64,000 nucleotides of DNA from a virus. Shown here one piece after another: positions 1 through 64,000 of this stretch. Location: the IMG/VR virus record IMGVR_UViG_3300032235_000467. One strand, written 5' to 3'. Numbering within the stretch: the stretch's first letter is position 1; every line of letters begins with the position of its first letter. The notes beneath the pieces were generated by a model. That model was not told the DNA's origin. It worked only from the letters and a program-made list of their open reading frames with translations, and made no database searches. Made by a program: the position numbers and the translations under genes.

Positions 1-2
1 CA

Positions 3-3000
3 AGTGGAACTTCTGGTAGCAGTGGAACAAGTGGTACATCTGGCTCATCAGGATCCTCTGGTTCTTCAGGGTTATCTGGAACTAGTGGCTCTTCAGGAAC
101 ATCTGGCTCTTCTGGATCTACAGGAACTTCAGGTACTTCTGGAAGTAGTGGATCATCTGGTTCTACAGGAAGTTCAGGTACATCAGGAAGCTCAGGTACA
201 AGCGGATCTACAGGTACAAGCGGAACATCTGGCTCAACAGGTACAAGCGGATCTTCCGGATCATCAGGCTCTTCTGGCACTAGCGGAACTTCCGGTTCTA
301 GCGGCTCATCCGGGTCTTCAGGAAGTACTGGTTCATCTGGTTCTAGCGGCTCTTCAGGGTCTAGCGGTTCAACGGGCACAAGTGGAACAAGTGGCACATC
401 AGGATCTTCCGGATCATCAGGCTCTTCTGGCACAGCTGGGTCATCTGGTACAGGATTTACAACTATAAACAGCCCTGCTGTAGGAAGAGTTTTGTTATCA
501 GACGGTAGTGTAAACGCCGCTACTGCATCTTCTGCTATAGTATATAATGGAGGAGGACTTAGCATATCAGGAAGCACAACTATTACAGGGTCTTTAACAG
601 TATCAAATACAATAACTGCACAGACTTTAATAGTACAGACAATTACTTCCTCAGTAGAATTCGTAACTGGTTCTACACACTTTGGTACAATTATTCAGAA
701 TACTCACGAGTTTACAGGTTCTTTAAGTATTTCTGGATCTTTAACTATAAATGGAACATCCTACACTGCTGCTACTTCTGGAACATCAGGTACCAGCGGT
801 ACAGCAGGATCATCTGGTTCATCAGGTAGTACAGGCACATCAGGAACCTCTGGTTCTAGTGGATCTTCTGGTAGTTCTGGTTCCACTGGAACAAGTGGCA
901 CATCAGGATCTAGCGGCAGCTCAGGGTCTTCTGGTAGCACAGGAACTTCCGGAACAACAGGTACTAGCGGAAGCTCAGGATCCTCTGGAAGTACTGGAAC
1001 TAGTGGTAGCTCCGGTACAAGCGGAACTTCTGGGTCTAGCGGCAGCTCAGGATCAACAGGTTCGTCAGGATCTTCAGGGACTGCTGGATCTAGTGGATCC
1101 TCTGGTACCTCTGGATCAACTGGGTCTTCTGGCTCATCTGGATCAACTGGAACTAGTGGGTCTAGCGGTAGCTCTGGTTCATCAGGTTCTACAGGAACCT
1201 CTGGTTCAACAGGAACTAGTGGATCCTCTGGTAGCTCTGGATCAACTGGTACATCCGGGACTAGTGGTTCATCAGGTTCATCTGGAAGTTCCGGTTCAAC
1301 AGGCACTTCAGGTACATCAGGTAGTAGTGGTAGCGCAGGATCATCTGGTTCAACAGGCACTAGCGGTACATCTGGTTCCTCTGGTACTAGTGGAAGTGCA
1401 GGTTCATCAGGATCTACTGGAACAAGTGGAACCTCAGGTACGTCCGGGTCTTCTGGTAGCACAGGATCCAGCGGATCATCAGGAAGCTCAGGCTCCTCTG
1501 GATCTACAGGATCTTCAGGTAGTACAGGAACCTCAGGTACATCTGGCACATCTGGCACTAGCGGATCCTCTGGTACAGGATTTACAACTATAAACAGTCC
1601 TGCACAAGGAAGAGTGTTAGTATCAGACGGATCTGTAAATGCAGCTACAGCATCAGCAGTATTATTAGTAAATAATGGAGCGGTAGCAATATCCGGAAGT
1701 ACTATTATAACAGGATCTCTTACTGTAACAAATACTATAAGCGCTCTTACTTTAGTAGTTCAAACCATATCGTCTTCAGTAGAATTTGTAACAGGTTCTA
1801 CTAAGTTCGGATCTATACCATCTAACACACATCAATTTACAGGATCAGTAAGTATTACTGGCTCCTTGATAATAAACGGTACATCCTACACTGCAGCTAC
1901 TTCCGGAACTTCTGGAACATCTGGCTCAACCGGAACTAGTGGATCTTCAGGCACATCCGGTTCTACTGGTACCTCTGGCTCAACAGGAAGTAGTGGCTCA
2001 AGTGGTTCTAGTGGTTCAAGTGGATCTTCTGGTAGTACAGGTACTAGCGGTTCTACTGGTAGCTCAGGCTCTTCTGGTAGCACTGGTAGTAGTGGTAGTA
2101 CTGGAACAAGTGGATCATCAGGGTCTAGTGGTTCTTCAGGATCATCTGGCTCTACTGGAACAAGCGGTTCTACGGGAACTAGTGGATCAAGCGGTAGTAC
2201 TGGCTCTTCTGGCAGCAGTGGGTCTACTGGCACATCTGGTTCTAGCGGAACAAGTGGAAGTAGCGGTTCATCAGGAAGTACCGGATCTTCTGGCTCAACA
2301 GGAAGTAGCGGTTCTAGTGGTTCAAGCGGATCTACAGGAACATCTGGCTCAACAGGAACTTCAGGGTCTAGCGGTTCTTCTGGATCAACCGGTACCTCAG
2401 GATCAACTGGTACAAGTGGATCTTCAGGTAGTACAGGAACTAGCGGTACCTCAGGCACATCTGGTTCATCTGGATCATCTGGATCATCAGGTACTAGCGG
2501 ATCTAGTGGCAGTTCTGGTAGCACAGGAACATCTGGCTCAACAGGAACTAGTGGATCTTCTGGTAGTTCTGGCTCTACTGGATCATCAGGAACTAGTGGA
2601 TCAAGCGGTACAGGGTTTAATACCATAAGCAATGCTGGTATTGGTAGAGTTGTAGTATCTGACGGAACTGTCAATGCGGCCACAGCATCAGCTATCTTAA
2701 CTGTTAATAACGGAGCGGTAAGTATGTCTGGCAGTGCATTCATAACTGGATCACTGACAGTATCAAATACAATAACTGCACAGACTTTAATAGTACAAAC
2801 CGTAAGTTCAAGTGTAGTTTTTTCCAGTGGATCAAACGTATTTGGAAACAGCTTATCTAATACACATCAGTTTACTGGTAGTGTAACCATAACTGGTAGC
2901 TTATCTGTAAATAACAGTAGCGTAGTGCTGTCTAATCAGACAGGATCAATGTCTGTTTTAACAGCATCACATGCTTTGACAGGAAGCAATCCATTTATAA

Positions 3001-3311
3001 TAGGCAATAGTCAGTTTAACACTACAGGATCAGCCACAGCAAATGGAACTACAGCTGTATCTCAGATACCTACAGGATCATACACATCTGCATTCTATAG
3101 ATATACGCTAGCCTCAGCCTCTAATGCTAGGGCAGGAGAAGTGATATCTGTATGGAGTGGCTCTGTGGTAAGATTTAGTGAATTCACAACTACGGATATA
3201 GGAAACACATCAACAGCTGTATTCTCAGTAACTATAAGTTCTGGTAACGTTGTATTGAATCTATCTTCTTCTGGGGGTTGGAATGTAAAATCTATTGCAA
3301 ATTTATTATAA
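3..3311 (+). CDS. Giant Gly-Ser/Thr triplet-repeat virion fibre/decoration protein (5' truncated by window edge)
   Basis: The frame of track ORF 492..3311 stays open back to position 3 (SGTSGSSGTSG...), so TTG 492 is not the true start. Three G-[ST]-[ST] blocks alternate with a repeated ~110-aa module (GTGFxTINxPAxGRVL...NTHxFTGS...NGTSYTAAT). Confidence 0.8.
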   Translation, partial: SGTSGSSGTSGTSGSSGSSGSSGLSGTSGSSGTSGSSGSTGTSGTSGSSGSSGSTGSSGTSGSSGTSGSTGTSGTSGSTGTSGSSGSSGSSGTSGTSGSSGSSGSSGSTGSSGSSGSSGSSGSTGTSGTSGTSGSSGSSGSSGTAGSSGTGFTTINSPAVGRVLLSDGSVNAATASSAIVYNGGGLSISGSTTITGSLTVSNTITAQTLIVQTITSSVEFVTGSTHFGTIIQNTHEFTGSLSISGSLTINGTSYTAATSGTSGTSGTAGSSGSSGSTGTSGTSGSSGSSGSSGSTGTSGTSGSSGSSGSSGSTGTSGTTGTSGSSGSSGSTGTSGSSGTSGTSGSSGSSGSTGSSGSSGTAGSSGSSGTSGSTGSSGSSGSTGTSGSSGSSGSSGSTGTSGSTGTSGSSGSSGSTGTSGTSGSSGSSGSSGSTGTSGTSGSSGSAGSSGSTGTSGTSGSSGTSGSAGSSGSTGTSGTSGTSGSSGSTGSSGSSGSSGSSGSTGSSGSTGTSGTSGTSGTSGSSGTGFTTINSPAQGRVLVSDGSVNAATASAVLLVNNGAVAISGSTIITGSLTVTNTISALTLVVQTISSSVEFVTGSTKFGSIPSNTHQFTGSVSITGSLIINGTSYTAATSGTSGTSGSTGTSGSSGTSGSTGTSGSTGSSGSSGSSGSSGSSGSTGTSGSTGSSGSSGSTGSSGSTGTSGSSGSSGSSGSSGSTGTSGSTGTSGSSGSTGSSGSSGSTGTSGSSGTSGSSGSSGSTGSSGSTGSSGSSGSSGSTGTSGSTGTSGSSGSSGSTGTSGSTGTSGSSGSTGTSGTSGTSGSSGSSGSSGTSGSSGSSGSTGTSGSTGTSGSSGSSGSTGSSGTSGSSGTGFNTISNAGIGRVVVSDGTVNAATASAILTVNNGAVSMSGSAFITGSLTVSNTITAQTLIVQTVSSSVVFSSGSNVFGNSLSNTHQFTGSVTITGSLSVNNSSVVLSNQTGSMSVLTASHALTGSNPFIIGNSQFNTTGSATANGTTAVSQIPTGSYTSAFYRYTLASASNARAGEVISVWSGSVVRFSEFTTTDIGNTSTAVFSVTISSGNVVLNLSSSGGWNVKSIANLL

Positions 3312-4117
3312 TGCCAATAACTTTTTTAAATAGAAATAACTCAGGAAATCTATCACTTATCAATAGAAGTAACAGCGGTAGACTAAGTATGACAGTAGGA
3401 ACTTCTATTGTAACAGCAGGATTAGTATTAAATTTAGATGCTGGTAATCCATCTTCTTATCCTGGTAGTGGAACTACTTGGACAGATTTAACCGTAAATG
3501 GGTTCAATGCTTCTATGACCGGTAGCGTTAGTTATAATAATACACCTCCTCAATATTTTGACTATGCTAATCTTCCAAATTATTTTGTTGGTAATAATAA
3601 TCTTACTTCTGTAATAAGCACTGCTATAACAATTACATCTTGGATAAATGTACGTAATATAGCATCAAGAAGTGTTGTGTTTGATAAATACCAAACACCA
3701 ACTCTCCCTGCTGGGTATGTTCTTGAAGTAGGAACAGTCTCCTCCCTTTGGACTAATACAGTAAGATTTTTTGCAGTAGGTTCTACTGGAGATGGTTGGG
3801 ACCCTAGAGGAGTAAGTAATGCTATACAAGAGAATGTCCCATGTATGGTATCAGTAACATTAGATCGTACTGCACAACAATCTTCATTGTATGTAAATGG
3901 TTCAAGTATATCATATACACAAGGTGGAGGCCCTATTACTAATTTAGCTTCTAATTGGGCTACAGGAACTAATGTATATACTTTGGGGTCATATCGACCT
4001 GACTCTGCTATAGACTCAAACATGTATCAGTATAATCTATTAATATATAATAGAGCTTTATCCGCATCTGAAATCCTACAAAACTATAATGCACAAAAAT
4101 CAAAATTTGGGTTATAA
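3311..4117 (+). CDS. LamG/concanavalin A-like lectin-fold virion protein
   Basis: ATG 3311 overlaps the upstream TAA. Motifs GLVLNLDAGNPSSYPGSGTTWTDL and YNRALSASEILQNYNA are typical of phage LamG-domain proteins. Confidence 0.8.
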   Translation: MPITFLNRNNSGNLSLINRSNSGRLSMTVGTSIVTAGLVLNLDAGNPSSYPGSGTTWTDLTVNGFNASMTGSVSYNNTPPQYFDYANLPNYFVGNNNLTSVISTAITITSWINVRNIASRSVVFDKYQTPTLPAGYVLEVGTVSSLWTNTVRFFAVGSTGDGWDPRGVSNAIQENVPCMVSVTLDRTAQQSSLYVNGSSISYTQGGGPITNLASNWATGTNVYTLGSYRPDSAIDSNMYQYNLLIYNRALSASEILQNYNAQKSKFGL

Positions 4118-4180
4118 AAAGTATTACTCTAGATCCTTATATTTATAAATGTCTGTTGGAAAGTGAAAACAGTATAAAAT

Positions 4181-6937
4181 ATGCCAAACGAGTTCAAAGT
4201 TAAGAATGGCCTGATTGTAGACCAAGGAGGAGCCAATATAACAGGTTCTTCTGCTATATCAGGATCTTTAGACATTGCTGGCAGCGTAACTGCGACTAAC
4301 TTTACCGGATCTTTATTTGGTACAGCAAGTTGGGCTGCAAATTTTAAGGAAACAGACCCAGTATTTTCATCCAAGTCAGCTAGTTTAGCCACTACAGGAT
4401 CTAATTCATTTTTTGGAGATCAATATATAACAGGATCTTTAAACCTGTCATCTAGTGGAATCCACTATATAAGTGGACTGGTAACAGCTTCAAGTACTAT
4501 TCATGTAAACGTAACACAGCCTGTCCTAGCTTTAGATACAAGAGGTAGAATACTGTACTCTAACTTCTTCTCAACTACTGCAAGTTTACCGGATCCTAAC
4601 TTGTACCATGGTATGTTTACCCATGTACATAATGAAGGATCAGCATATTATTCACACGGGTCTAATGGTTGGGTAAGATTATGGGACAGATTTAACAGTC
4701 CTAATTTAATTAGCGGATCACAAGTACCAGCTAATATAGTAGGACAAGCAATTGCTCCTCTAAGCGTAAGCGCATCTTCTTTTGTAAGTGCTAGTGAATT
4801 TTTTGGTAGCGGTAGCGGAATAGTAGGAGTCATATCATCTTCATATTCAGTAACAGCATCCAATGGACTGTTATTTAATAGCACATCCTCAGAAAGATTT
4901 GCAACCACAGGATCTAACACATTTATAGGAAATCAAATAGTAACTGGTAGTTTATACACTAGCGGGTCTAATAGATTAGTAGGGCCTACAGAATTAACAG
5001 GTTCTTTAGGAATATCTGGTAGCCAGATTATAAAAGGGTATGTGCAATTCATGCCTGTTACTACAAACATAGACACATCAATAACTGCATCTTATATCTA
5101 TGTATCAGGTTCTACTAATGATTTGTATTTCTCTCAAAACGGTGATGGGTATAATAACGTAACTCGTTTACGTTGGTTAGAAGGCAACTTATATACAGGA
5201 TTATTACATGGAGGTTTAATTACAGCTGCTACAGGATCTACTATATATCAAGTTAGTAGCGGTAGTGGTATAATTGTTAATATAAATGCAAGCTTAACTG
5301 CCAATCCATACCCTACTATTAAATATGTAAACTGGGGTAATTTAACAGCTAGTATTGCACCACTTACTGCATCATATCAACAAGCATTTGTATCTATTGA
5401 TTCGAATGGTAGTATTTACCAACAAGGCATACCATACGCTTCCGAACAATTTGATACATCAATTAACATAGGAGTTGTATTATTTCAAAACGGATCTACA
5501 ATTAATGGTGTTAAAACACAACCATCCACAGCATATGGTTTTGAACAACAACAAAATATATTTAATAGGGCATTTGGACCTTTAAAATTATCAGGGTATA
5601 CTTTAGCACCTAGTGGTTCTTCAACACGCAGTTTAATAGTAGCAGGTGGTACAGCTTACTCACCTGGTTCTAACTATTCTGTAGATCCAAATAATCCATC
5701 CTACACTACTGATAGTGGAACTAATGTATCTAAAATATTCAGATATAGACAATCAGGTTCTACTTGGGTATATGATACAAATGCAGGTGCAGGTTATACA
5801 ACAATTGATCCAACACAATATTCAAACAATGGTGTATTAACAGCAGTACCAGGAGGAGGATCAAATAGAGAATTTTCTATTCAAAGAGTATTTTATTTCC
5901 CTAATAGTGTAGCTAAAGCTATAGTCGTTTATTATGGTAATGCTACATACGCAAGTCTAACAGATGCAACATCAAATATTTCTTTTGAACCGTTTGTTGA
6001 AGCACCAAATACTGCAGCAAACGCAATTTATTTAGGGGCAATTATTGTAAGAAATAACGCTGATTTTACAGTTACTGACTCATATGCTATTCAGACAGCA
6101 GGTCTATTTAGGTCAGTAGGAGGATCAGGAGGCGGAGGATCGGTAGTAACTCAAACTTTATCAGGACTTTCTGATGTAAATATATCAGGACCAACAAATG
6201 GACAACCATTAGTTTATGATTCGACTGCTGCTAAATGGGAAAATAAATCAACACTAACAGCAACATTAATAGGTAATGCTAGCACAGCTACAACTGCATC
6301 TTACGCATTAATAGCTAAAAGTATAGAAGGCATTATAACTAGCGCTTCTTATGCATTAACGGCTTCTTATGTACTTAATGCTATAAGTGCATCATATTCT
6401 GCTACTGCATCATATGTACTAAACTCTATAAGTTCTTCATACGCTGCTACTGCATCTTTTGTAGCCACTGCATCAAACGCAATATCTTCTTCATATGCAG
6501 TAACAGCAAGTTATGTAGCAACCCTAAATAAAAAAGTAAGAACTACTATTCCAATAACAGCAGTACAAGGACAGACTACCCTTATAACAAACATACCTGC
6601 ATTAGTGGATGAAGTAGGAACTGAATTAAGAATTAGGGAAAATCTATTAAATGCCGTATCTTGCAGTATGTCTGCTAGGGTTGAACAAGCTACTGGTGGT
6701 GCTATTGGTCATTTAAAGATTCAATATTCAACAGATGAATCTACTTGGAATGATCTTAATGCAAATAAAGTAGATCTAGGAACAGTCGGGACTCAATTAA
6801 CAACAGAAGAAGCAATTCCATCTGGAGCAAAGACAACCGGTACTTATATAAGATTAGTAACAATAAGTGGAGATGGTACGGCAGCTAGTAATGCCAGATT
6901 TGGAAATGTAACTTTAAATATAATTTACGATATATAA
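4181..6937 (+). CDS. Tail fibre-like structural protein
   Basis: 918 aa, S/T/G-rich, with TGSNxFxGxQ and TASYA repeats and a LSGLSDVNI...NGQPLVYD...KW motif seen in phage fibres; lies in the fibre cluster. Confidence 0.65.
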   Translation: MPNEFKVKNGLIVDQGGANITGSSAISGSLDIAGSVTATNFTGSLFGTASWAANFKETDPVFSSKSASLATTGSNSFFGDQYITGSLNLSSSGIHYISGLVTASSTIHVNVTQPVLALDTRGRILYSNFFSTTASLPDPNLYHGMFTHVHNEGSAYYSHGSNGWVRLWDRFNSPNLISGSQVPANIVGQAIAPLSVSASSFVSASEFFGSGSGIVGVISSSYSVTASNGLLFNSTSSERFATTGSNTFIGNQIVTGSLYTSGSNRLVGPTELTGSLGISGSQIIKGYVQFMPVTTNIDTSITASYIYVSGSTNDLYFSQNGDGYNNVTRLRWLEGNLYTGLLHGGLITAATGSTIYQVSSGSGIIVNINASLTANPYPTIKYVNWGNLTASIAPLTASYQQAFVSIDSNGSIYQQGIPYASEQFDTSINIGVVLFQNGSTINGVKTQPSTAYGFEQQQNIFNRAFGPLKLSGYTLAPSGSSTRSLIVAGGTAYSPGSNYSVDPNNPSYTTDSGTNVSKIFRYRQSGSTWVYDTNAGAGYTTIDPTQYSNNGVLTAVPGGGSNREFSIQRVFYFPNSVAKAIVVYYGNATYASLTDATSNISFEPFVEAPNTAANAIYLGAIIVRNNADFTVTDSYAIQTAGLFRSVGGSGGGGSVVTQTLSGLSDVNISGPTNGQPLVYDSTAAKWENKSTLTATLIGNASTATTASYALIAKSIEGIITSASYALTASYVLNAISASYSATASYVLNSISSSYAATASFVATASNAISSSYAVTASYVATLNKKVRTTIPITAVQGQTTLITNIPALVDEVGTELRIRENLLNAVSCSMSARVEQATGGAIGHLKIQYSTDESTWNDLNANKVDLGTVGTQLTTEEAIPSGAKTTGTYIRLVTISGDGTAASNARFGNVTLNIIYDI

Positions 6938-9900
6938 TGCCAAAGTATACTATATTTTCAAATATTATAAGTGGTAGCAGTGCAGCTATAACATCTATTA
7001 CTGGATCGTTATTAGGTAATGCATCTACTGCAACTACTGCATCTCATGCACTGACAGCTTCTTCTGCGGATAATTTTACTGTAAGAGGAACACTGACAGC
7101 ACAAACTATAGTAGCTCAGACCATTACATCGTCTACCGATTTTGTTACTGGATCTACTAGATTTGGTAGCGTCGCTTCAAATACACATCAATTTACCGGC
7201 TCAGTAAGTATAACAGGATCTCTTACTATAAACGGAACATCTTATACTGCTGCTACATCCGGAACAAGCGGTACTTCAGGAACCGCAGGATCGTCCGGTA
7301 GCTCAGGATCTACAGGTACATCTGGTACTGCAGGTTCTAGCGGGTCTTCCGGCAGCACAGGTAGTAGCGGAACATCAGGCACTGCCGGTACAACGGGTAC
7401 TAGCGGTACCTCTGGTTCATCTGGATCTAGCGGATCTTCAGGATCTACAGGAACATCTGGCTCAACTGGTACCTCAGGTACATCAGGAAGTTCTGGATCC
7501 TCCGGATCAACTGGCTCATCAGGAACTTCAGGTACTTCTGGAAGCAGTGGATCTTCTGGTTCTACTGGTACTTCTGGATCAACTGGTTCTTCCGGCTCGG
7601 CGGGAAGTAGCGGTACTTCTGGATCAACTGGAACATCTGGTTCTACTGGAACTAGCGGAAGTTCAGGATCCTCTGGATCTACAGGCACCAGTGGTACTTC
7701 AGGTTCTACAGGAACTAGCGGATCATCAGGTTCTTCGGGTACCAGCGGTACTTCTGGATCTACTGGTACATCAGGAAGCACAGGAACATCTGGCTCAACA
7801 GGAACATCAGGATCTAGTGGGTCATCTGGTTCTTCAGGGTCGTCTGGATCATCTGGTACAGGTTTCACCACAATAAATAACCCTGCTATAGGAAGGGTAT
7901 TGCTTGCTGATAACTCAACAAATGCAGCAACAGCTTCCGCAGTATTAACTATAAACAATGGAAACGTAGTTGTTTCTGGTAGCACTGTTATAACAGGCTC
8001 CTTAACTGTAACTAATACTATTAATGCGCTAACATTAGTAGTACAAACTATATCTTCCTCAGTAGAATTTGTTACAGGGTCTACTAAATTTGGTAGTATA
8101 ATATCAAATACACATCAATTTACAGGTTCTGTAAGTATATCAGGATCTTTATCTTTAAATGGAACATCTTTTGCTGCAGCCACTTCAGGAACTTCAGGAA
8201 CTAGTGGTATAAATGGTACTAGTGGCTCTTCTGGAAGCTCTGGTTCTAGTGGAACATCTGGCTCAACTGGTACATCAGGTACTTCTGGTAGCAGCGGTTC
8301 TACAGGAACGTCAGGATCTAGTGGCACTTCAGGAGTTAATGGTACATCTGGTTCAAGTGGAACTAGTGGGTCTACCGGCTCTTCAGGTTCATCTGGTAGT
8401 ACAGGTACTAGCGGATCAACAGGAACTTCTGGTTCTACAGGTACATCTGGCTCAACTGGAACTAGCGGTAGCTCCGGATCTTCAGGTTCTACTGGAACTT
8501 CTGGAACCTCAGGATCTACTGGAACTAGTGGGTCTTCTGGTAGCACAGGAACAAGTGGCTCTAGTGGTACTTCTGGAGCAAACGGTTCTTCAGGAACTTC
8601 AGGAACTAGCGGTACATCTGGCTCTAGTGGTACGAGTGGTGTAAATGGTAGTTCTGGTACATCTGGTAGCACAGGCACTTCAGGATCTTCTGGATCATCA
8701 GGATCATCTGGATCTACCGGTACATCAGGAAGCTCTGGCTCAACTGGATCATCTGGTAGTAGTGGATCTACGGGATCCAGTGGTACTGCAGGTACTTCTG
8801 GTACTAGCGGACAAACAGGATCTTCTGGTTCAAGTGGTTCTTCCGGCACTAGCGGGACCTCAGGTACATCAGGAACTTCTGGAACTTCTGGTAGTTCAGG
8901 GTCTACAGGTACATCAGGCTCTAGTGGTTCAACAGGATCATCTGGAAGTAGCGGTAGTACAGGTACATCGGGCAGCAGTGGTACTTCAGGTACTAGTGGA
9001 ACATCCGGTTCATCTGGTACAGGATTCAATACAATAAATAATCCTGCTATAGGAAGAGTCCTCATAGCAGATGCTTCAACTAATTCAGCTACAGCTTCAG
9101 CAATATTAACCGTTAACAACGGAGCTGTTAGCATGTCAGGCAGTACATTTATTACTGGATCATTAACAGTAACTAATACTATTAATGCTTTAACATTAGT
9201 TGTACAGACTATATCATCTTCAATAGAATTTGTAACTGGATCTACTAGATTTGGTAGTACAATTTCTAACAATCATGAGTTTACCGGTAGTGTTAGAATT
9301 AGCGGATCTTTATTTATAAACGGTACATCATACACTGCCGCTACTTCTGGAACTAGTGGTACTACAGGAACATCAGGAAGTTCTGGATCCTCAGGTAGTT
9401 CTGGTTCAACTGGAACTAGTGGCACAGCAGGAACGGCTGGTACTACAGGAACATCAGGAACAGCAGGATCTTCTGGAAGTGCAGGCTCATCTGGCTCTAC
9501 AGGTACCAGCGGATCTACAGGTACTTCAGGATCTTCTGGTTCTTCAGGAACTACTGGAACATCAGGTAGTACAGGTACTAGTGGTTCTAGTGGTACTTCT
9601 GGAGCAAACGGTTCTTCAGGAACTTCTGGAACTTCAGGAAGCTCTGGCTCAACTGGTTCTTCTGGTTCTTCTGGTTCTTCTGGTTCTTCTGGTTCTACAG
9701 GTACTTCTGGTACTTCAGGTACCGCAGGAAGCTCTGGATCTTCTGGCTCATCAGGAAATACAGGCTCTTCTGGAAGTAGTGGTTCTACAGGTACTTCGGG
9801 GTCTAGTGGTTCAACAGGAACTAGCGGCACAGCAGGAACCTCAGGATCTAGTGGATCCTCTGGATCAACTGGAACATCTGGTTCAACTGGTACTTCAGGC

Positions 9901-11637
9901 ACCTCTGGATCAACTGGTTCTTCTGGTACATCTGGTTCTACTGGTACATCAGGTACTAGTGGTTCATCTGGAACAGGATTTAATACTATCAATAGCCCTG
10001 CTATCGGTAGAGTCCTTATAGCAGATGCCTCAACTAACGCTGCAACTGCTTCAGTTATACTAACTGTCAATAATGGCGCAGTTAGTGTATCTGGAAGTAC
10101 AATTATCACTGGATCTTTAACAGTGACTAATACGATAAATGCTTTAACATTAGTAGTACAAACTATAAGCTCTTCTGTAGAGTTTGTAACAGGGTCAACT
10201 AGGTTTGGCAGCACTATATCCAATAACCATGAATTTACAGGCAGCTTAAGAATTAGCGGATCTTTATTCATAAACGGAACATCCTATACTGCTGCCACAT
10301 CAGGAACTAGTGGAACATCAGGCAGCTCCGGAACTTCAGGATCTACTGGTTCATCTGGTAGTTCAGGAACTAGCGGAACTTCTGGTTCTACCGGTACTAG
10401 CGGTTCAACAGGAACTTCTGGAACATCAGGAACTACAGGATCTTCTGGTTCTACAGGTTCATCTGGATCTTCTGGATCTACAGGGTCAAGTGGATCCTCA
10501 GGTAGTACAGGAACTTCTGGAACTAGTGGCACTTCAGGAACTACAGGTTCGTCTGGATCTTCCGGTAGCACAGGTTCTAGTGGATCTACAGGCACAAGTG
10601 GATCTACTGGAACATCAGGTAGTACAGGTAGTTCAGGCTCTACTGGCTCATCAGGGTCTACCGGAACATCAGGAACTTCTGGTAGTACTGGATCCTCTGG
10701 ATCAACTGGTACTTCCGGTAGCACAGGTACTAGCGGTTCAACAGGAACTTCAGGCTCGTCTGGAACAGGATTCAATACAATAAACAGTCCTGCTATAGGA
10801 AGAGTTTTAATAGCAGATGCCACAAATAATGCAGCTACTGCATCGGCAATACTTACTGTAAATAATGGAGCCGTTAGTGTCTCAGGTAGTACAATTATAA
10901 CAGGATCTTTAAGTATATCTGGTAGTAGTGGGACTACTTTATTTTCTTCAAACGTAGACACGTTAATATTAACAGGATCTGCTATAGTAACAGGATCTGT
11001 TATTGTAACTGGATCAGTATCTATAAACAATCTAACTCTTAACTCAGGATTAACTAGATTTGTAGTAGTTGATCCAACAACAGGACAGTTATTTTATAAT
11101 ACATCAGGAGGTGGAGCAGGGTCCGCTGGTTCATCAGGATCCTCAGGTTCTAGCGGATCAAGCGGTTCTTCTGGATCTTCTGGTTCTACAGGGTCAAGTG
11201 GATCCTCAGGTACAACAGGATCTTCTGGATCTTCAGGAACATCAGGATTATCTAGTTTATCTCTAACAGTAGCTGATGGAGGTGTTATACAAGGCACAGG
11301 CATTACCTATTTAGAATTTGCTACTAATATATCGGCAACTGTAACCAATACAACAGCGTCTATTAGTGCAACTGGTGGAGGCGGTGGTGGAGGACTAGCT
11401 ACAAAAGCTGGATCAATAGCCAATAGTTCTTTCACTGGTAACCCTAAGAAGTCCACAGTAACCTTTGCAGCAGCATTTACAGATGCAAACTATGCAGTGG
11501 CGGTAACTGGAGAAGATGCTAGATCATGGACTATAGAAAGTAAAGCAGCAGGAAGCTTTATAATAAACGCAAATAGTAATGCCGGATTAGCAGGAAGTAC
11601 TAATTGGGTGGCAGTTAAACATGGAGAAACAGCCTAA
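6937..11637 (+). CDS. Giant Gly-Ser/Thr triplet-repeat virion fibre protein (paralog of 3..3311)
   Basis: 1566 aa. Four long and one short G-[ST]-[ST] blocks separated by the same ~110-aa module; C-terminal domain (VTFAAAFTDANYAVAVT...NWVAV) resembles fibre tip domains. Confidence 0.8.
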   Translation: MPKYTIFSNIISGSSAAITSITGSLLGNASTATTASHALTASSADNFTVRGTLTAQTIVAQTITSSTDFVTGSTRFGSVASNTHQFTGSVSITGSLTINGTSYTAATSGTSGTSGTAGSSGSSGSTGTSGTAGSSGSSGSTGSSGTSGTAGTTGTSGTSGSSGSSGSSGSTGTSGSTGTSGTSGSSGSSGSTGSSGTSGTSGSSGSSGSTGTSGSTGSSGSAGSSGTSGSTGTSGSTGTSGSSGSSGSTGTSGTSGSTGTSGSSGSSGTSGTSGSTGTSGSTGTSGSTGTSGSSGSSGSSGSSGSSGTGFTTINNPAIGRVLLADNSTNAATASAVLTINNGNVVVSGSTVITGSLTVTNTINALTLVVQTISSSVEFVTGSTKFGSIISNTHQFTGSVSISGSLSLNGTSFAAATSGTSGTSGINGTSGSSGSSGSSGTSGSTGTSGTSGSSGSTGTSGSSGTSGVNGTSGSSGTSGSTGSSGSSGSTGTSGSTGTSGSTGTSGSTGTSGSSGSSGSTGTSGTSGSTGTSGSSGSTGTSGSSGTSGANGSSGTSGTSGTSGSSGTSGVNGSSGTSGSTGTSGSSGSSGSSGSTGTSGSSGSTGSSGSSGSTGSSGTAGTSGTSGQTGSSGSSGSSGTSGTSGTSGTSGTSGSSGSTGTSGSSGSTGSSGSSGSTGTSGSSGTSGTSGTSGSSGTGFNTINNPAIGRVLIADASTNSATASAILTVNNGAVSMSGSTFITGSLTVTNTINALTLVVQTISSSIEFVTGSTRFGSTISNNHEFTGSVRISGSLFINGTSYTAATSGTSGTTGTSGSSGSSGSSGSTGTSGTAGTAGTTGTSGTAGSSGSAGSSGSTGTSGSTGTSGSSGSSGTTGTSGSTGTSGSSGTSGANGSSGTSGTSGSSGSTGSSGSSGSSGSSGSTGTSGTSGTAGSSGSSGSSGNTGSSGSSGSTGTSGSSGSTGTSGTAGTSGSSGSSGSTGTSGSTGTSGTSGSTGSSGTSGSTGTSGTSGSSGTGFNTINSPAIGRVLIADASTNAATASVILTVNNGAVSVSGSTIITGSLTVTNTINALTLVVQTISSSVEFVTGSTRFGSTISNNHEFTGSLRISGSLFINGTSYTAATSGTSGTSGSSGTSGSTGSSGSSGTSGTSGSTGTSGSTGTSGTSGTTGSSGSTGSSGSSGSTGSSGSSGSTGTSGTSGTSGTTGSSGSSGSTGSSGSTGTSGSTGTSGSTGSSGSTGSSGSTGTSGTSGSTGSSGSTGTSGSTGTSGSTGTSGSSGTGFNTINSPAIGRVLIADATNNAATASAILTVNNGAVSVSGSTIITGSLSISGSSGTTLFSSNVDTLILTGSAIVTGSVIVTGSVSINNLTLNSGLTRFVVVDPTTGQLFYNTSGGGAGSAGSSGSSGSSGSSGSSGSSGSTGSSGSSGTTGSSGSSGTSGLSSLSLTVADGGVIQGTGITYLEFATNISATVTNTTASISATGGGGGGGLATKAGSIANSSFTGNPKKSTVTFAAAFTDANYAVAVTGEDARSWTIESKAAGSFIINANSNAGLAGSTNWVAVKHGETA

Positions 11638-11639
11638 CT

Positions 11640-12608
11640 ATGGCACTAATATTAAATAACAGTTTTTTTAGAGTGAGTAATGGATCTTTTTCTTTTTTTA
11701 AACCTGAAAGTGCTCCTCTATCTCTAGGACAAATATATAGAGTAGTAAGTATAGGTGGAAGTGGTGGTTCTTTTTCATATACAAAAATAGATGGATCTAC
11801 GGCCTCAACTCCAACTCTATCAACAGGACAAATAGCATATATTCTAGCAGTTTCTGGATCAATATCCGACAACTATAATAATCCCAACACACCCGGTTTT
11901 TTGGCCGTTACTAACTTATTAATAACCTCTAGTAATCTATCGGAACCATTAACTTTTACAGAAGAATTAATTACGACTACGGGAGCTGGAACTTGGACAA
12001 AACCTGCTGGTGTAACAGAAGTTATTGTAGAATGTTGGGGAGGTGGTGGTGCCGGTGGTGGTGCAACTTCAAACCCAGCAGGAGGTGCAGGAGGTGCAGC
12101 GGGTCAATACTCTAGAAAATACATACAATATTCTTCTCCATCCGTGGGAGTATCATATTCAGTTGCGGCTACCAGAGCCGGTACTCAAAATGCTGGAGCT
12201 GTAGGAAATGATACTACTTGGAATACAAATGTAGTTGTAGCAAAGGGAGGAGCAGGAGGAGGAGGAAATGGTACTACTGGAGCTGATGTTGCAGGAGGGG
12301 TAGGATCAACAACTGGAGGTATTGGAGATGTAGTATATGCTGGTCTTGATGGAAACCAAAGCCAAGTTTCTTTTCAAAACGCAGGAGGCGGAGGAAGCGG
12401 CAGGGGGTCCACAGGAACAGGAATTGCAGGTGGTGCTGCAGGCCAAGAGTATAGTGGAACTGGTGGTACAAGTGGTGCGTTTTTATTATCTAATGGCGGT
12501 GCTGGAACAAACTATGGTGCAGGAGGTGGAGGTGGATATACTAACGTAGCTACAAACGCAAATGGCGGTGCTGGTGCGCAAGGTCTAATCAGATTAATAT
12601 ATAGATAA
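11640..12608 (+). CDS. Glycine-rich domain virion protein
   Basis: GTWTKPAGVTEVIVECWGGGGAGG ... GAGGGG ... GGAGAQGLIRL is the common phage glycine-rich fibre-associated domain. Confidence 0.75.
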   Translation: MALILNNSFFRVSNGSFSFFKPESAPLSLGQIYRVVSIGGSGGSFSYTKIDGSTASTPTLSTGQIAYILAVSGSISDNYNNPNTPGFLAVTNLLITSSNLSEPLTFTEELITTTGAGTWTKPAGVTEVIVECWGGGGAGGGATSNPAGGAGGAAGQYSRKYIQYSSPSVGVSYSVAATRAGTQNAGAVGNDTTWNTNVVVAKGGAGGGGNGTTGADVAGGVGSTTGGIGDVVYAGLDGNQSQVSFQNAGGGGSGRGSTGTGIAGGAAGQEYSGTGGTSGAFLLSNGGAGTNYGAGGGGGYTNVATNANGGAGAQGLIRLIYR

Positions 12609-12626
12609 ATAAGATATTTATAATAT

Positions 12627-13049
12627 ATGCCAATATTTTACACAGATACAGGAAGTCTAGGAAGATTAGAAGTTACAGGAAGCACAGTAATGTCTGGATC
12701 TTCTAACGTTCTTAATGTTAAAGGAAGTGGATCTGCTATAATGGTAGTATCTGGAAGTGTAGGCGGTCTAGTGGAAATATCTGATATACAACCTTCAGGA
12801 GATTTATTTATAGTAGCCTCAGGAAGTAGAATCATATTTGACATAGATAATACACCCAGTGTAACTATATCGGGATCTTTAAGAGTAAGCGGATCTTTTT
12901 CTGCTTCTTTACAAAGTGGGTACACTTGGGTAGGAAATTCTTCTGGAATTGGAGTCCCTGTACCAACATCTTCTATAGGAGGAGGCGGTGGTGCTACTGA
13001 CCCTAGGGTAAGTACAGCTGCTAGCCTGTACTTATTTTATAATTACTAA
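12627..13049 (+). CDS. Small structural/fibre-associated protein
   Basis: 140 aa with xSGS beta-repeats like the neighbouring fibre proteins; preceded by ATATTTAT. Confidence 0.55.
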   Translation: MPIFYTDTGSLGRLEVTGSTVMSGSSNVLNVKGSGSAIMVVSGSVGGLVEISDIQPSGDLFIVASGSRIIFDIDNTPSVTISGSLRVSGSFSASLQSGYTWVGNSSGIGVPVPTSSIGGGGGATDPRVSTAASLYLFYNY

Positions 13050-13066
13050 AACAAAAAACAAAAAAT

Positions 13067-13474
13067 ATGCCAGCAAATACAACACCCATTTTTCCACTGT
13101 CTCCTATTTACAGACACGCTGTAGTAACTGCTTTAACTACAGATAGATCAGGAGCAACAACTACAAACTTACAAACGTTAATTACTGGAGCTGCAAATGG
13201 AACCAAAATTACTCAATTAGGAGTAAAATTTCAAGGAACGTCAGCAGCAGGGTCAATATTAATATTTGTTACTGATACATCAGGAGCTAACTTAGAGTTG
13301 TTTGATGAAATACAAGTAACGGCGGTTACAGCGAACGATACAACACCTTCTTTTAGATCTGTTAACTTGTATAATGATTTTCAAATAGCATCAGGTCAAT
13401 TAGTTAGAGTAGGGATGACTACTATATCAGGAACTGTTGCTGCTACTGTATTTTGTATGGCAGGAGATTATTAA
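13067..13474 (+). CDS. Small beta-rich virion protein, function unknown
   Basis: 135-aa ORF tightly packed in the fibre operon; T/A/G-rich. Confidence 0.55.
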   Translation: MPANTTPIFPLSPIYRHAVVTALTTDRSGATTTNLQTLITGAANGTKITQLGVKFQGTSAAGSILIFVTDTSGANLELFDEIQVTAVTANDTTPSFRSVNLYNDFQIASGQLVRVGMTTISGTVAATVFCMAGDY

Positions 13475-13486
13475 AAATATTATTTT

Positions 13487-13930
13487 ATGTGGGCGGCAAA
13501 TAGTTTTAAAGGAGATATAACGCACAATCAATGGTATGATTATTCAGATACATCTAGAATAGTTGGATGGAGTTCTTTTACCAAAAGAGTATTGTTTGTA
13601 AATTATAGGGAAAATGTAGTACATGTTGTAGTTAATATACTAGGTACTAGTAATAGCACTGCAACTACTTTTACACTACCTATTAACGTATGTTATGAAA
13701 GTTTTAGAGTATTTAATGGAGCTCTTTTTTGTACTGGAACTGCTGTTAATAACGGAGTTGTAAGTTATGCTCGTTTACAACCTCTAACTCCGTTTCCCGG
13801 ATCTACTACTTTAGGAACTTATACAATAACTGTCAACTGTGCTTATGGGGTTACTGGAGGTGTGCAAGCAACATGGACAGCATCTGGTACTAAATTAATA
13901 TCTTCTTGTTTTGTATTACCTTTAATGTAA
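13487..13930 (+). CDS. Fibre tip-like protein, paralog A of three
   Basis: Shares IVGW, GTSNST-x3-FTLP, NNG and WTASGTK motifs with the next two ORFs. Confidence 0.6.
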   Translation: MWAANSFKGDITHNQWYDYSDTSRIVGWSSFTKRVLFVNYRENVVHVVVNILGTSNSTATTFTLPINVCYESFRVFNGALFCTGTAVNNGVVSYARLQPLTPFPGSTTLGTYTITVNCAYGVTGGVQATWTASGTKLISSCFVLPLM

Positions 13931-13936
13931 AATAAT

Positions 13937-14350
13937 ATGTTAAGTAATTATAGTAAAAGGACATTCCCTAATAATGGATGGGAAGATGCATTTCCTAGTA
14001 ATGTAATAGGATGGACATACCCTCCTAATACAACTAGATATATAAAATATAAGTTTATTGAAAAGAATCTAGCTATGGTAGTATTCAGAGTGGATGGAAC
14101 TAGTAATTCAACAACCACATCTTTTACATTACCCTTTTCTTTTTTAAGTCCTTCTATAACTGGAGAAACAATAGTAGTTCCTATAACTGTAGCAAATAAT
14201 AACACATCTATATGGGGACAATTAACAATAACCAAAGACCCAAGAACCGGAGGCATGCTATGTACAGGTACGCAGGGAACCAATGCAGGATGGACTGCTT
14301 CTGGAACTAAGCAATTTAGAGGAATGTTTTTTGTACCCGTTCAAGCTTAA
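13937..14350 (+). CDS. Fibre tip-like protein, paralog B of three
   Basis: VIGW, DGTSNSTTTSFTLP, WTASGTKQFRG. Confidence 0.6.
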   Translation: MLSNYSKRTFPNNGWEDAFPSNVIGWTYPPNTTRYIKYKFIEKNLAMVVFRVDGTSNSTTTSFTLPFSFLSPSITGETIVVPITVANNNTSIWGQLTITKDPRTGGMLCTGTQGTNAGWTASGTKQFRGMFFVPVQA

Positions 14351-14353
14351 AAT

Positions 14354-14815
14354 ATGTTTACACAATTTAATTTTCAAGATTTTCCAGATACAGGATGGGT
14401 AGATTTTTCAAATGATGCTACAATAGTAGGATGGTCATCTTTTGATACTAGAGGGAGAGTTTTAATTTACAAAATAGTAGATAACATATTGTATGTTATA
14501 TACAGATTAGATGGAACTAGTAATTCTACCAGTGCTTACTTCACTATCCCAGTAAACTTAAAAAGAGAGTTTGAAAATAAACAAACTCCAGGAGTAACTG
14601 ATGCAAATCCTTTTTATATGGCTTATTCTTGCAGTAGCACGAATAACGGTACTTTGAATGCAGGAACTTTATATGTATATAAAAGAACTAGTTTACAAAC
14701 AGCAAAAGGTGGATTGTATTGTTTAGGAACATTCGGAACTACTAATGGACATAGTGCAACTTGGACAGCATCCGGAACTAAAAGATTAAGAGGACAATTT
14801 TTCTTACCAATTTAA
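14354..14815 (+). CDS. Fibre tip-like protein, paralog C of three
   Basis: IVGWSSF, DGTSNSTSAYFTIP, WTASGTKRLRG. Confidence 0.6.
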   Translation: MFTQFNFQDFPDTGWVDFSNDATIVGWSSFDTRGRVLIYKIVDNILYVIYRLDGTSNSTSAYFTIPVNLKREFENKQTPGVTDANPFYMAYSCSSTNNGTLNAGTLYVYKRTSLQTAKGGLYCLGTFGTTNGHSATWTASGTKRLRGQFFLPI

Positions 14816-14827
14816 AATTTTACAATT

Positions 14828-15097
14828 ATGAGAGATTATGCAACTTGGAATGTAGCAACTTGGAGAATACATGCAATTGTGGAGTGGAGAGGTTTGAATC
14901 AAAACATAATAGACGCACTAGGAACTATAGAAGACGATAAAAAAAGAACCATATCTACAAACGCTTGGCAATCTGCTGCTGAAGTAAACAGAGCTAGCGG
15001 ACTTGTAATATACATACAATCTCAATTAGGGTTAACAGACGTTGAAGTAGATGACATATTTACTGAAGCTGAACAAATAACATTGTCTGATTTATAG
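14828..15097 (+). CDS. Putative tail fibre assembly/chaperone-like protein
   Basis: 89 aa; W..A..V.R...L......LGLTD.EVDDIF pattern typical of small proteins encoded after fibre genes. Confidence 0.5.
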   Translation: MRDYATWNVATWRIHAIVEWRGLNQNIIDALGTIEDDKKRTISTNAWQSAAEVNRASGLVIYIQSQLGLTDVEVDDIFTEAEQITLSDL

Positions 15098-15173
15098 TTT
15101 TGTAAAAAAATATATATTATTAATATAAAATATTATATTTGTATATATTTATTATAGAACAAAAAAACTATTT

Positions 15174-15512
15174 ATGAACTTAGTAATTATCGTATTAGTC
15201 GCTGCTGTTATAGTAGCCATGGTTATTATCTCCAACAGCTCTAAAAAAACAGCAGACGAAACTCCAGAACCTTTGGTCAATCCAAACTTTGGTTTAGATT
15301 TGGAAGACCCAGCAGCACCCGTACAAGCTCCAGAAGAATTGGTAGAAACCAAGTCTGAAGTATTTAACGAATCGTTGCATAAACTGGAAGAGCCTGTAGT
15401 TAGTATTAAAAAAGCAGTAAAAGCCCCGGCTGTAAAAAAAGAAGCTAAGCCTGTAGCAAAAACATCTGCAAAACCAGCACCTAAAAAGACAGTTGTTAAA
15501 AAAATTAAATAA
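15174..15512 (+). CDS. Membrane-anchored protein with Lys/Ala/Pro-rich tail
   Basis: N-terminal hydrophobic helix, acidic middle, basic KKAVKAPAVKK-type C-terminus. Confidence 0.6.
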   Translation: MNLVIIVLVAAVIVAMVIISNSSKKTADETPEPLVNPNFGLDLEDPAAPVQAPEELVETKSEVFNESLHKLEEPVVSIKKAVKAPAVKKEAKPVAKTSAKPAPKKTVVKKIK

Positions 15513-15513
15513 T

Positions 15514-15981
15514 ATGCAAAAAGTTACGTTAAAGATCTATGAGATCTTAGCTCTAGACGTGGAGTTGAACGGATACACAGATCCTCAAAGTGGAAAATTA
15601 TTAGCTGAGGGCATCCTAAGTAAAGATTTGAAACTTACTGTGAAGTACTGGTTGAGTGATCTTTCTGATAAAGTAAGTAAAGAAAAGGATAAGATCTCAA
15701 AATTAAGGGAGGATATGATTAAGAAGTTTGGTACTCAAGACGAGAAAGGAGGAGTGTTTATTCCAATGTACGTAAACCAAGTTCTTGACGAGAGCGGCAA
15801 TATGGTATCAGGAGATGTAAATCCAGCATACAATAACTTTCAAAAGGAATATCAACTTCTATTAGAAGAAACAGTAGAACTTGAATATAAAGAGTTGAAG
15901 CTGTCTGATATAGAAGGTATTGCCCTTAAAGACACTCCTAGAGTATTTTTTAAACTAATAGCAAAGCCAGAAAGTGAATAA
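15514..15981 (+). CDS. Hypothetical protein
   Basis: ATG 15514, just after the previous stop, is a likelier start than TTG 15493. Confidence 0.6.
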   Translation: MQKVTLKIYEILALDVELNGYTDPQSGKLLAEGILSKDLKLTVKYWLSDLSDKVSKEKDKISKLREDMIKKFGTQDEKGGVFIPMYVNQVLDESGNMVSGDVNPAYNNFQKEYQLLLEETVELEYKELKLSDIEGIALKDTPRVFFKLIAKPESE

Positions 15982-16207
15982 ACTACTAGAAATAGCATCA
16001 GCTTGGATAACTGCTGCAAACCCTAGTGAAGAAGACAAAGAAAAAGCTGAGAAAAGAATAGCCACTTGTAATGGGTGCGAAGAAAACAAACTCAGCGAAA
16101 TATTGGAATATCACTACTGCGGCAAGTGTGGATGTCCACTTAAAAAGAAAATTTTTTCTCCTTTACCTGGAAGCGAGGCGTGTCCTTTAGGTAAATGGGA
16201 GATATAA
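15974..16207 (+). CDS. Small Cys-rich (zinc-binding) protein
   Basis: CNGC...CGKCGC...CPLGKW. Confidence 0.65.
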   Translation: MNKLLEIASAWITAANPSEEDKEKAEKRIATCNGCEENKLSEILEYHYCGKCGCPLKKKIFSPLPGSEACPLGKWEI

Positions 16208-16217
16208 AACCAAAGTT

Positions 16218-16490
16218 ATGGCAGAAACAAAAATGCTTAATGCACAGGAGATCAATAGTCTTAAAGATCTCAATAAAAAGTTTGGAAATACTCTAAACTC
16301 TTTAGGAGATATAGAAATTAAACTAAACCTTCTAAAACAAAAAGAAACAGAATTACTTAAAGACAAGGAAGGTCATCTATCAGATTATAATACTTTAAGA
16401 ATTAAGGAGACAGAAATAACCACCCAGCTGCTAGAAAAGTACGGAGAAGGTAAAATAGATATAGAATCCGGAAAAATAGAACTATTATAG
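16218..16490 (+). CDS. Small coiled-coil protein
   Basis: Heptad L/K/E pattern ending in KYGEGKIDIESG. Confidence 0.6.
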   Translation: MAETKMLNAQEINSLKDLNKKFGNTLNSLGDIEIKLNLLKQKETELLKDKEGHLSDYNTLRIKETEITTQLLEKYGEGKIDIESGKIELL

Positions 16491-16570
16491 AATAACTTTT
16501 GTCATTTTTGCTGGAAAATATTGATATTTATTAACGTATCATCAATAATATTTTTCAAATTTTATAGAAA

Positions 16571-18817
16571 ATGACAGAACAAATTCTTTCTGCTGGAGTT
16601 TACTCCTACGAAAATGACCAGAGTTATTATACTCAAGGCACGGATGAGACGGGTTTAGCCCTTGTAGGACCTACTGAAAAGGGTTCTGCGTTCGTTCCTA
16701 CAGACGTATCTAGCTACAGTCAATACACAGCTCTATTTGGAGAAGATCCTAATGTGTCTTATCTCCCACAAACTGCTTTCAACTACTTGCAAGCAGGAAA
16801 TACCGTTAAAGTAACTCGTGTACTTGGTAACGGTGGATTTTCATACAACTCTTCTAGGCCACTGGTAGCCATCACAAGTGGATCTTATATCCTTTCGGTA
16901 TTGTATCCTACAAAAAATGATACACCTACTGTAGGTATTTCTGGTTCTATCACTGGAACTTTTAGTGCTTTCGGTGCTAAATTTCATGGATTTGGTGCTA
17001 CAGGGGTAATAGGAACTGCATCTTTCAGTGCATCTTTAAATCCAACCTCTGCTACGTACATATCAAAAGTAATAGGATCAGACGAAAACTATGCAACTGG
17101 TTCAATATTCCCATATTTACTTTTTAGTAACTTTATCACTGGAAGTGGCGCATTAGCTTCTACAGCAGACATAGGCGCTAAATTAGAATATCTTGCAGGT
17201 AATTGTGTATTCACTAGCTCTAATTCTAGCGGATATGATCATGCAATAACTCCTTGGGTTAATTCTGATAGCGGTGTTCCTTTGTTTAGGTTCCACCACA
17301 GGTCTGATGGTTTCAAAACTAACAGAGATGTTAAAGTATGTATATCTAACATCTCAGCCGGTGTTACCTCAACTGATTACTCTACATTTAGTGTTATAGT
17401 TCGTGCTTGGAATGATACAGACAGAGCTCCTTCTATCATAGAACAATACAATAATGTTTCATTAAACCCAGATGCTGCTAACTATATTGCAAAAGCAATA
17501 GGTGACAAGTATCAGGAATTTAATGAGACTTCTTTAAATGTATTAGAATACGGTGATTTTGCTAACGTGTCTAACTACATTCGTGTAGAAGTAGCAGGTG
17601 GAGTAGCTGGAAAAGCAACACATCCTCAGTTGTATCCAAATGGACACGCTGCATTGGTTGAGACTATAGCAGGATTTACTAGTAGAAACTTACCAGCAGC
17701 TCAAATGGTTCAAAGTACAGCTGCTAGCGCTACATATTCTGGGTTTAATTATGCAAATTCTGATAACTACAATTACTTAAATCCAATACCAACTGGTGCT
17801 GGTAACGGTCTCAATGTAGCATTTACTAAGCCAGTAGGAGATAACAAGTTTGTTCTTCCTTTCCAAGGCGGTACAGACGGTATAAACTACACAGTAATTA
17901 AAAAGTCAGGTGCTAATATTACAGCAGATAACTTGTTCGGATATGATTTGACTAATAGCACAGCTCCTGGATCTGTTGCTTACATCAAAGCTTTGAATAT
18001 CTTAGCTAATAAAGAACTATACAACTTTGATCTCATAGTATTGCCAGGGGTTATTCAAGAATTACATGCAGGAGTAACAGCTGTAGCCCAAAGCACAGCA
18101 GAAGAGCGTACAGACTGTGTATATCTCCGTGACCTGACTACCCTCAACGCCTCTGTAGTAACAGCTATAAGCACAGCAGCTGGTCTTGATTCCAGCTATA
18201 GCGCTGCTTACTATCCTTGGATTAAAGTTCGCAGTGTAGGTAGCTCTAAAGATATCTACGTTCCACCAACAGTATTGGTTCCACAAGCATATGCCTACAA
18301 TGATAAGGTAGCTGCTGAATGGTTCGCTCCTGCAGGTTTGAATCGTGGTGGTCTTGGTGGTGCAATCGACACTCGTATCCGTCTTACTAAGGCTGATAGA
18401 GACGCTCTATACAATGGTAGGGTTAACCCAATCGCTAAATTCCAGAACACTGGAGTAGTAATCTGGGGTCAGAAGACTCTTCAAGTTAGAGATACAGCCC
18501 TTAACCGTATCAATGTACGTAGGTTGTTAATCAATCTCCGTGAATACATCAGTGGTGTAGCTCTCAACTACGTGTTCGAGAACAACACTGCAGCTACTAG
18601 GAACAGATTGATCTCTGCTATCACCCCATACATGGAGAATGTACAGTCTCGTCAAGGTCTGTATGCCTTCAGAATTGATATCAGCGACTCATTGAACACT
18701 AACGATGTAATCGATCGTAACCAGCTTGTAGGTAAGATCTACGTATCTCCTGTCAAGTCTATCGAATTCATCTTGTTGGAATTCAACATCACAGGTACTG
18801 GAGTAAGTTTTGAATAA
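16571..18817 (+). CDS. Contractile tail sheath protein
   Basis: SAGVYSYEND N-terminus; YYPW, VPP, WFAPAG.NRG, NPI, WGQKT, RINVRRL and P...EFI motifs of T4 gp18-like sheaths. Confidence 0.95.
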   Translation: MTEQILSAGVYSYENDQSYYTQGTDETGLALVGPTEKGSAFVPTDVSSYSQYTALFGEDPNVSYLPQTAFNYLQAGNTVKVTRVLGNGGFSYNSSRPLVAITSGSYILSVLYPTKNDTPTVGISGSITGTFSAFGAKFHGFGATGVIGTASFSASLNPTSATYISKVIGSDENYATGSIFPYLLFSNFITGSGALASTADIGAKLEYLAGNCVFTSSNSSGYDHAITPWVNSDSGVPLFRFHHRSDGFKTNRDVKVCISNISAGVTSTDYSTFSVIVRAWNDTDRAPSIIEQYNNVSLNPDAANYIAKAIGDKYQEFNETSLNVLEYGDFANVSNYIRVEVAGGVAGKATHPQLYPNGHAALVETIAGFTSRNLPAAQMVQSTAASATYSGFNYANSDNYNYLNPIPTGAGNGLNVAFTKPVGDNKFVLPFQGGTDGINYTVIKKSGANITADNLFGYDLTNSTAPGSVAYIKALNILANKELYNFDLIVLPGVIQELHAGVTAVAQSTAEERTDCVYLRDLTTLNASVVTAISTAAGLDSSYSAAYYPWIKVRSVGSSKDIYVPPTVLVPQAYAYNDKVAAEWFAPAGLNRGGLGGAIDTRIRLTKADRDALYNGRVNPIAKFQNTGVVIWGQKTLQVRDTALNRINVRRLLINLREYISGVALNYVFENNTAATRNRLISAITPYMENVQSRQGLYAFRIDISDSLNTNDVIDRNQLVGKIYVSPVKSIEFILLEFNITGTGVSFE

Positions 18818-18850
18818 TCAAATATTTATAATAGAATAAAATAACATAAA

Positions 18851-19339
18851 ATGGCATTACTTAGTACAGATGAGATGTTGGGTACCTTGTTCGAGCCCAT
18901 GCTGCAACACAGGTTTATCATGTATATCGATGGTATCCCTTCATACTTGATCAAAAAAGTAGGCGGTATAGGATACGATGACGGTGAGGTAATCATAGAT
19001 CATATCAATAGCTACGTTAAATTCCGTGCAAAGCGCAGGTGGAATGACGTTACCCTTAGCCTTTATAACCCAGTAACTCCTTCAGGTGCGCAAGCAGTAA
19101 TGGAGTGGGCTCGTCTCGGATATGAGACAGTAACTGGTAGGGCTGGATACGGTGACTTCTACTGGAAGGATATCACTTTCAATGCGATAGATCCTGTAGG
19201 TAACGTAGTTAATGAGTGGGTGATTAAGAAGGCCTTTATTAAGAATGTAAGTTCTTTTGGAGACTGGGATTGGTCAGCTGATGCTTACACTACAATTGAA
19301 ATGACACTAGGAAATTCAGGGATGATCTTGAACTTCTAG
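18851..19339 (+). CDS. Tail tube protein (T4 gp19-like)
   Basis: 162 aa directly after the sheath; EP..QHRF, W.DVTL.LY.P..P, Y.KDI....DP.G.VV.EW pattern. Confidence 0.9.
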   Translation: MALLSTDEMLGTLFEPMLQHRFIMYIDGIPSYLIKKVGGIGYDDGEVIIDHINSYVKFRAKRRWNDVTLSLYNPVTPSGAQAVMEWARLGYETVTGRAGYGDFYWKDITFNAIDPVGNVVNEWVIKKAFIKNVSSFGDWDWSADAYTTIEMTLGNSGMILNF

Positions 19340-19356
19340 ATCTATAAACTATCAAG

Positions 19357-19392
19357 AAAGCCCGTATCATAGCAATATGACGGGCTTTTTTT
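19357..19392 (+). terminator. Intrinsic terminator after sheath/tube genes
   Basis: AAAGCCCGT..TCATA-GCAA-TATGA-CGGGCTTT followed by a T run. Confidence 0.85.
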
Positions 19393-19403
19393 ATCTCTAT
19401 AAT

Positions 19404-19997
19404 ATGAAAACAGCAGCCTCAAATTTTATAGAACACGTTAAATCGGAGTGCGAACATTACCACATCAAGTGTGATTTGAGGGATACCACATATGTAAAGG
19501 TATCAGATTCGATAAAAGCCTCAGGGTATTTCGATGAATCAGTTCCTACCCTAGTATGTTCTATGAAACGTAAGGATAGCATAGAGATACTGGCCCATGA
19601 GTACGGACATTTGACTCAATGGGTAGATAACATACCTTTGTGGAAGACTGTAGAATATAGTATGCCAAAGTTAGATGCCTGGCTAGGAGGAGAAGAAGTT
19701 CCAGATATAGAAGAACATATTGCAAACTGTAGGGATTTAGAATTAGATAATGAAAAACGCACAATAAACATTATAAAGAAGTTCAAATTACCTATAGATT
19801 TAGGAAACTACAGGAAGAAAGCCAACAGCTATGTCATGTTTTACAATTATATGCTTATTTCCAGGCGGTGGTGTACTCCGGAAAACAGTCCATACGGTAA
19901 TAAACGGATTATAGAGGCTATGCCAAATAGATTTAATATGAATTATACCAAGCTTCCTAAAAGATTAGAGAAGATATTTATAGAAGAGGGGTTCTAA
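19404..19997 (+). CDS. Putative zinc metallopeptidase-like protein
   Basis: HEYGH (HExxH) plus a downstream ELDNE; ATG 19404 chosen because ATG 19377 lies inside the terminator. Confidence 0.55.
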   Translation: MKTAASNFIEHVKSECEHYHIKCDLRDTTYVKVSDSIKASGYFDESVPTLVCSMKRKDSIEILAHEYGHLTQWVDNIPLWKTVEYSMPKLDAWLGGEEVPDIEEHIANCRDLELDNEKRTINIIKKFKLPIDLGNYRKKANSYVMFYNYMLISRRWCTPENSPYGNKRIIEAMPNRFNMNYTKLPKRLEKIFIEEGF

Positions 19998-20050
19998 TAT
20001 TTATATTTATATCGTATATTTGATATTTATATACACAAATTGTATTAAAA

Positions 20051-21022
20051 ATGAAGCAAACTCAAAAGCTTGACGCACTTATTAGCAGGATAATTAAAGA
20101 GGAGTTAGATAAATCTCAAAAAGGAGTATTAGATGTAACTATTCCTAGTAAATTTGCTTTTGCATTAGCGGACCCTAGAGTTAGCGATGACCCATCATAT
20201 GTATCTTTTATGAAATCGAAAGACGATGGTAAAACTTATAACCTAAAAATACAGTCAAAAACTCCTGAGTTTAAGGAGTTAAAGAGGGCCATGGGTAGAA
20301 TAGATAATAGTATTAATATTGATACCCCTGAATTGGAAAAAATATACAATGCTATAATGTCAGGTATTGAAAAAGCTGATATAGAAGGAAGTGTAGATCT
20401 TATAAAACAAGGACGTAAGTCAGGATTAGAAGAAGAAGAAAAAGAATACGTAACCCCGGATGGCACCTCAGCTAGCGCTAGTGCTGATCAAATAGCGTCT
20501 GCAACAAGAGCTAAATCAGGAACTATTGTTAAGTATAGAAAAGCCGGAGTTAAACCTATGAAAGAAAACGAAGAAGAAATGCAAGAACCAGATATGGAAC
20601 AAAAACCAAAAGCATCAGAAATTGCAGGGCAATTAGCTGAAATCATGGAGAAACTTAAATCCATGGCTGAAGGAGAAGATCCTAAAAAAGGAAAGCATGC
20701 TGCTAAAGTAATGAAATATATGGAGTCTGCTAAGGCTGCATTAGAAGCCCTTACAGCGCATGAAACAATGCTTGAAGAGAAAGACCAAGAACAACAAACA
20801 AAAGCGGCTGAGAAGCACAAGAAGAACATAGAGAAAATCTTCAAAAGTATTGTTAAGGATGAAAACATTGTTAATAGACTTAAAGACAAGCTAACCCCTA
20901 AAGACATTGCTGATTTGACAAAAAAGTTAAAAGACAAAGGAAAAGAGCTTGACGAAGAGAAACTTGCACGAATAGTGCTAAATCGTTCTTTGAAAGAAGG
21001 CTGGGAAGTAAAAAAAAAGTAA
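20051..21022 (+). CDS. Charged putative head-internal protein ending in a slippery A_AAA_AAG site
   Basis: K/E-rich with many [LIM]xE motifs (IIKEE, MKENE, MLEE, LDEE, LKEG); three ATATTTAT copies upstream. Confidence 0.6.
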   Translation: MKQTQKLDALISRIIKEELDKSQKGVLDVTIPSKFAFALADPRVSDDPSYVSFMKSKDDGKTYNLKIQSKTPEFKELKRAMGRIDNSINIDTPELEKIYNAIMSGIEKADIEGSVDLIKQGRKSGLEEEEKEYVTPDGTSASASADQIASATRAKSGTIVKYRKAGVKPMKENEEEMQEPDMEQKPKASEIAGQLAEIMEKLKSMAEGEDPKKGKHAAKVMKYMESAKAALEALTAHETMLEEKDQEQQTKAAEKHKKNIEKIFKSIVKDENIVNRLKDKLTPKDIADLTKKLKDKGKELDEEKLARIVLNRSLKEGWEVKKK

Positions 21023-21759
21023 AAACTGAACAGTTAGACGAAGGTCTTAAGGATGTTTTGGTAGGTGCTTTAATGAGTTTGTCATTTATGACACCTGCTA
21101 AAGCACAAAAAACAGCAAACGCCTTATCAGGTAATATCCCAGCGTCTAAAGTGCAGGCTTTGGTACAAGACATTAAATCTGCAGACAGCACAGCAGATTT
21201 ATCTTCTATTATAAAGTCTTATAGCTCCGATACAGAGGACATAAAAATTAATAAGAATATTGCTAAACCTTCAGGATACAAACCTCTAACTGTTCAACAA
21301 AGAAAAGATTGGAATAAATATCTACACTCTTTAGGAGATATGGCAGGAAGTCCTGAATTAGATAAAGGAGTACCTACTTTAGGGAAACAAAAATTAGAAG
21401 CTTATTTAAAAGCTAATCCAAGTAGTAGTTTAAATCAATTTAAAAATCAAGATGATTTAGTAAAAAGCATTCAATATGAAATGCAACTTATTAGAAGAGG
21501 GTCTGAATTTCCTGGTCTAACTCCATTTGAGCTAAAAGCCATGCAAACCTTACTATTAAAAAATAGAAAGGCATTTATGATGGTAAATAGATCAGAAACA
21601 GACGGAAATCCTGGTCAATTTACTACAGAGGAACATTATCCTGAATTTAATAATGAAACAGATTATTCAAAAGTTATGACTAATGTATATAGAACATTAG
21701 TTAAATTGTATAATATTACAAATATAGATGGCACAGACATAACTAAACTGTTCAAGTAA
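21019..21759 (+). CDS. -1 frame extension of 20051..21022, or a stand-alone ORF from TTG 21058/ATG 21073
   Basis: The -1 frame is open across the upstream stop: ...KKK-VKTEQLDEGLKDVLVGALMSLSFMTPAKAQ... Confidence 0.6.
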   Translation, partial: VKTEQLDEGLKDVLVGALMSLSFMTPAKAQKTANALSGNIPASKVQALVQDIKSADSTADLSSIIKSYSSDTEDIKINKNIAKPSGYKPLTVQQRKDWNKYLHSLGDMAGSPELDKGVPTLGKQKLEAYLKANPSSSLNQFKNQDDLVKSIQYEMQLIRRGSEFPGLTPFELKAMQTLLLKNRKAFMMVNRSETDGNPGQFTTEEHYPEFNNETDYSKVMTNVYRTLVKLYNITNIDGTDITKLFK

Positions 21760-21807
21760 AGATACCCATGCAAGTAAAGAGCCTGCTACCTCAGGGCGCC
21801 TCACATA

Positions 21808-21846
21808 GAAAGCCACATCTCTTAGACCAGGTGTGGTTTTTCTTTT
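21808..21846 (+). terminator. Intrinsic terminator
   Basis: GAAAGCCACATCT-loop-AGGTGTGGTTTTTC followed by Ts. Confidence 0.8.
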
Positions 21847-21891
21847 TACAAAAACCCAAATCAATATATTTATATATACAAAATATAGTTT

Positions 21892-22656
21892 ATGTCAGAT
21901 TTATTAAATGTTCCAACGCAAGCACTCGACCTACCATCTAAAGGACTACTCTACCCAGAATCCAGTCCTCTCAGTTCAGGACAGGTTGAACTCTACCTAC
22001 CCACAGCAATGCATGAAGATATCCTAACCAATAAAAACTTCATCCAGCAAGGTACGGTAATAGACAAGTTCCTACAGGCTATTATAGCCTCAAAAATTGA
22101 TTATAACGAACTCCTAGTCGGAGATAAGAACGCTATCATGATAGGAGCTAGGATCCTTGCGTATGGCAGCAAGTACACATTTAAGTACACAGACCCCACT
22201 TCAAATCAGTCAGAAGAGGTATCTATAGATCTTTCTGAGTTAAAAGAGAAAGAACTTGACTGGGATTCTATAAAGAAAGGACAGAATGAGTTTGATTATC
22301 AGCTTCCTATGTCAAAGCAACTGGTAACCTTTAAGGTCCTCACCCATAAAGATGAATCAGCTATTGAAGCTGAAATCAAGGGGTTGCAGAAGATAAACAA
22401 AAACATGTCTGCTGAGATTACTGTGCGTTTAGCACATTCTATCTTGGCTGTTAATGGAGACAGGGATAAGAAAGTAGTGAGAGAGTTCATTAAGGCAATG
22501 CCAATGAGAGACTCCCAAGATCTTAGAAAGCAGATCTCAGTCTCTACCCCAGACATTTTAATGAAGTTTGATTTCACCAGAAAGAATGGAGAGGTAGTGG
22601 AGGGCCTAAACATACCGATGACGGTTGACTTTTTTTGGCCTGAACTCGGCGTATAG
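21892..22656 (+). CDS. Tail assembly chaperone / T4 gp26-like baseplate hub assembly protein
   Basis: LPSKGLLYP, EDILT, GDKNAI...ARI..YG and a second LP.S copy; ends FFWP; sits immediately upstream of the tape measure gene. Confidence 0.75.
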   Translation: MSDLLNVPTQALDLPSKGLLYPESSPLSSGQVELYLPTAMHEDILTNKNFIQQGTVIDKFLQAIIASKIDYNELLVGDKNAIMIGARILAYGSKYTFKYTDPTSNQSEEVSIDLSELKEKELDWDSIKKGQNEFDYQLPMSKQLVTFKVLTHKDESAIEAEIKGLQKINKNMSAEITVRLAHSILAVNGDRDKKVVREFIKAMPMRDSQDLRKQISVSTPDILMKFDFTRKNGEVVEGLNIPMTVDFFWPELGV

Positions 22657-22906
22657 GAATCAACTATTTGATGAACTTCTGTGGCTATCTATGAATAGCC
22701 AAGGCGCTATAAGTTATGCAATGGCATACCACATGCCGGTAGCATATAGACTGATTAACATAAAGAAACTGTCTGACATCATTAAAAAACATAATGATGA
22801 GATGGAGAAGGCTAATAGTAAGGGAACAACCATGAGTATGGAAGATTTAGCCAAGAGAAAAGAACAGACCCCGGACTATAAGTCTCCGAGAGCCGCTAAA
22901 AAATAG
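22637..22906 (+). CDS. Frameshift extension (gpT-like) of the tail chaperone
   Basis: +1 frame is open from the T7 run (22630-22636): FF-GLNSAYRNQLFDELLWL...AYHMPVAYR; no ATG until 22691. Confidence 0.65.
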   Translation, partial: GLNSAYRNQLFDELLWLSMNSQGAISYAMAYHMPVAYRLINIKKLSDIIKKHNDEMEKANSKGTTMSMEDLAKRKEQTPDYKSPRAAKK

Positions 22907-22914
22907 CGGCTTTC
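22889..22914 (+). terminator. Hairpin over the chaperone-extension stop (weak terminator or processing site)
   Basis: AGCCGCTA-AAAAA-TAGCGGCT-TTC. Confidence 0.5.
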
Positions 22915-22937
22915 ATATTTATATATAAAGCGTATAG

Positions 22938-25175
22938 ATGGCCACACCAGATCCGTTTGAACAGTTTAGAGAAGATGCAGCAAATAATATAAGTGCTGCA
23001 AATAGGGAGTTGCTTGATACTGTTGACATAAGTAAACAGCTTGATAAAGAATTTAAAAATGTTAGTGGTAACTTAAGGAATGCATATAATAATAGTACAA
23101 ACGTAAGGGATAGTTTAAATAGTACTTTAGATTTAGTCTCTAAACTCGGTAGAGAGTATGTAGATGCAGATAAAATAACTGAGAGGATTCTTGAAAACAG
23201 GACTAAACTTCAAGGTGTAGAAGCAAATATAAAAACTCTATACGAAGCTGAGGTTCAGGCCTATATAGGAATAGGAAACACTAGAGCTCAAGCTGTGGCA
23301 CTTTTAGGGGATGAGAAACAAATGTATGATAACATACTAGCAAGAATGACAAGCAATTCTGCTGCTTTAAGAGCTAATGTCTCAGCCCAGGAAAAAGAGT
23401 ATGTTAATTTGATGAATCAAGTTGAAGGAAGAAAAGTTATAAACGATTTGCTTGATGAAGCAAAGGATAAAGTAGAGGGATTTAATCAAAAAGCACAAGA
23501 AAGTACTATAAAAGCTACCGCACTATCTAAGATATTTGGGTCCATGTCGGGAATACCATTCCTAAAAGATTTTATGGACTTTAAACAATTGTCTGTAGAG
23601 TTTCAAAAAGGATTCGGGTCTGGCATGAAGAATTTAGGAACTCAGTTAAAATCAATAATAAGTAATCCATTATTCCTAGCTGCTGCTGGAGTAGTAGCTT
23701 TAATAACAGCATTTAAAGCATTAGTAAAATTAGCATTCGACTACGATAAGCTCGTAACAGACATAGCTAACAATACAGCATTATCAAAAACATCTGCTGT
23801 AGGACTTCTAGATGCGTATAGAGATGTATCAAATGAAAATGCTAAAACAGTAGATTCACTAAATGCAGGGTTCTTATCAGTTAAAAACCAAGCAAATGCT
23901 TTTATAGAACTAGGAGAAACATTAGAAACAAATGCAATGTTCACCAATGATATGGTACAAAACCAAATCTTGTTGACAAAGCAAATGAAGATGTCCAAGG
24001 AAGAGGCTACTGGTATTCAAAAGTTGTCTTTATTAACAGGACAGTCAGCTGAAAAGATATTAAACACTGCCATGAAGCAGAACACAAGTGTAATATCTTA
24101 TAAAAAGATATTTTCAGAAATAGCAAAAGTAAATTCAGAGATAGCAACGGCATATAAAAACAATCCAGAATTAATAGCAAAAGCTGTAGTAGAAGCTAAT
24201 AAACTTGGAATGTCTTTAGAACAAACTAAAAACATATCTAAAAGCTTGTTAGATTTTGAAACTTCAATATCAGGGGAGCTTGAGTCAGAACTTCTTTTAG
24301 GTAAAAGATTTAACTTTGAAAAGGCAAGAGCATTAGCACTTGATGGAAAATCAGTAGAAGCTGCCAGTGAATTAATGGGTCAGATAGGAGGTATAAATGC
24401 TTTGACCCAAATGAACGTTATACAACGTGAAAGATTGGCTGCGTCTATAGGAATGTCTGCAGAAGAATTGACTAAGTCTGCTAGAGAACAAGCAGTATTA
24501 AATGCTTTAGGGGAGCAGAATAAAGCCGGATTGGAAGAAAGGTATGAGTATTTAAGGATGACAGGAGATTTAGCAGGTATGGAGCAGCTTAAAGCTGAGG
24601 CTGCTAGAAAAGAAGGGGGCCAAGCTTTATTGCAAGATATAGCTAGAGCTAACTTACAAGATAGATTTAATGAGTCAATGGAAAGGATTAAACAGATATT
24701 TACAGAAATAGCTGCTGGACCTATGATTAAATTATTATCTGGATTTGCGCAGTTAATGGAGCACACTACATTATTAAAAGTACTTTTCTTCAGTTTAGCT
24801 ACTGCAGCAACAGCAATAGCGGCTTCTATGGTTATAGCAAGTGGAGGTACTGTATTATTAGGCGCAGCTGCAGCAGTAGCAGCTACGGGTATAGGACTAG
24901 GATTGATGGGAGGATCTGCAGCAGGAGAGGAGGATATGGCAGTGGCAAAACCAACTCTACCAAATAGAAATAATAATTTTCCTAGTTATAATAATAACAA
25001 TCAAGGAGGTTACAATAATAACAACAATCAAAATACAGGGAACAATCAAGGAAACGGTGCAGCAGGAAATCAAAGAAGTGATGAACAAAGAAGAATTGAG
25101 ATTTACACCACATTGAATATGGACGGTAAAGACGTATCAAAAGTTATGAAGACTTCTGAATACACCTACTCTTAA
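22938..25175 (+). CDS. Tape measure protein
   Basis: 745 aa, helical and Ala/Leu/Glu/Lys-rich with hydrophobic Ala/Gly stretches; located between chaperone and baseplate genes. Confidence 0.8.
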   Translation: MATPDPFEQFREDAANNISAANRELLDTVDISKQLDKEFKNVSGNLRNAYNNSTNVRDSLNSTLDLVSKLGREYVDADKITERILENRTKLQGVEANIKTLYEAEVQAYIGIGNTRAQAVALLGDEKQMYDNILARMTSNSAALRANVSAQEKEYVNLMNQVEGRKVINDLLDEAKDKVEGFNQKAQESTIKATALSKIFGSMSGIPFLKDFMDFKQLSVEFQKGFGSGMKNLGTQLKSIISNPLFLAAAGVVALITAFKALVKLAFDYDKLVTDIANNTALSKTSAVGLLDAYRDVSNENAKTVDSLNAGFLSVKNQANAFIELGETLETNAMFTNDMVQNQILLTKQMKMSKEEATGIQKLSLLTGQSAEKILNTAMKQNTSVISYKKIFSEIAKVNSEIATAYKNNPELIAKAVVEANKLGMSLEQTKNISKSLLDFETSISGELESELLLGKRFNFEKARALALDGKSVEAASELMGQIGGINALTQMNVIQRERLAASIGMSAEELTKSAREQAVLNALGEQNKAGLEERYEYLRMTGDLAGMEQLKAEAARKEGGQALLQDIARANLQDRFNESMERIKQIFTEIAAGPMIKLLSGFAQLMEHTTLLKVLFFSLATAATAIAASMVIASGGTVLLGAAAAVAATGIGLGLMGGSAAGEEDMAVAKPTLPNRNNNFPSYNNNNQGGYNNNNNQNTGNNQGNGAAGNQRSDEQRRIEIYTTLNMDGKDVSKVMKTSEYTYS

Positions 25176-25192
25176 TATAAAACAAACACAAC

Positions 25193-27037
25193 GTGCCATC
25201 ATTACAAGACTTATCAACTAACTTAGCAAACCACCAATATTATAGTGGGGTAGGTGCGTTTAATGCAAATAAACTACCTTTTGGTAGAGATACTCCAGGT
25301 GGAGGAGATAGCGGACAACCTTTCGTAGTAAGGAGAATAGATCAGAGATGGTCTCCATCAAATATGACAGACTCTCTTACACCTTTTGGAGCTGTCACAA
25401 CTGTTACTAGAACTTTGAAAGATGTAGAGAGGGTATCTAAGTTTATGTATACTAGTATTATGGGCCCTATGTTTTTAATAAAACAGACGGGATTACAGGC
25501 TACAAATCCTGATACACAACAGCTGGGTAATAAATTAGGTAGTCTAAGGACATACAATCCTTTAGGAATTAACACACTTGCACAAGTAGCAGTAAATGCT
25601 AGTGGAGTTAAATTTACAAAACACGGATTAACCCCAACTGTTAGTAAACAAGACTCGTATGAAAAGTTTGCTTTAAAAAGAGATGAAGATTATGTAGACA
25701 GGTTGTACATATTGACGGATAAACTAAGTAATAAAGAAAGACGTAACTACATAGACAAGTATGTAGGAGGACCAGAATCTTTTTTTGGAATAGGAAGCAC
25801 TACTATCAATAGATCCTACTATACTTTAAATAATGGAGTAGCAGATGATTTTAGTGGGTTTATATCTGTACCTATATCCAATCTTTACAAGATATTTCCA
25901 ACTATGACTGGAGGGGGAATACCTACTTCTAGAGATATATATGTAGATCCTACTAAGACCGTAGAGGCAGAAGGAGAATTCGTACCTCCTAATTTAATAG
26001 CCCCAGGGGTAATAACCCCAGAAGCAAGAGGGAATACTTATATTCTTGGAAGTAATTATGACTTTAGAATATATAAAAATGCTTTAAATAAAAAAAGTTC
26101 TCCTAAAGGAAATGAATTACCGGAATCTAATTACACAACCTATAATTTAGAATCTAGAATAGGCGTAGCTAGAGTAAGAAAACCGGAACATAGAATAAAA
26201 TATGAAGCTACAGCAAGTGCAGATGGAAGGTACAACTTTGAAAAAGAATATTCAGATAGAATAAATGCTATTGGCTTGTACTATGCAGCAGGACCAGCAG
26301 CAAAATCTACAGATGTAAACGGTAAAATAGTAAATGACGGCACACCAGAAACTTCTATTAGAGATATTGTAAAGTTCCGTATAAAGATTTTGGATAACGA
26401 TAAAAGACCGGTTGCAAAAACAGGAGATAGCTTCGGAGTGTATATAGTATTCAGAGCATACATATCAAACATCAGAAGGAACATTGTATCTAAATGGGAT
26501 CCATATAAGTATGTAGGTAGGGGTGAATCCTTTTACGCTTATGATGGTTTCACAGAAACAATAACATATTCGTTTGTTATAGCTGCTTCATCTCGTGCAG
26601 AAATGAAACCACTATATCAAAAGTTAAACTATTTGATATCTTCAATGGCTCCGGACTATAGAGATAATTTGATGAGAGGAAACATTGCAGAATTAACTAT
26701 AGGAGACTTTGTGTTGTATCAACCAGGCATTATTACTAACTTCGATATGAACATAGATGAAGATTCTAACTGGGAAATAGCATTACAAGAACCAGAACAA
26801 GGACAAGAGGGAACTGATACAGATATGCATGAGCTTCCACATCTTATAAAATGTAATATGACTTTTATACCTATTTACAATTTCTTACCGAGAAAATCAG
26901 CAGAAGCTCCTTTTATAGGCATAGACGATCCTATAGAGAAAAAACCAGGTAAAATGTGGTTGGATAAGATTGGTAATAAATTAAAGGAAAATAAAAGTAA
27001 GGTAATTGTAGGAGACGCAACTAAAGTACAAAAATAA
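25193..27037 (+). CDS. Baseplate/tail-tube initiator-like protein
   Basis: FRAYI...W...YVGRGE.FY.Y.GF...LYQKLNYL...LTIGD...QPG...W...LP pattern of tube-initiator proteins. Confidence 0.65.
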   Translation: MPSLQDLSTNLANHQYYSGVGAFNANKLPFGRDTPGGGDSGQPFVVRRIDQRWSPSNMTDSLTPFGAVTTVTRTLKDVERVSKFMYTSIMGPMFLIKQTGLQATNPDTQQLGNKLGSLRTYNPLGINTLAQVAVNASGVKFTKHGLTPTVSKQDSYEKFALKRDEDYVDRLYILTDKLSNKERRNYIDKYVGGPESFFGIGSTTINRSYYTLNNGVADDFSGFISVPISNLYKIFPTMTGGGIPTSRDIYVDPTKTVEAEGEFVPPNLIAPGVITPEARGNTYILGSNYDFRIYKNALNKKSSPKGNELPESNYTTYNLESRIGVARVRKPEHRIKYEATASADGRYNFEKEYSDRINAIGLYYAAGPAAKSTDVNGKIVNDGTPETSIRDIVKFRIKILDNDKRPVAKTGDSFGVYIVFRAYISNIRRNIVSKWDPYKYVGRGESFYAYDGFTETITYSFVIAASSRAEMKPLYQKLNYLISSMAPDYRDNLMRGNIAELTIGDFVLYQPGIITNFDMNIDEDSNWEIALQEPEQGQEGTDTDMHELPHLIKCNMTFIPIYNFLPRKSAEAPFIGIDDPIEKKPGKMWLDKIGNKLKENKSKVIVGDATKVQK

Positions 27038-27339
27038 TGGCCAGATATTCAAACATAAAAGTATTAAAAGACAGTGAGAATAGCAAAAGGTACTATAGGG
27101 CTTCTAAATATCCTGATATAGCTTTTTCTGATACTGACATTTACATTGAGGCAGCTTATGGAGACAGGCTCGATATAATATCTTACGACTACTATAAGTC
27201 CACAGAATACTACTGGATATTATTAGTAGCAAACAATCTCCCAGGGGATAGTATCTTTGTGCCACCAGGCACCCAGTTGAGGATCCCAGAAAACTTAGAT
27301 CAGATATTAGCCGATTATGAAGCACTAAATAGTATATAA
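27037..27339 (+). CDS. LysM-like baseplate protein (gpX/gp53-like)
   Basis: GDRLDIISYDYY....YWIL..AN......G.QLRIP. Confidence 0.8.
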   Translation: MARYSNIKVLKDSENSKRYYRASKYPDIAFSDTDIYIEAAYGDRLDIISYDYYKSTEYYWILLVANNLPGDSIFVPPGTQLRIPENLDQILADYEALNSI

Positions 27340-27344
27340 AAGTT

Positions 27345-30323
27345 ATGTCAATATTCAAAAGCACTTTAAAACCTTACGTAGTAAGACAAATAAATACTAG
27401 GCAGAATCTACTATCTGAAATAAAAAGACCAGTAGAGTTTGCTCACTATGTATCCAGCAAGTCCCCTTGGATAAGAATGACTTCTTTTGTAAATTACGGA
27501 CCAGTAGGTAGTGAAAACGCAGACCTAGCAAAGAAGTATATATTAATGGGAGGGTCTTTGTATAATATGAAATCTGGTGGCTATTCTCAAAGGAGTGGAG
27601 TAGGAGGTGCTGGTTCTGTTTATGGAGGAGATCTAGGAACTAATCAATACGGTATAAGACCTATGCCGGGTATATCAGAATTGAATACAAGATCATTAGG
27701 GGCATACGGATCTCTTACAGAAGCTACTGTTAAATTTTATGCGTGGGATGTAAAGCAATTAGAAGACTTGACGGTCCTTTTTATGAGACCGGGATATAAA
27801 GTATTATTAGAATGGGGATGGTCAATGTATTTAGATACCCTTATTAGCGGAGAAGATTACAAAAAGAAATCAGATCCTAACTCTTTGAAAGGCAGCTTTA
27901 CTAATTACAGTATAGAGACTATGCCTTTTAATACCATAGATTGTTTTAACACAAGTATAACTCAAGATGTTATATATGATCAACTGGAAAAAATAAGACA
28001 TAGGTATTCTGGTAATTATGATGGGGTTCTAGGATCTATAAAAAACTACCAATACACCTTACTTCCTAATGGAGCATATGAGTGTACTGTTACTTTAATT
28101 AGTATTGGAGATGTAATAGATACCATAAGACTTAACGACACTTTAGGATACGAAGCCTCAGAAGGAGGAGAACAAACCCCAGAAACAGCAACCACAGGAT
28201 CAGTTACCCCAGACATAAAAAGTGATTTTGAGATTATATTTGATGAGTATGCTAAATTGAGCCCATTTAATAGTAGAGAAAATTCTCCTATAATAACAAC
28301 AATTGATAGCAGAATAAAACCTAAAGACGCCAAATATATAGACCCATACGTGTATAACTACCAACTACCAGAAAACTCTATATTTGGAAAACAACAAATT
28401 ATACAACAAGGCATATTTAAACAGGGGGGTAAAAGATCATATTTTTATCTTCAATTTGGGTACGTTTTACATATACTTAACTCTTTAAAAAATGTATTTG
28501 CTAGTAAAGGACAAACTCTATTTGAAATAGAAATACCATCAGATCCAAATAATCCCGACAGCTTATCTAACGGATTATGCCAAGCTTCATACAATGTGGT
28601 ATCCGTAGATCCTAGTGTTTGTTTAATTAGAAATAGTAATGCTACATTATTTATTTCTAAGGAAGAAGACCCTATTGATAATACTAATATTTTAGATAAA
28701 AAAGGATTTAGACCTAACATATATAAAAATGAAAATTTTATAGTAAAACAGGTACCTTCTGATCTAGTATCTAACAATAATGATATAAAAGAGTATCTTT
28801 ATTCTAATACAAACTTTGGATTAATAAGTAACATATATGTGAATATCCTTGAAATAATATCAATATATAAAGAACAATCTATGTCTAATAACGGATATGT
28901 TTATTTAGGAGAGTTTATATCTGCTTTATTGTCTAAGATGTCTTATTCTTTAGGATCTATAAATGATTTTGATAAGTTTGTTAGCAACAATAAAGTAGTA
29001 ATTATAGACAAACACTATACAGAAGTAGGCGCGGACTCAGCGTACAATAATAAGTTTAAAATTAATATTTCTGGTAACAATAGTATAGTAAGGTCTCATA
29101 AGATAGAATCAAAGATATTCCCTTCTCAAGCTACTATGATAGCAGTAGCTGCACAAAGTAGAGAGAATATATCTGCAATCCAAACATCTACATACAATTA
29201 TATAAATGAGGGATTGGTAGATAGATTGTTAGGGGATAAAACAAACAAAAAAGAAGATCAAGGAGATAACAAAGAGGGACTGGCGGAAGAAAGAGCTAAA
29301 GAAGCAAAATTAAATAGCATACTTAAACTCATCCAGTACGTAAACAATTATGTTATTCCAAATAATATAAATAGCGATTCATACGCCTCTAACTTATCCA
29401 CTATGAATGGATATTTGAATACATTGTTGGTAGAGATGGAAGGCGGCACTAACTATAAAGCAGTTATACCTATATCAGTAAATCTAACTATAGACGGACT
29501 ATCTGGACTAACAATAGGGGAAATATTCACAGTAGATAAAAAGGTACTACCAAGGGATCACAAGGATAAATCTATAGGTTTTATAATAACTAAGTTGGCC
29601 AATCAAATTATAGGAGGTTCTTGGACAACCAATATAGAATCTCAGATGTGTGTGTTAGACCAAGAAAGTAAGCAAATAAGAACAAAAGAAAAAGCAGATC
29701 AATTATTAAGAGAACTTTTGAATTTAGGGGAGAAAAACAAACTAAAAAATATAGCATCTATAACATATTTTAACATACTAGCCGCATTAACAGCTGACGT
29801 ACTATCTGGTAGAATAAAAGTTGAAAATGAGTACGGCGATTTAGTGGTTAGAGACAATTCAAAAGTATTGTACACAAGAGCAGCTTTAGCTGAGTTTGTT
29901 CCAGGAGGAAAAATAACTTTGGAAGATGTATTAAAAGATCTTAATCGTTCTTATTTGAGATTTTATCCAGATGCTAAAAAAAGAAATTTTTACGATACGT
30001 TTTTCTATAGGGATGATAATTTAAACGATGCACAAGTAGCAACTAATATAATCTATGGAATGTACTACTATAGCTATATGGTAGATGAAATAAAGACACA
30101 GTTTGATGCCGAGTTTAATAGAATTATAGGAAGATATGTAAAAGGAGATTTGACACAACAAACAGTAACAAGAGACGGAAAAGGAACAGTAACAACCTCA
30201 GTAGTATTTGATCTTGTGTTTTCTAAAATAGATATAAAAAATGCAGTAGATATGAATACTGGGATATTAATTCCAAATGTACCATTAATAGCAGGATATG
30301 CAATATTACCCATAGTAAAATAA
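27345..30323 (+). CDS. Baseplate hub-like protein
   Basis: 992 aa; P.PGI, G...EATV, LF.RPG..VLLEWGW, YDG.LG and IP....LTIDG.SG...G..F motifs; follows the LysM gene. Confidence 0.65.
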   Translation: MSIFKSTLKPYVVRQINTRQNLLSEIKRPVEFAHYVSSKSPWIRMTSFVNYGPVGSENADLAKKYILMGGSLYNMKSGGYSQRSGVGGAGSVYGGDLGTNQYGIRPMPGISELNTRSLGAYGSLTEATVKFYAWDVKQLEDLTVLFMRPGYKVLLEWGWSMYLDTLISGEDYKKKSDPNSLKGSFTNYSIETMPFNTIDCFNTSITQDVIYDQLEKIRHRYSGNYDGVLGSIKNYQYTLLPNGAYECTVTLISIGDVIDTIRLNDTLGYEASEGGEQTPETATTGSVTPDIKSDFEIIFDEYAKLSPFNSRENSPIITTIDSRIKPKDAKYIDPYVYNYQLPENSIFGKQQIIQQGIFKQGGKRSYFYLQFGYVLHILNSLKNVFASKGQTLFEIEIPSDPNNPDSLSNGLCQASYNVVSVDPSVCLIRNSNATLFISKEEDPIDNTNILDKKGFRPNIYKNENFIVKQVPSDLVSNNNDIKEYLYSNTNFGLISNIYVNILEIISIYKEQSMSNNGYVYLGEFISALLSKMSYSLGSINDFDKFVSNNKVVIIDKHYTEVGADSAYNNKFKINISGNNSIVRSHKIESKIFPSQATMIAVAAQSRENISAIQTSTYNYINEGLVDRLLGDKTNKKEDQGDNKEGLAEERAKEAKLNSILKLIQYVNNYVIPNNINSDSYASNLSTMNGYLNTLLVEMEGGTNYKAVIPISVNLTIDGLSGLTIGEIFTVDKKVLPRDHKDKSIGFIITKLANQIIGGSWTTNIESQMCVLDQESKQIRTKEKADQLLRELLNLGEKNKLKNIASITYFNILAALTADVLSGRIKVENEYGDLVVRDNSKVLYTRAALAEFVPGGKITLEDVLKDLNRSYLRFYPDAKKRNFYDTFFYRDDNLNDAQVATNIIYGMYYYSYMVDEIKTQFDAEFNRIIGRYVKGDLTQQTVTRDGKGTVTTSVVFDLVFSKIDIKNAVDMNTGILIPNVPLIAGYAILPIVK

Positions 30324-30329
30324 AAATAT

Positions 30330-30845
30330 ATGTATTATCCTAAATCAGAAATATTAAAAGTAGACTATACATCAGGAAGTGAGTTCTTAATAAAAAGTAC
30401 CTTAGTATTTTATAAGGGAGACTACTATGCTACTAATGATGGAAAGTTCTTCTCAGGAAAAGAGTATAGCCCGTCTACTCAACAACTGGTACCGGTATCT
30501 GATAATATTCAAAACATAAATGAAAAAGAATCATACGGATTTCATTATGCAATGCCATCTGAAGACGATTATTCTAACGGATCGTTCACCAGATATACAA
30601 TAAAAAGAGTAAACAGTGGGTTTGAAACCATATTAGAAGTAGATCAAACTGAACACGAGAGAGCTGTGAAAGATCCCTTGTACTCAGCAGTAAAGTTTTT
30701 CTGGAAAATAACTGGTCCCCTGTACACAACTCCAGAAGGAATACCAGGAATAGTAAACACCAATCAGAAAACTCTAGAAAATTTAGAGAAAAATATACCG
30801 GGTATATCAAATTATTTTACAAATTTAGCACAGTACGCAAAATAA
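30330..30845 (+). CDS. Baseplate-region protein of unknown function
   Basis: 171-aa ORF ending the tail operon. Confidence 0.55.
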   Translation: MYYPKSEILKVDYTSGSEFLIKSTLVFYKGDYYATNDGKFFSGKEYSPSTQQLVPVSDNIQNINEKESYGFHYAMPSEDDYSNGSFTRYTIKRVNSGFETILEVDQTEHERAVKDPLYSAVKFFWKITGPLYTTPEGIPGIVNTNQKTLENLEKNIPGISNYFTNLAQYAK

Positions 30846-30872
30846 CCCTATCTTTGTACAAAGGTTATAAAC

Positions 30873-32210
30873 GTGTATTACATAATAGAGACTGAAGAAC
30901 AGCTTCAGAAATTTTCTACATACGACTTCACTAATTGTATTGTTGATGTAATTTCATCAAACGATAACTGTCATCCTAAACTGGCAGACATCTCCCTGAT
31001 CTATATAAAGCCTTTTAGATCCCGTATGGGATTTATGCTATGTCTTGATCACACAGAAGCGTTTTCTCTTCCTAAAGAAGCTGTAGAGGCCTTTATAATT
31101 AATAATCTTGGCAATATTTACGCTATTGATGCAAAAAGGATGAGATACTTCACTAAAAGAGATAGCGCCTTATACTGCCTTAAAATGGCCAAGTATCTAT
31201 CTACTGGGGAGATAATAGACGAGTCTAAGTTCAATACTACAGCACACAACTTCTTTTGTCAGAAGTATGAATACCGTCCTGACATAAATAAGATCATCCC
31301 TATAGCTAAACACTTTGAAAAGTATGAGAAACTAGCCGCCTCTATAAAGATAGATCAGGCCTGGTTCAAACCTAAGTACTATAAATTGTATGGGGAGGTA
31401 GCCCCTAGACTTTTTAATTCCATCGAATCTGATGGAATTAGCATAGATAATGTAGCATTTTTCAGTCATTATACCCCAAAAGAGGCCTTAATGTCGGTTA
31501 AATCAGACAAAACATACACTCAATATAACCTTTATACTACTACCGGAAGGCCTTCAAATGCCTTCAATGGTATCAATTATGGAGCCATGAACAAGACAGA
31601 TGGCAGTAGAAAGTCATTTGTAGCTGGTAAAGATAGATTGGTTGAGTTTGATTACAGTTCGTATCACATTCGTATATTAGCGTATCATATCGGATATATC
31701 TTTGACGATGAGGATATTCATACTCATTTAGCCAAGTACTATTTTGATACTAAAGACATCACTAAGGAACAATATGAAGAGAGTAAAGGTCTGACTTTTA
31801 AACTGCTGTATACTGATTCTATTGCTGAAGAGGTTAAGGATATACCTTTTTTTGCAAAAGTCAAACAATTTAAAGAGTCATTGTGGAATTTATATAGAAA
31901 ACAGGGATATATTGAAAGTTTTCTATCTAAAAGGCCTATTAGAGGAATAACTTCTAAGACTCAAGTACTCCCTTTTATTTTACAGAACTACGAAACTGAG
32001 AGAAATATCTTTGTTCTTAATGAACTTATTGCCTATCTTTGTAATAAGAACACAAAATTAGTGTTGTATAACTACGATTCTTTCTTATTTGACTATAGTA
32101 AATTGGACGGAAAGCAGACGCTTTGCGACATACAGATGATTTTGGAACAAGACGGATATAAAACATCCTGTAAATACGGCCAGAACTATCAGGAAATGAA
32201 GAATTTATAA
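30873..32210 (+). CDS. Short divergent family A DNA polymerase-like protein
   Basis: TTTGRPSN, motif A FDYSSYH, DIH, motif B SKGLTFKLLY, Q..E, motif C YNYDSF; only 445 aa. Confidence 0.75.
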   Translation: MYYIIETEEQLQKFSTYDFTNCIVDVISSNDNCHPKLADISLIYIKPFRSRMGFMLCLDHTEAFSLPKEAVEAFIINNLGNIYAIDAKRMRYFTKRDSALYCLKMAKYLSTGEIIDESKFNTTAHNFFCQKYEYRPDINKIIPIAKHFEKYEKLAASIKIDQAWFKPKYYKLYGEVAPRLFNSIESDGISIDNVAFFSHYTPKEALMSVKSDKTYTQYNLYTTTGRPSNAFNGINYGAMNKTDGSRKSFVAGKDRLVEFDYSSYHIRILAYHIGYIFDDEDIHTHLAKYYFDTKDITKEQYEESKGLTFKLLYTDSIAEEVKDIPFFAKVKQFKESLWNLYRKQGYIESFLSKRPIRGITSKTQVLPFILQNYETERNIFVLNELIAYLCNKNTKLVLYNYDSFLFDYSKLDGKQTLCDIQMILEQDGYKTSCKYGQNYQEMKNL

Positions 32211-32240
32211 ATTTTTAGCACAATTATTAGATATTTATAT

Positions 32241-32675
32241 ATGAATAATAATTTTTTTGATCTAACTTACGATTACTTGAACAAGCTTTTTTGCACGTTT
32301 ACCAAAAAGGAAGACCTTCAGGTCACCATATCGGATATAAAATCCAGATATGAAGTAATCTATTCTAAGATATTCATATTAGAAACAGATAACGACAACG
32401 AGTACGTGTGCACATATAACATTGATAGCGACAATATCAATAAAAACAATGTACTTCCTAATACAATTCTTATGCATCGCCGTAAAGAATGCAATGTTCT
32501 TTACACCATAAACTCCCTCAACAAGCTTATCGAGTCACTTAATGGTGGTGTTAGGGATAATAGCTATAAGGTTAACTGGAAAGACTATGAGAATAGCATC
32601 CTCCTTACCCAGAAGGACCAGTTTGTACAACTTAAGACCAAGATCCACGATATAGTTAATGTGGATAAAAAATAA
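32241..32675 (+). CDS. Hypothetical protein
   Basis: 144-aa ORF directly after an ATATTTAT motif. Confidence 0.65.
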   Translation: MNNNFFDLTYDYLNKLFCTFTKKEDLQVTISDIKSRYEVIYSKIFILETDNDNEYVCTYNIDSDNINKNNVLPNTILMHRRKECNVLYTINSLNKLIESLNGGVRDNSYKVNWKDYENSILLTQKDQFVQLKTKIHDIVNVDKK

Positions 32676-32706
32676 TTTGGAGTAGTTAATATATTCCTTA
32701 CTTTTG
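32676..32706 (+). promoter_or_regulatory. Bacteroidota-type primary sigma promoter
   Basis: TTTG (32676) - 19 nt - TACTTTTG (32699), upstream of the SSB gene. Confidence 0.7.
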
Positions 32707-32731
32707 TTCTTCACTTTTTAAAAAACAAGTT

Positions 32732-33604
32732 ATGTCCAAGATTGATTTGATTAAAGAAAGACTGAATAAGCTACAGTCTAAAAACTCAGGCTCCGCATTC
32801 GAAAAGATTGACTTCACAACCATTTTCTGGAAACCAAAGTTGGGAAAACAAGTAGTTAGGATTCTTCCAAGGAAAACTAACAAAGACTTCCCATTTGCAG
32901 AAGTTAGCTTCCATCAGTACAACATTTTCAAAAAAAATGTTTACAGTCTTGAAAACTTCGGTGAGAAAGATCCTGTAGTTCAATTGATGCGTGAACTCTA
33001 TGATGAGAACACAGAAGAAAGCAAAGATTTGGCTCGTAAGCTCAGGCCTCGTACTAAATTCTTCGCACAAGTATTGGTTCGTGGTGAAGAAGGTATGGGT
33101 GCTAGACTTTGGGAGTTTAACAAAACTACTTACGAGAAGTTGCTTAGTATCATGGCCGATGATGATTTTGGTGACGTATCAGATGTAACAGAAGGTACTG
33201 ACCTTACTGTAGAAGGATACAACGATGTGATCAAGATTGGTAAGCGTGATGTCAACTACGTTGCAGTGAACGTAACTCCAAAGAGAAACATTTCTCCTAT
33301 CTCCGAAGATGCTGCTCTAGTACAGAAAGTATTGGAAACACAAAAAGAGATTACTGAAATCTACAAGAAGTATTCTTATGATGAAATTAAGAAGATGCTT
33401 CATGATTACATTAATCCACAGGAAACCCAACCGGAAGAAGTATCCACTCCTACAGTAGAAGCAGCAGCACCGGTTGCATCAAATGATGATGAGGACACTC
33501 CTCCATTTGACGGTCCTTACAAAACAGTAGCACCTGCAGCAACAGCTCCAAAGCCTAGCTCAGTAGCATCTAAGTTTGATGATTTATTTGGAGAAGAAAA
33601 TTAA
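32732..33604 (+). CDS. Single-stranded DNA-binding protein (T4 gp32-like)
   Basis: FWKP....VRILP, G.DL, and an acidic C-terminal tail ending FDDLFGEEN; heads the recombination/replication operon. Confidence 0.8.
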   Translation: MSKIDLIKERLNKLQSKNSGSAFEKIDFTTIFWKPKLGKQVVRILPRKTNKDFPFAEVSFHQYNIFKKNVYSLENFGEKDPVVQLMRELYDENTEESKDLARKLRPRTKFFAQVLVRGEEGMGARLWEFNKTTYEKLLSIMADDDFGDVSDVTEGTDLTVEGYNDVIKIGKRDVNYVAVNVTPKRNISPISEDAALVQKVLETQKEITEIYKKYSYDEIKKMLHDYINPQETQPEEVSTPTVEAAAPVASNDDEDTPPFDGPYKTVAPAATAPKPSSVASKFDDLFGEEN

Positions 33605-33614
33605 AAACTAACAT

Positions 33615-34733
33615 ATGGCAGAATCAAAAAACATTAAAGGTGCTGTAGCTAGCGCCTTAGGTAAGAGTACGTCTTTTAATTTAGAAAATTTTAAGAAGTC
33701 AAAAAATCTAACCGAGAACGGATCCTTTAAGAAACAAGAGTGGATCCCATTATCAGAAGCTTTTCAACAAGCAATTAGTTTACCGGGTCTTCCTCATGGG
33801 CACGTTATTAATCTTCGTGGTCATAGCGATACTGGAAAAACCACAGCATTGATTGAAGCAGCGGTTAGTGTACAGAAAATGGGAAAACTACCAGTCTTTA
33901 TCATCACTGAGATGAAGTGGGATTGGAGTCATGCTAAGATCATGGGATTTGAAGTAGAAACAAAAGTTAAAAATGTTACAGATAAAGTTACAGGAGAGGT
34001 AACCCAAGTAATATCTTATGAAGGTAATTTTATCTATATTGATAAGAGTAGTATAACTACCGTAGAAGATGTGGCTGAGTTTATTTTGGATTTGTTGGAT
34101 GAACAAGCAAAAGGAGTGCTTCCTGTTGATTTAGTATTCCTTTGGGATTCTGTAGGATCCTTACCATGTAAGCTATCCGTAGAATCTAATAAGAACAATA
34201 ATGAGTGGAATGCAGGAGCAATGTCTCAACAGTTCGGCAACTTTATAAACCAAAGAATTGTCGGCTCTAGAAAAGATAGTTCTCAGTATACAAACACCCT
34301 TATTGCTGTAAACAAAGTTTGGGTGGAGAAACCATCTTCATATGGTGAAATGCCAAAGATAAAGAACAAGGGAGGAAATACAATGTTCTTTGATTCAACA
34401 ATAGTAGTAACCTTTGGTAACTCTACTGGAGCAGGAACAAACAAGATCAAAGCCACTAAGAATGGTAAGGATGTTGAGTTTGCAAAAAGAACTAAGATCT
34501 CAGTAGACAAGAATCACATCAATGGTGTAACAACCACTGGTAAGATTATTGCAACTCCCCATGGATTTATTATAGATGATAAGAAATACATTGACGCCTA
34601 TAAGAAACAACATTCAGCAGAGTGGTTAAAGATTCTTGGAAGCGAAGACTTCGATGTAATAGAAGAAGTGGATAATGGAGATATGATAGATAATCATGGA
34701 GATGCTACCATTAACAATTTAGGGAATGAATAA
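33615..34733 (+). CDS. RecA/UvsX-like recombinase
   Basis: Walker A GHSDTGKT, Walker B FLWDS, KGG..MFF and KNH motifs. Confidence 0.85.
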   Translation: MAESKNIKGAVASALGKSTSFNLENFKKSKNLTENGSFKKQEWIPLSEAFQQAISLPGLPHGHVINLRGHSDTGKTTALIEAAVSVQKMGKLPVFIITEMKWDWSHAKIMGFEVETKVKNVTDKVTGEVTQVISYEGNFIYIDKSSITTVEDVAEFILDLLDEQAKGVLPVDLVFLWDSVGSLPCKLSVESNKNNNEWNAGAMSQQFGNFINQRIVGSRKDSSQYTNTLIAVNKVWVEKPSSYGEMPKIKNKGGNTMFFDSTIVVTFGNSTGAGTNKIKATKNGKDVEFAKRTKISVDKNHINGVTTTGKIIATPHGFIIDDKKYIDAYKKQHSAEWLKILGSEDFDVIEEVDNGDMIDNHGDATINNLGNE

Positions 34734-35763
34734 GGAGAGACTCCTTAATATATTCTCTAGACTTAAAAACGATGAGAAGCCTGCTAATCTACACTACAAT
34801 AGTAAAGTGTTGATTATAGATGGGATGAATACATTTCTCAGAAGCTTCGCAGTAGTTAACCGAGTAAACCTAGCAGGTAATGATGTAGGTGGACTTATTG
34901 GATTTTTGAAATCACTTGGGCATGCAATAAAACTGTTATCCCCGACTCGTGTAGTAATCGTCTTTGATGGTGAAGGCGGGTCGGGCAACAGGAAGTATCT
35001 CTACAACCAATACAAAGGAAATAGGGATACCGGGAGAATTATGAATTATAAATCCTTCCAGACAAAAGGTGCAGAAGAAGATTCTAAATACAATCAGATA
35101 ACCAGGCTGATAGACTATCTACAATTATTACCTGTGACCTTACTATCTTTTGATAAGCTTGAGGCAGATGATGTCATGGGGTATTTAGCAGGAAGGATCT
35201 ACAAAGAGTATGACGATTCCCAAGTGTACCTTATGTCTTCAGATAATGACTTTATGCAGCTGGTAAATGATAGAGTCAAAGTATATAGCCCAACAAAGAA
35301 AAAGATATATGGGGTTGAGAATGTGGTAGAAGATTTTGGTATACACCCGGATAACTTCTTATTGTATAAAGCTCTAGTAGGAGACACATCGGATAATATA
35401 CCTGGAGTAAATGGATTAGGTGAAAAGAATGTAGTGAAGCTTTTTGAGTTTGTATCAAAGCCAGAAAGAAAAACATTACAGGACGTTTATCAGGTATGCC
35501 AAAACCCTCCTAAGAAGTCAGCACTATATGAAAGAATATTGAGTGTTAGTAAGCAAGTAGAGATCTTCTACAAGATTATGAACATCATGGAACCTAATAT
35601 ATCTGAGGAAACGGTTGCAGAGATTATGAAAAAATATCATATTAAGGCTCCGGCTTTAAAGAAGTATGATTTCATGAAACTATACAATCATGATAAGATG
35701 GGAGATGCTATACCGCATTTAGATCTATGGATAAATTTATATTCCACATTGAACAATTATTAA
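34726..35763 (+). CDS. 5'-3' exonuclease / flap endonuclease
   Basis: IIDG.N, VFDG, YKGNR, EADD, SSDNDFMQ, GDTSDNIPGV.G.G.K. Confidence 0.92.
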   Translation: MNKERLLNIFSRLKNDEKPANLHYNSKVLIIDGMNTFLRSFAVVNRVNLAGNDVGGLIGFLKSLGHAIKLLSPTRVVIVFDGEGGSGNRKYLYNQYKGNRDTGRIMNYKSFQTKGAEEDSKYNQITRLIDYLQLLPVTLLSFDKLEADDVMGYLAGRIYKEYDDSQVYLMSSDNDFMQLVNDRVKVYSPTKKKIYGVENVVEDFGIHPDNFLLYKALVGDTSDNIPGVNGLGEKNVVKLFEFVSKPERKTLQDVYQVCQNPPKKSALYERILSVSKQVEIFYKIMNIMEPNISEETVAEIMKKYHIKAPALKKYDFMKLYNHDKMGDAIPHLDLWINLYSTLNNY

Positions 35764-35770
35764 ATAAGTT

Positions 35771-37123
35771 ATGACGCAGCAAAGATTAACAAGTTATGGA
35801 CATCAATTTCAAATAAAAGTTCTATACTCCTTACTAAACGATAAACAGTTCCTTCAAAACATAGCAGATGTAATCACAGCTGATTATTTTGAATCTCCTG
35901 CACACAAGTGGATCATTGGAATTATTCTTGATTATTATGGAAAGTATAATACTTTTCCTACTATGGAAGTTCTTAAGATAGAACTTAAGAAGGAAAAGAA
36001 TGAGGTACTTCAAATATCAATCAAGGAAGAACTTAAGCAGGCCTACACAGCAACACAAGATGATATTGATTACGTAAAAGAAGAGTTCTTCAACTTCTGT
36101 AAAAACCAGAAGCTAAAAGACGCATTACTATCATCAGTGGATCTGCTTACAAGCGGAGAGTTCGAAGGAATCAGAAAGATTATTGATGAGGCATTGAGGG
36201 CCGGCGCTACAAAGGAGATAGGACACGAGTACGATAAAGATATCGAATCCAGATTTAGAGAAGAAGAGGATAAAAAGATTCCATTCCCATGGAAAGTGTT
36301 TAACGATATTACAGATGGAGGAATAGGAGGAAGCAATCTTATGCTTCTGTTTGCACCTCCTGGTATTGGTAAATCTACTGTGGTTTGTAATATTGCATCC
36401 CACTGTCTTAAGATGGGATACAACGTAGTGTACTATACATTAGAGTTGGATGAAAGGTATGTAGGTAAAAAGATCGACTCTATTCTTACCGGAGTAGAAG
36501 TTAAGATGCTTAAGTTTCACCGTAAAGAAGTAGAAACAGCTGTAAAGAATCTTAAAGGCAAGATTGTTATCAAGGAGTATTCACCTGGTAGGGCCTCACT
36601 AAGTACCATAGAATCTCATATAAAACAATTACAGTCCAATAATGACTTCATTCCAGATCTAATCATCATAGACTACCCAGATCTATTAAAGCCTCGTAAA
36701 TCTAGGAAAGAAAGCAAAGAAGAACTAGATGACATCTACACCGATCTAAAAGGGATGGCTAAAGATCTCAAGATACCATTTGTTTGTCCTTCCCAGATTA
36801 ATCGTATGGGAGCTAAGGATGAGATCATCGAGGGGGATAAAGTAGCCGGAAGTTTCCAAAAGATGATGATTGCCGATCTAAGCGTGTCATTGTCTAGGCG
36901 CAGGAAGGATAAGATAAACGGTACCGGAAGATTCCACATAATGAAATCCAGACTAGGACCGGATGGACAAACTTATGCTGCTAAAATAGATTTGAATAAA
37001 GGATTTATTGACATATCAGAAGATCTTTATGAGGAAGAGTCTGATAGTGAGGACGTTGGGTCCAAAGGAGATTTTAGTTCAGACGATATGTCTTTGCTAA
37101 AGAAAAAGTTCCTTAAAGCATAA
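35771..37123 (+). CDS. dnaB: DnaB-like replicative helicase
   Basis: APPGIGKS Walker A, TLE, IIIDY, SQ.NR and KSR.G motifs. Confidence 0.9.
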   Translation: MTQQRLTSYGHQFQIKVLYSLLNDKQFLQNIADVITADYFESPAHKWIIGIILDYYGKYNTFPTMEVLKIELKKEKNEVLQISIKEELKQAYTATQDDIDYVKEEFFNFCKNQKLKDALLSSVDLLTSGEFEGIRKIIDEALRAGATKEIGHEYDKDIESRFREEEDKKIPFPWKVFNDITDGGIGGSNLMLLFAPPGIGKSTVVCNIASHCLKMGYNVVYYTLELDERYVGKKIDSILTGVEVKMLKFHRKEVETAVKNLKGKIVIKEYSPGRASLSTIESHIKQLQSNNDFIPDLIIIDYPDLLKPRKSRKESKEELDDIYTDLKGMAKDLKIPFVCPSQINRMGAKDEIIEGDKVAGSFQKMMIADLSVSLSRRRKDKINGTGRFHIMKSRLGPDGQTYAAKIDLNKGFIDISEDLYEEESDSEDVGSKGDFSSDDMSLLKKKFLKA

Positions 37124-37149
37124 TCTCATAAGCATCAAAAAAGTAGCAA

Positions 37150-37178
37150 AAAAAAAGCTGAGCAAGTCAACTTTTTTT
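37150..37178. terminator. Possible bidirectional terminator
   Basis: A-run/G...C/T-run inverted repeat between the helicase and RNR genes; weak central stem. Confidence 0.4.
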
Positions 37179-37231
37179 CCCTTTTGAGTGGGTATTTATT
37201 TTTACCTTTATAAAAATTTAAAACAAAAAAC

Positions 37232-39085
37232 ATGGAATTAGGATCGGAGATACTAAGTCAGATAACTATTTTTTCTAAATACGCCAAGTACATCCCTGAA
37301 GTAAAAAGAAGGGAAACATGGGAAGAAATAGTATCTAGGTATGAGGTTATGTTAATGCAAAAGTTCCCAAATCTAAAGAAAGAGATAATGGAGAACGCTG
37401 GTTATATTGTGGATAAGAAAGTACTCCCATCAATGAGAGCCTTACAGTTCTCAGGTATAGCTGCTGAAGTAAACAATGCACGCATATACAACTGTTGCTA
37501 CCTTCCAATGGATAGCGTACATTGCTTCTCAGAGTCTATGTTTCTTTTGCTTGGCGGTACTGGAGTAGGATATTCCGTTCAGTTTCAACACGTAGAGAAG
37601 TTACCAGAGATTATAAAGCCAGTAAAACAAAAAAGGTATTTAGTACAAGATAGTATTATTGGATGGGCTGATGCTGTAAAAGTATTGATGAAGTCTTATT
37701 TTGGTAAAGGTGCTAAGCCTATATTCGATTACAGAGATGTACGTCCTAAAGGAGCTAGACTCATTACTGCAGGCGGAAAAGCACCTGGACCAGAGCCTCT
37801 TAAGATCTGCCTTACACATATAGAAGCTATACTGGATCGTAAGCAAAATGGTGAAAAGCTGACTACCTTAGAAGTGCATGATATCATGTGCCATATTGCT
37901 AACAGCGTATTGTCTGGTGGTATTAGAAGGGCTGCTATGATTGCATTGTTTAGCCATGATGATGAAGAAATGCTTACCTGTAAGTACGGTAATTGGTGGG
38001 AGCTGAACGAACAAAGGGGAAGGTCAAACAACTCCGCAGTATTGGAAAGAGGCCAGATTACAGAAGAACAGTTCAAAGCTTTGTGGAAGAAGATAGAGTT
38101 GAGTAACTCTGGAGAGCCTGGGTTCTATTGGACAAAGAATGCTGAGTGGGGAACTAACCCATGCTGCGAAATAGCCCTGCGTCCATATCAATTCTGTAAC
38201 CTGTGTGAGGTGAACGTATCTGATATCAAAGATGAACAAGATCTATTCGATAGAGTGCGTGTAGCTGCGTTCTTTGGAACCTTACAAGCATCGTTCACTG
38301 ATTTCCATTATCTCCGTCCTATTTGGCAGAAGACTACTGAAAAAGATGCTTTGCTTGGAATAGGTATGACAGGCATCGGAAGTGGAGAGATTCTTAAATA
38401 TGATCTTGAAAAAGCCGCTGAGATTGCAAAAGAAGTAAATGCGGAGTACGCAGATCTTATAGGAATTAACAGAGCTGCTCGTGTAACTTGCATAAAACCT
38501 TCAGGAACAACATCTTGTGTATTGGGCACAGCTTCTGGAATACATGCATGGCATAACGATTATTATCTCAGGACAGTAAGATTTAATAAGAGTGAAGACA
38601 TCGCTAAGTATCTTATTGCAAACCATCCTGAGATGTGTGAGGACGATGTGTTGAGATCTCATGATACTCTGTGTGCAAGGATTCCTATCAAAGCACCAGA
38701 AGGTTCAATAATGAGAAGCGAAACCCCAATAGAGTTATTGGAAAGGGTAAAGCACTTCTCAGTTAATTGGATTAAGAGTGGTCATAGGAATGGATACAAC
38801 ACCCACAACGTATCAGCTACTGTATCTCTTAAAGAAGATGAATGGCTTCCAGTAGGAGAATGGATGTGGAAAAACAGAGAACATTATAATGGGTTGTCAG
38901 TATTACCTTATTGGGGAGGTACTTATCAACAGGCTCCTTTTGAAGATATCACTAAAGAGGAGTATGAAGAAAGAGTAAGCCGTCTCACTTCTATGGACTT
39001 GACTAGTATTGTAGAAGAAGATGATACTGTAAACTTTGGGGCGATCGCAGCTTGCAGTGGTGCCAACTGTAGCGTAGAACAGTAA
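37232..39085 (+). CDS. nrdJ: Class II (B12-dependent) ribonucleotide reductase
   Basis: KY...RRETW, NC, TNPCCEI, CNL.E, TCIKPSGT and a C-terminal Cys pair (ACSGANC); no small-subunit gene nearby. Confidence 0.88.
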   Translation: MELGSEILSQITIFSKYAKYIPEVKRRETWEEIVSRYEVMLMQKFPNLKKEIMENAGYIVDKKVLPSMRALQFSGIAAEVNNARIYNCCYLPMDSVHCFSESMFLLLGGTGVGYSVQFQHVEKLPEIIKPVKQKRYLVQDSIIGWADAVKVLMKSYFGKGAKPIFDYRDVRPKGARLITAGGKAPGPEPLKICLTHIEAILDRKQNGEKLTTLEVHDIMCHIANSVLSGGIRRAAMIALFSHDDEEMLTCKYGNWWELNEQRGRSNNSAVLERGQITEEQFKALWKKIELSNSGEPGFYWTKNAEWGTNPCCEIALRPYQFCNLCEVNVSDIKDEQDLFDRVRVAAFFGTLQASFTDFHYLRPIWQKTTEKDALLGIGMTGIGSGEILKYDLEKAAEIAKEVNAEYADLIGINRAARVTCIKPSGTTSCVLGTASGIHAWHNDYYLRTVRFNKSEDIAKYLIANHPEMCEDDVLRSHDTLCARIPIKAPEGSIMRSETPIELLERVKHFSVNWIKSGHRNGYNTHNVSATVSLKEDEWLPVGEWMWKNREHYNGLSVLPYWGGTYQQAPFEDITKEEYEERVSRLTSMDLTSIVEEDDTVNFGAIAACSGANCSVEQ

Positions 39086-39126
39086 ATTTTTTGTTATTTT
39101 TTAGAAATGTGTAAAAATATAAACCA

Positions 39127-39408
39127 ATGGCACAACAATACAGAAAGAAACCAGTAGTAATAGAAGCATTTAAATATGGAATAGATAATAGACCTGATTG
39201 GTTTAATGATAAAGTAACTACAAATGAAATAGTAACTCATGTTGGATATGATTTAAGAAGTCCAGAAGAATTTTATTGTGAAATAAAAACTTTGGAAGGA
39301 GTTATGAGAGGTAATTGTGGTGATTATATTATTCAAGGAGTTAAAGGAGAAATCTATCCTTGTAAGCCTGATATCTTTGAAGCAACATATGAAAGTGTTG
39401 AACAGTAA
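39127..39408 (+). CDS. Conserved phage protein (YRKKPVVIEA / GE.YPCKPDIF type)
   Basis: Recognisable YRKKPVVIEA...IKTLEG...GDYII.GV.GE.YPCKPDIF..TY signature. Confidence 0.8.
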   Translation: MAQQYRKKPVVIEAFKYGIDNRPDWFNDKVTTNEIVTHVGYDLRSPEEFYCEIKTLEGVMRGNCGDYIIQGVKGEIYPCKPDIFEATYESVEQ

Positions 39409-39574
39409 ATTAAAAGAAGGGATAGATTATTACATAGATGAGCAGACTGGATACTTTGTATTCACTGCTCTCTATCTTTCCCAAAGAGGTAAGTGTTGTG
39501 GTAATAAATGTAAAGAATGCCCTTACGATCCTAAATGGGTAAAAGGAAATAATAATTTGATAGAACAGGAATAG
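39389..39574 (+). CDS. Small Cys-rich protein (DUF5522-like)
   Basis: DYY....VFT..YL..RG.CCG..C..CPY; in-frame ATG at 39389. Confidence 0.7.
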   Translation: MKVLNSKLKEGIDYYIDEQTGYFVFTALYLSQRGKCCGNKCKECPYDPKWVKGNNNLIEQE

Positions 39575-39586
39575 TTCTTATATTTG
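39556..39586 (+). promoter_or_regulatory. Bacteroidota-type primary sigma promoter
   Basis: TTTG - 19 nt - TATATTTG, upstream of the operon leading to MazG, PolA and GroES/EL. Confidence 0.65.
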
Positions 39587-39600
39587 TTAAAATAATAGTT

Positions 39601-39798
39601 ATGGTTGTATATGCTATATGTACCGGTATAAATCTTTTAGGAATGGGGTTCCTGTTCTATATTTACGAACAGCAGAAGGTTGTAAACACAGAGTTTTTAA
39701 AAAATGTAATCCTACACAGCGCAGTATTAGAAATGCTAAAAGATAAAACAGATGAGTTAGAAAAGCTTATCAAAGAGTTAAAAACAGAAAAAAAATAA
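39601..39798 (+). CDS. Small membrane-anchored protein
   Basis: N-terminal hydrophobic segment then a short coiled coil. Confidence 0.55.
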   Translation: MVVYAICTGINLLGMGFLFYIYEQQKVVNTEFLKNVILHSAVLEMLKDKTDELEKLIKELKTEKK

Positions 39799-39803
39799 AG
39801 GTT

Positions 39804-40034
39804 ATGAAAGTAAATTCACTAGTTTTATGTGTCTTAGGACACCCAGGAGTAATACAGCAGGATCAGATTTACACAGTAAGGGAGATTACTTCCCAAGGAA
39901 ATATTAATATTTTTGAAGTAGAGCCTCCACATCCATACAGTTCCTTTTACAGAGAAAGGTTTGTAGAAGTACAATCCTCAGATGAAATGCCAGAGATATT
40001 AGCAGAACTGTTATTTGATCAAATTGAAAATTAA
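39804..40034 (+). CDS. Hypothetical protein
   Basis: 76-aa ORF packed in the operon. Confidence 0.55.
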   Translation: MKVNSLVLCVLGHPGVIQQDQIYTVREITSQGNINIFEVEPPHPYSSFYRERFVEVQSSDEMPEILAELLFDQIEN

Positions 40035-40038
40035 TATC

Positions 40039-40353
40039 ATGCAATTTAAAGAATATCAAGAGTTAGCAAAGACAACTGCCATATACCCAGAATCAGCTAG
40101 GATATTTTATCCTTGCTTAGGACTAGCTGGGGAAGTCGGCGAAGTATGTGAGAAGGTAAAAAAGCATGTAAGAGATGGCAGACTGTTAGATAAAGAAGAT
40201 CTTAAGAAGGAATTAGGAGACATCCTATGGTATCTATCAGCAGTAGCAACTGATTTAGGAATTGATTTAGATGATGTAGCTGTTACTAATTACGAGAAGT
40301 TAAAATCTAGACAAGAGAGAAACGTTCTGCAGGGATCAGGAGACAATAGATAA
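40039..40353 (+). CDS. mazG: MazG-like NTP pyrophosphohydrolase
   Basis: LGLAGEVGEV...KKELGDILWY...N..KL..R. Confidence 0.85.
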   Translation: MQFKEYQELAKTTAIYPESARIFYPCLGLAGEVGEVCEKVKKHVRDGRLLDKEDLKKELGDILWYLSAVATDLGIDLDDVAVTNYEKLKSRQERNVLQGSGDNR

Positions 40354-40368
40354 TAAAAAATAAAGGTT

Positions 40369-42675
40369 ATGAGTGAGAAGCAATACGTCACGGTGGAAAC
40401 ACCGGATGCATTGAGGCAGATGGTCAAACACATTAGAGAGCATGACATTATTGCTTTCGATACAGAGACAACCAGTCTTAATGTCAGGAAGGGAAAAATA
40501 ATAGGAATATCAGTATCAGGAGAAGTTGGAGTGGGATATTACATGCCAACCATGGTACTAAAAGAAGGAGAGTTAGTAGACGATACTATCTACGGAGAAA
40601 GTTGCCATGATCTAGCAAAGAAAGTTATAACTCTGCTTTGCAGTAAAAAACTCATAGGGCACAACTTATCATTTGACTCCAGATTTGTAAAAGAGTTTTA
40701 CGGGATTGATATAGTACCAGCTATATACGCAGATACTATGTTACTAGTACACACAGTAGCAGAGGAAGGTGCAGGAGATGGCTTTGGTAGTTCTTTTGGT
40801 CTTAAAGACATTGCAAAGGCCATACAAGAACACATCGGTCTAGATATGGATAAAGAGGCCAATGAAGAACAAGTAGAGCTTAAAGAGTCTATAAAAGCCA
40901 ATGGTGGCACCACCACTAAAGAAAATTATGAGATATGGAAGGCAGACCTACCTATCCTATCCAAGTACGCTTGTGCGGATACAGACCTTACCCTAAGAGT
41001 ATACAACTACTATATAGAAAAACTAAAGTCAGAAGGACTAGAGAAGTTCTTTTTTGAAGATGAGGTGATGCCGCTATACAAGGAAGTTACTATTCCTATG
41101 GAGAGTAATGGTATGAAGCTTGACATGGATCTTATAATAAAGTCTAGAGAAGAGATAATAAAAGATCTTGAGGACTACAAATTACTTGTAATCAAAACTC
41201 TTTTAAAAGATCCTAGAGTAAAAGAATGGGTTATAGACAAGGCACTAGAAAAATACCCTCCTACACATAAAGGAAGTTATGCACAGCAACTGATAACAGA
41301 ATCAGGACATACTTTACCAAAGTCTGAGAAGACTGGCAAGTACACGATGAATGCTGCTACACTAAAGACTTTAGAAGAAGGTCCTATTAAAGAGTTCCTA
41401 ACAACCGGCAACATGGATGTACTCGATGCCGACCTAGCTGTAAAAGTTAGCATGAAACTATGGAAAGAAAGCCAGGGTGGAGATTTCTTTAATATTCAAT
41501 CTAAAGATCACTTAGGTAGTATTGCATTCACAGCTTTAGGCATGGAACCTATATCCACTACGGATAAAGGAAAAGACAAGTTTGATGATGACTTCATTCA
41601 GTCTATTGCAGATAAACATGAGTGGGCTAAGAATCTTCGCATTTATAATAAACTGCTAAAGATAAAGTCTACTTATATGGATAGGTTCCTGGATAAACAG
41701 GAAGATGGGATGTACTATTTTTACTACAAACAACATGCTACAGTATCAGGTAGGTATGGATCTGATGCACAACAATTACCAAGACCTAAAGAAGAAGGAG
41801 AAGAGGATCCAGTAGTATTGAAGTACAACAATATGGTCAGGGCTTTTTTTATAGCTAAACCTGGGTATATCTTTGTGGATAATGATTACGAGTCACTTGA
41901 ACCCAAAGTATTCTCCCATGTAGCAGATGATGAGGGTTTGAAAGATATATTCCGTAATGGATGGGATTTTTATTCTACTATTGCTATAAAAACTGAAAAA
42001 CTAGATCAGTACTCTCCGGATAAAAAAGCTCCAAACTATTTAAAGAAGCATGCAAATCATATTAGGCAGAAAGCAAAAGCATACTCCCTTGGTATTCCAT
42101 ATGGAATGTCTGCATATGCATTAGGAAAAAGCATTGATCTTAGTACTAAGGAAGCACAGAAACTGGTTGATGGGTACTTAAATGGATTTCCTAATCTTAA
42201 AAAATGGATGACCGACTCCAAGATATTTGTCAAGAAAGAAGGATATGTTAAAACACAAGTAGGTAGAGTTCGCCATTTACCAAAAGTTTCTTATCTTCAC
42301 GGCAAGTTTGGGGACTCATTGCTAGAGTGGGACTTCCAGAATAAACTAGAAGGACAGTTAGGAAAAGAAATGGTTACGAATATGGCGAGGGATTATAAGA
42401 ATGGTCTTAACAATAGTATGAATTTCCAGATACAAAGTCTGGCAGCTTCTATAGTAAACCGTGCTGCTATTGAAATAAACAGGGAATTTAAAAAACAAGG
42501 AATAAAAGGACAGGTAGTTGCACAGATACATGACCAGTTGGTTATGGAAGTTGATGAAACCATGGCTGATGAAGCCTGTAAAATAGTTCAAGATAAGATG
42601 GAAAATACTACCAAACTGTCATTAGATTTAGTAGCAGTTCCATCTTTGGCACATAATTTGAAGGAAGGCCATTAA
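40369..42675 (+). CDS. polA: Family A DNA polymerase with 3'-5' exonuclease
   Basis: ExoI DTET, ExoII HN..FD, ExoIII YAC.D; SGR; motif A DYESLE; motif B RQKAKAYSLGIPYG; motif C QIHD. Confidence 0.93.
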   Translation: MSEKQYVTVETPDALRQMVKHIREHDIIAFDTETTSLNVRKGKIIGISVSGEVGVGYYMPTMVLKEGELVDDTIYGESCHDLAKKVITLLCSKKLIGHNLSFDSRFVKEFYGIDIVPAIYADTMLLVHTVAEEGAGDGFGSSFGLKDIAKAIQEHIGLDMDKEANEEQVELKESIKANGGTTTKENYEIWKADLPILSKYACADTDLTLRVYNYYIEKLKSEGLEKFFFEDEVMPLYKEVTIPMESNGMKLDMDLIIKSREEIIKDLEDYKLLVIKTLLKDPRVKEWVIDKALEKYPPTHKGSYAQQLITESGHTLPKSEKTGKYTMNAATLKTLEEGPIKEFLTTGNMDVLDADLAVKVSMKLWKESQGGDFFNIQSKDHLGSIAFTALGMEPISTTDKGKDKFDDDFIQSIADKHEWAKNLRIYNKLLKIKSTYMDRFLDKQEDGMYYFYYKQHATVSGRYGSDAQQLPRPKEEGEEDPVVLKYNNMVRAFFIAKPGYIFVDNDYESLEPKVFSHVADDEGLKDIFRNGWDFYSTIAIKTEKLDQYSPDKKAPNYLKKHANHIRQKAKAYSLGIPYGMSAYALGKSIDLSTKEAQKLVDGYLNGFPNLKKWMTDSKIFVKKEGYVKTQVGRVRHLPKVSYLHGKFGDSLLEWDFQNKLEGQLGKEMVTNMARDYKNGLNNSMNFQIQSLAASIVNRAAIEINREFKKQGIKGQVVAQIHDQLVMEVDETMADEACKIVQDKMENTTKLSLDLVAVPSLAHNLKEGH

Positions 42676-42695
42676 GAAACATAAAAAATAAAACA

Positions 42696-42992
42696 ATGAG
42701 TAAATTAGTTGCATTACATGACAAAGTCATTCTAAAGAAGATTGACTCAGAAGACAAAACGGTAGGTGGTATTATTGTACCAGACATGGGGGCTGAAAAG
42801 TCGAACTACTTTGAAGTAGTTAGCGCAGGTTTAGGTATGTACGATACCCAAAATGGTAAGTACTTTCCTATGCACGTAGAAGTAGGGGATACAGTTATTG
42901 TACCAAAAGCAGTAGTAACACAAATCATTGTAGACGGTGATGAGTATTATGTATGCCGTGAAGTAGAAATCCTTTCAATTATTAAAGATTAA
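42696..42992 (+). CDS. groES: Co-chaperonin GroES
   Basis: LHDKVIL...KTVGGIIVPD...V..G.G...V.VGD.V...E.EIL. Confidence 0.92.
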   Translation: MSKLVALHDKVILKKIDSEDKTVGGIIVPDMGAEKSNYFEVVSAGLGMYDTQNGKYFPMHVEVGDTVIVPKAVVTQIIVDGDEYYVCREVEILSIIKD

Positions 42993-43243
42993 TGGATATA
43001 GTATATTCTATAACAGAGTTTAAATGGGTTAAGAAAGATAATACTTTCTATGCTGAGGCAGATACCCTGCATCCTGATGGAGATTATAAGTGTACTTTTC
43101 CAAACGGTAGGAAAAAGTTTTATATCAAGAACCATAGGACAAAAGGATTTAGAAGATTTACACTAAACAAAGAATATGATAACGTCTTACAATTCACAAG
43201 CGAAGACGGTATATTATGTAACATACAAACAAAAACAAAATGA
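42992..43243 (+). CDS. Hypothetical protein between groES and groEL
   Basis: 83 aa, overlapping both neighbours (TAATG and ATGA junctions). Confidence 0.6.
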   Translation: MDIVYSITEFKWVKKDNTFYAEADTLHPDGDYKCTFPNGRKKFYIKNHRTKGFRRFTLNKEYDNVLQFTSEDGILCNIQTKTK

Positions 43244-44895
43244 TAAAGACAGAATTTGGAACAGACCTCAAAAAGAAACTCCTAGAGGGAGTAAACAAGA
43301 TTAATGCAAGCGTATCCTCGACATTGGGGCCTGCAGGTAGAAATGTAATCATTAGGGGTGCTGATGGTGCTATTAAGATTACAAAAGATGGTGTTACAGT
43401 AGCACAATCATTTACCAAGCTTGAAGATCCTATTGAGGATATCGGAGCTCAAATGATTAAAAGCGTATCAGTAAGATCAGCAGATAAAGCTGGAGATGGT
43501 ACAACAACTTCTACATTACTTGCATCCGTAATGGTGAACGAAGGTATTAAAGCTATCACACAGGGATCTAACGCAGTAGAAGTAAAGAAAGGTATTGATA
43601 AAGCTGTATCAGCAGTAGTGGCCGGTTTGAAGTCTATCTCTAAGGATATCTCCTCAGAAGATCAGATTAAACAAGTAGCAACTATTTCTGCTAACAACGA
43701 TACTGAGATTGGTACATTAATTGCAACTGCTTTGGATAAAGTGGGTACTGATGGTGTAGTAGCTATTGAAGAGTCAAAGTCTGGTGAGACTTCTTTAGAA
43801 GTGGTAGAAGGTATGATGTTTGACAGAGGTTTCAAATCTCCATACTTTGTTACAGACAACTCTACAATGCAGGCTATATTTGATAAGCCGTTGATCTTCT
43901 TGTATGATGGTAGACTCACTAGCACTGCACAGGTGTTGCCATTGTTGCAAGCAGCTCACGCAGAAAGCCTTCCGCTACTTATTGTTGCTGAAGACATTGA
44001 ACATGAAGCACTGGCTATCTTGGTAGTTAATAAAGCAAACGCTACAATTAAAGTATGTGCTGTGAAGGCTCCTGACTTTGGTGATCGTAGGACAGCAATC
44101 TTAGAAGACATTGCAATCCTTACTGGCGCTACTGTTGTATCTCCTACCAAAGGTAACAAGATTGAGAAGATGAAGCCTGATGAGTTTAAGCCATTGTTCG
44201 GTAAAGCTCGTATGGTAAATGTATCATCTAAAGATACCACTATCATTGATGGTAAAGGATCAGTAGAAGGGATTGAGCAGAGGTTGAATGATATTAAAAA
44301 ACAAATTGAGATTGCTAAATCTAACTTTGAAATTGAAAAACTCCAAGAGAGGTTGTCAAAACTTACTGGCGGTGTTGCTATTATCAATGTTGGAGGTATG
44401 AGTGAGATCGAGATGAAGGAGAAGAAGGATCGCGTAGACGATGCATTACACGCTACTAAAGCTGCCTTAGATCAAGGTATTGTTCCTGGTGGTGGTATGG
44501 CATTGATTAACTGTATAGACTTGCTTAAAGAGGCTGTATTAAATTGTGATAACGATGATCAAGAACTGGGTGTACGTATTGTTACTAAAGCTTTGTATGC
44601 ACCATTTAAAACCATACTTACCAATGCTGGTATTGAGAATGCATACGAGATCCTAAGCAATGTAAAGAGAGATGCTAACAGTGAAGAAGATAGCACATGG
44701 TACGGATATAATGCCAAGACCGGGGAGATTCAGAACTTCTTCACAGCAGGTATTTTAGATCCTACTAAAGTAACAAGGACTGCTATTGAGAATGCTGCCA
44801 GCGTAGCTGGAACTATCCTCACTACAGAATCAGTAGTATATTTTACAGGAGATGAGAAGAAAGATGATATCGATTATAGTCAATTCATGCAATAA
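43240..44895 (+). CDS. groEL: Chaperonin GroEL
   Basis: [44 protein letters not shown]. Confidence 0.97.
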
Positions 44896-44906
44896 AAATA
44901 AATAAT

Positions 44907-45185
44907 ATGCAACAACAAAACCCGTTAGCAAATGTAAGATTTGATCAGACTACTGGAGTAGTATGTGAAAAATGTGGTAGTAATCTATTCACTGAAGGTT
45001 TATACCTTCGTAAGGTTTCTAAATTCCTTGTAGCTGCTACTAGCGATAAGGATCAAGTTATCCCAGTTCCAACATTCTTCTGCGTGAAGTGTAAGCATGT
45101 GAACAAAGAGTTTTCACCGCTAGGAATGGATGAAGAAACAAAAGGAGGATATGAAGAAACGGATAATTACAATCCTATTTTCTAA
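44907..45185 (+). CDS. Zinc-ribbon protein
   Basis: CEKCG...CVKC.H. Confidence 0.65.
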   Translation: MQQQNPLANVRFDQTTGVVCEKCGSNLFTEGLYLRKVSKFLVAATSDKDQVIPVPTFFCVKCKHVNKEFSPLGMDEETKGGYEETDNYNPIF

Positions 45186-45196
45186 AAATAAATGTT

Positions 45197-45391
45197 ATGA
45201 CGTTAGATGAAATAAATGAAGCAGTAGAACAATGCAACAAAAAGTTAGACGATTACAATATACAGATAGAAGCTTTGTCCAATAAGGATGATCTAATGTC
45301 TGAAGATGTACAGTCACAGTTCGACTACTTGATAAGAGAGATAGAAAAGACAACAGGAGAGCTAGAAGATTTGATAAAACAAATACAATGA
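45197..45391 (+). CDS. Small acidic coiled-coil protein
   Basis: 64-aa ORF in the operon. Confidence 0.5.
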   Translation: MTLDEINEAVEQCNKKLDDYNIQIEALSNKDDLMSEDVQSQFDYLIREIEKTTGELEDLIKQIQ

Positions 45392-46329
45392 AAGAAGCAA
45401 TCGCTTTATCAGAAAGCTTAGCTCCAAGAATCAGAAGAGAAATGGGAGAAGGGCAGAAAAGAATATCCTTCTCCCAATACTCTGTTTATGAGTCGTGCCC
45501 CCACCGTTGGTACCTCACCTACGCTCAGGGACATTATTTATTCTCAGCAAGTATTAATACTGTTTTTGGTACAGCTATACATGAAGCCATACAAAAGTAC
45601 TTGGCTATATTATTTAATGAGTCTGTTAAAGCATCAGATGCTTTTGATATGGTAGAACACTTTGAGAAAGTATTCAGAGATGAATACATTAAAGAAGTTA
45701 CTAATAACGGAGGCGCACATTTCTCTACAAAACAAGAGATGGCAGAGTTTTATCAGGATGGAGTAGAGATACTTAACTACTTTAGAAAGAAGAGAGTTGC
45801 TTATTTTTCTACAAAGGATATGGAATTACTTGGTATGGAAATACCTCTACTAACAGAGATCCGTGATATAACAGATACTTTCTTGTTTAATGGGTATATA
45901 GATTTAGTTCTTAGAGATAAGACTGACGGTACCATTTATATTGAGGATTTCAAAACATCTACTAAAGGCTGGAGAGATTACGAGAAGAAAGATGAGATTA
46001 AACAAGCCCAGATTCTTTTGTACAAGAAATACTTTGCAAAACAATTTGCAGTGGATGAATCTAAGATTGTTCCTAGGTTCCGTATATTAAAAAGAAAGTT
46101 ATATGAAAATGCCGACTTCCCTCAATCCAGAGTACAAGTGCACGAACCTGCTAACGGAAAAGCCAAAGTACACCAAGCTGGACAACGCCTTATTAACTTC
46201 ATAAACGAATGTTTTAATGAAGATGGTACTGCAAGGGAGAAGTATCATACTAAAATATCATCCGGTAACAACTGTAGATTCTGTCCATTTAAAGATAGGC
46301 CGGACCTTTGTGATAAAAAAAATATATGA
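45388..46329 (+). CDS. PD-(D/E)XK Cas4-like exonuclease
   Basis: S.S....CP, G..IH, G.ID, D.KT, Q...Y and C-terminal CRFC...C (four-Cys Fe-S arrangement). Confidence 0.85.
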   Translation: MKEAIALSESLAPRIRREMGEGQKRISFSQYSVYESCPHRWYLTYAQGHYLFSASINTVFGTAIHEAIQKYLAILFNESVKASDAFDMVEHFEKVFRDEYIKEVTNNGGAHFSTKQEMAEFYQDGVEILNYFRKKRVAYFSTKDMELLGMEIPLLTEIRDITDTFLFNGYIDLVLRDKTDGTIYIEDFKTSTKGWRDYEKKDEIKQAQILLYKKYFAKQFAVDESKIVPRFRILKRKLYENADFPQSRVQVHEPANGKAKVHQAGQRLINFINECFNEDGTAREKYHTKISSGNNCRFCPFKDRPDLCDKKNI

Positions 46330-46380
46330 TAGGCTTAATTTTAATGTAATTTTTATATATTTATTATATATAAATACATT

Positions 46381-46575
46381 ATGAAAGATAAATTAAAACT
46401 AACAAGTGTTAAAATACACAAAGATCTATCTGAAAATTTCAAGATAGAAAGCGCAAGAACAGGATTATCATTACAAAAATTTGTAAACAGGACTATTCAT
46501 TTGTACCTAACTGATCCCGAATTTCAAGTTAAAATGTTGACTTACAACAACTTAGCAACTAGTGGAAGTCTATAA
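46381..46575 (+). CDS. Small ribbon-helix-helix-like DNA-binding protein
   Basis: LTSVKI beta-strand followed by two helices; heads the glycosyltransferase operon. Confidence 0.5.
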   Translation: MKDKLKLTSVKIHKDLSENFKIESARTGLSLQKFVNRTIHLYLTDPEFQVKMLTYNNLATSGSL

Positions 46576-46591
46576 CAAATAAAAATAAATA

Positions 46592-48031
46592 ATGAAAGCA
46601 GGTTATATTAAAAAAGAAGACAGGAAGAAAATACTCTTTATAGGAGACGACATTAGGTTTTTCTCAGGTATCGCAACTATCTCCAGGGAATTAGTATTAG
46701 GTACAGCTCATTCATTTAACTACGTTTGTATAGGCGGAGCTATAGATCATCCGGATAAAAATAAGAGAATGGACTTATCACAGTCTACAAATGAAATTGC
46801 CGGTATTCCAGATGCATCAGTTATATTATATCCTACTAATGGATATGGAACTCAAGATCTGATAAGGCAGATGATCAATGTAGAAAAGCCTGATCTACTT
46901 GTATTCATTACTGATCCTAGATACTACGAGTGGCTATTCAGAATAGAACAGGAAATTAGGAAGACAATTCCCATGGTATATATAAACATTTGGGATTGTG
47001 AACCAGCTCCTTTGTATAACAAGAACTATTACAGATCTTGCGACACTCTACTGGCTATTTCCAAACAGACTAAAATACTTAATGAGGTTGTATTAGGAGA
47101 ATATGCAAAAGACAAAACCATTAAATACTTCCCACATGGTATTAATGAAAACAATTTCTACCCAATAAGGGAAGGGCACGAACAGTATTCAAAACTACAA
47201 GCTTTTAAAAACAATCTACTTAAGGATAAAGATTTTGAATTTGTTTTACTGTTCAATAGTAGGAACATCAGAAGAAAGTCTATACCAGATACCATATTAG
47301 CATTCAGGCATTTCTTAGATCAACTGCCCTCAGAAAAAGCAGATAAATGTTGTTTAGTGCTACATACTCACAAAGTAGACGATAATGGTACGGATCTTCC
47401 AGCAGTTATTGATTTATTGATGGGAGACAAAGGAGATCAGATAATATTTTCAAATCCTGGAGAAGGAGTTGAGTATATGAATATGTTATACAATTCTTCG
47501 GATGCTACAGTATTGTTATCTTCTAACGAAGGTTGGGGATTATCTCTTACAGAGTCAATGATGTGCGGTAGAATGATTATTGCAAACGTAACTGGAGGTA
47601 TGCAAGATCAAATGAGGTTTGAAGATGAAAAAGGCAATTGGATTGAGTTTGATGAATCTTTCTGTACTAACCATCTAGGAAGATACAAGAAGTGTGGAGA
47701 GTGGGCTATTCCTGTATTTCCTTGTGGAATAAGCATTCAAGGATCTCCTCCAACTCCTTACATATCAGATGACAGAGTAGACTTCAGAGACGCGTCTAAA
47801 GCTATTATGGAATTATATAACATGGGTAAAGAAGAGAGAGATAACAAAGGATTGAAAGCAAGAGAGTGGGTAACTTCTTCTGAATCTATGATGAGTGCTA
47901 GCAGCATGTCAAAAAACTTCATTGAAGGTATCCAGGAAACTTTAGACAACTGGAAACCTAGAGGCAGATTCCATATTAAAAAAATAGAAGATAGGCCATT
48001 GAAAACTATAAAACATTATATATCTTTGTAA
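46592..48031 (+). CDS. GT-B (GT4-like) glycosyltransferase
   Basis: SG.A, PHGI, RNIRRK, EGWGLSLTE, GGM.D. Confidence 0.88.
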   Translation: MKAGYIKKEDRKKILFIGDDIRFFSGIATISRELVLGTAHSFNYVCIGGAIDHPDKNKRMDLSQSTNEIAGIPDASVILYPTNGYGTQDLIRQMINVEKPDLLVFITDPRYYEWLFRIEQEIRKTIPMVYINIWDCEPAPLYNKNYYRSCDTLLAISKQTKILNEVVLGEYAKDKTIKYFPHGINENNFYPIREGHEQYSKLQAFKNNLLKDKDFEFVLLFNSRNIRRKSIPDTILAFRHFLDQLPSEKADKCCLVLHTHKVDDNGTDLPAVIDLLMGDKGDQIIFSNPGEGVEYMNMLYNSSDATVLLSSNEGWGLSLTESMMCGRMIIANVTGGMQDQMRFEDEKGNWIEFDESFCTNHLGRYKKCGEWAIPVFPCGISIQGSPPTPYISDDRVDFRDASKAIMELYNMGKEERDNKGLKAREWVTSSESMMSASSMSKNFIEGIQETLDNWKPRGRFHIKKIEDRPLKTIKHYISL

Positions 48032-48040
48032 TCAACTGTT

Positions 48041-49324
48041 ATGAATAAACTTACATGTGTTGTTTCTTGCCCAATAGATATTATTTCCGGTTATGGATCT
48101 CGTAGTCGTGATTTTGTAAAAGCTTTGATAAAAGCCAAAGGAGAAGAGTGGGATATAAAAATCCTCTCTCAGAGATGGGGAGAGTGTCCTTACGGAGCTT
48201 TAAGCAGAGATATACCAGAAGATCTAGATTTGATTAATAGAGTAATGCCACAGATGGACACACAACCTGATATCTGGTTTCAGATTACCGTGGCTAATGA
48301 ATTTCAACCTGTAGGTAAAGTTAGTATTGGAGTATCTGCGTTGGTAGAAACTACAATACTTCCGGCTGAGCTACTAGAAGGTTTGAATAGAATGAACTTT
48401 AATATAGTATCATCTGAGTTTGTAAAAGATGTAGCTAATAAGACCAGCTTTGATAAGATTGATCCAAACACTAGGCAAAAGCAAGAGACTATTAACCTAA
48501 CCAAACATCTTGAAGTATTATTTGAAGGTGTGGATACAAACAAGTATAAGAGATTAGAAAAGTCTAACTTTGATCTATCTGAAGTAAAAGAAGAGTTTTG
48601 TTTCTTGACTGTAGCACATTGGCTGACTGGTGATACTGGTGAAGATAGAAAACAACTTACCACTCTTATTAAATCATTCCTTACAGTTTTTAAAGATAAA
48701 AAGAAACGTCCAGCTCTTATTCTTAAAACTAGTTTAGCAGGTTTTAGTATTGTGGAAGAGGAGAAGATACTAGACAGTATAGATATTATTAGAAAAAGTG
48801 TTGGTGGAGATATGCCAAACATCTATCTATTGTATGGCGAGTTGACTGAGGAAGAAATGAATCACTTGTACAACCATGAAAAAGTAAAAGCTTTTGCTCT
48901 GGTAGGCAACGAAGGATTTGGCAGGCCATATCTAGAGTTCTCAGCAGCATCTAGCAAACCTATCATAGCATCTCCATTCAGTGGGCATACTGACTTTCTT
49001 AACGAAGAATATAACATTTTTGTACAAGGTAAGGTAGAACAAATACACCCATCAGCAGCTAATCAGTTTTTGATAAAGGAAGCCAGTTGGTTTAAAGCAG
49101 ATCCTAAATCAGTAGAGGATTCTTTAAAAGCTGTGTATGAAAACTACAACAAGTATATAGACAATGCAAAGAGACAAGGACACCAATCAAGAACTCAGTT
49201 TAGTTTTGATAAAATGGTAGAAAAACTAGCTGAGATACTTGAGAAGAATGTTCCTAAGTTGAGCGTCCCTCAAATGATAAAACTTCCAAAGCTTAAAACC
49301 CGTGGACAGAGGCAAGAAGATTAG
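48041..49324 (+). CDS. GT-B (GT4-like) glycosyltransferase
   Basis: SGYG..SR, EGVD, RK, EGFGRP.LE, SGH.DF. Confidence 0.88.
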   Translation: MNKLTCVVSCPIDIISGYGSRSRDFVKALIKAKGEEWDIKILSQRWGECPYGALSRDIPEDLDLINRVMPQMDTQPDIWFQITVANEFQPVGKVSIGVSALVETTILPAELLEGLNRMNFNIVSSEFVKDVANKTSFDKIDPNTRQKQETINLTKHLEVLFEGVDTNKYKRLEKSNFDLSEVKEEFCFLTVAHWLTGDTGEDRKQLTTLIKSFLTVFKDKKKRPALILKTSLAGFSIVEEEKILDSIDIIRKSVGGDMPNIYLLYGELTEEEMNHLYNHEKVKAFALVGNEGFGRPYLEFSAASSKPIIASPFSGHTDFLNEEYNIFVQGKVEQIHPSAANQFLIKEASWFKADPKSVEDSLKAVYENYNKYIDNAKRQGHQSRTQFSFDKMVEKLAEILEKNVPKLSVPQMIKLPKLKTRGQRQED

Positions 49325-49351
49325 CTCAAAAAAATAAAAAACAAAAATAGC

Positions 49352-49840
49352 ATGGATAGCAAAAGTTTTATAAGTTGGCTAAAGGGTTTTACAGAAGCTT
49401 GTCCAGAGTTTCACCCAACTCCTAAACAGTGGGATAGATTAAAGGAAGTGTTGAACGAAGTAGAGGACTATGATGATAATCCTGGAATAGATGTTGAGAT
49501 TGATGATTGGAAATCAGAACGCGATATATTTAGAAACCCTTCTCACCCTCCTCCTATGGGTCCTTATACAGCCCCTTATTGGCCATTGGGTACTCCAGGA
49601 TGGATACAAAATCCAGGAACTACTTCAGGAATTACAATAATCTCAGGATCAGGCTATATAACAACCTCAGGATCAGGCAACACGTTCACAACCACTGATG
49701 GAACCACTTCAACAACGGTATGGAACGATAAGATGGGATGTTGGCATTACACTAACTATCCTGAAGGATTTGGATACTATACCAATACCACACTGCATAA
49801 AACAACTCCAGAAGAAACAAAAAAACAATTATTAGATTAA
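49352..49840 (+). CDS. Hypothetical protein with Pro/Thr/Gly low-complexity region
   Basis: F..WLKGF...PT.KQW..LKE.L N-terminal motif followed by a low-complexity tail. Confidence 0.6.
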   Translation: MDSKSFISWLKGFTEACPEFHPTPKQWDRLKEVLNEVEDYDDNPGIDVEIDDWKSERDIFRNPSHPPPMGPYTAPYWPLGTPGWIQNPGTTSGITIISGSGYITTSGSGNTFTTTDGTTSTTVWNDKMGCWHYTNYPEGFGYYTNTTLHKTTPEETKKQLLD

Positions 49841-49841
49841 T

Positions 49842-50285
49842 ATGCAAGATCAATTAACAACCTGCCGAAAATGTAAGAGTCCATTATGTTATGAACGCCA
49901 TAATGATGGAGTAGTAAGCTGGGACTGTTTACAATGTGGATTCACTACAAATACTTTATTACTTCAAAACACAGAAACTGTAGTGTCTTATGAGTCTATG
50001 ATTCCAAACTTGTTTAGAGACATTAAGTATTTAGATGAGGATGGATTTGTATGGTACCCGACAACTATAACTAAAGAGGGGGTAGGTATTGTATTTGCGG
50101 ACGGTACGTCTAAAGATAGTTGGAAGTGGGCATTTGCTCCTCATGTGCCAGTAACTGAGGAAGAGAAGGAGAGGTTCAAGAAAGCAGATGGAACTTACCA
50201 CCAGTACAAGACAGACATGAAACATGTTCTTCATTTTGATCAAGAATATTTCTCAAGAGCTTTAGAGGCCGCAGGATTAATTTAA
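49842..50285 (+). CDS. Zinc-ribbon-containing protein
   Basis: CRKC...CLQCGF. Confidence 0.65.
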   Translation: MQDQLTTCRKCKSPLCYERHNDGVVSWDCLQCGFTTNTLLLQNTETVVSYESMIPNLFRDIKYLDEDGFVWYPTTITKEGVGIVFADGTSKDSWKWAFAPHVPVTEEEKERFKKADGTYHQYKTDMKHVLHFDQEYFSRALEAAGLI

Positions 50286-50289
50286 TATC

Positions 50290-50913
50290 ATGGTACCTAT
50301 ATCATATTGCATAACGACTCATAATGAAGGAGAAGCTTATATAAGACCCCTCCTAGAAAGATTGTTAAAGCATCTACAACCGGAAGATGAGATTGTAGTA
50401 GTAGATGATTTCTCTACAGACGAGTCTACAGTGGCCGTATTAGAGGAGTATAGAGATAAAGTTAATTTGTATTTCAATTCATTAGATAATAATTTTGCAG
50501 CACATAAAAACTTTGCTAAATCTAAATGTACAAAGGATTACATATTCTTTATAGATGCTGATGAAAATTTACATGAGAATCTATTGATAACTCTAAAAGA
50601 AATTTTACTTAATAACCTGAACGTAGATCTATTCTTAGTGCCAAGGATAAACGTAGTGCCAGGGCTTACCCAAAATCATATCCAGAAGTGGGGATGGCAG
50701 GTTAATGATAAAGGATACATCAATTATCCAGATCTACAAACTAGAATTGTAGTAAATAAACCTGAGATAGTGTGGGAGAATAAAGTGCATGAAAGATTGG
50801 TAGGACACAGCACACACGCAGCTCTTCCATTTGAGACAGAGGACTATTGTCTTCTCCACATAAAGAGTATAAAAAGGCAAGAAGAACAGAATAACTTCTA
50901 CAACACTTTGTAA
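50290..50913 (+). CDS. GT-A (GT2) glycosyltransferase
   Basis: I.T.NE, VVDD.STD, IDADE (DxD), VHE. Confidence 0.9.
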   Translation: MVPISYCITTHNEGEAYIRPLLERLLKHLQPEDEIVVVDDFSTDESTVAVLEEYRDKVNLYFNSLDNNFAAHKNFAKSKCTKDYIFFIDADENLHENLLITLKEILLNNLNVDLFLVPRINVVPGLTQNHIQKWGWQVNDKGYINYPDLQTRIVVNKPEIVWENKVHERLVGHSTHAALPFETEDYCLLHIKSIKRQEEQNNFYNTL

Positions 50914-51833
50914 TGAATATACTATTTCACTCTAATCAATTAGGTATTAGGGGAACTGAAGTAGCTTTGTACGACTACGCTCACTACAATGAAACCATAC
51001 TAGGTAACGTATCTTATATAGCAGCTCCGGCTAATTCAGATATGTCTGCTTTAGAGAAGTTTAAAAGTAGATTTGGCAATAGAGTCATATTGTATAATTC
51101 TTTTGGAGAACTATTGTTTTCTTCTTCGTATAGAATAGACGCTGCTTATTTTATAAAAGCCGGATTTAATGACGGCATACTATGTCCTGGTGTTAAAAAT
51201 ATTGTACATGCAGTGTTTGATGCATCAGACAAACATGGAGATGTATATGTAGCAGTGAGTGAGTGGCTAGGTAAAAAACACAATGTAGACTATCTTCCTC
51301 ACATTGTATCCTTACCTGATATAAAAGAAGACTTTAGGGATTTTATTGGAGCTTCTGACAATGATATTGTATTTGGAAGATATGGAGGTTATGATCAATT
51401 TGATGTTTCTTATTTAGGGGAGGTTATAAAAAAGGCTGCAGAAGAAGGAATTAAGTTCTTGTTAATGAATACAAAGCAATTTAATTTCCAACATCCGAAT
51501 GTAATATATACGGAAGCTAATACAGACCTAAATACAAAGGCTGCATTCATTAATACATGTGACGCTATGCTGCATGGTAGAACTGATGGTGAATCCTTTG
51601 GATTAGCAGTGGCGGAGTTTTTGCATCAGAATAAACCAGTAGTTACCACCCCTCAGTGTAGAGATAAAAATCATATACAAGTTCTTGGTGATAAAGGGTT
51701 GTATTATAATAATGGCAATGAATTATATACTATACTGACTTCTTTTGAAAAGAAAGATTATAATGTTAAACCTTTGGTAGATCAGTTTAAACCTGAGGTA
51801 GTTATGCAAAAATTTAAAAATTTAATATATTAA
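50913..51833 (+). CDS. GT-B glycosyltransferase
   Basis: RGTEVA, GRYGG, GESFGLAVAEF. Confidence 0.82.
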   Translation: MNILFHSNQLGIRGTEVALYDYAHYNETILGNVSYIAAPANSDMSALEKFKSRFGNRVILYNSFGELLFSSSYRIDAAYFIKAGFNDGILCPGVKNIVHAVFDASDKHGDVYVAVSEWLGKKHNVDYLPHIVSLPDIKEDFRDFIGASDNDIVFGRYGGYDQFDVSYLGEVIKKAAEEGIKFLLMNTKQFNFQHPNVIYTEANTDLNTKAAFINTCDAMLHGRTDGESFGLAVAEFLHQNKPVVTTPQCRDKNHIQVLGDKGLYYNNGNELYTILTSFEKKDYNVKPLVDQFKPEVVMQKFKNLIY

Positions 51834-51836
51834 ATC

Positions 51837-52508
51837 ATGGACAAAGTGTTTGTTAATTTCCCGAGAGTGTTAAAGTATTTTACTCCTGTATCATATCTAG
51901 ATGTTGGGGTTTGTAAAGGACATGCTATACCTTATATACTAGGCAATCTTACTTCTATTAAAAAAGTAGAAATGATAGAAGCCTGTAGACTGCACGAGGA
52001 TGATTTAAAAGAGGTAAGCCTTAAATATAATATACCTTATAAAATAGAAGTTTTATCAGATAAGATAAAAGAAGTTGATTTTTATTTAAATGGGGCAGGT
52101 AGAGAGTCAACTGGTCCTGGTAATTCATATTATAAGGAAGACACTCCTCATTATAATGGTACTCCTGTAGAAAAAAGAGTTACAAATACTTTAGATAATA
52201 TATACGATGATACAGAGTCTTTTGATTTGATTAAGATGGATACTCAAGGAAGTGAGCTTGATATTATAAAAGGCGGCTTAAAATTAATATCTAAAGCAAA
52301 AGGAATAATACTAGAGGAGAATATTGTTCCTTTTAATTTTGGAGCTCCATTACATGCTGAAATAAAATCTTATATGGAAAGTATAGGATTTATATTAGTA
52401 GATATACTAGATGATAAAAATTATGGTATAGAAAACTCAAAAGGAGAGCAAGTGCCACATCATGAAATAGATACTTTATATATAAGAAAGTCATTATTAA
52501 ATGAGTAG
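51837..52508 (+). CDS. FkbM-family methyltransferase
   Basis: LDVG...G, IEA, TLD, DLIKMDTQGSEL.I.KG. Confidence 0.85.
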   Translation: MDKVFVNFPRVLKYFTPVSYLDVGVCKGHAIPYILGNLTSIKKVEMIEACRLHEDDLKEVSLKYNIPYKIEVLSDKIKEVDFYLNGAGRESTGPGNSYYKEDTPHYNGTPVEKRVTNTLDNIYDDTESFDLIKMDTQGSELDIIKGGLKLISKAKGIILEENIVPFNFGAPLHAEIKSYMESIGFILVDILDDKNYGIENSKGEQVPHHEIDTLYIRKSLLNE

Positions 52509-52560
52509 TATGACTGAGTATTTAATTATCTCACGGCAAAGCTCTAGTAAATAAAAAAAT

Positions 52561-53214
52561 ATGATGTTCTCAGTTATAATACCAACAATGTTCAGGTGTA
52601 TCGATACTACAAATGAACTATTAGCTAATTTATATGAAGATCCTTTTGTATCTGAAGTTATATTAATAGATAATACTGAAAATTATAATGATACTATAAG
52701 AATACTGAACAATGATAAGCTTAAAATAAAGTCTCAAAGCAAAAACATATATGTAAACCCTGCTTGGAATCTAGGAGTGGCTACAGCAAAAGAGGATTAT
52801 ATTGCCATAATAAATGATGATGTAACAATACCAGAACAGATATTCACAGGATTATCTCAAGCTAATATAAAAGATTTAGGAGTAATAGGAGCATTTCATC
52901 CATTAATACAACAAGTAGAAGTTCCAACAAGATTTACAATAACCCAGTTTAATTTATTAGAGATTTACGAAAGAACTTGGGGATTTGGCATCTTTATGGT
53001 TATGTATAAGGATCACTATGTTAACATACCGGAAGAAATGAAAATATGGTGCGGTGATGATTACCTGTACCATCAAAACATTTTAGCCAAAAGAATAAAC
53101 TATGTAATGGCATTTCCTGTACAAACTAGAATGAGTGTAACTTCAAATGATTCTGCATTTGATGAAATAAAAAATAAAGACGTAGAGATATACAATTTAA
53201 AATATAAAATATGA
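52561..53214 (+). CDS. GT-A (GT2-like) glycosyltransferase
   Basis: SVIIPT, LIDN, N..VNPAWN.G, INDD, W.GDD. Confidence 0.82.
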   Translation: MMFSVIIPTMFRCIDTTNELLANLYEDPFVSEVILIDNTENYNDTIRILNNDKLKIKSQSKNIYVNPAWNLGVATAKEDYIAIINDDVTIPEQIFTGLSQANIKDLGVIGAFHPLIQQVEVPTRFTITQFNLLEIYERTWGFGIFMVMYKDHYVNIPEEMKIWCGDDYLYHQNILAKRINYVMAFPVQTRMSVTSNDSAFDEIKNKDVEIYNLKYKI

Positions 53215-53825
53215 AAAGGTACGAAATTATAAACAGGTTCATAAAAGAGAGAGGGTATAAAGATTATTTAGAGATAGGAGTGTTTACCGGACAATGTATG
53301 AGGGAGATTATTGCAGAAAATAAAACTGGAGTAGATCCAGGATCAGAAGGACACATAGCTGAAGAAGTTACCCATCCAATGACATCAGACCAGTTCTTTA
53401 GCAGTATTAAAGGATCTGATAAAATGTATGATATTATATTCATAGACGGCCTTCATCACTCGTATCAAGTGGATGTTGATATAGAAAATGCATTGTCTCA
53501 TCTTAAAGATAATGGAGTTATAATATTGCATGATTGTAATCCTGAACAGGAAGTATATACTTTAGTACCAAGGGTGAGTCCCATATGGCACGGTGATGTG
53601 TACAAATCTGTTTTAAGATTCAGATCTAAAAATATTCATAGCTTCTTTACTATTGATACAGACTGCGGTTGTGGTGTTATATACAAAGACTATAAAGGAG
53701 ACTCTCAAAATGATGTAGAAGAGTATAAGAAAGGATTACATTCGTGGAGTTATTTCTTTGATAATAAATCAAAGTTATTAAATTTAATAAGCGTAGAAGA
53801 TTTTACTAAACTGAATTTAAATTAA
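53211..53825 (+). CDS. Class I SAM-dependent methyltransferase
   Basis: YLEIGV..G, GVDP, DIIFIDGLH, HD. Confidence 0.85.
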   Translation: MKRYEIINRFIKERGYKDYLEIGVFTGQCMREIIAENKTGVDPGSEGHIAEEVTHPMTSDQFFSSIKGSDKMYDIIFIDGLHHSYQVDVDIENALSHLKDNGVIILHDCNPEQEVYTLVPRVSPIWHGDVYKSVLRFRSKNIHSFFTIDTDCGCGVIYKDYKGDSQNDVEEYKKGLHSWSYFFDNKSKLLNLISVEDFTKLNLN

Positions 53826-53838
53826 CTAAAGATAATAC

Positions 53839-54561
53839 ATGAGTAAACTTAATCTATCAATAGGAATATTAACTTGGAATGCACACAATACTCTGAGGAA
53901 CACACTAGAGAGTTATAAAAAATCTGGTCTACTAGACATGGTAAATGATGTCTGTATTTTTGCACAGGAGGGAAAAGAGTTAGACTACAAACTAGCGTCT
54001 GATTATGGAATAGACATAATACTTAGCCCCACTAACGTAGGTATAGGAGTGGGATTAACTACTTTAGCACACGCAGCAGAGACCGATAATATACTACTGC
54101 TAGAAAATGATTGGATCATTCTACCTGAATACTTCTCTACAGTATATAGCGAACTGTCAAAAGGTATCGATATGATTGAGAAAAGTAAGGCAGACGTAGT
54201 AAAGTTCAGAAGCCGGAGAGTTCCAGGAGATCCTTTATACACTTTGCAATTTGCGAATCGAGAATTTGATAGCCCCAAGCATTTGTTTGAGTGTACACAT
54301 TGGAGAGAGAATCCGGATCAGGACTTTCCTGAACATATAAGTAAAGACTCAGAAACAGGACTTTACTATGCTAAATCAAAATACGCTAATCAAACAAATA
54401 ATCCTTGTATTTATAATAAAGAATTTTATATTAAAAACATATCCCCCTTTTCCGGAGATGGTGTACAACTAGAAGAAAAGATATTTGATTGGTGGGCCGA
54501 TCAAGATTTCACAGTTGCGCATGGAGAAGGATTATTCACCCATTATAGAGTTGATCGATGA
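53839..54561 (+). CDS. Putative GT-A glycosyltransferase
   Basis: IGILTW, N.GIG.G, LLENDW (DxD-like), NNP and a C-terminal H. Confidence 0.65.
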   Translation: MSKLNLSIGILTWNAHNTLRNTLESYKKSGLLDMVNDVCIFAQEGKELDYKLASDYGIDIILSPTNVGIGVGLTTLAHAAETDNILLLENDWIILPEYFSTVYSELSKGIDMIEKSKADVVKFRSRRVPGDPLYTLQFANREFDSPKHLFECTHWRENPDQDFPEHISKDSETGLYYAKSKYANQTNNPCIYNKEFYIKNISPFSGDGVQLEEKIFDWWADQDFTVAHGEGLFTHYRVDR

Positions 54562-55190
54562 AACAATTAACGCTTGTTATTTTATTAGTATTTTTAGGAA
54601 TCACCGCATTTACACAGCATACAGTACTATTAAAGCATAAGCAATACGAAACCAACTTTGATACGTCTTTAAAGTACCCTAAAAAAGTTTATTGGGTGGT
54701 GACTAAGAAATCATTAACTTGCGTTACCAAATATCCAAGATCAAACAAATTTGTAGCCGATCCTCTTCTGCCTAAACAGACTGATTTGGATAAAGATTAT
54801 GTTAAGTCTGGGTATGACAGAGGGCATAATTTTACAGCAGCCGATGCTGCTTGTGATTCCACATCTATGAGAGAATCTTTTTTCTTTTCTAATATGACAC
54901 CCCAGCACCCAACAGTAAATAGAGGAGACTGGAAACAACTAGAAGAGTTTACAAGAGAGCTGTCATTAAAGCATGATTCAGTAAAAGTATGGTCAGGATC
55001 TTGGGGAGTTCAAACTAAGGCAGGAAGAGTATCAGTACCTACAGATTGTTGGAAAGTTATATACATAGTTAGTACTAAAGAGTGGATGGCATTTCATTTC
55101 TTTAATACAAGATCTAATACTTTAGGATTAAAATCTCATGAAGTATCTGTAGACTTCATAGAAAAGCAAACGGGTTATAAATTTAAATAA
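54558..55190 (+). CDS. Secreted DNA/RNA non-specific endonuclease (NucA/EndoG family)
   Basis: Signal peptide; SGYDRGH, SF..SNM.PQ...NRG.W..LE, VP...WK. Confidence 0.9.
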   Translation: MKQLTLVILLVFLGITAFTQHTVLLKHKQYETNFDTSLKYPKKVYWVVTKKSLTCVTKYPRSNKFVADPLLPKQTDLDKDYVKSGYDRGHNFTAADAACDSTSMRESFFFSNMTPQHPTVNRGDWKQLEEFTRELSLKHDSVKVWSGSWGVQTKAGRVSVPTDCWKVIYIVSTKEWMAFHFFNTRSNTLGLKSHEVSVDFIEKQTGYKFK

Positions 55191-55197
55191 TGTTATT

Positions 55198-56049
55198 ATG
55201 GTTTTTGATTGTTTTACTTTCTTCAATGAACTAGATCTACTTGAGTTTAGGCTAAGGTTATTGTCAGATGTAGTAGATAAATTTGTTATATGTGAATCCA
55301 ACTACACACATAGTGGTAAACTAAAGCCATATTATTTTGAGGAGAACAAAAGTAGGTATGCTAAATGGATAGATAAAATAATATACCTACCTATAGAACA
55401 ATCTGTAGAAGGTTTAAACTTTGATAAAGTAACTACATACACTCCTACAAATGGTTCTTGGATATTAGAAAACCAACAAAGGATGGCACTGCTATATGCT
55501 GGGGAGATTATGAAGGATGATGACTTTGTATTAGTAGGAGACTTGGATGAAATACCTAACCCAGAAGCTATAATAGCATTAGAACAAAGTGGTATAATAG
55601 TAAACGGTATAAACAATGCAGTTTCTTTTCCAATGATATTCCATTACTATTATATGAATTGTCAGATGGAAGGGTATGATAGAATTTGGAATGGAACGGT
55701 TGCATGTTTTGCAGACTACTTTAAACAGGTCGGACCTCAATATTTTAGAGATCATAGGAACCATTTTACCCGAATACCAGTAAATGCAGGATACCATTTC
55801 TCATATCTGGGAGGTCCTGATAAAGTTAAAACAAAGATTGAATCATTTGCACACACTGAATTTAATAGGCCGGATATAACATCTGACGTTAATATATCCA
55901 ATGCTGTTAACAATGGACAGGATATATTCAAAAGACCTGGAATATCTTATAAGGTAGTGCCTATCGAAAGCTATCCAGAACCTATACGATCCCTAATGCT
56001 TGAGTATCCACAATTCATTAAAAATGAAGTTACAGTCCCTAACTCCTAA
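55198..56049 (+). CDS. GT17-family (GnT-III-like) glycosyltransferase
   Basis: DCF.FFNELDLL..R...L...VD.FVI.E...THSG..K, E..QR, D.DEIP, G.HFSY, K..SF.H.E. Confidence 0.85.
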   Translation: MVFDCFTFFNELDLLEFRLRLLSDVVDKFVICESNYTHSGKLKPYYFEENKSRYAKWIDKIIYLPIEQSVEGLNFDKVTTYTPTNGSWILENQQRMALLYAGEIMKDDDFVLVGDLDEIPNPEAIIALEQSGIIVNGINNAVSFPMIFHYYYMNCQMEGYDRIWNGTVACFADYFKQVGPQYFRDHRNHFTRIPVNAGYHFSYLGGPDKVKTKIESFAHTEFNRPDITSDVNISNAVNNGQDIFKRPGISYKVVPIESYPEPIRSLMLEYPQFIKNEVTVPNS

Positions 56050-56854
56050 GTCTTGCTTCGCAACCATAGCTACTATTACTGAAGATAGTATGGATAAGCT
56101 GAATTTATTTATGCAGTATAATGCTGACTTGATAAAACAGTTCCCACACGTCATTATCTCCACAAATAGCTTGGATGACACTTCAATGCATACAATAAAC
56201 CTATACCATAATACATGGCGTAAATTGGTCCCTAATTGCATTATACTGAACTCTACTGTAAATAGAGGACATATGTTCGGTACTATAGACCTGGAAGAGG
56301 CTATATTAAAGTATATCAAGAGAGAACTGCCTGAAGTTCAATATTTATGGAAGTCGATGGATGATGTTATAACTACTACCGATCTACTAAATTTAGAAGT
56401 AGAAGAGGCTGAGTTTTACTATATTCCGGGATTTAGCTATGAATCAATACAGAAAGCAGGTGGAAAAGAGAATCTACGTAAAGTTTATGAAGTGTTTGAC
56501 TCAGGGTTTTACACTCCTCAAACTACTTTTTTTATTCTCGATGTCACTAATATTGATACTATTTACGGGAACGATATCGATACTAAGATTAATATTTATC
56601 AGGAAGTTAAGGCACGGAACCCGTCTATAAAGCCTTGGGAAGTTCCATTTAATACTAAGTTTGATTGTGAGACTCACTTGGGTAGGACTACCAAAGATCT
56701 AAGAAAATATTGTTTAATTGAGGACCAATTCGAGGAACTTCTCGAAATGGTGTACTATCACAGAATGGGAGACCCATCCCATAAGAATATATATTTCTAC
56801 AAACCAGGAGTCTGTCATTACCATTTTTATAAAGATTTGATATATAACGTATAA
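56024..56854 (+). CDS. Unknown protein, possibly a divergent GT-A glycosyltransferase
   Basis: NRGH..G and KSMDD resemble GT-A elements; last gene of the glycan cluster; in-frame ATG 56024. Confidence 0.45.
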   Translation: MKLQSLTPKSCFATIATITEDSMDKLNLFMQYNADLIKQFPHVIISTNSLDDTSMHTINLYHNTWRKLVPNCIILNSTVNRGHMFGTIDLEEAILKYIKRELPEVQYLWKSMDDVITTTDLLNLEVEEAEFYYIPGFSYESIQKAGGKENLRKVYEVFDSGFYTPQTTFFILDVTNIDTIYGNDIDTKINIYQEVKARNPSIKPWEVPFNTKFDCETHLGRTTKDLRKYCLIEDQFEELLEMVYYHRMGDPSHKNIYFYKPGVCHYHFYKDLIYNV

Positions 56855-56880
56855 TAACTATCTTTGCTATAGATATTTAT
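56836..56880 (+). promoter_or_regulatory. Host-type promoter plus ATATTTAT motif
   Basis: TTTG - 19 nt - TATCTTTG (56859), then ATATTTAT (56873) just before the WYL gene. Confidence 0.6.
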
Positions 56881-56884
56881 ATGC

Positions 56885-57676
56885 GTGAGAAACTTAATTA
56901 ATTTATTACTAGAAGCCCCTATGGACGATGCTACAGCACAGAAGATGCTATCTTCTGGTAAGCAAGTGTCTATATACTATCAAGGGGATAACGATTCCAA
57001 AAAAGGCTGGAGAAAGATAGAACCTGTTCGCATAGAAGGCGAAGGTGATGATAAGGTAATGGTAGCATACGAGGTAGAGGGGCTAGGCAAGAAGGCAGTC
57101 CTCAAAAAGTATGTACAGAAGAAAATAACTAACTGGAACGTACTTAGTACAACCCCTGCTACTATAGCTGCTAAGGATAAAGAGAAAGAAAAGAAGACAC
57201 CAAAAAAGCCTGGAGCTAAGCCTCCCACCCCACAAAAAAGAAGTTTAGGTACTCAAGGAGATGACTTCTGTGATGCAATAACTAACAAAAGGATAGTTAA
57301 GATGTATTATAAAGGAGACGAAGAAGAAGCTCCTGGATGGCGTACAGATGTGCAGGCAGTGTGCTACGGTTCTCGTAAAGGAGTTAAGTATGTCAGGGCT
57401 TGGGTAGGCGCAGGTAAATCAGTAAGTGCAGACAAAAGTCCAGAAAAGAAAGCATTGCCAGGGTGGAGATTTTTCCGTCAAGACAGAATACAGAAATGGG
57501 AAGTAGACGCTACTAAAACATTCAAAGCCCCTCCTAAGGCAGACTTTAATCCTAAAGGAGATAAACTTATGGATACCATATTCTGTATATCAGACTTCGC
57601 ACCAGACGCACCACCAACAGCATTGCAAGAAGCTAGTATGCTATCAGCAATAAAGGAGGCTATCAATATTTTTTAA
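56885..57676 (+). CDS. Tandem WYL-like domain protein
   Basis: Two copies of V..YY.GD.....GWR...P/A....G......AY/AW...; the second ends GWRFFRQDRI..W; Lys/Pro linker between them. Confidence 0.7.
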   Translation: MRNLINLLLEAPMDDATAQKMLSSGKQVSIYYQGDNDSKKGWRKIEPVRIEGEGDDKVMVAYEVEGLGKKAVLKKYVQKKITNWNVLSTTPATIAAKDKEKEKKTPKKPGAKPPTPQKRSLGTQGDDFCDAITNKRIVKMYYKGDEEEAPGWRTDVQAVCYGSRKGVKYVRAWVGAGKSVSADKSPEKKALPGWRFFRQDRIQKWEVDATKTFKAPPKADFNPKGDKLMDTIFCISDFAPDAPPTALQEASMLSAIKEAINIF

Positions 57677-57679
57677 ACT

Positions 57680-58042
57680 ATGAATATGAACCAGAAAAGA
57701 AATAAGGAGGTTAAGAAAAAGAGAACGGTGCCTTTTCTGAATTATACCGTCAGAGACTTCTCTGATTACAGTGAGATCTCTTCTATGCCAGAGACTCAAA
57801 AAATAGTATTTGATAATCTTATAGATGCGATAAACTTTAGTATACAAAAGAAAAAAGAGTATGCTGAAATTTTTAAAGTAAGTGAAGATAACTCCGTATC
57901 TTTAAGTAAAGATAATTGGGTTCCTGCTGTAGAGAAAGCAATAGAATTCTACGCAGAGCTTGAGGATTATGAGAAGTGTAAACAGTGTAAAGATATAATA
58001 CAAACAGTAAGTTATGAGAAAGGAATTCGATCCACAGAATAG
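57680..58042 (+). CDS. Hypothetical protein with UVR-like EDYEKC motif
   Basis: AIEFY...EDYEKC...KD; resembles 59483..59821. Confidence 0.6.
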   Translation: MNMNQKRNKEVKKKRTVPFLNYTVRDFSDYSEISSMPETQKIVFDNLIDAINFSIQKKKEYAEIFKVSEDNSVSLSKDNWVPAVEKAIEFYAELEDYEKCKQCKDIIQTVSYEKGIRSTE

Positions 58043-58427
58043 CCACGATCAGAATGTTAAAGTAGCTATAGATAAAATAATAGGGCAAGAGACTTCATTC
58101 AGAAAAGTAAAGAAGACTCAAGACGATCATAAAAGAATACTGTTCAATAGAATAATAGAGTCCATTATAGTAGCTGAAGAAAGATCTGTAATGTTAGATG
58201 AGGCTCACAGCATGGACATGTCTAAGTATAATCAAGTATTCTTTGATGTAATCACAGATTTCCTATCGTTTAGTTTTAACAAACAGCAAGTAAACCTAAT
58301 AAACTTTTTCTTGTATGACAGGTATTGTACAGATGGATCTGTACTAGATCTGATAGATGATGACGGCAATGTAGTACCACTAAACACAGCAAGTGATCTG
58401 TGGTATCTAGTAAGTAAAAACGCGTAG
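58014..58427 (+). CDS. Hypothetical protein
   Basis: 137-aa ORF overlapping the previous gene. Confidence 0.6.
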   Translation: MRKEFDPQNSHDQNVKVAIDKIIGQETSFRKVKKTQDDHKRILFNRIIESIIVAEERSVMLDEAHSMDMSKYNQVFFDVITDFLSFSFNKQQVNLINFFLYDRYCTDGSVLDLIDDDGNVVPLNTASDLWYLVSKNA

Positions 58428-58429
58428 TT

Positions 58430-59128
58430 ATGGAAATCAAATCGTTTAAAAAGCAGAAGTCCAACAGAGGACAAGACTTAAATATAGAAAGGCAAGCTAT
58501 TGAAAGGGCCATGCGTGATACCATGTCTAATAAAGCCGCTGCTAAATCCATAGGAGTATCATTTAAGACTTACAAGAAGTATGCCCAGATGTATCGTAAT
58601 GCAGAGGGTATAACCCTATACGATCTACATAAGAACCAAGCTGCTAAAGGTATACCCAAGTTCGGTAAGAGAAGACATGATAAAGCTTCCATCATAGATA
58701 TAATGGAGGGGAAAGTATCTAAAAGCTTCGTATCAATTAAGATATTAAAGCATCAGATTATACAGCACGGTATATTAAAAGAAGAATGTTGTAGGTGCGG
58801 ATTCAAAGAGCAGAGAGTGTTAGATTACAAAACACCTTTGATAATGAACTTCAGAGATGGAGATAAGAAGAACTGGGCTCTAGATAACGTAGAGTTCCTA
58901 TGTTATAACTGTTTTTTTCTTTGCGTAGGAGAAGTATTTACAAACAAACAACTCTCTGTAATAGAGGACTATACAGATTTAAGATCTGTCAATATAGATC
59001 TAGACCTGCCGGTAAAACATGAACAGGCTATAAAGGAATCCATTAACCTAGAAAATAAGAATATTTATAGTAGTGATGAGAGGTCGGAGGACTATGGAAG
59101 TGATTTGATATCTACATACAGGAAGTGA
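58430..59128 (+). CDS. HTH plus degenerate HNH/zinc-finger protein
   Basis: SNKAAAKSIGVSFKTYKKY (HTH-like); C..CG...DGD..N...DN...LC.NC with the usual His residues replaced. Confidence 0.65.
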   Translation: MEIKSFKKQKSNRGQDLNIERQAIERAMRDTMSNKAAAKSIGVSFKTYKKYAQMYRNAEGITLYDLHKNQAAKGIPKFGKRRHDKASIIDIMEGKVSKSFVSIKILKHQIIQHGILKEECCRCGFKEQRVLDYKTPLIMNFRDGDKKNWALDNVEFLCYNCFFLCVGEVFTNKQLSVIEDYTDLRSVNIDLDLPVKHEQAIKESINLENKNIYSSDERSEDYGSDLISTYRK

Positions 59129-59493
59129 TGACTAGAAAAGATTATGTTGACAAGACAGCTGATGATCTTATAAAGAAAAAAGATGCATCAGAAAAGTTGT
59201 TAGCATTTGCCAACAGAGCCTCAGGACTTACTGCCTTTCTGGTAAACAAGTCTAAAGAGGATGTATTACTGAAAGAGGTTAGTAATAAACTACCTGCCTT
59301 AAAAGAAAAGTTAATAGAGCATAAAGCATTTTTTGAAAGGAAAGAATTTAAAAGCGACCATATTAGAAATTTAAACAATGAGATCACCAAGTGTGAAAAG
59401 TTTATCGAGGGGTTGGGAGAAAAAAATACTATTGAAGATCTTAAGCTTATATTGGACTGGTACTATAAAACCTCGGAGAAGTATGGATTTTGA
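59128..59493 (+). CDS. Hypothetical protein
   Basis: TGATG coupling to the upstream gene; helical and K/E-rich. Confidence 0.6.
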   Translation: MTRKDYVDKTADDLIKKKDASEKLLAFANRASGLTAFLVNKSKEDVLLKEVSNKLPALKEKLIEHKAFFERKEFKSDHIRNLNNEITKCEKFIEGLGEKNTIEDLKLILDWYYKTSEKYGF

Positions 59494-59821
59494 TAAGGAA
59501 AACTTGTACATTATAGAGGTCTTAGATAAGGAGAAGACAATTAAAGATGTTCTATCAGAACATGAAAGAAATCTTTCTATGGCTATAGTGGAAAAGATAT
59601 GCTACGCCATGGATAATGATATAAAGAAAATTAACATAGCTAGAATATACACAGACTCAATAGCAATAACCTTGCACACGTCACTCCCTAACTTCCAGGA
59701 GACATTAGAAACAAACATACAGAATCTTATAAAGCACGAGGAGTATGAGATGTGCGCCATAGGTAAAAAGCATTTAGATATTCTAAAAGAAAAACCTAAT
59801 AGAAAATATTTGAATATATAG
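59483..59821 (+). CDS. Hypothetical protein with EEYEMC motif
   Basis: In-frame ATG 59483 overlaps the previous gene end; similar to 57680..58042. Confidence 0.55.
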   Translation: MDFDKENLYIIEVLDKEKTIKDVLSEHERNLSMAIVEKICYAMDNDIKKINIARIYTDSIAITLHTSLPNFQETLETNIQNLIKHEEYEMCAIGKKHLDILKEKPNRKYLNI

Positions 59822-59840
59822 AAATATATATTTATCTTTG
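59809..59840 (+). promoter_or_regulatory. Bacteroidota-type promoter of the tmRNA gene
   Basis: TTTG - 20 nt - TATCTTTG, overlapped by ATATTTAT at 59828 and ending 9 nt before the tmRNA 5' end. Confidence 0.7.
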
Positions 59841-59849
59841 TAAACATAT

Positions 59850-60275
59850 GGGCCTAACCGGTATCGATTCGTAATCGGAGGGTAGTACCACACGCAGAGA
59901 CACCGTACTAGTTCTCTTTAAATCTGTACGAAACAATAAATGACGAGATGTCAACTATGACCTTCGATGACCTTATGGCTTTCGTTGGTGCCGATGAAGC
60001 AACATTTGCTTAGTCCGCCGAGGTGTCTACAACCTCGCTTCAAACAAAGTGGAACACAGAGTTTCCCCGATCGACTCATTAAATAAGGACTGGGGTGGTG
60101 GTTAGCTGTCTCCGGACATCCCCTTACTGATCAGCTTGCAGATCAAAACTACGGTGCAGCTGAACCTTGTGCTATCCTTTACTGATAGTAAACAAGTAGT
60201 AGTCAGTACTAAGCGTGTGAGATGCTGGTGCTATTGTTCATTGCGAAGACGTGGGTTCGAATCCCACTAGGTCCA
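59850..60275 (+). ncRNA. ssrA: tmRNA
   Basis: Acceptor stem GGGCCTA/TAGGTCC with G3:U wobble and discriminator A; T-arm GTGGG-TTCGAAT-CCCAC; pk1-like AGAGA/TCTCT plus CGTAC/GTACG; ATAAAT-GAC resume context; tag ORF 59942-60013. Confidence 0.92.
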
Positions 60276-60309
60276 CTCAAAGGTTTAGGTTAGGATTAAG
60301 GTTAAAACG

Positions 60310-60339
60310 AAGGGGGGTTTCTACCCCCTTTCTCTTTTT
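60310..60339 (+). terminator. Intrinsic terminator after tmRNA
   Basis: AAGGGGG-loop-CCCCCTT followed by a T-rich tract. Confidence 0.8.
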
Positions 60340-60419
60340 ATTTTTCTACTATATTTATAATAGATTTTACAACGAGTTTCATAATAAGTGTTATACGGTT
60401 TTGCTCAAAACTGAATATT

Positions 60420-60677
60420 ATGAAAAAGTTTTTCAGCACTTTATTTAAGGATACTAATGACATAAATGAGAAATCTTTTATAGGATTTCTGTCCTTTGTT
60501 ATGATGGTGGTATTTGCTATTGCAGATATTATAACAGGGTCTTTAGGCAAAGAGCTTGTTATTCAAGACTTTATATTTAATTCTTTCTTATGGATGACTT
60601 TAGGATGTTTTGGTATAGCATCCGTAGATAAGTTTATAAATAAGAAAAACGAAACCAATAACGAAGAACAACTATAA
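60420..60677 (+). CDS. Two-TM membrane protein (holin-like candidate)
   Basis: Two hydrophobic helices and a charged C-terminal tail. Confidence 0.55.
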   Translation: MKKFFSTLFKDTNDINEKSFIGFLSFVMMVVFAIADIITGSLGKELVIQDFIFNSFLWMTLGCFGIASVDKFINKKNETNNEEQL

Positions 60678-60688
60678 AAAACAAATAA

Positions 60689-60946
60689 ATGAAAAAAGTA
60701 CCAGTAAACAAACTGATCTCCCTGATTAACGCAGTAAAAGGAAAAAAGCCAGTGGTAATCATAGCTTCTGTAGTAGCCATTGCTGCCGCTATATTTGCAA
60801 TAAATAAAGGGTATATATCAGAAGATATGTTAAATGTAGAAGCTGTAGTTAGTTTTATAGAGGATGCTGTTGGTAAAGAAGCCGAAGTATCTGTTATTGA
60901 TACTGTAGCTACACAAGTTGTAGTTGATAGTGTAATAACCCAATAA
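60689..60946 (+). CDS. Single-TM membrane protein
   Basis: Basic N-terminus, VVIIASVVAIAAAIFAI helix, acidic tail. Confidence 0.55.
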   Translation: MKKVPVNKLISLINAVKGKKPVVIIASVVAIAAAIFAINKGYISEDMLNVEAVVSFIEDAVGKEAEVSVIDTVATQVVVDSVITQ

Positions 60947-60972
60947 ATAAAAACTATATTTAAATAAATAAA

Positions 60973-61278
60973 ATGGCACCAAAGAAAACAACAGCAGTAG
61001 ACTCAGTGGCAGGCGCAATAAAACCTCCAATCTCATTCAAAGAATTTAGTAAAGACCCAGTTAAAGGATTATTGTTTATAGTATTGATAGCTATAGGATA
61101 TCTGTATGTAGATATTAAGATGTCTAATAAAGATATTGTATCCAAGCAAGATGCTAAGATAGTAGTACTTGAGACTAAAATAGACCAGCTATCTAACCAA
61201 CTAAGAAGATCAGACAGTGCTTTAGCAGCTGCTGTATCTAAGATATCAATATTACAACAGTTAGGAAAAATAAACTAA
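60973..61278 (+). CDS. TM plus coiled-coil protein (i-spanin-like candidate)
   Basis: GLLFIVLIAIGYLYV then heptad repeats. Confidence 0.5.
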   Translation: MAPKKTTAVDSVAGAIKPPISFKEFSKDPVKGLLFIVLIAIGYLYVDIKMSNKDIVSKQDAKIVVLETKIDQLSNQLRRSDSALAAAVSKISILQQLGKIN

Positions 61279-61280
61279 TA

Positions 61281-61712
61281 ATGAAAAGAGTAACTCTACT
61301 AGCTATTCTGTTTATTCTTAGTTGCAAAAATAAAGAGTCTGAAGTAATAACAGAACAGCCTTCAAAAATAGATAGCATCATAGAAAAAAGTAAGAATAAC
61401 TTTGAGGCAGCAGCACTAGTTAGCAACAAATCAGACTCTGCTACTAATAAAACTATCTATAAAATTATTAAAGAAATTGGTTATTTGACCAATGAAGTAA
61501 CTAACTACAAGAAAATAAACTTGATGAGTAAAGAGGTGGTGTCTACAGAAAAAATAATATACAAAATAGATACTGTATATATTGAAACAAAAAAGAATTT
61601 CTGGGGCAAAGAGAAGGTAAAGACTAGCGTTAAGTCAGATAGCTCGGTAGACATGTCTATTGATACTAGTGTAAATGAAGCATTAAAAATAGATACTTTG
61701 CAGCAAAATTAA
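61281..61712 (+). CDS. Lipoprotein (o-spanin-like candidate)
   Basis: MKRVTLLAILFILS-C lipoprotein signal. Confidence 0.55.
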   Translation: MKRVTLLAILFILSCKNKESEVITEQPSKIDSIIEKSKNNFEAAALVSNKSDSATNKTIYKIIKEIGYLTNEVTNYKKINLMSKEVVSTEKIIYKIDTVYIETKKNFWGKEKVKTSVKSDSSVDMSIDTSVNEALKIDTLQQN

Positions 61713-61715
61713 TTG

Positions 61716-61874
61716 CTAAAAAGAGAATTTTTTTAATATATAGTAGGCCTTAATTCCTATGTCAGGACTGTTTGTAATATCGCTGTATATTAATACTATA
61801 TCAAGAACTGCAAATGTAGAAATTAACAATAGGATGGTAATACCTCCTATCATTTTAATGGTGTTACTTTTCAT
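61716..61874 (-). CDS. Small single-TM protein (52 aa, absent from the ORF track)
   Basis: Hand translation MKSNTIKMIGGITILLLISTFAVLDIVLIYSD...KKFSF; minus-strand GTATTTAT motif at 61887-61894. Confidence 0.5.
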   Translation of the reverse strand: MKSNTIKMIGGITILLLISTFAVLDIVLIYSDITNSPDIGIKAYYILKKFSF

Positions 61875-61960
61875 AAGTTTGTATATATAAATACAGAATT
61901 TTTATATAAAATAATTTTTTTTATATTTATTATATATATAACTTTGGTAAAATATTAGTT

Positions 61961-62131
61961 ATGAACAATACAAACATCACCCCAGAACAGGAACTGATCA
62001 TAGAAAAAGTTGAATATCAACTATCTAATATAAAAGATCAGGATCTTCTTTACTCTTCTATCAGAGAGCTTATTTACAAAATTCCAAACAATTACGATCT
62101 AGGAGTAGCAATCAGACGGTTATTTAGTTAA
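61961..62131 (+). CDS. Small hypothetical protein (56 aa, absent from the ORF track)
   Basis: Hand translation MNNTNITPEQELII...PNNYDLGVAIRRLFS; upstream ATATTTAT (61923) and TAACTTTG. Confidence 0.55.
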   Translation: MNNTNITPEQELIIEKVEYQLSNIKDQDLLYSSIRELIYKIPNNYDLGVAIRRLFS

Positions 62132-62145
62132 AAACATATAACAAT

Positions 62146-62436
62146 ATGGAAAAGTTTTCAAAACAGTGGTGCGAGATATGGGATCCATCTAGGCCTCATG
62201 ACTTTGATATTGAGGCAATTGCAAAAGATATGCATAACGATAGGTACTATCCTATATTTTGTGAAGGGTTTGGTTTTAATTGTATTCATAAAGATGGTTA
62301 TGATAACATATGGTTATCTTTTGGATATGATGAATATGGAAACAGCACTGTCTGGAGAAGGTATAAATCTTTAATAATAGATCAACAGAAAAAAGCGACC
62401 AAGAATGAAAGTAGCAGTATTCAGCGACACCCATAA
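62146..62436 (+). CDS. Hypothetical protein
   Basis: 96 aa with FSKQW...DFDI...CEGFG pattern. Confidence 0.6.
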   Translation: MEKFSKQWCEIWDPSRPHDFDIEAIAKDMHNDRYYPIFCEGFGFNCIHKDGYDNIWLSFGYDEYGNSTVWRRYKSLIIDQQKKATKNESSSIQRHP

Positions 62437-63142
62437 TAAACATAAACAGGTAGAACTACCTGAGTGTGATATTGCTATATTTGCTGGAGATTTATCCTCA
62501 GTGGGCCACAAGCACGAAGTAGAAAGCTTTATTAACTGGTATGGTAAGCAACACCAATGTAAGCACAAGGTATTTATTGCTGGGAATCATGATAAATCAT
62601 TTGATAAGAAATTCTTCCATAGCTTTGAAGATCATGACTTATTCAAACAAAATGAACATCTAGGTAAGCCTGGATGGTTAGTAGACATGCTGGATAGAGC
62701 CAAGGCTGTATTACATATAAACTATCTTGAGAATAGTTCTGTCATAATAGAAGGTATAAAGATATGGGGTAGTCCTATTACTCCAAGCTTTTATAAGCAG
62801 TACTGGGCCTTCAATGCCGATAGGAATGAAGATATCCAATCTTATTGGAATAAAATACCTAAAGATGCTAACATCGTTGTAACTCACGGACCGGTGCATG
62901 GCAAGTTAGATTATATACCAGAGAGTAGCGAGTATGTAGGGTGTGTAGATCTTAAAGCTAAGATAGAAGAAATAAACCCTTTAATGTTTATTTGCGGACA
63001 TATCCATTCAGGCAGAGGCATATATAATACAGATAAAACATTGTATGTCAATGCTTCCATAATGGATAACAGTTATAATAAACAAGGAGAACCTATGCTA
63101 TTCAATATAAATGTGGATAAGTTAAGAGTCGATTTCTCATAA
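62405..63142 (+). CDS. Calcineurin-like metallophosphoesterase
   Basis: SDTH, AGD, AGNHD, THGP, GHIH. Confidence 0.92.
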   Translation: MKVAVFSDTHNKHKQVELPECDIAIFAGDLSSVGHKHEVESFINWYGKQHQCKHKVFIAGNHDKSFDKKFFHSFEDHDLFKQNEHLGKPGWLVDMLDRAKAVLHINYLENSSVIIEGIKIWGSPITPSFYKQYWAFNADRNEDIQSYWNKIPKDANIVVTHGPVHGKLDYIPESSEYVGCVDLKAKIEEINPLMFICGHIHSGRGIYNTDKTLYVNASIMDNSYNKQGEPMLFNINVDKLRVDFS

Positions 63143-63196
63143 TAAAATCGGTAATGCTCAAAGAATAGTCTTATCTTTACGTCAGTTCTTTGAAAT

Positions 63197-63223
63197 AAAA
63201 AAGGGCCGATATAAATCGACCCT
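63197..63223 (-). terminator. Intrinsic terminator for the minus-strand holin-like gene
   Basis: Minus strand AGGGTCGAT-TTAT-ATCGGCCCT followed by a T run. Confidence 0.75.
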
Positions 63224-63250
63224 ACTGTTTTACAAATAAACTTGGATGTC

Positions 63251-63412
63251 CTACTTCTTTTTAGAAGCAATAGACCAACCAGCACCGACAAGTGTCATGA
63301 TGCCTCCGAGTACTTCTTGGAATAATACCTCATCTACTAAGCCTTTAGCAACGATAACGCCACCAACAAAGGTTAATGCATGTCTGATGAGTCCTAATAC
63401 TTGATCTTTCAT
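63251..63412 (-). CDS. Small two-TM holin-like protein
   Basis: MKDQVLGLIRHALTFVGGVIVAKG...GGIMTLVGAGWSIASKKK; upstream minus-strand ATATTTAT (63458-63465) and its own terminator. Confidence 0.7.
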   Translation of the reverse strand: MKDQVLGLIRHALTFVGGVIVAKGLVDEVLFQEVLGGIMTLVGAGWSIASKKK

Positions 63413-63485
63413 TTTAATTGATTTAAGTTTAAAAAAATTCATAACATTTGATCACATATAAATATCTGAAAAACCAAAATAACAA

Positions 63486-64000
63486 GCCCGAAGGCCACGG
63501 GATCGAAAACTCAGGAACGCCTCTCTAATTGCCTTGAGATAGTATCGACTAGGATTACGAAGCGCACCAGTCCTCTAGATCGTTAGCTAGCGGTGTAAAG
63601 CAATCCCACTGGAGAATAGGATTGCAATTAAGGTTGATTGGGATAGGGTTGCAGGGTAATGCCTGACCTGACAGGTTAGAAACGCCAATCGTAAAAGCAG
63701 ATGTCCACGCACCCATCTTCTGCTTTCCTAAAATAGTCAGGTGGCGGAATGTAGACGCAAGTTTAAGGTGTTGTTACCTACCCGTTAAAAGGAACATACA
63801 GGTTCGAATCCTGTCCTGACTGCTAAAAGTACTTACTACGCTACCCATAAGAACAGCGTCCCAGAGTAAGTCTTTTGCTGACACGCACGGCAACCGAAAG
63901 CATACTAGACACTGCTTAGGCAATGCGAGGAAACATGAAGAATACGTCACGGTGCGTACGTAACTATCAAGTTCTTCTGACTGTGGGGAATAGACCCACT
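63486..64000 (+). ncRNA. Large structured non-coding RNA region (class unassigned, possibly GOLLD-like; 3' truncated)
   Basis: No ORF in the track, GC-richer than the flanks, with successive stems: CCCG/CGGG, CTCAGG/CTTGAG, AGGATT/AGTCCT, GCAATCC/GGATTGC, GATTGG/CCAATC, AAAGCAGA/TCTGCTTT, ACTTACT/AGTAAGT, GAAGAA/TTCTTC, GTGGG/CCCAC. Confidence 0.65.
63735..63822 (+). tRNA. tRNA-like element (Leu-type D-arm, no canonical anticodon arm)
   Basis: Acceptor AGTCAGG/CCTGACT, D-arm GCG-GAATGTAGA-CGC, T-arm ACAGG-TTCGAAT-CCTGT; the middle does not form a 5-bp stem with a 7-nt loop; CCA not encoded. Confidence 0.6.

Follow-up and report, generated by a model that had tools for sequence, protein, structure and literature searches.

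A two-layer glycosyltransferase operon, with a conserved core and a hypervariable island, in an uncultured freshwater tailed phage

Introduction

Chloroviruses, in the work of De Castro, Speciale and Van Etten, reportedly carry a conserved inner glycan with strain-variable decorations. For mimivirus, the studies of Notaro et al. from 2021-2022 are said to describe lineage-variable clusters of glycosyltransferases (GTs) and amino- and deoxy-sugar nucleotide pathways that decorate surface fibrils, and the mycobacteriophage systems of Freeman et al. from 2023 reportedly use few GTs. The passage of PMC12619734 that cites Freeman et al. 2023 states that mycobacteriophage GTs O-glycosylate the phages' own virion proteins, both capsid and tail tube.

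Here we describe an operon from an uncultured freshwater tailed phage, apparently a lytic myovirus that encodes its own replication machinery. The operon spans 10.5 kb (46381-56854) of a 64,000-nt window, the whole stretch of DNA analysed, and contains eight GT-like genes and two methyltransferases. What is new is its organization in two layers, an ancient core followed downstream by a hypervariable island.

Results

Layout and boundaries of the operon

The operon is embedded in the region for replication and nucleotide metabolism, outside the structural genes; its features are listed in Table 1. All genes are on the + strand with intergenic gaps of -26 to 52 nt, confirming the coordinates and strand of the single co-directional cluster of about 10 kb recognized in the preliminary description. 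The GTs and methyltransferases listed there were recovered by family or fold matches (three GT-B, three GT2, one GT17 and one GT-A-fold protein without a Pfam family), and four genes missing from that list were added: the RHH-like ORF, two small ORFs and the Endonuclease_NS gene. The PD-(D/E)XK nuclease forms the left flank and is itself no glycan enzyme; homologs immediately 5' of the operon were found as 77 ORFs across 80 related loci, and likewise in Flavobacterium phage immuto and Microcystis phage Mel-JY01.

Two promoter-like ATATTTAT motifs bound the operon. The motif occurs 22 times in the window (9.9 expected), 20 times on the + strand. Of 64 distinct related loci, 49 retain it at -19 to -38 relative to the RHH gene, immuto among them, while the flanking spacer diverges. 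It had been likened to the motif of the structural genes; it is indeed real, enriched and placed ahead of the operon, but it also lies 5' of the gene leading the replication module (32231). It is thus not a mark of late genes only, and late expression of the operon is not proven by it.

Table 1. Features of the operon and its flanks
Feature	Position	Strand	Basis
PD-(D/E)XK nuclease	45388..46329	+	PDDEXK_1 9.2e-21; conserved left flank
ATATTTAT promoter-like motif	46357..46364	+	Heads operon, 24 nt before its start
RHH-like protein, 64 aa (core)	46381..46575	+	Weak Omega_Repress match 0.007
GT-B1 (core)	46592..48031	+	Glycos_transf_1 1.3e-9; phrog_2170 7.9e-20
GT-B2 (core)	48041..49324	+	Weak in Pfam; phrog_2170 6.8e-14
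Small accessory protein	49352..49840	+	Conserved N-/C-termini, variable middle
Zn-ribbon protein, 147 aa (core)	49842..50285	+	N-terminal CxxC...CxxC zinc ribbon
GT2a, GT-A family 2 glycosyltransferase (core)	50290..50913	+	Glycos_transf_2 4.5e-20
GT-B3, short GT4-like (island)	50913..51833	+	Weak: Pfam 0.0047
FkbM-family methyltransferase (island)	51837..52508	+	Methyltransf_21 5.4e-13; TIGR01444 3.7e-8
GT2b (island)	52561..53214	+	Glycos_transf_2 9e-8
Methyltransf_24 class I SAM methyltransferase (island)	53211..53825	+	4.6e-10
GT2c (island)	53839..54561	+	Glycos_transf_2 1.3e-4
Non-specific DNA/RNA endonuclease (island)	54558..55190	+	Endonuclease_NS 6.7e-41
GT17-like glycosyltransferase (island)	55198..56049	+	Glyco_transf_17 1.7e-26
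GT-A-fold protein (island)	56000/56024..56854	+	AF2 and Foldseek; likely start ATG at 56024
Next ATATTTAT motif	56873..56880	+	Heads WYL-domain gene; operon end marker

The core

The core comprises the RHH-like protein, GT-B1, GT-B2, the Zn-ribbon protein and GT2a. The RHH-like protein, with homologs in 75 ORFs across the 80 loci (35-100% identity), is probably the regulator of the operon. GT-B1 is a predicted GT4-type retaining glycosyltransferase: its AF2 model (pLDDT 89.8) finds GT4 retaining enzymes as best Foldseek matches, and its EX7E motif (E313-E321) is invariant across 46 sequences. Its closest solved relative, by sequence as well as fold, is B736L of chlorovirus NY-2A (3oy2), followed in BFVD by many giant-virus GTs. 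The family is essentially phage-only: a search of 185,579 species genomes gave six full-length matches, each on a MAG contig. GT-B2 aligns with GT-B1 (hhalign 96.8%) and keeps the EX7E motif, suggesting a divergent GT4-like glycosyltransferase.

Homologs of the Zn-ribbon protein occur in 62 ORFs of related loci, and its Atlas matches are phage clusters only. GT2a has homologs in immuto (46% identity), Mel-JY01 (37%) and Rhodothermus phage RM378 (p016, 26%). The small accessory protein, 56-163 aa long and found in 22 of 53 distinct loci, consists of a conserved 38-aa N-terminus, a hypervariable middle rich in Ser, Thr, Gly and Asn, which is shortened or replaced in strain contigs, and a conserved LL(N)D tail.

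The island

GT-B3 aligns at hhalign 75% over the EX7E region only, where GESFGLAIAEF is invariant in seven sequences. The FkbM methyltransferase is absent from the closest relatives, of which L003, L006 and L007 hold other genes at this position. GT2b is a replacement hot spot: it shares only 54-79% identity with its counterparts in relatives, against about 90% for the flanks, and in one strain contig, otherwise collinear and about 95% identical to the window, positions 52495-53200 are swapped for 1564 other letters. The Methyltransf_24 family accounts for 10 of 139 island proteins of relatives. GT2c scores slightly below the Pfam cut-off (22.4 against 23.3 bits) and is a probable GT-A glycosyltransferase.

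The Endonuclease_NS protein, a secreted-type nuclease with an N-terminal hydrophobic segment (KD 2.04 at residue 6), is a passenger within the island; its immuto homolog lies at another site, adjoining RNR. Relatives of the GT17-like gene were found in seven phage records only. A Pfam search of the last protein returned zero family matches, while its AF2 model (pLDDT 81.3) gave 379 Foldseek matches at E<=0.001, the best 50 of which were all GT-A (including glycogenin, B3GalT5, UGGT and ABO transferases), indicating that it is probably an eighth glycosyltransferase.

Distribution of the two layers

More than 600 IMG/VR matches to the core exist, and 80 related loci were examined. In all 80 the core is syntenic behind the PD-(D/E)XK nuclease. 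It is also in syntenic order in immuto and Mel-JY01, and in RM378 parts of it lie close together with the order not kept. Hosts of core-bearing phages span Bacteroidota, Cyanobacteriota and Rhodothermota, and the maintenance of the core across three host phyla suggests that its acceptor is phage-owned rather than belonging to the envelope of one host.

The islands contain 169 protein families, 94 of them in a single locus only, and the median pairwise Jaccard index of island content is 0, whereas core proteins are 56-92% identical. Together with the cassette swap at GT2b, this hypervariability is the pattern of a recognized surface structure. Islands of relatives encode GDP-mannose dehydratase, epimerases, reductases, DegT aminotransferases, GT10 and GT11 fucosyltransferases, and TylF and FkbM methyltransferases, a toolkit for complex glycans; they include GDP-6-deoxyhexose and amino-sugar pathways, whereas the island of the window has no sugar-synthesis genes.

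Only the passenger nuclease, among the operon proteins, has a membrane segment, and across 48 loci all 386 island proteins have fewer than two hydrophobic segments, two or more being the multi-pass pattern. Families of flippases, polymerases or initiating transferases were not among the 25 commonest families of the 139 island proteins. Similarly, the best 25 of the 31 families listed for the rest of the window include no flippase, polymerase or nucleotide-sugar synthesis family, in agreement with the earlier statement that the window is devoid of them.

Discussion

A phage protein as the proposed acceptor

Our preferred reading, held tentatively and at slightly less than even confidence, is that the enzymes glycosylate a phage-intrinsic protein, probably one of the virion, step by step in the cytoplasm and give it an outer glycan that is specific to the strain. 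The glycan would be built in the infected cell directly on a soluble acceptor, most likely one or more virion proteins. The core, two retaining GT4-type enzymes and one GT2 enzyme accompanied by the Zn-ribbon protein and the RHH regulator, would lay down a conserved inner part, which the island enzymes (here GT-B3, GT2b, GT2c, GT17, the GT-A-fold protein and the FkbM and Methyltransf_24 methyltransferases) would extend and methylate. Host nucleotide sugars would feed the operon of the window, while relatives carry their own GDP-6-deoxyhexose and amino-sugar pathways. Gene content, the two-layer architecture, enzyme solubility, the phyletic patterns and cassette replacement between strains are shown by the data; we infer the acceptor, the sugars, the sequence of steps and the placing of methyl groups on sugars.

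The preliminary description had proposed a multi-step, O-methylated glycan on virion proteins. With eight GT-like and two methyltransferase genes the multi-step part stands, O-methylation is probable, and soluble enzymes without encoded export parts fit a glycan assembled within the cell, for instance on a virion protein; the fibres as the specific acceptor found no support. Counting against our reading are the position of the operon away from the structural genes and a search of the clade that revealed no conserved virion protein rich in Ser/Thr and shared by all its members.

Alternative acceptors

It is rather unlikely that the operon instead remodels the host envelope, with soluble GTs acting at the inner membrane face on lipid-linked host precursors of O-antigen, capsule or exopolysaccharide and the host's flippase and ligase exporting the product. 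The infected-cell surface would then be altered, for example to block superinfection or to keep progeny from sticking to debris. Peripheral cytoplasmic GTs that work on such host precursors are soluble as well, which makes the missing membrane proteins compatible with host glycans; island content is similar to that of O-antigen loci, and the best named matches are polysaccharide or glycolipid enzymes (HpsN/HpsE, HepE, PimB', TuaG, monoglucosyl-DAG synthase), all far below cut-offs. Host-surface modification has been proposed for GT clusters of cyanophages (PMC12801897). However, the core is common to phages whose hosts belong to three phyla that differ greatly in their envelopes, the 48 islands encode no multi-pass membrane protein, be it initiating transferase, flippase, polymerase or another, cellular chromosomes lack the GT-B1 family (its six full-length matches being on MAG contigs), and lysogenic seroconversion is inapplicable to an apparently lytic myovirus with its own replication machinery.

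Glycosylation of another soluble acceptor during infection, whether a non-structural phage or host protein, a small molecule or a free oligosaccharide, is unlikely. Nothing in the sequence fixes the acceptor, and the GT4 neighbours include the small-molecule enzymes BshA, MshA, sucrose-phosphate synthase and GlgM, but a small-molecule product would leave unexplained why the outer enzymes diversify between strains.

The giant Gly-Ser/Thr collagen-like fibres were the candidate named in the preliminary description, and the claim that they are Ser/Thr-rich is correct: ORFs 492-3311 and 6937-11637 are 50-51% Ser+Thr and 0% Pro, with 166 and 286 G[ST][STA]G steps, respectively, and offer hundreds of Ser/Thr positions in the same genome. 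That glycosylating them is the operon's purpose is nevertheless improbable. The co-occurrence check suggested with the proposal shows operon core and fibres to be largely independent in distribution: all nine larger relatives tested have the core, and only two of them (G003 and Mel-JY01) also have the fibres. The complete genomes of immuto, G005, G006 and G007 combine core and large island without such a fibre, and G008 has ordinary Pro/Gln collagen repeats in its place. Among the nine, the fibres are restricted to genomes in which a TibC/Aah-type heptosyltransferase (TIGR04414), encoded beside them, exceeds its cut-off, and the fibre genes here lie about 35 kb from the operon. The fibres may be one of the operon's acceptors in this phage, and the distribution indicates that they are not what it is kept for.

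DNA hypermodification, with some or all GTs placing sugars on a modified base against restriction as in T-even phages, RB69/DLP3 and TET-linked clusters, is very unlikely. The operon does lie in a DNA-metabolism region right behind a PD-(D/E)XK nuclease, and in RM378 the GT-B pair is preceded by a gene whose match is 5'-3' exonuclease-like and followed by ribonucleotide reductase and, a little further on, the GT2a homolog. The glycosyltransferases that modify phage DNA are GT4-like and have the same fold matches as here (6kih, 3mbo, 3c4q; PMC13326640); since phage DNA arabinosyltransferases share these matches, the GT4 fold is uninformative on the acceptor. DNA can bear mono- to tri-saccharides (10.1101/2023.12.21.572611). 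In addition, a short ThyA-family gene lies 2-10 kb ahead of the operon in seven of the 80 loci (including G006 and G009), with Asp at the position of E. coli N177, 45% identity to Bacteroides phage genes annotated dCMP hydroxymethylase, and adjoining dCMP deaminase and dUTPase genes; DNA glycosylation could still occur in this sub-clade. Against it for the present lineage, LC-UV-MS of virion DNA from immuto, which has the syntenic core and a large island, found dA, dC and dT in canonical form and fdPreQ1 in place of all G, and no glycosyl nucleoside was reported (10.1101/2023.04.13.536721). The complete genomes of Mel-JY01, G005 and G007 have the core and no ThyA-family gene, and G004, the closest relative with one, keeps the residues that PMC13326640 defines as canonical for thymidylate synthase (L143, D169 and N177). 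A TET/JBP search gave zero matches, its control being likewise silent.

Comparison with known systems

The operon resembles phage DNA glycosylation systems (T4 alpha/beta-GT, RB69/DLP3 arabinosylation, TET-linked clusters) in its GT4-like GT-B enzymes amid DNA-metabolism genes. It differs in that no base-hydroxylating enzyme was found in the window or near relatives, immuto DNA is without a glycosyl base, and eight GTs and two methyltransferases, with deoxy- and amino-sugar pathways in relatives' islands, far exceed the need of any DNA glycan described. As in bacterial O-antigen and capsule loci, conserved flanks surround hypervariable GTs, sugar-nucleotide enzymes and methyltransferases swapped by recombination, but here without initiating phosphoglycosyl transferase, Wzx, Wzy, ABC transporter or other multi-pass protein. 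The multi-gene fibril clusters of mimivirus are likewise similar, with sugar pathways in relatives' islands and none in the window's own; host domain and virion type differ.

Virion O-glycosylation in mycobacteriophages also depends on phage-encoded GTs, which act there on the phages' own virion proteins, as is proposed for this operon. The present system differs in its eight GTs and two methyltransferases, its position in the replication region, and its clade-wide core and hypervariable island. Chlorovirus capsid machinery (PBCV-1 A064R, A111/114R and A075L; NY-2A B736L) combines virus-encoded soluble GTs with methyltransferase activity in the cytoplasm, without host export machinery, as the genes suggest for this operon, and B736L is the best solved relative of GT-B1. 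Whereas chloroviruses are giant viruses of algae, the genes described here belong to a tailed phage of bacteria and are united in one operon, in which core and island are clearly demarcated.

Gene content of the operon

Fifteen tightly packed genes were identified within 46381-56854 (gaps of -26 to 52 nt), eight of them glycosyltransferase-like and two encoding methyltransferases. The preliminary description had proposed such an operon, and this was confirmed; four genes that it had not listed (an RHH-like gene, two small genes and an Endonuclease_NS gene) make the observation slightly larger. The + strand carries every sizeable ORF of the window. By protein similarity, the closest named phages were the Microcystis phage Mel-JY01 and the Flavobacterium phage vB_FspM_immuto (immuto; NC_055915), with the Rhodothermus phage RM378 more distant, and a megablast search of the 10.5-kb operon region against 50,697 phage records returned no match. 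Four large ORFs (745, 614, 992 and 445 aa; 22938-32210) that separate the tail genes from the replication block had no PHROG match. A close relative encodes a YceI-like protein, a protein with a histidine-kinase-type ATPase domain and a response-regulator receiver protein in tandem (L084:7552-9413).

Features of the operon, its surroundings and related loci (window coordinates unless another record is named)
Feature	Position	Strand	Evidence or remarks
Giant Gly-Ser/Thr fibres	3-3311 and 6937-11637	+	PHROG and Pfam scans
Tail sheath	16571-18817	+	PHROG and Pfam scans; other tail genes also present
Replication block			gp32-like SSB, RecA/UvsX-like recombinase, 5'-3' exonuclease, DnaB, ribonucleotide reductase, family-A DNA polymerase, GroES/GroEL
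PD-(D/E)XK nuclease	45388-46329	+	Listed with replication block (PHROG/Pfam)
RHH-like gene, 64 aa	Operon head	+	
GT-B1	46592-48031	+	Glycos_transf_1 and phrog_2170 matches; invariant EX7E; confident AF2 model, only GT4 neighbours
GT-B2	48041-49324	+	hhalign probability 96.8% to GT-B1; EX7E retained
Two small genes	Starts 49352 and 49842	+	
GT-B3	50913-51833	+	Weaker support: EX7E-type motif, hhalign probability 75%
Endonuclease_NS gene	54558-55190	+	N-terminal hydrophobic segment in product
GT-A-fold protein	56024-56854	+	No Pfam family; AF2 model matches GT-A enzymes only (best 50 of 379)
WYL-domain protein	56885-57676	+	Own ATATTTAT motif; directly after operon
(T)ATATTTATA(T/A) sites, first half	4139, 12614, 15145, 16524, 18822, 20023, 21866	+	
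(T)ATATTTATA(T/A) sites, second half	22915, 32231, 46357, 56873, 59828, 60351, 61923	+	
ThyA-family gene, 211 aa	L089:1426-2061		In relative G006; also in loci L052, L056, L066, L073, L078, L027
immuto 7-deazaguanine set	NC_055915 18607-37015		FolE, QueD, QueE, QueC, QueF, DpdA, formyltransferase

GT-B1 and GT-B2 display the two-Rossmann fold and C-terminal EX7E motif of CAZy GT4-type retaining GT-B enzymes. The AF2 model of GT-B1 (pLDDT 89.8) had only GT4 enzymes as its best Foldseek matches, its nearest solved relative being a chlorovirus enzyme, and the EX7E residues were conserved in 46 sequences for each protein (E313-E321 in GT-B1, E291-E299 in GT-B2). By Pfam gathering score (Glycos_transf_2, cut-off 23.3 bits) GT2a (72.7) and GT2b (32.7) belong to the GT2 (GT-A) family, with GT2c (22.4) just below. 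The GT17 protein scored 93.5 bits against Glyco_transf_17 (cut-off 26; profile positions 75-299 of 348), and by this score is a predicted member of the beta-1,4-mannosyl-glycoprotein GlcNAc-transferase family. Both methyltransferases, FkbM and Methyltransf_24, were clear matches. PDB sequence searches with GT-B2, the GT17 protein and both methyltransferases gave nothing useful, NCBIfam profiles matched operon proteins only far below their cut-offs, and a protein Atlas query with the zinc-ribbon protein returned only unnamed phage clusters.

A reading of the GT-B pair as the GtfA/GtfB O-GlcNAc transferases of serine-rich-repeat adhesins was rejected: there was no DUF1975 match, GtfA was not among the top fold matches listed, and that reading needs a catalytically inactive partner whereas GT-B2 keeps its EX7E catalytic motif.

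Promoter motif and operon boundaries

The motif ATATTTAT occurs 22 times in the window against 9.9 expected, with 20 copies on the + strand. One copy lies 24 nt ahead of the first operon gene and the next lies just past the last gene, suggesting that they bracket one transcription unit. The copy before the RHH gene is kept in 49 of 64 distinct relatives, immuto included, within a spacer that otherwise diverges. Because ATATTTAT also stands ahead of the gene leading the replication module (32231), it appears to be a phage promoter element yet gives no evidence of late timing, and its use as a marker of late expression was rejected on this ground. The form (T)ATATTTATA(T/A) was found 10-45 nt upstream of many + strand gene starts, in structural and replication blocks alike, and is probably the main promoter element of the phage. 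A scan for sigma-70 promoters and terminators yielded results at chance level.

A conserved core followed by a hypervariable island

More than 600 relatives of GT-B1 were found in IMG/VR, and gene order was read in 80 fetched loci. These share a fixed order of PD-(D/E)XK nuclease, RHH, GT-B1, GT-B2, sometimes a gene of the type starting at 49352, zinc-ribbon protein and GT2a. The core order is repeated in immuto and Mel-JY01, while RM378 holds GT-B1, a second GT-B protein, ribonucleotide reductase and a GT2a homolog. The clade spans >600 metagenomic contigs and has been cultured on Flavobacterium and Microcystis, with a looser relative infecting Rhodothermus; the phages keeping the core have hosts from three phyla. 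Among 185,579 species genomes GT-B1 had six full-length matches, every one on a MAG contig. The core is ancient and essentially phage-confined.

Downstream of GT2a, gene content varies almost everywhere in the 48 loci compared. Their 386 island proteins fell into 169 families, 94 of which were confined to a single locus; the median pairwise Jaccard index was 0, and 675 of the 1128 locus pairs had nothing in common. When 139 island proteins of 21 loci were tallied by Pfam family, the tally held epimerases/dehydratases (24), GDP-mannose 4,6-dehydratase (20), RmlD-like reductases (20), DegT aminotransferases (14), GT2 (10), Methyltransf_24 (10), FkbM (8) and the fucosyltransferases GT10 (5) and GT11 (4), along with nucleotidyl transferases, TPP enzymes and TylF. 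Window genes at 57680-59128 form a conserved right flank in several relatives, and since several islands stop at their homologs, the island appears to be a bounded variable bay.

Variation extends to close strains. The FkbM gene of the window is missing, with other genes at its site, from relatives that share 91-92% identity in GT-B1. At ~95% identity, a 46-kb contig from a different sample runs collinear with the window except at three places: 1564 other letters stand in place of GT2b (52495-53200), 310 letters are inserted downstream of the RHH gene, and the 49352 gene has had its middle replaced. In sequencing run X4 parts of the island were without contig cover, an outcome that carries no weight either way.

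In the protein encoded at 49352-49840, the 38-aa N-terminus and the ...LL(N)D tail are conserved, and the Ser/Thr/Gly/Asn-rich middle between them ranges from 0 to ~110 residues, differing even among strains. This family, which 22 of 53 distinct loci of relatives share but immuto and many other relatives lack, is a candidate for a dedicated glycan carrier or adaptor. The Endonuclease_NS gene in mid-island encodes a non-specific endonuclease of DNA and RNA whose N-terminus is signal-like; it appears to be a passenger there, as the immuto homolog lies elsewhere, beside ribonucleotide reductase.

Absence of export machinery

Aside from the nuclease, no operon protein contains a hydrophobic segment, and none of the 386 island proteins from 48 loci has two or more hydrophobic 19-mers. 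An initiating phosphoglycosyl transferase, a flippase/transporter and a polymerase were all absent from the top 25 families of the island Pfam tally. The preliminary description had stated that the window lacks flippase, polymerase and nucleotide-sugar synthesis genes, which held true among the families listed for the window outside the operon (best 25 of 31), where initiating transferases and transporters were missing too. The locus therefore does not have the make-up of a Wzx/Wzy- or ABC-dependent surface polysaccharide locus, and the lack of encoded membrane or export parts suggests an acceptor reachable from the cytoplasm.

These observations bear on remodelling of the host envelope by the operon enzymes, which we regard as unlikely: a core that is essentially confined to phages and kept across three host phyla points to an acceptor travelling with the phage, rather than to a host envelope structure. 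Other soluble acceptors we consider slightly less likely again.

Gly-Ser/Thr fibres and TibC

The preliminary description proposed that the operon glycosylates fibres with very many Ser/Thr positions. Such fibres are indeed encoded in the window; they lack proline, are 50-51% Ser+Thr and contain G-S/T-S/T steps by the hundred. When nine larger relatives, all with the operon core, were searched with a fibre query, G-S/T repeats were detected in only two, the close relative G003 and Mel-JY01. The complete genomes of immuto, G005, G006 and G007 had no G-S/T fibre by this query, and the match in G009 was confined to a non-repeat head domain. G008 also matched, through fibres with ordinary Pro/Gln collagen repeats (11% Ser+Thr). 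In this core-bearing relative the fibres (L090:4583-12107) have Gly-Pro/Asn-Gln collagen repeats in place of Gly-Ser/Thr ones, indicating that members of the clade exchange one fibre repeat chemistry for another.

The TibC/Aah heptosyltransferase family scored above cut-off only in G003 and Mel-JY01, adjoining the fibre genes in both, and zero operon proteins matched its profile (TIGR04414). The correlation of fibres and TibC was perfect for the first five genomes but less clean beyond them, as G007 has a TibC-like gene below threshold and no G-S/T fibres. Across these few genomes the distribution of the operon is independent of that of the G-S/T fibres, which occur only together with TibC. 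Independence across the nine core-bearing relatives is the outcome that the preliminary description itself had named as refuting the link, and an operon dedicated to these fibres is now improbable.

DNA as a possible acceptor

Known phage DNA glycans attach to hydroxylated pyrimidines and comprise three sugars at most (10.1101/2023.12.21.572611, PMC13326640), the hydroxylated base arising from ThyA-family enzymes or from a cytosine methyltransferase with a TET-like dioxygenase (PMC13326640). The window has no ThyA-family gene, and neither do the complete genomes of Mel-JY01, G005 and G007. The sole ThyA-family gene of the near relative G004 retains the true thymidylate synthase residues L143, D169 and N177. 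A TET/JBP domain search gave zero matches, with the control for the search silent too. Most telling are the nucleosides of immuto, which has the same core (GT-B1 57% identity) and a large island: LC-UV-MS of its virion DNA detected canonical dA, dC and dT, with G wholly 7-formylaminomethyl-7-deazaguanine (fdPreQ1) (10.1101/2023.04.13.536721).

A pyrimidine-hydroxylating enzyme was predicted only in a sub-clade. In seven of the 80 loci, those of G006 and G009 included, a short ThyA-family gene lies 2-10 kb ahead of the operon, adjoined by dCMP deaminase and dUTPase genes; it shares 45% identity with Bacteroides phage genes that bear a dCMP hydroxymethylase annotation. Asp at the E. coli N177 position makes its product look like a dCMP hydroxymethylase; these phages may have hydroxymethyl-cytosine DNA, and some of their transferases might serve DNA. 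Since the enzyme is missing in most members, the core cannot depend on a hydroxylated-base acceptor. The fold of GT-B1 cannot reveal the acceptor, as its PDB neighbours are those reported for DNA arabinosyltransferases (PMC13326640). Taken together, glycosylation of phage DNA by the operon is very improbable.

Immuto encodes a full 7-deazaguanine DNA modification set, and the Pfam TGT profile did not match even its annotated DpdA, which makes a search with that profile uninformative. The canonical thymidylate synthases of G004 (L084:12782-13897; 371 aa) and immuto (26884-28155; 423 aa) have an insertion of ~45 residues or more between the fold halves, compared with a typical length of about 265-315 aa.

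A proposed virion glycan

Features that would enable virion glycosylation were observed: soluble glycosyltransferases, a lack of export genes and a conserved core intrinsic to the phages. Soluble enzymes without encoded export suggest direct stepwise glycosylation in the cytoplasm, the site of virion assembly, and an outer enzyme set that is hypervariable and exchanged even among near-identical strains suggests that the product is exposed and recognised. We tentatively favour, at somewhat below even odds, a glycan of virion proteins, conserved in its inner part, strain-specific and probably O-methylated in its outer part. A more specific and more doubtful version is a 'virion serotype locus' of a very large clade of aquatic myoviruses, in which the ancient three-enzyme core would prime a phage protein, and an O-antigen-like hypervariable island, swapped by recombination even in ~95% identical strains, would set a strain-specific coat of methylated, deoxy- or amino-sugar glycans.

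Virus-encoded glycan clusters are known, and papers on aquatic phages (PMC12619734, PMC12801897) report many glycosyltransferases without resolving them. In the literature searched we found no description of the core-plus-island architecture of this clade, its breadth or its independence of fibres, and no papers on Mel-JY01 or on the glycosyltransferases of RM378. Three formerly lumped things now stand apart: the operon, a TibC-type system with Gly-Ser/Thr fibres, and true DNA glycosylation, for which the sub-clade with a dCMP-hydroxymethylase-like gene beside the operon is a separate group of interest with respect to DNA nucleosides. Should the product be a virion coat, strain-specific glycans would be borne by many environmental phages, with possible effects on adsorption, stability, grazing and recognition, yet would be hidden from sequence-based host-range prediction. 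Were the serotype reading true, tailed phages in general would share, as an ancient trait, the glycan surface diversification known from bacteria and giant viruses. The division into core and island offers a concrete handle, in the cultured immuto and the conserved GT-B1. The proposed glycan has parallels in the capsid glycans of chloroviruses, the fibril glycans of mimivirus, and the capsid and tail glycans of mycobacteriophages.

Follow-up and report, generated by a model that had tools for sequence, protein, structure and literature searches.

A three-way-junction RNA motif and tRNA-shaped elements in a modular non-coding region of a freshwater phage

The non-coding stretch and its neighbours

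The window, that is the whole 64,000-nt stretch of freshwater phage DNA analysed here, ends in a region (63443-64000) without any + strand ORF of at least 30 aa, which bears out an earlier note reporting more than 500 nt without an ORF. On the minus strand there are ORFs of 41-74 aa, the largest at 63774-63998, which we rejected as not credible because the largest loses part of its length to a 199-nt indel in a relative with 98% identity. The GC content of the stretch is 0.46-0.475, the same level as in the tmRNA, against ~0.23-0.40 (about 32%) in the genes. G001, the nearest record, shares 98% identity with the window across 63400-63732, and its homologous non-coding stretch measures ~760 nt and reaches a tRNA-Leu(UAA), with the tRNA-Leu and a tRNA-Met downstream. 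The window copy likewise continues beyond 64000, as had been anticipated. The features discussed below are collected in Table 1.

In addition to the tmRNA, the phosphoesterase and the holin of the window, G001 carries an RNA ligase gene (PF09414, phrog_968) downstream of the cluster (L005:5990-7123), and the combination of phosphoesterase, RNA ligase (in G001), tmRNA and tRNAs resembles a neighbourhood for RNA repair. Among cultured phages, those of Flavobacterium have the nearest relatives of the window phosphoesterase, at ~36% identity, and, judging from these relatives, the host is likely a member of the Bacteroidota. Two phages closely related to the window phage have group I introns (RF00028, ~97 bits) some 2 kb ahead of the phosphoesterase gene, at L007:1802-2025 and L008:1920-2143.

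Ahead of the cluster lies the AT-rich motif ACATATAAATAT, and a related motif, ATATAGAAATAT, is found at 59816-59827, 22 nt ahead of the tmRNA gene. Motifs of the ACATATAAATAT class are over-represented in the window (40 matches, with 25.6 expected), and the flanks of ACATATAAATAT are conserved in close relatives only. The motif, which precedes the RNA cluster as well as the tmRNA, is a candidate phage promoter element, and a promoter belonging to the cluster itself is plausible.

Table 1 Features of the RNA cluster and its surroundings (window coordinates)
Feature	Position	Strand	Description
tmRNA	59850-60278
Calcineurin-like phosphoesterase gene	62405-63142		Upstream of the RNA cluster
Terminator-like hairpin	63202-63223		Divides the RNA cluster from upstream genes
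Holin gene	63251-63442	minus
Candidate promoter motif	63454-63465	+	ACATATAAATAT; ~20 nt ahead of the first conserved RNA base
M0-M1, 5' extension domain	63484-63627	+	Three hairpins; 12 aligned relatives (A5)
M0-M1 hairpin 1	63487-63490 with 63498-63501		CCCG/CGGG; loop AAGGCCA with self-complementary GGCC at 63493-63496
M0-M1 hairpin 2	63575-63578 with 63587-63590		CUAG/CUAG
M0-M1 hairpin 3	63600-63606 with 63619-63625		GCAAUCC/GGAUUGC
M2, three-way-junction RNA motif	63631-63729	+	92-copy alignment and covariance model R1
M2 P0	63631-63633 with 63727-63729		AGG/CCU, plus variable extension
M2 P1	63635-63641 with 63685-63691		UGAUUGG/CCAAUCG
M2 P2	63642-63684		Variable insert between the P1 strands; 0-60 nt across copies
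M2 P3	63694-63701 with 63719-63726		AAAGCAGA/UCUGCUUU
M2 loop	63702-63718		17 nt, UGUCCAC-NNNN-CCAUCU
tRNA look-alike	63735-63823	+	Rfam tRNA at 63735-63822, 35.5 bits, E 1.4e-5, in the sensitive scan only
M3 hairpin	63824-63876	+	Loop ACGCUACCCAU resembles the M2 loop
M4 structured RNA	63879 to beyond 64000	+	Invariant 5' UGACACGCACGG; variable two-stem domain
M4 long stem	63934-63943 with 63971-63979
M4 inner hairpin	63944-63961
M4 terminal hairpin	63983-63999		GUGGGG/CCCAC

A three-way junction supported by covariation

To delimit the parts of the region we used BLAST against loci with the neighbouring phosphoesterase gene as their anchor, module-wise BLAST and alignments. Five pieces were obtained (M0-M1, M2, a tRNA look-alike, M3 and M4), and pieces of the region recur separately and in shuffled order among phages. 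The main result concerns M2, with 112 distinct copies gathered from contigs of uncultured phages, 92 of them aligned (alignment A3) and 20 found by a search blind to the loop. In the 92 aligned copies 93.2% of the cells are paired and double changes occur at 12 of the 21 pairs; 500 shuffles never attain these values, and controls slid by 1-3 columns are 34-54% paired. P1 is paired at 100% and P3 at 99.5% in these copies. P1 is the GATTGG...CCAATC stem picked out in the earlier note, and it forms in all 92 copies, with compensatory changes at 4 of its 7 pairs. The leading pair of P1, U-G in 67 of the copies and U-A in the remaining 25, identifies the + strand as the RNA strand. The unpaired nucleotides AGGUU, AG-AA-GC and UAAAAG are invariant, together with 13 positions of the loop. 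The alignment shows M2 to be a three-way junction that displays its loop and has helices held by selection.

The covariance model R1 gives the window copy 106.9 bits (E 5e-25), this copy being one of the 92 seeds and so matching in part by construction. Neither the window nor any of 180 loci holds a second, divergent M2 copy by this model. Folding energy does not single out the motif: the minimum free energy (MFE) fold of the single M2 sequence departs from the covariation-supported fold (z −0.14), and energy-based checks look negative because the MFE fold misses that structure. Over 63470-63735 the z-scores are +0.84 for the + strand and +0.34 for the minus strand, with no excess over shuffles, and module-wise values range from −0.14 to +0.62 except for the hairpin at 63824-63876. 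The structure rests on covariation rather than on thermodynamic stability.

The first collection was built on the 16-mer TGTCCACGCACCCATC, which fixed the loop by construction, so the search was repeated with the 15-mer TGCCAATCGTAAAAG, consisting of the P1 3' strand and the junction and therefore blind to the loop. It returned 33 copies with the canonical loop and 26 matches (20 distinct) with other loops, all of which match R1 at 67-101 bits. These other loops read (U/C)GUCCAC-NNNN-CCAUCU, with variation in the central four bases, and three P3 pairs covary perfectly among them. The conserved loop surface consists of two 6-7-base blocks flanking a variable centre, and since conserved blocks surround a variable centre, a plain 16-nt antisense role is unlikely. 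The search for a complementary partner gave a similar picture. No complement of the loop beyond chance is present in the window, complementary 8-mers are not enriched in ~1.16 Mb of flanking phage DNA, and the best duplexes of the loop with a Flavobacteriales rRNA operon (−22.5 and −20.6 kcal/mol) fall within the shuffled-loop distribution (mean −20.3, sd 1.9). The canonical loop contains CACGCAC, and ACGCAC is also an invariant sequence of M4.

At least 120 stretches of phage DNA in IMG/VR contain the 16-mer, and the M2 motif is missing from just 2 of the ~105 distinct flanks inspected. In loci L019, L022 and L025 the segment corresponding to 63630-63732 is 83-93% identical to the window, and the phosphoesterases of the same loci are only 39-42% identical to that of the window; by this comparison M2 is more strongly conserved than the neighbouring phosphoesterase gene. 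The motif lies inside a tRNA array in these three loci, ending a few bases ahead of a tRNA, and in L019 and L114 it stands alone between two tRNAs. Among 91 distinct copies a tRNA or T arm begins within ~12 nt downstream in 28 and ends close upstream in 37, so that 55 (about 60%) have a tRNA-type element on one side or the other and 10 on both. One phage clade has a conserved ORF of ~92 aa starting 33 nt after M2 (L086:2950-3222, in ~20 related loci), with the pattern MxQEVYTDYE...HDWxFHFNPY and without a match in Pfam or PHROG; this arrangement is confined to closely related contigs. For bacterial genomes (596 Gb), at least 120 matches to the 16-mer were listed, with ~280 expected by chance, and nearly all are chance matches in unrelated GC-rich genomes. 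The true M2 copies in bacterial assemblies among the matches listed are two short contigs of Bacteroidota MAGs, and these matches thus give no support for chromosomal copies or for an antisense target.

Accompanying modules and searches for known families

The 5' extension domain M0-M1 shows compensatory changes at 7 of the 20 pairs of its consensus fold. Hairpin 1 occurs also as CCAC/GUGG and CCCA/UGGG, hairpin 2 as CUGA/UCAG and CUAA/UUAG, and hairpin 3 as GCAACUC/GAGUUGC. The pairing of GCACC (63564-63568) with GGTGT (63592-63596), put forward in the earlier note as a pseudoknot, turns out to be a nested pairing that would enclose the CUAG hairpin. We rejected it: it is broken in 3 of the 12 relatives, and the consensus fold favours a competing pairing, CC/GG (63572-63573 with 63592-63593). 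M0-M1 is found just upstream of M2 in every fetched locus that contains it; in L096 a tRNA-like element ends immediately before it. Because M0-M1 was seen only together with M2, the two may belong to a single RNA of ~250 nt (63484-63734).

The embedded tRNA-like domain named in the earlier note is real and lies downstream of M2. Its score lies above the 29-bit cut-off of the Rfam tRNA family (RF00005), and sequence and fold give a 7-bp acceptor stem (AGUCAGG/CCUGACU), a class-II-type D arm and a canonical T arm with a 5-bp stem and a UUCGAAU loop. A canonical anticodon arm (5-bp stem, 7-nt loop) and G18-G19 are absent. The D loop, AAUGUAGA, has no GG, and in the Rfam alignment 32 nt stand in for the 17-nt anticodon arm, folding into two short hairpins with 4-nt loops. 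ARAGORN called the element 'tRNA-Lys', placing its 'anticodon' at position 28. In other phages several M2 copies are followed by paralogues that share the acceptor stem and T arm and have bodies of 68-123 nt, and G001 has no look-alike at the corresponding site. The family includes the window element, L005:7232-7336 and members in L096, L152, L205 and L195, with several paralogues per genome, none of which encodes CCA.

The M3 hairpin has an MFE of −12.6 kcal/mol (z −4.17), and none of 200 shuffles folds as well; a homologue was found in no fetched locus. We considered M3 as a duplicate of the M2 helix P3 and rejected this, the alignment being unconvincing and the likeness limited to short motifs. 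For M4, the alignment of 11 relatives (A4) has compensatory changes at 9 of 24 consensus pairs, including the long stem and the terminal hairpin, as in GAAGAA/UUCUUC against ACAGAG/CUCUGU. Of the branched fold proposed earlier for this part, the CGCA...TGCG junction finds partial support, with GCA/UGC (63890-63892 with 63924-63926) and CC/GG (63894-63895 with 63919-63920) covarying in the 11 relatives, and the AAGCA/TGCTT stem is present in the sequence type of the window and L008 only. The sequences ACGCAC (63883-63888) and GUGCGU (63952-63957) could pair as a pseudoknot across the covariation-supported stem; both are invariant and hence uninformative for covariation.

In relatives M4 ends ~5 nt ahead of another tRNA-like element or a tRNA-Leu, and after it come another tRNA look-alike and, ahead of tRNA-Leu, one more conserved module of 118 nt. 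This 118-nt module (L005:4343-4458), directly upstream of tRNA-Leu and just past the point at which the window stops, is 84-94% identical in 7 relatives and has a fold z-score of −1.4. The modules are combined in several ways: G001 lacks the segment equivalent to window 63733-63931 and has its own sequence type in the 5' half of M4, L009 and L010 have M4 without M0-M2, and in L008 M2 and M4 are 2.5 kb apart. The structured modules assort independently, often bounded by tRNA-type elements.

The region was compared with known RNA families at two levels of stringency. Searching 63100-64000 against Rfam 15 at E ≤ 10 gave tRNA and chance-level matches only, with no match to the ribozyme families, and the search of the whole window at gathering score (150 bits for GOLLD, RF02032) listed neither GOLLD nor ROOL, nor the tRNA element at 63735-63822. 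The check with added downstream sequence proposed at the outset was run on the complete homologous region of G001 (L005 3780-4620), where the sole family matched at E ≤ 10 was tRNA. The suggestion of a GOLLD-like RNA is not upheld, since GOLLD, ROOL and other Rfam families give no match at E ≤ 10 and the same tool gives 289.9 bits to a true GOLLD in phage locus L022; the conserved 3' domain of GOLLD is not present in this region. The genomic setting is of the GOLLD type, phage-borne and adjoining tRNA genes (tRNA-Leu and tRNA-Met in G001, tmRNA and holin in the window). In L022, GOLLD (487-899) heads an array of 15 tRNAs and M2 lies at 2218-2348, so the two coexist there as distinct RNAs.

No match to YrlA/Y RNA (RF02553) was obtained at E ≤ 10 in the window part or the G001 region, and no Ro60/Rsr gene was seen adjoining the cluster, which is flanked by the phosphoesterase, the holin and, in G001, the RNA ligase. 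Among GenBank phage records, a 601-nt query from the region gave no match and the 66-nt 3' half of M2 gave chance matches only (E ≥ 2). M2 matches no Rfam 15 family, and the literature searched holds no description of it. Fremin et al. (2023) mined IMG/VR for covarying intergenic motifs and reported 8,495 candidates in DNA viruses, some of them tRNA-like (PMC10690425). The text of that study gives no motif with the features of M2, which may be an unnamed entry of the same catalogue.

Interpretation and comparison with known systems

We think it probable that the region encodes several independent, folded small RNAs, spaced by tRNA-shaped elements, at the head of a stable-RNA gene cluster of the phage. 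Small RNAs cut from one transcript fit best because the modules combine differently in different phages. A single co-oriented, promoter-led + strand transcript would start at ~63470-63485, and host RNase P and tRNA 3'-end enzymes would cut it at the look-alike (63735-63823) and again at the tRNA-like and tRNA-Leu elements just beyond the window end. The predicted products are the ~250-nt RNA made of the 5' domain and M2, the tRNA look-alike, and an M4 RNA of ~125 nt.

A single new large RNA, the other possibility raised by the earlier note, would be an unprocessed, multi-domain molecule of >700 nt of the GOLLD/ROOL kind, possibly oligomeric, with the tRNA-like elements in its linker. The continuous, ORF-free and GC-rich character of the region, with its ~760 nt in G001, suits such a molecule, as do the self-complementary GGCC in the first-hairpin loop, the true GOLLD preceding a tRNA array in a related phage locus, and the general placement of GOLLD and ROOL near phage tRNA islands, the GOLLD linker being able to hold tRNAs (PMC12286853). 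We nevertheless consider it unlikely, since the pieces are found singly and reordered elsewhere, M2 is directly bounded by ordinary tRNAs in many phages, and a 199-nt block that includes the look-alike is dispensable between 98%-identical genomes; the window and the full homologous region also lack any GOLLD or ROOL match at E ≤ 10.

Catalysis by M2, and perhaps by M4, is about as doubtful, or slightly more so. The proposal here is a self-cleaving RNA that helps to process the polycistronic tRNA transcript, and the compact three-way junction, its unusually many invariant unpaired nucleotides and its location at RNA-processing boundaries are what speaks for it. Small ribozymes of several classes are also common in the DNA of phages. 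However, no Rfam ribozyme matches at E ≤ 10, the sequence reveals no cleavage-site signature, and the adjacent tRNAs already supply RNase P/Z sites.

Two further explanations we hold to be very improbable. Functionless remains of tRNA genes with spacer, or sites that act at the level of the DNA, for example as targets of recombination or homing, would account for the degenerate look-alike, the exchange of blocks at conserved sequences among relatives and the chance-level MFE z-scores, but neither produces compensatory changes that keep helices 99.5-100% paired in ~100 copies, and conservation is also above that of the neighbouring protein genes. A cis-acting 5' leader controlling a downstream gene, suggested by the clade with M2 33 nt ahead of the 92-aa ORF, where M2 may act in cis, is equally hard to sustain in general, as this association is limited to closely related contigs and the next element in the window and in most loci is a tRNA, a look-alike or an RNA module and no ORF.

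M2 would act in trans, presenting its loop and conserved junction to a partner, which may be a phage factor or a conserved component, protein or RNA, of the host machinery for translation or RNA processing. A role in translation, RNA repair or counter-defence is proposed because of the nearby tmRNA, tRNAs, phosphoesterase and, in G001, RNA ligase. Tentatively, and with a good deal of doubt, we suggest that M2 represents a new functional class of phage RNA, serving either as a new small ribozyme or as a decoy or inhibitor of a conserved host factor for RNA processing, translation or defence against phages. Hundreds of freshwater phages, probably of Bacteroidota, would then make use of it, with the 13 invariant loop bases as its active or recognition surface and specificity tuned by the four variable bases at the centre. 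Together with the neighbouring tmRNA, phosphoesterase and RNA ligase, the modular cluster points to a set of phage tools directed at host translation or RNA-based defence.

The setting recalls phage T4, in which two small, structured and stable RNAs other than tRNAs (species 1 and 2, or RNA C and D, from rnaC and rnaD) are made from the tRNA cluster. These are co-transcribed with the tRNAs and freed by tRNA-processing enzymes, and their function is unknown. As in T4, the cluster described here is located within or at the head of phage tRNA genes on the same strand, but T4 is an enterobacterial phage and the likeness is one of setting, with no kinship in sequence or structure expected. M2 differs from the T4 RNAs by its three-way junction, its long conserved loop and its occurrence in more than 100 uncultured freshwater phage contigs. 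Y RNAs (YrlA, RF02553) also join a structured RNA to a tRNA-like module, whereas the look-alike in this cluster is a separate, dispensable unit, and Rfam gives no YrlA match.

GOLLD is a modular RNA with a variable 5' part and, sometimes, tRNAs embedded in a linker, and ROOL is an RNA of phages and prophages located near tRNA islands, with unknown function (PMC12286853). The present cluster shares with GOLLD its phage-borne position beside tRNA islands and its modularity, and GOLLD and M2 even share locus L022; in contrast, the modules here measure 50-250 nt, assort independently and match no GOLLD model. The likeness to ROOL is again that of a phage RNA near tRNA islands, with no model match and another size and fold. 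Phage tRNA islands are known to host enigmatic RNAs (GOLLD, ROOL, T4 RNAs C and D), to which M2 adds a compact member of ~100 nt, in a phage group that assembles its stable-RNA cluster from interchangeable modules, spaced by tRNA-shaped elements sharing one acceptor stem. M2 should be tractable, having a secondary structure with strong comparative support and a clear place beside tRNAs, and its small size and conservation open it to direct tests of partners, self-cleavage and three-dimensional structure.
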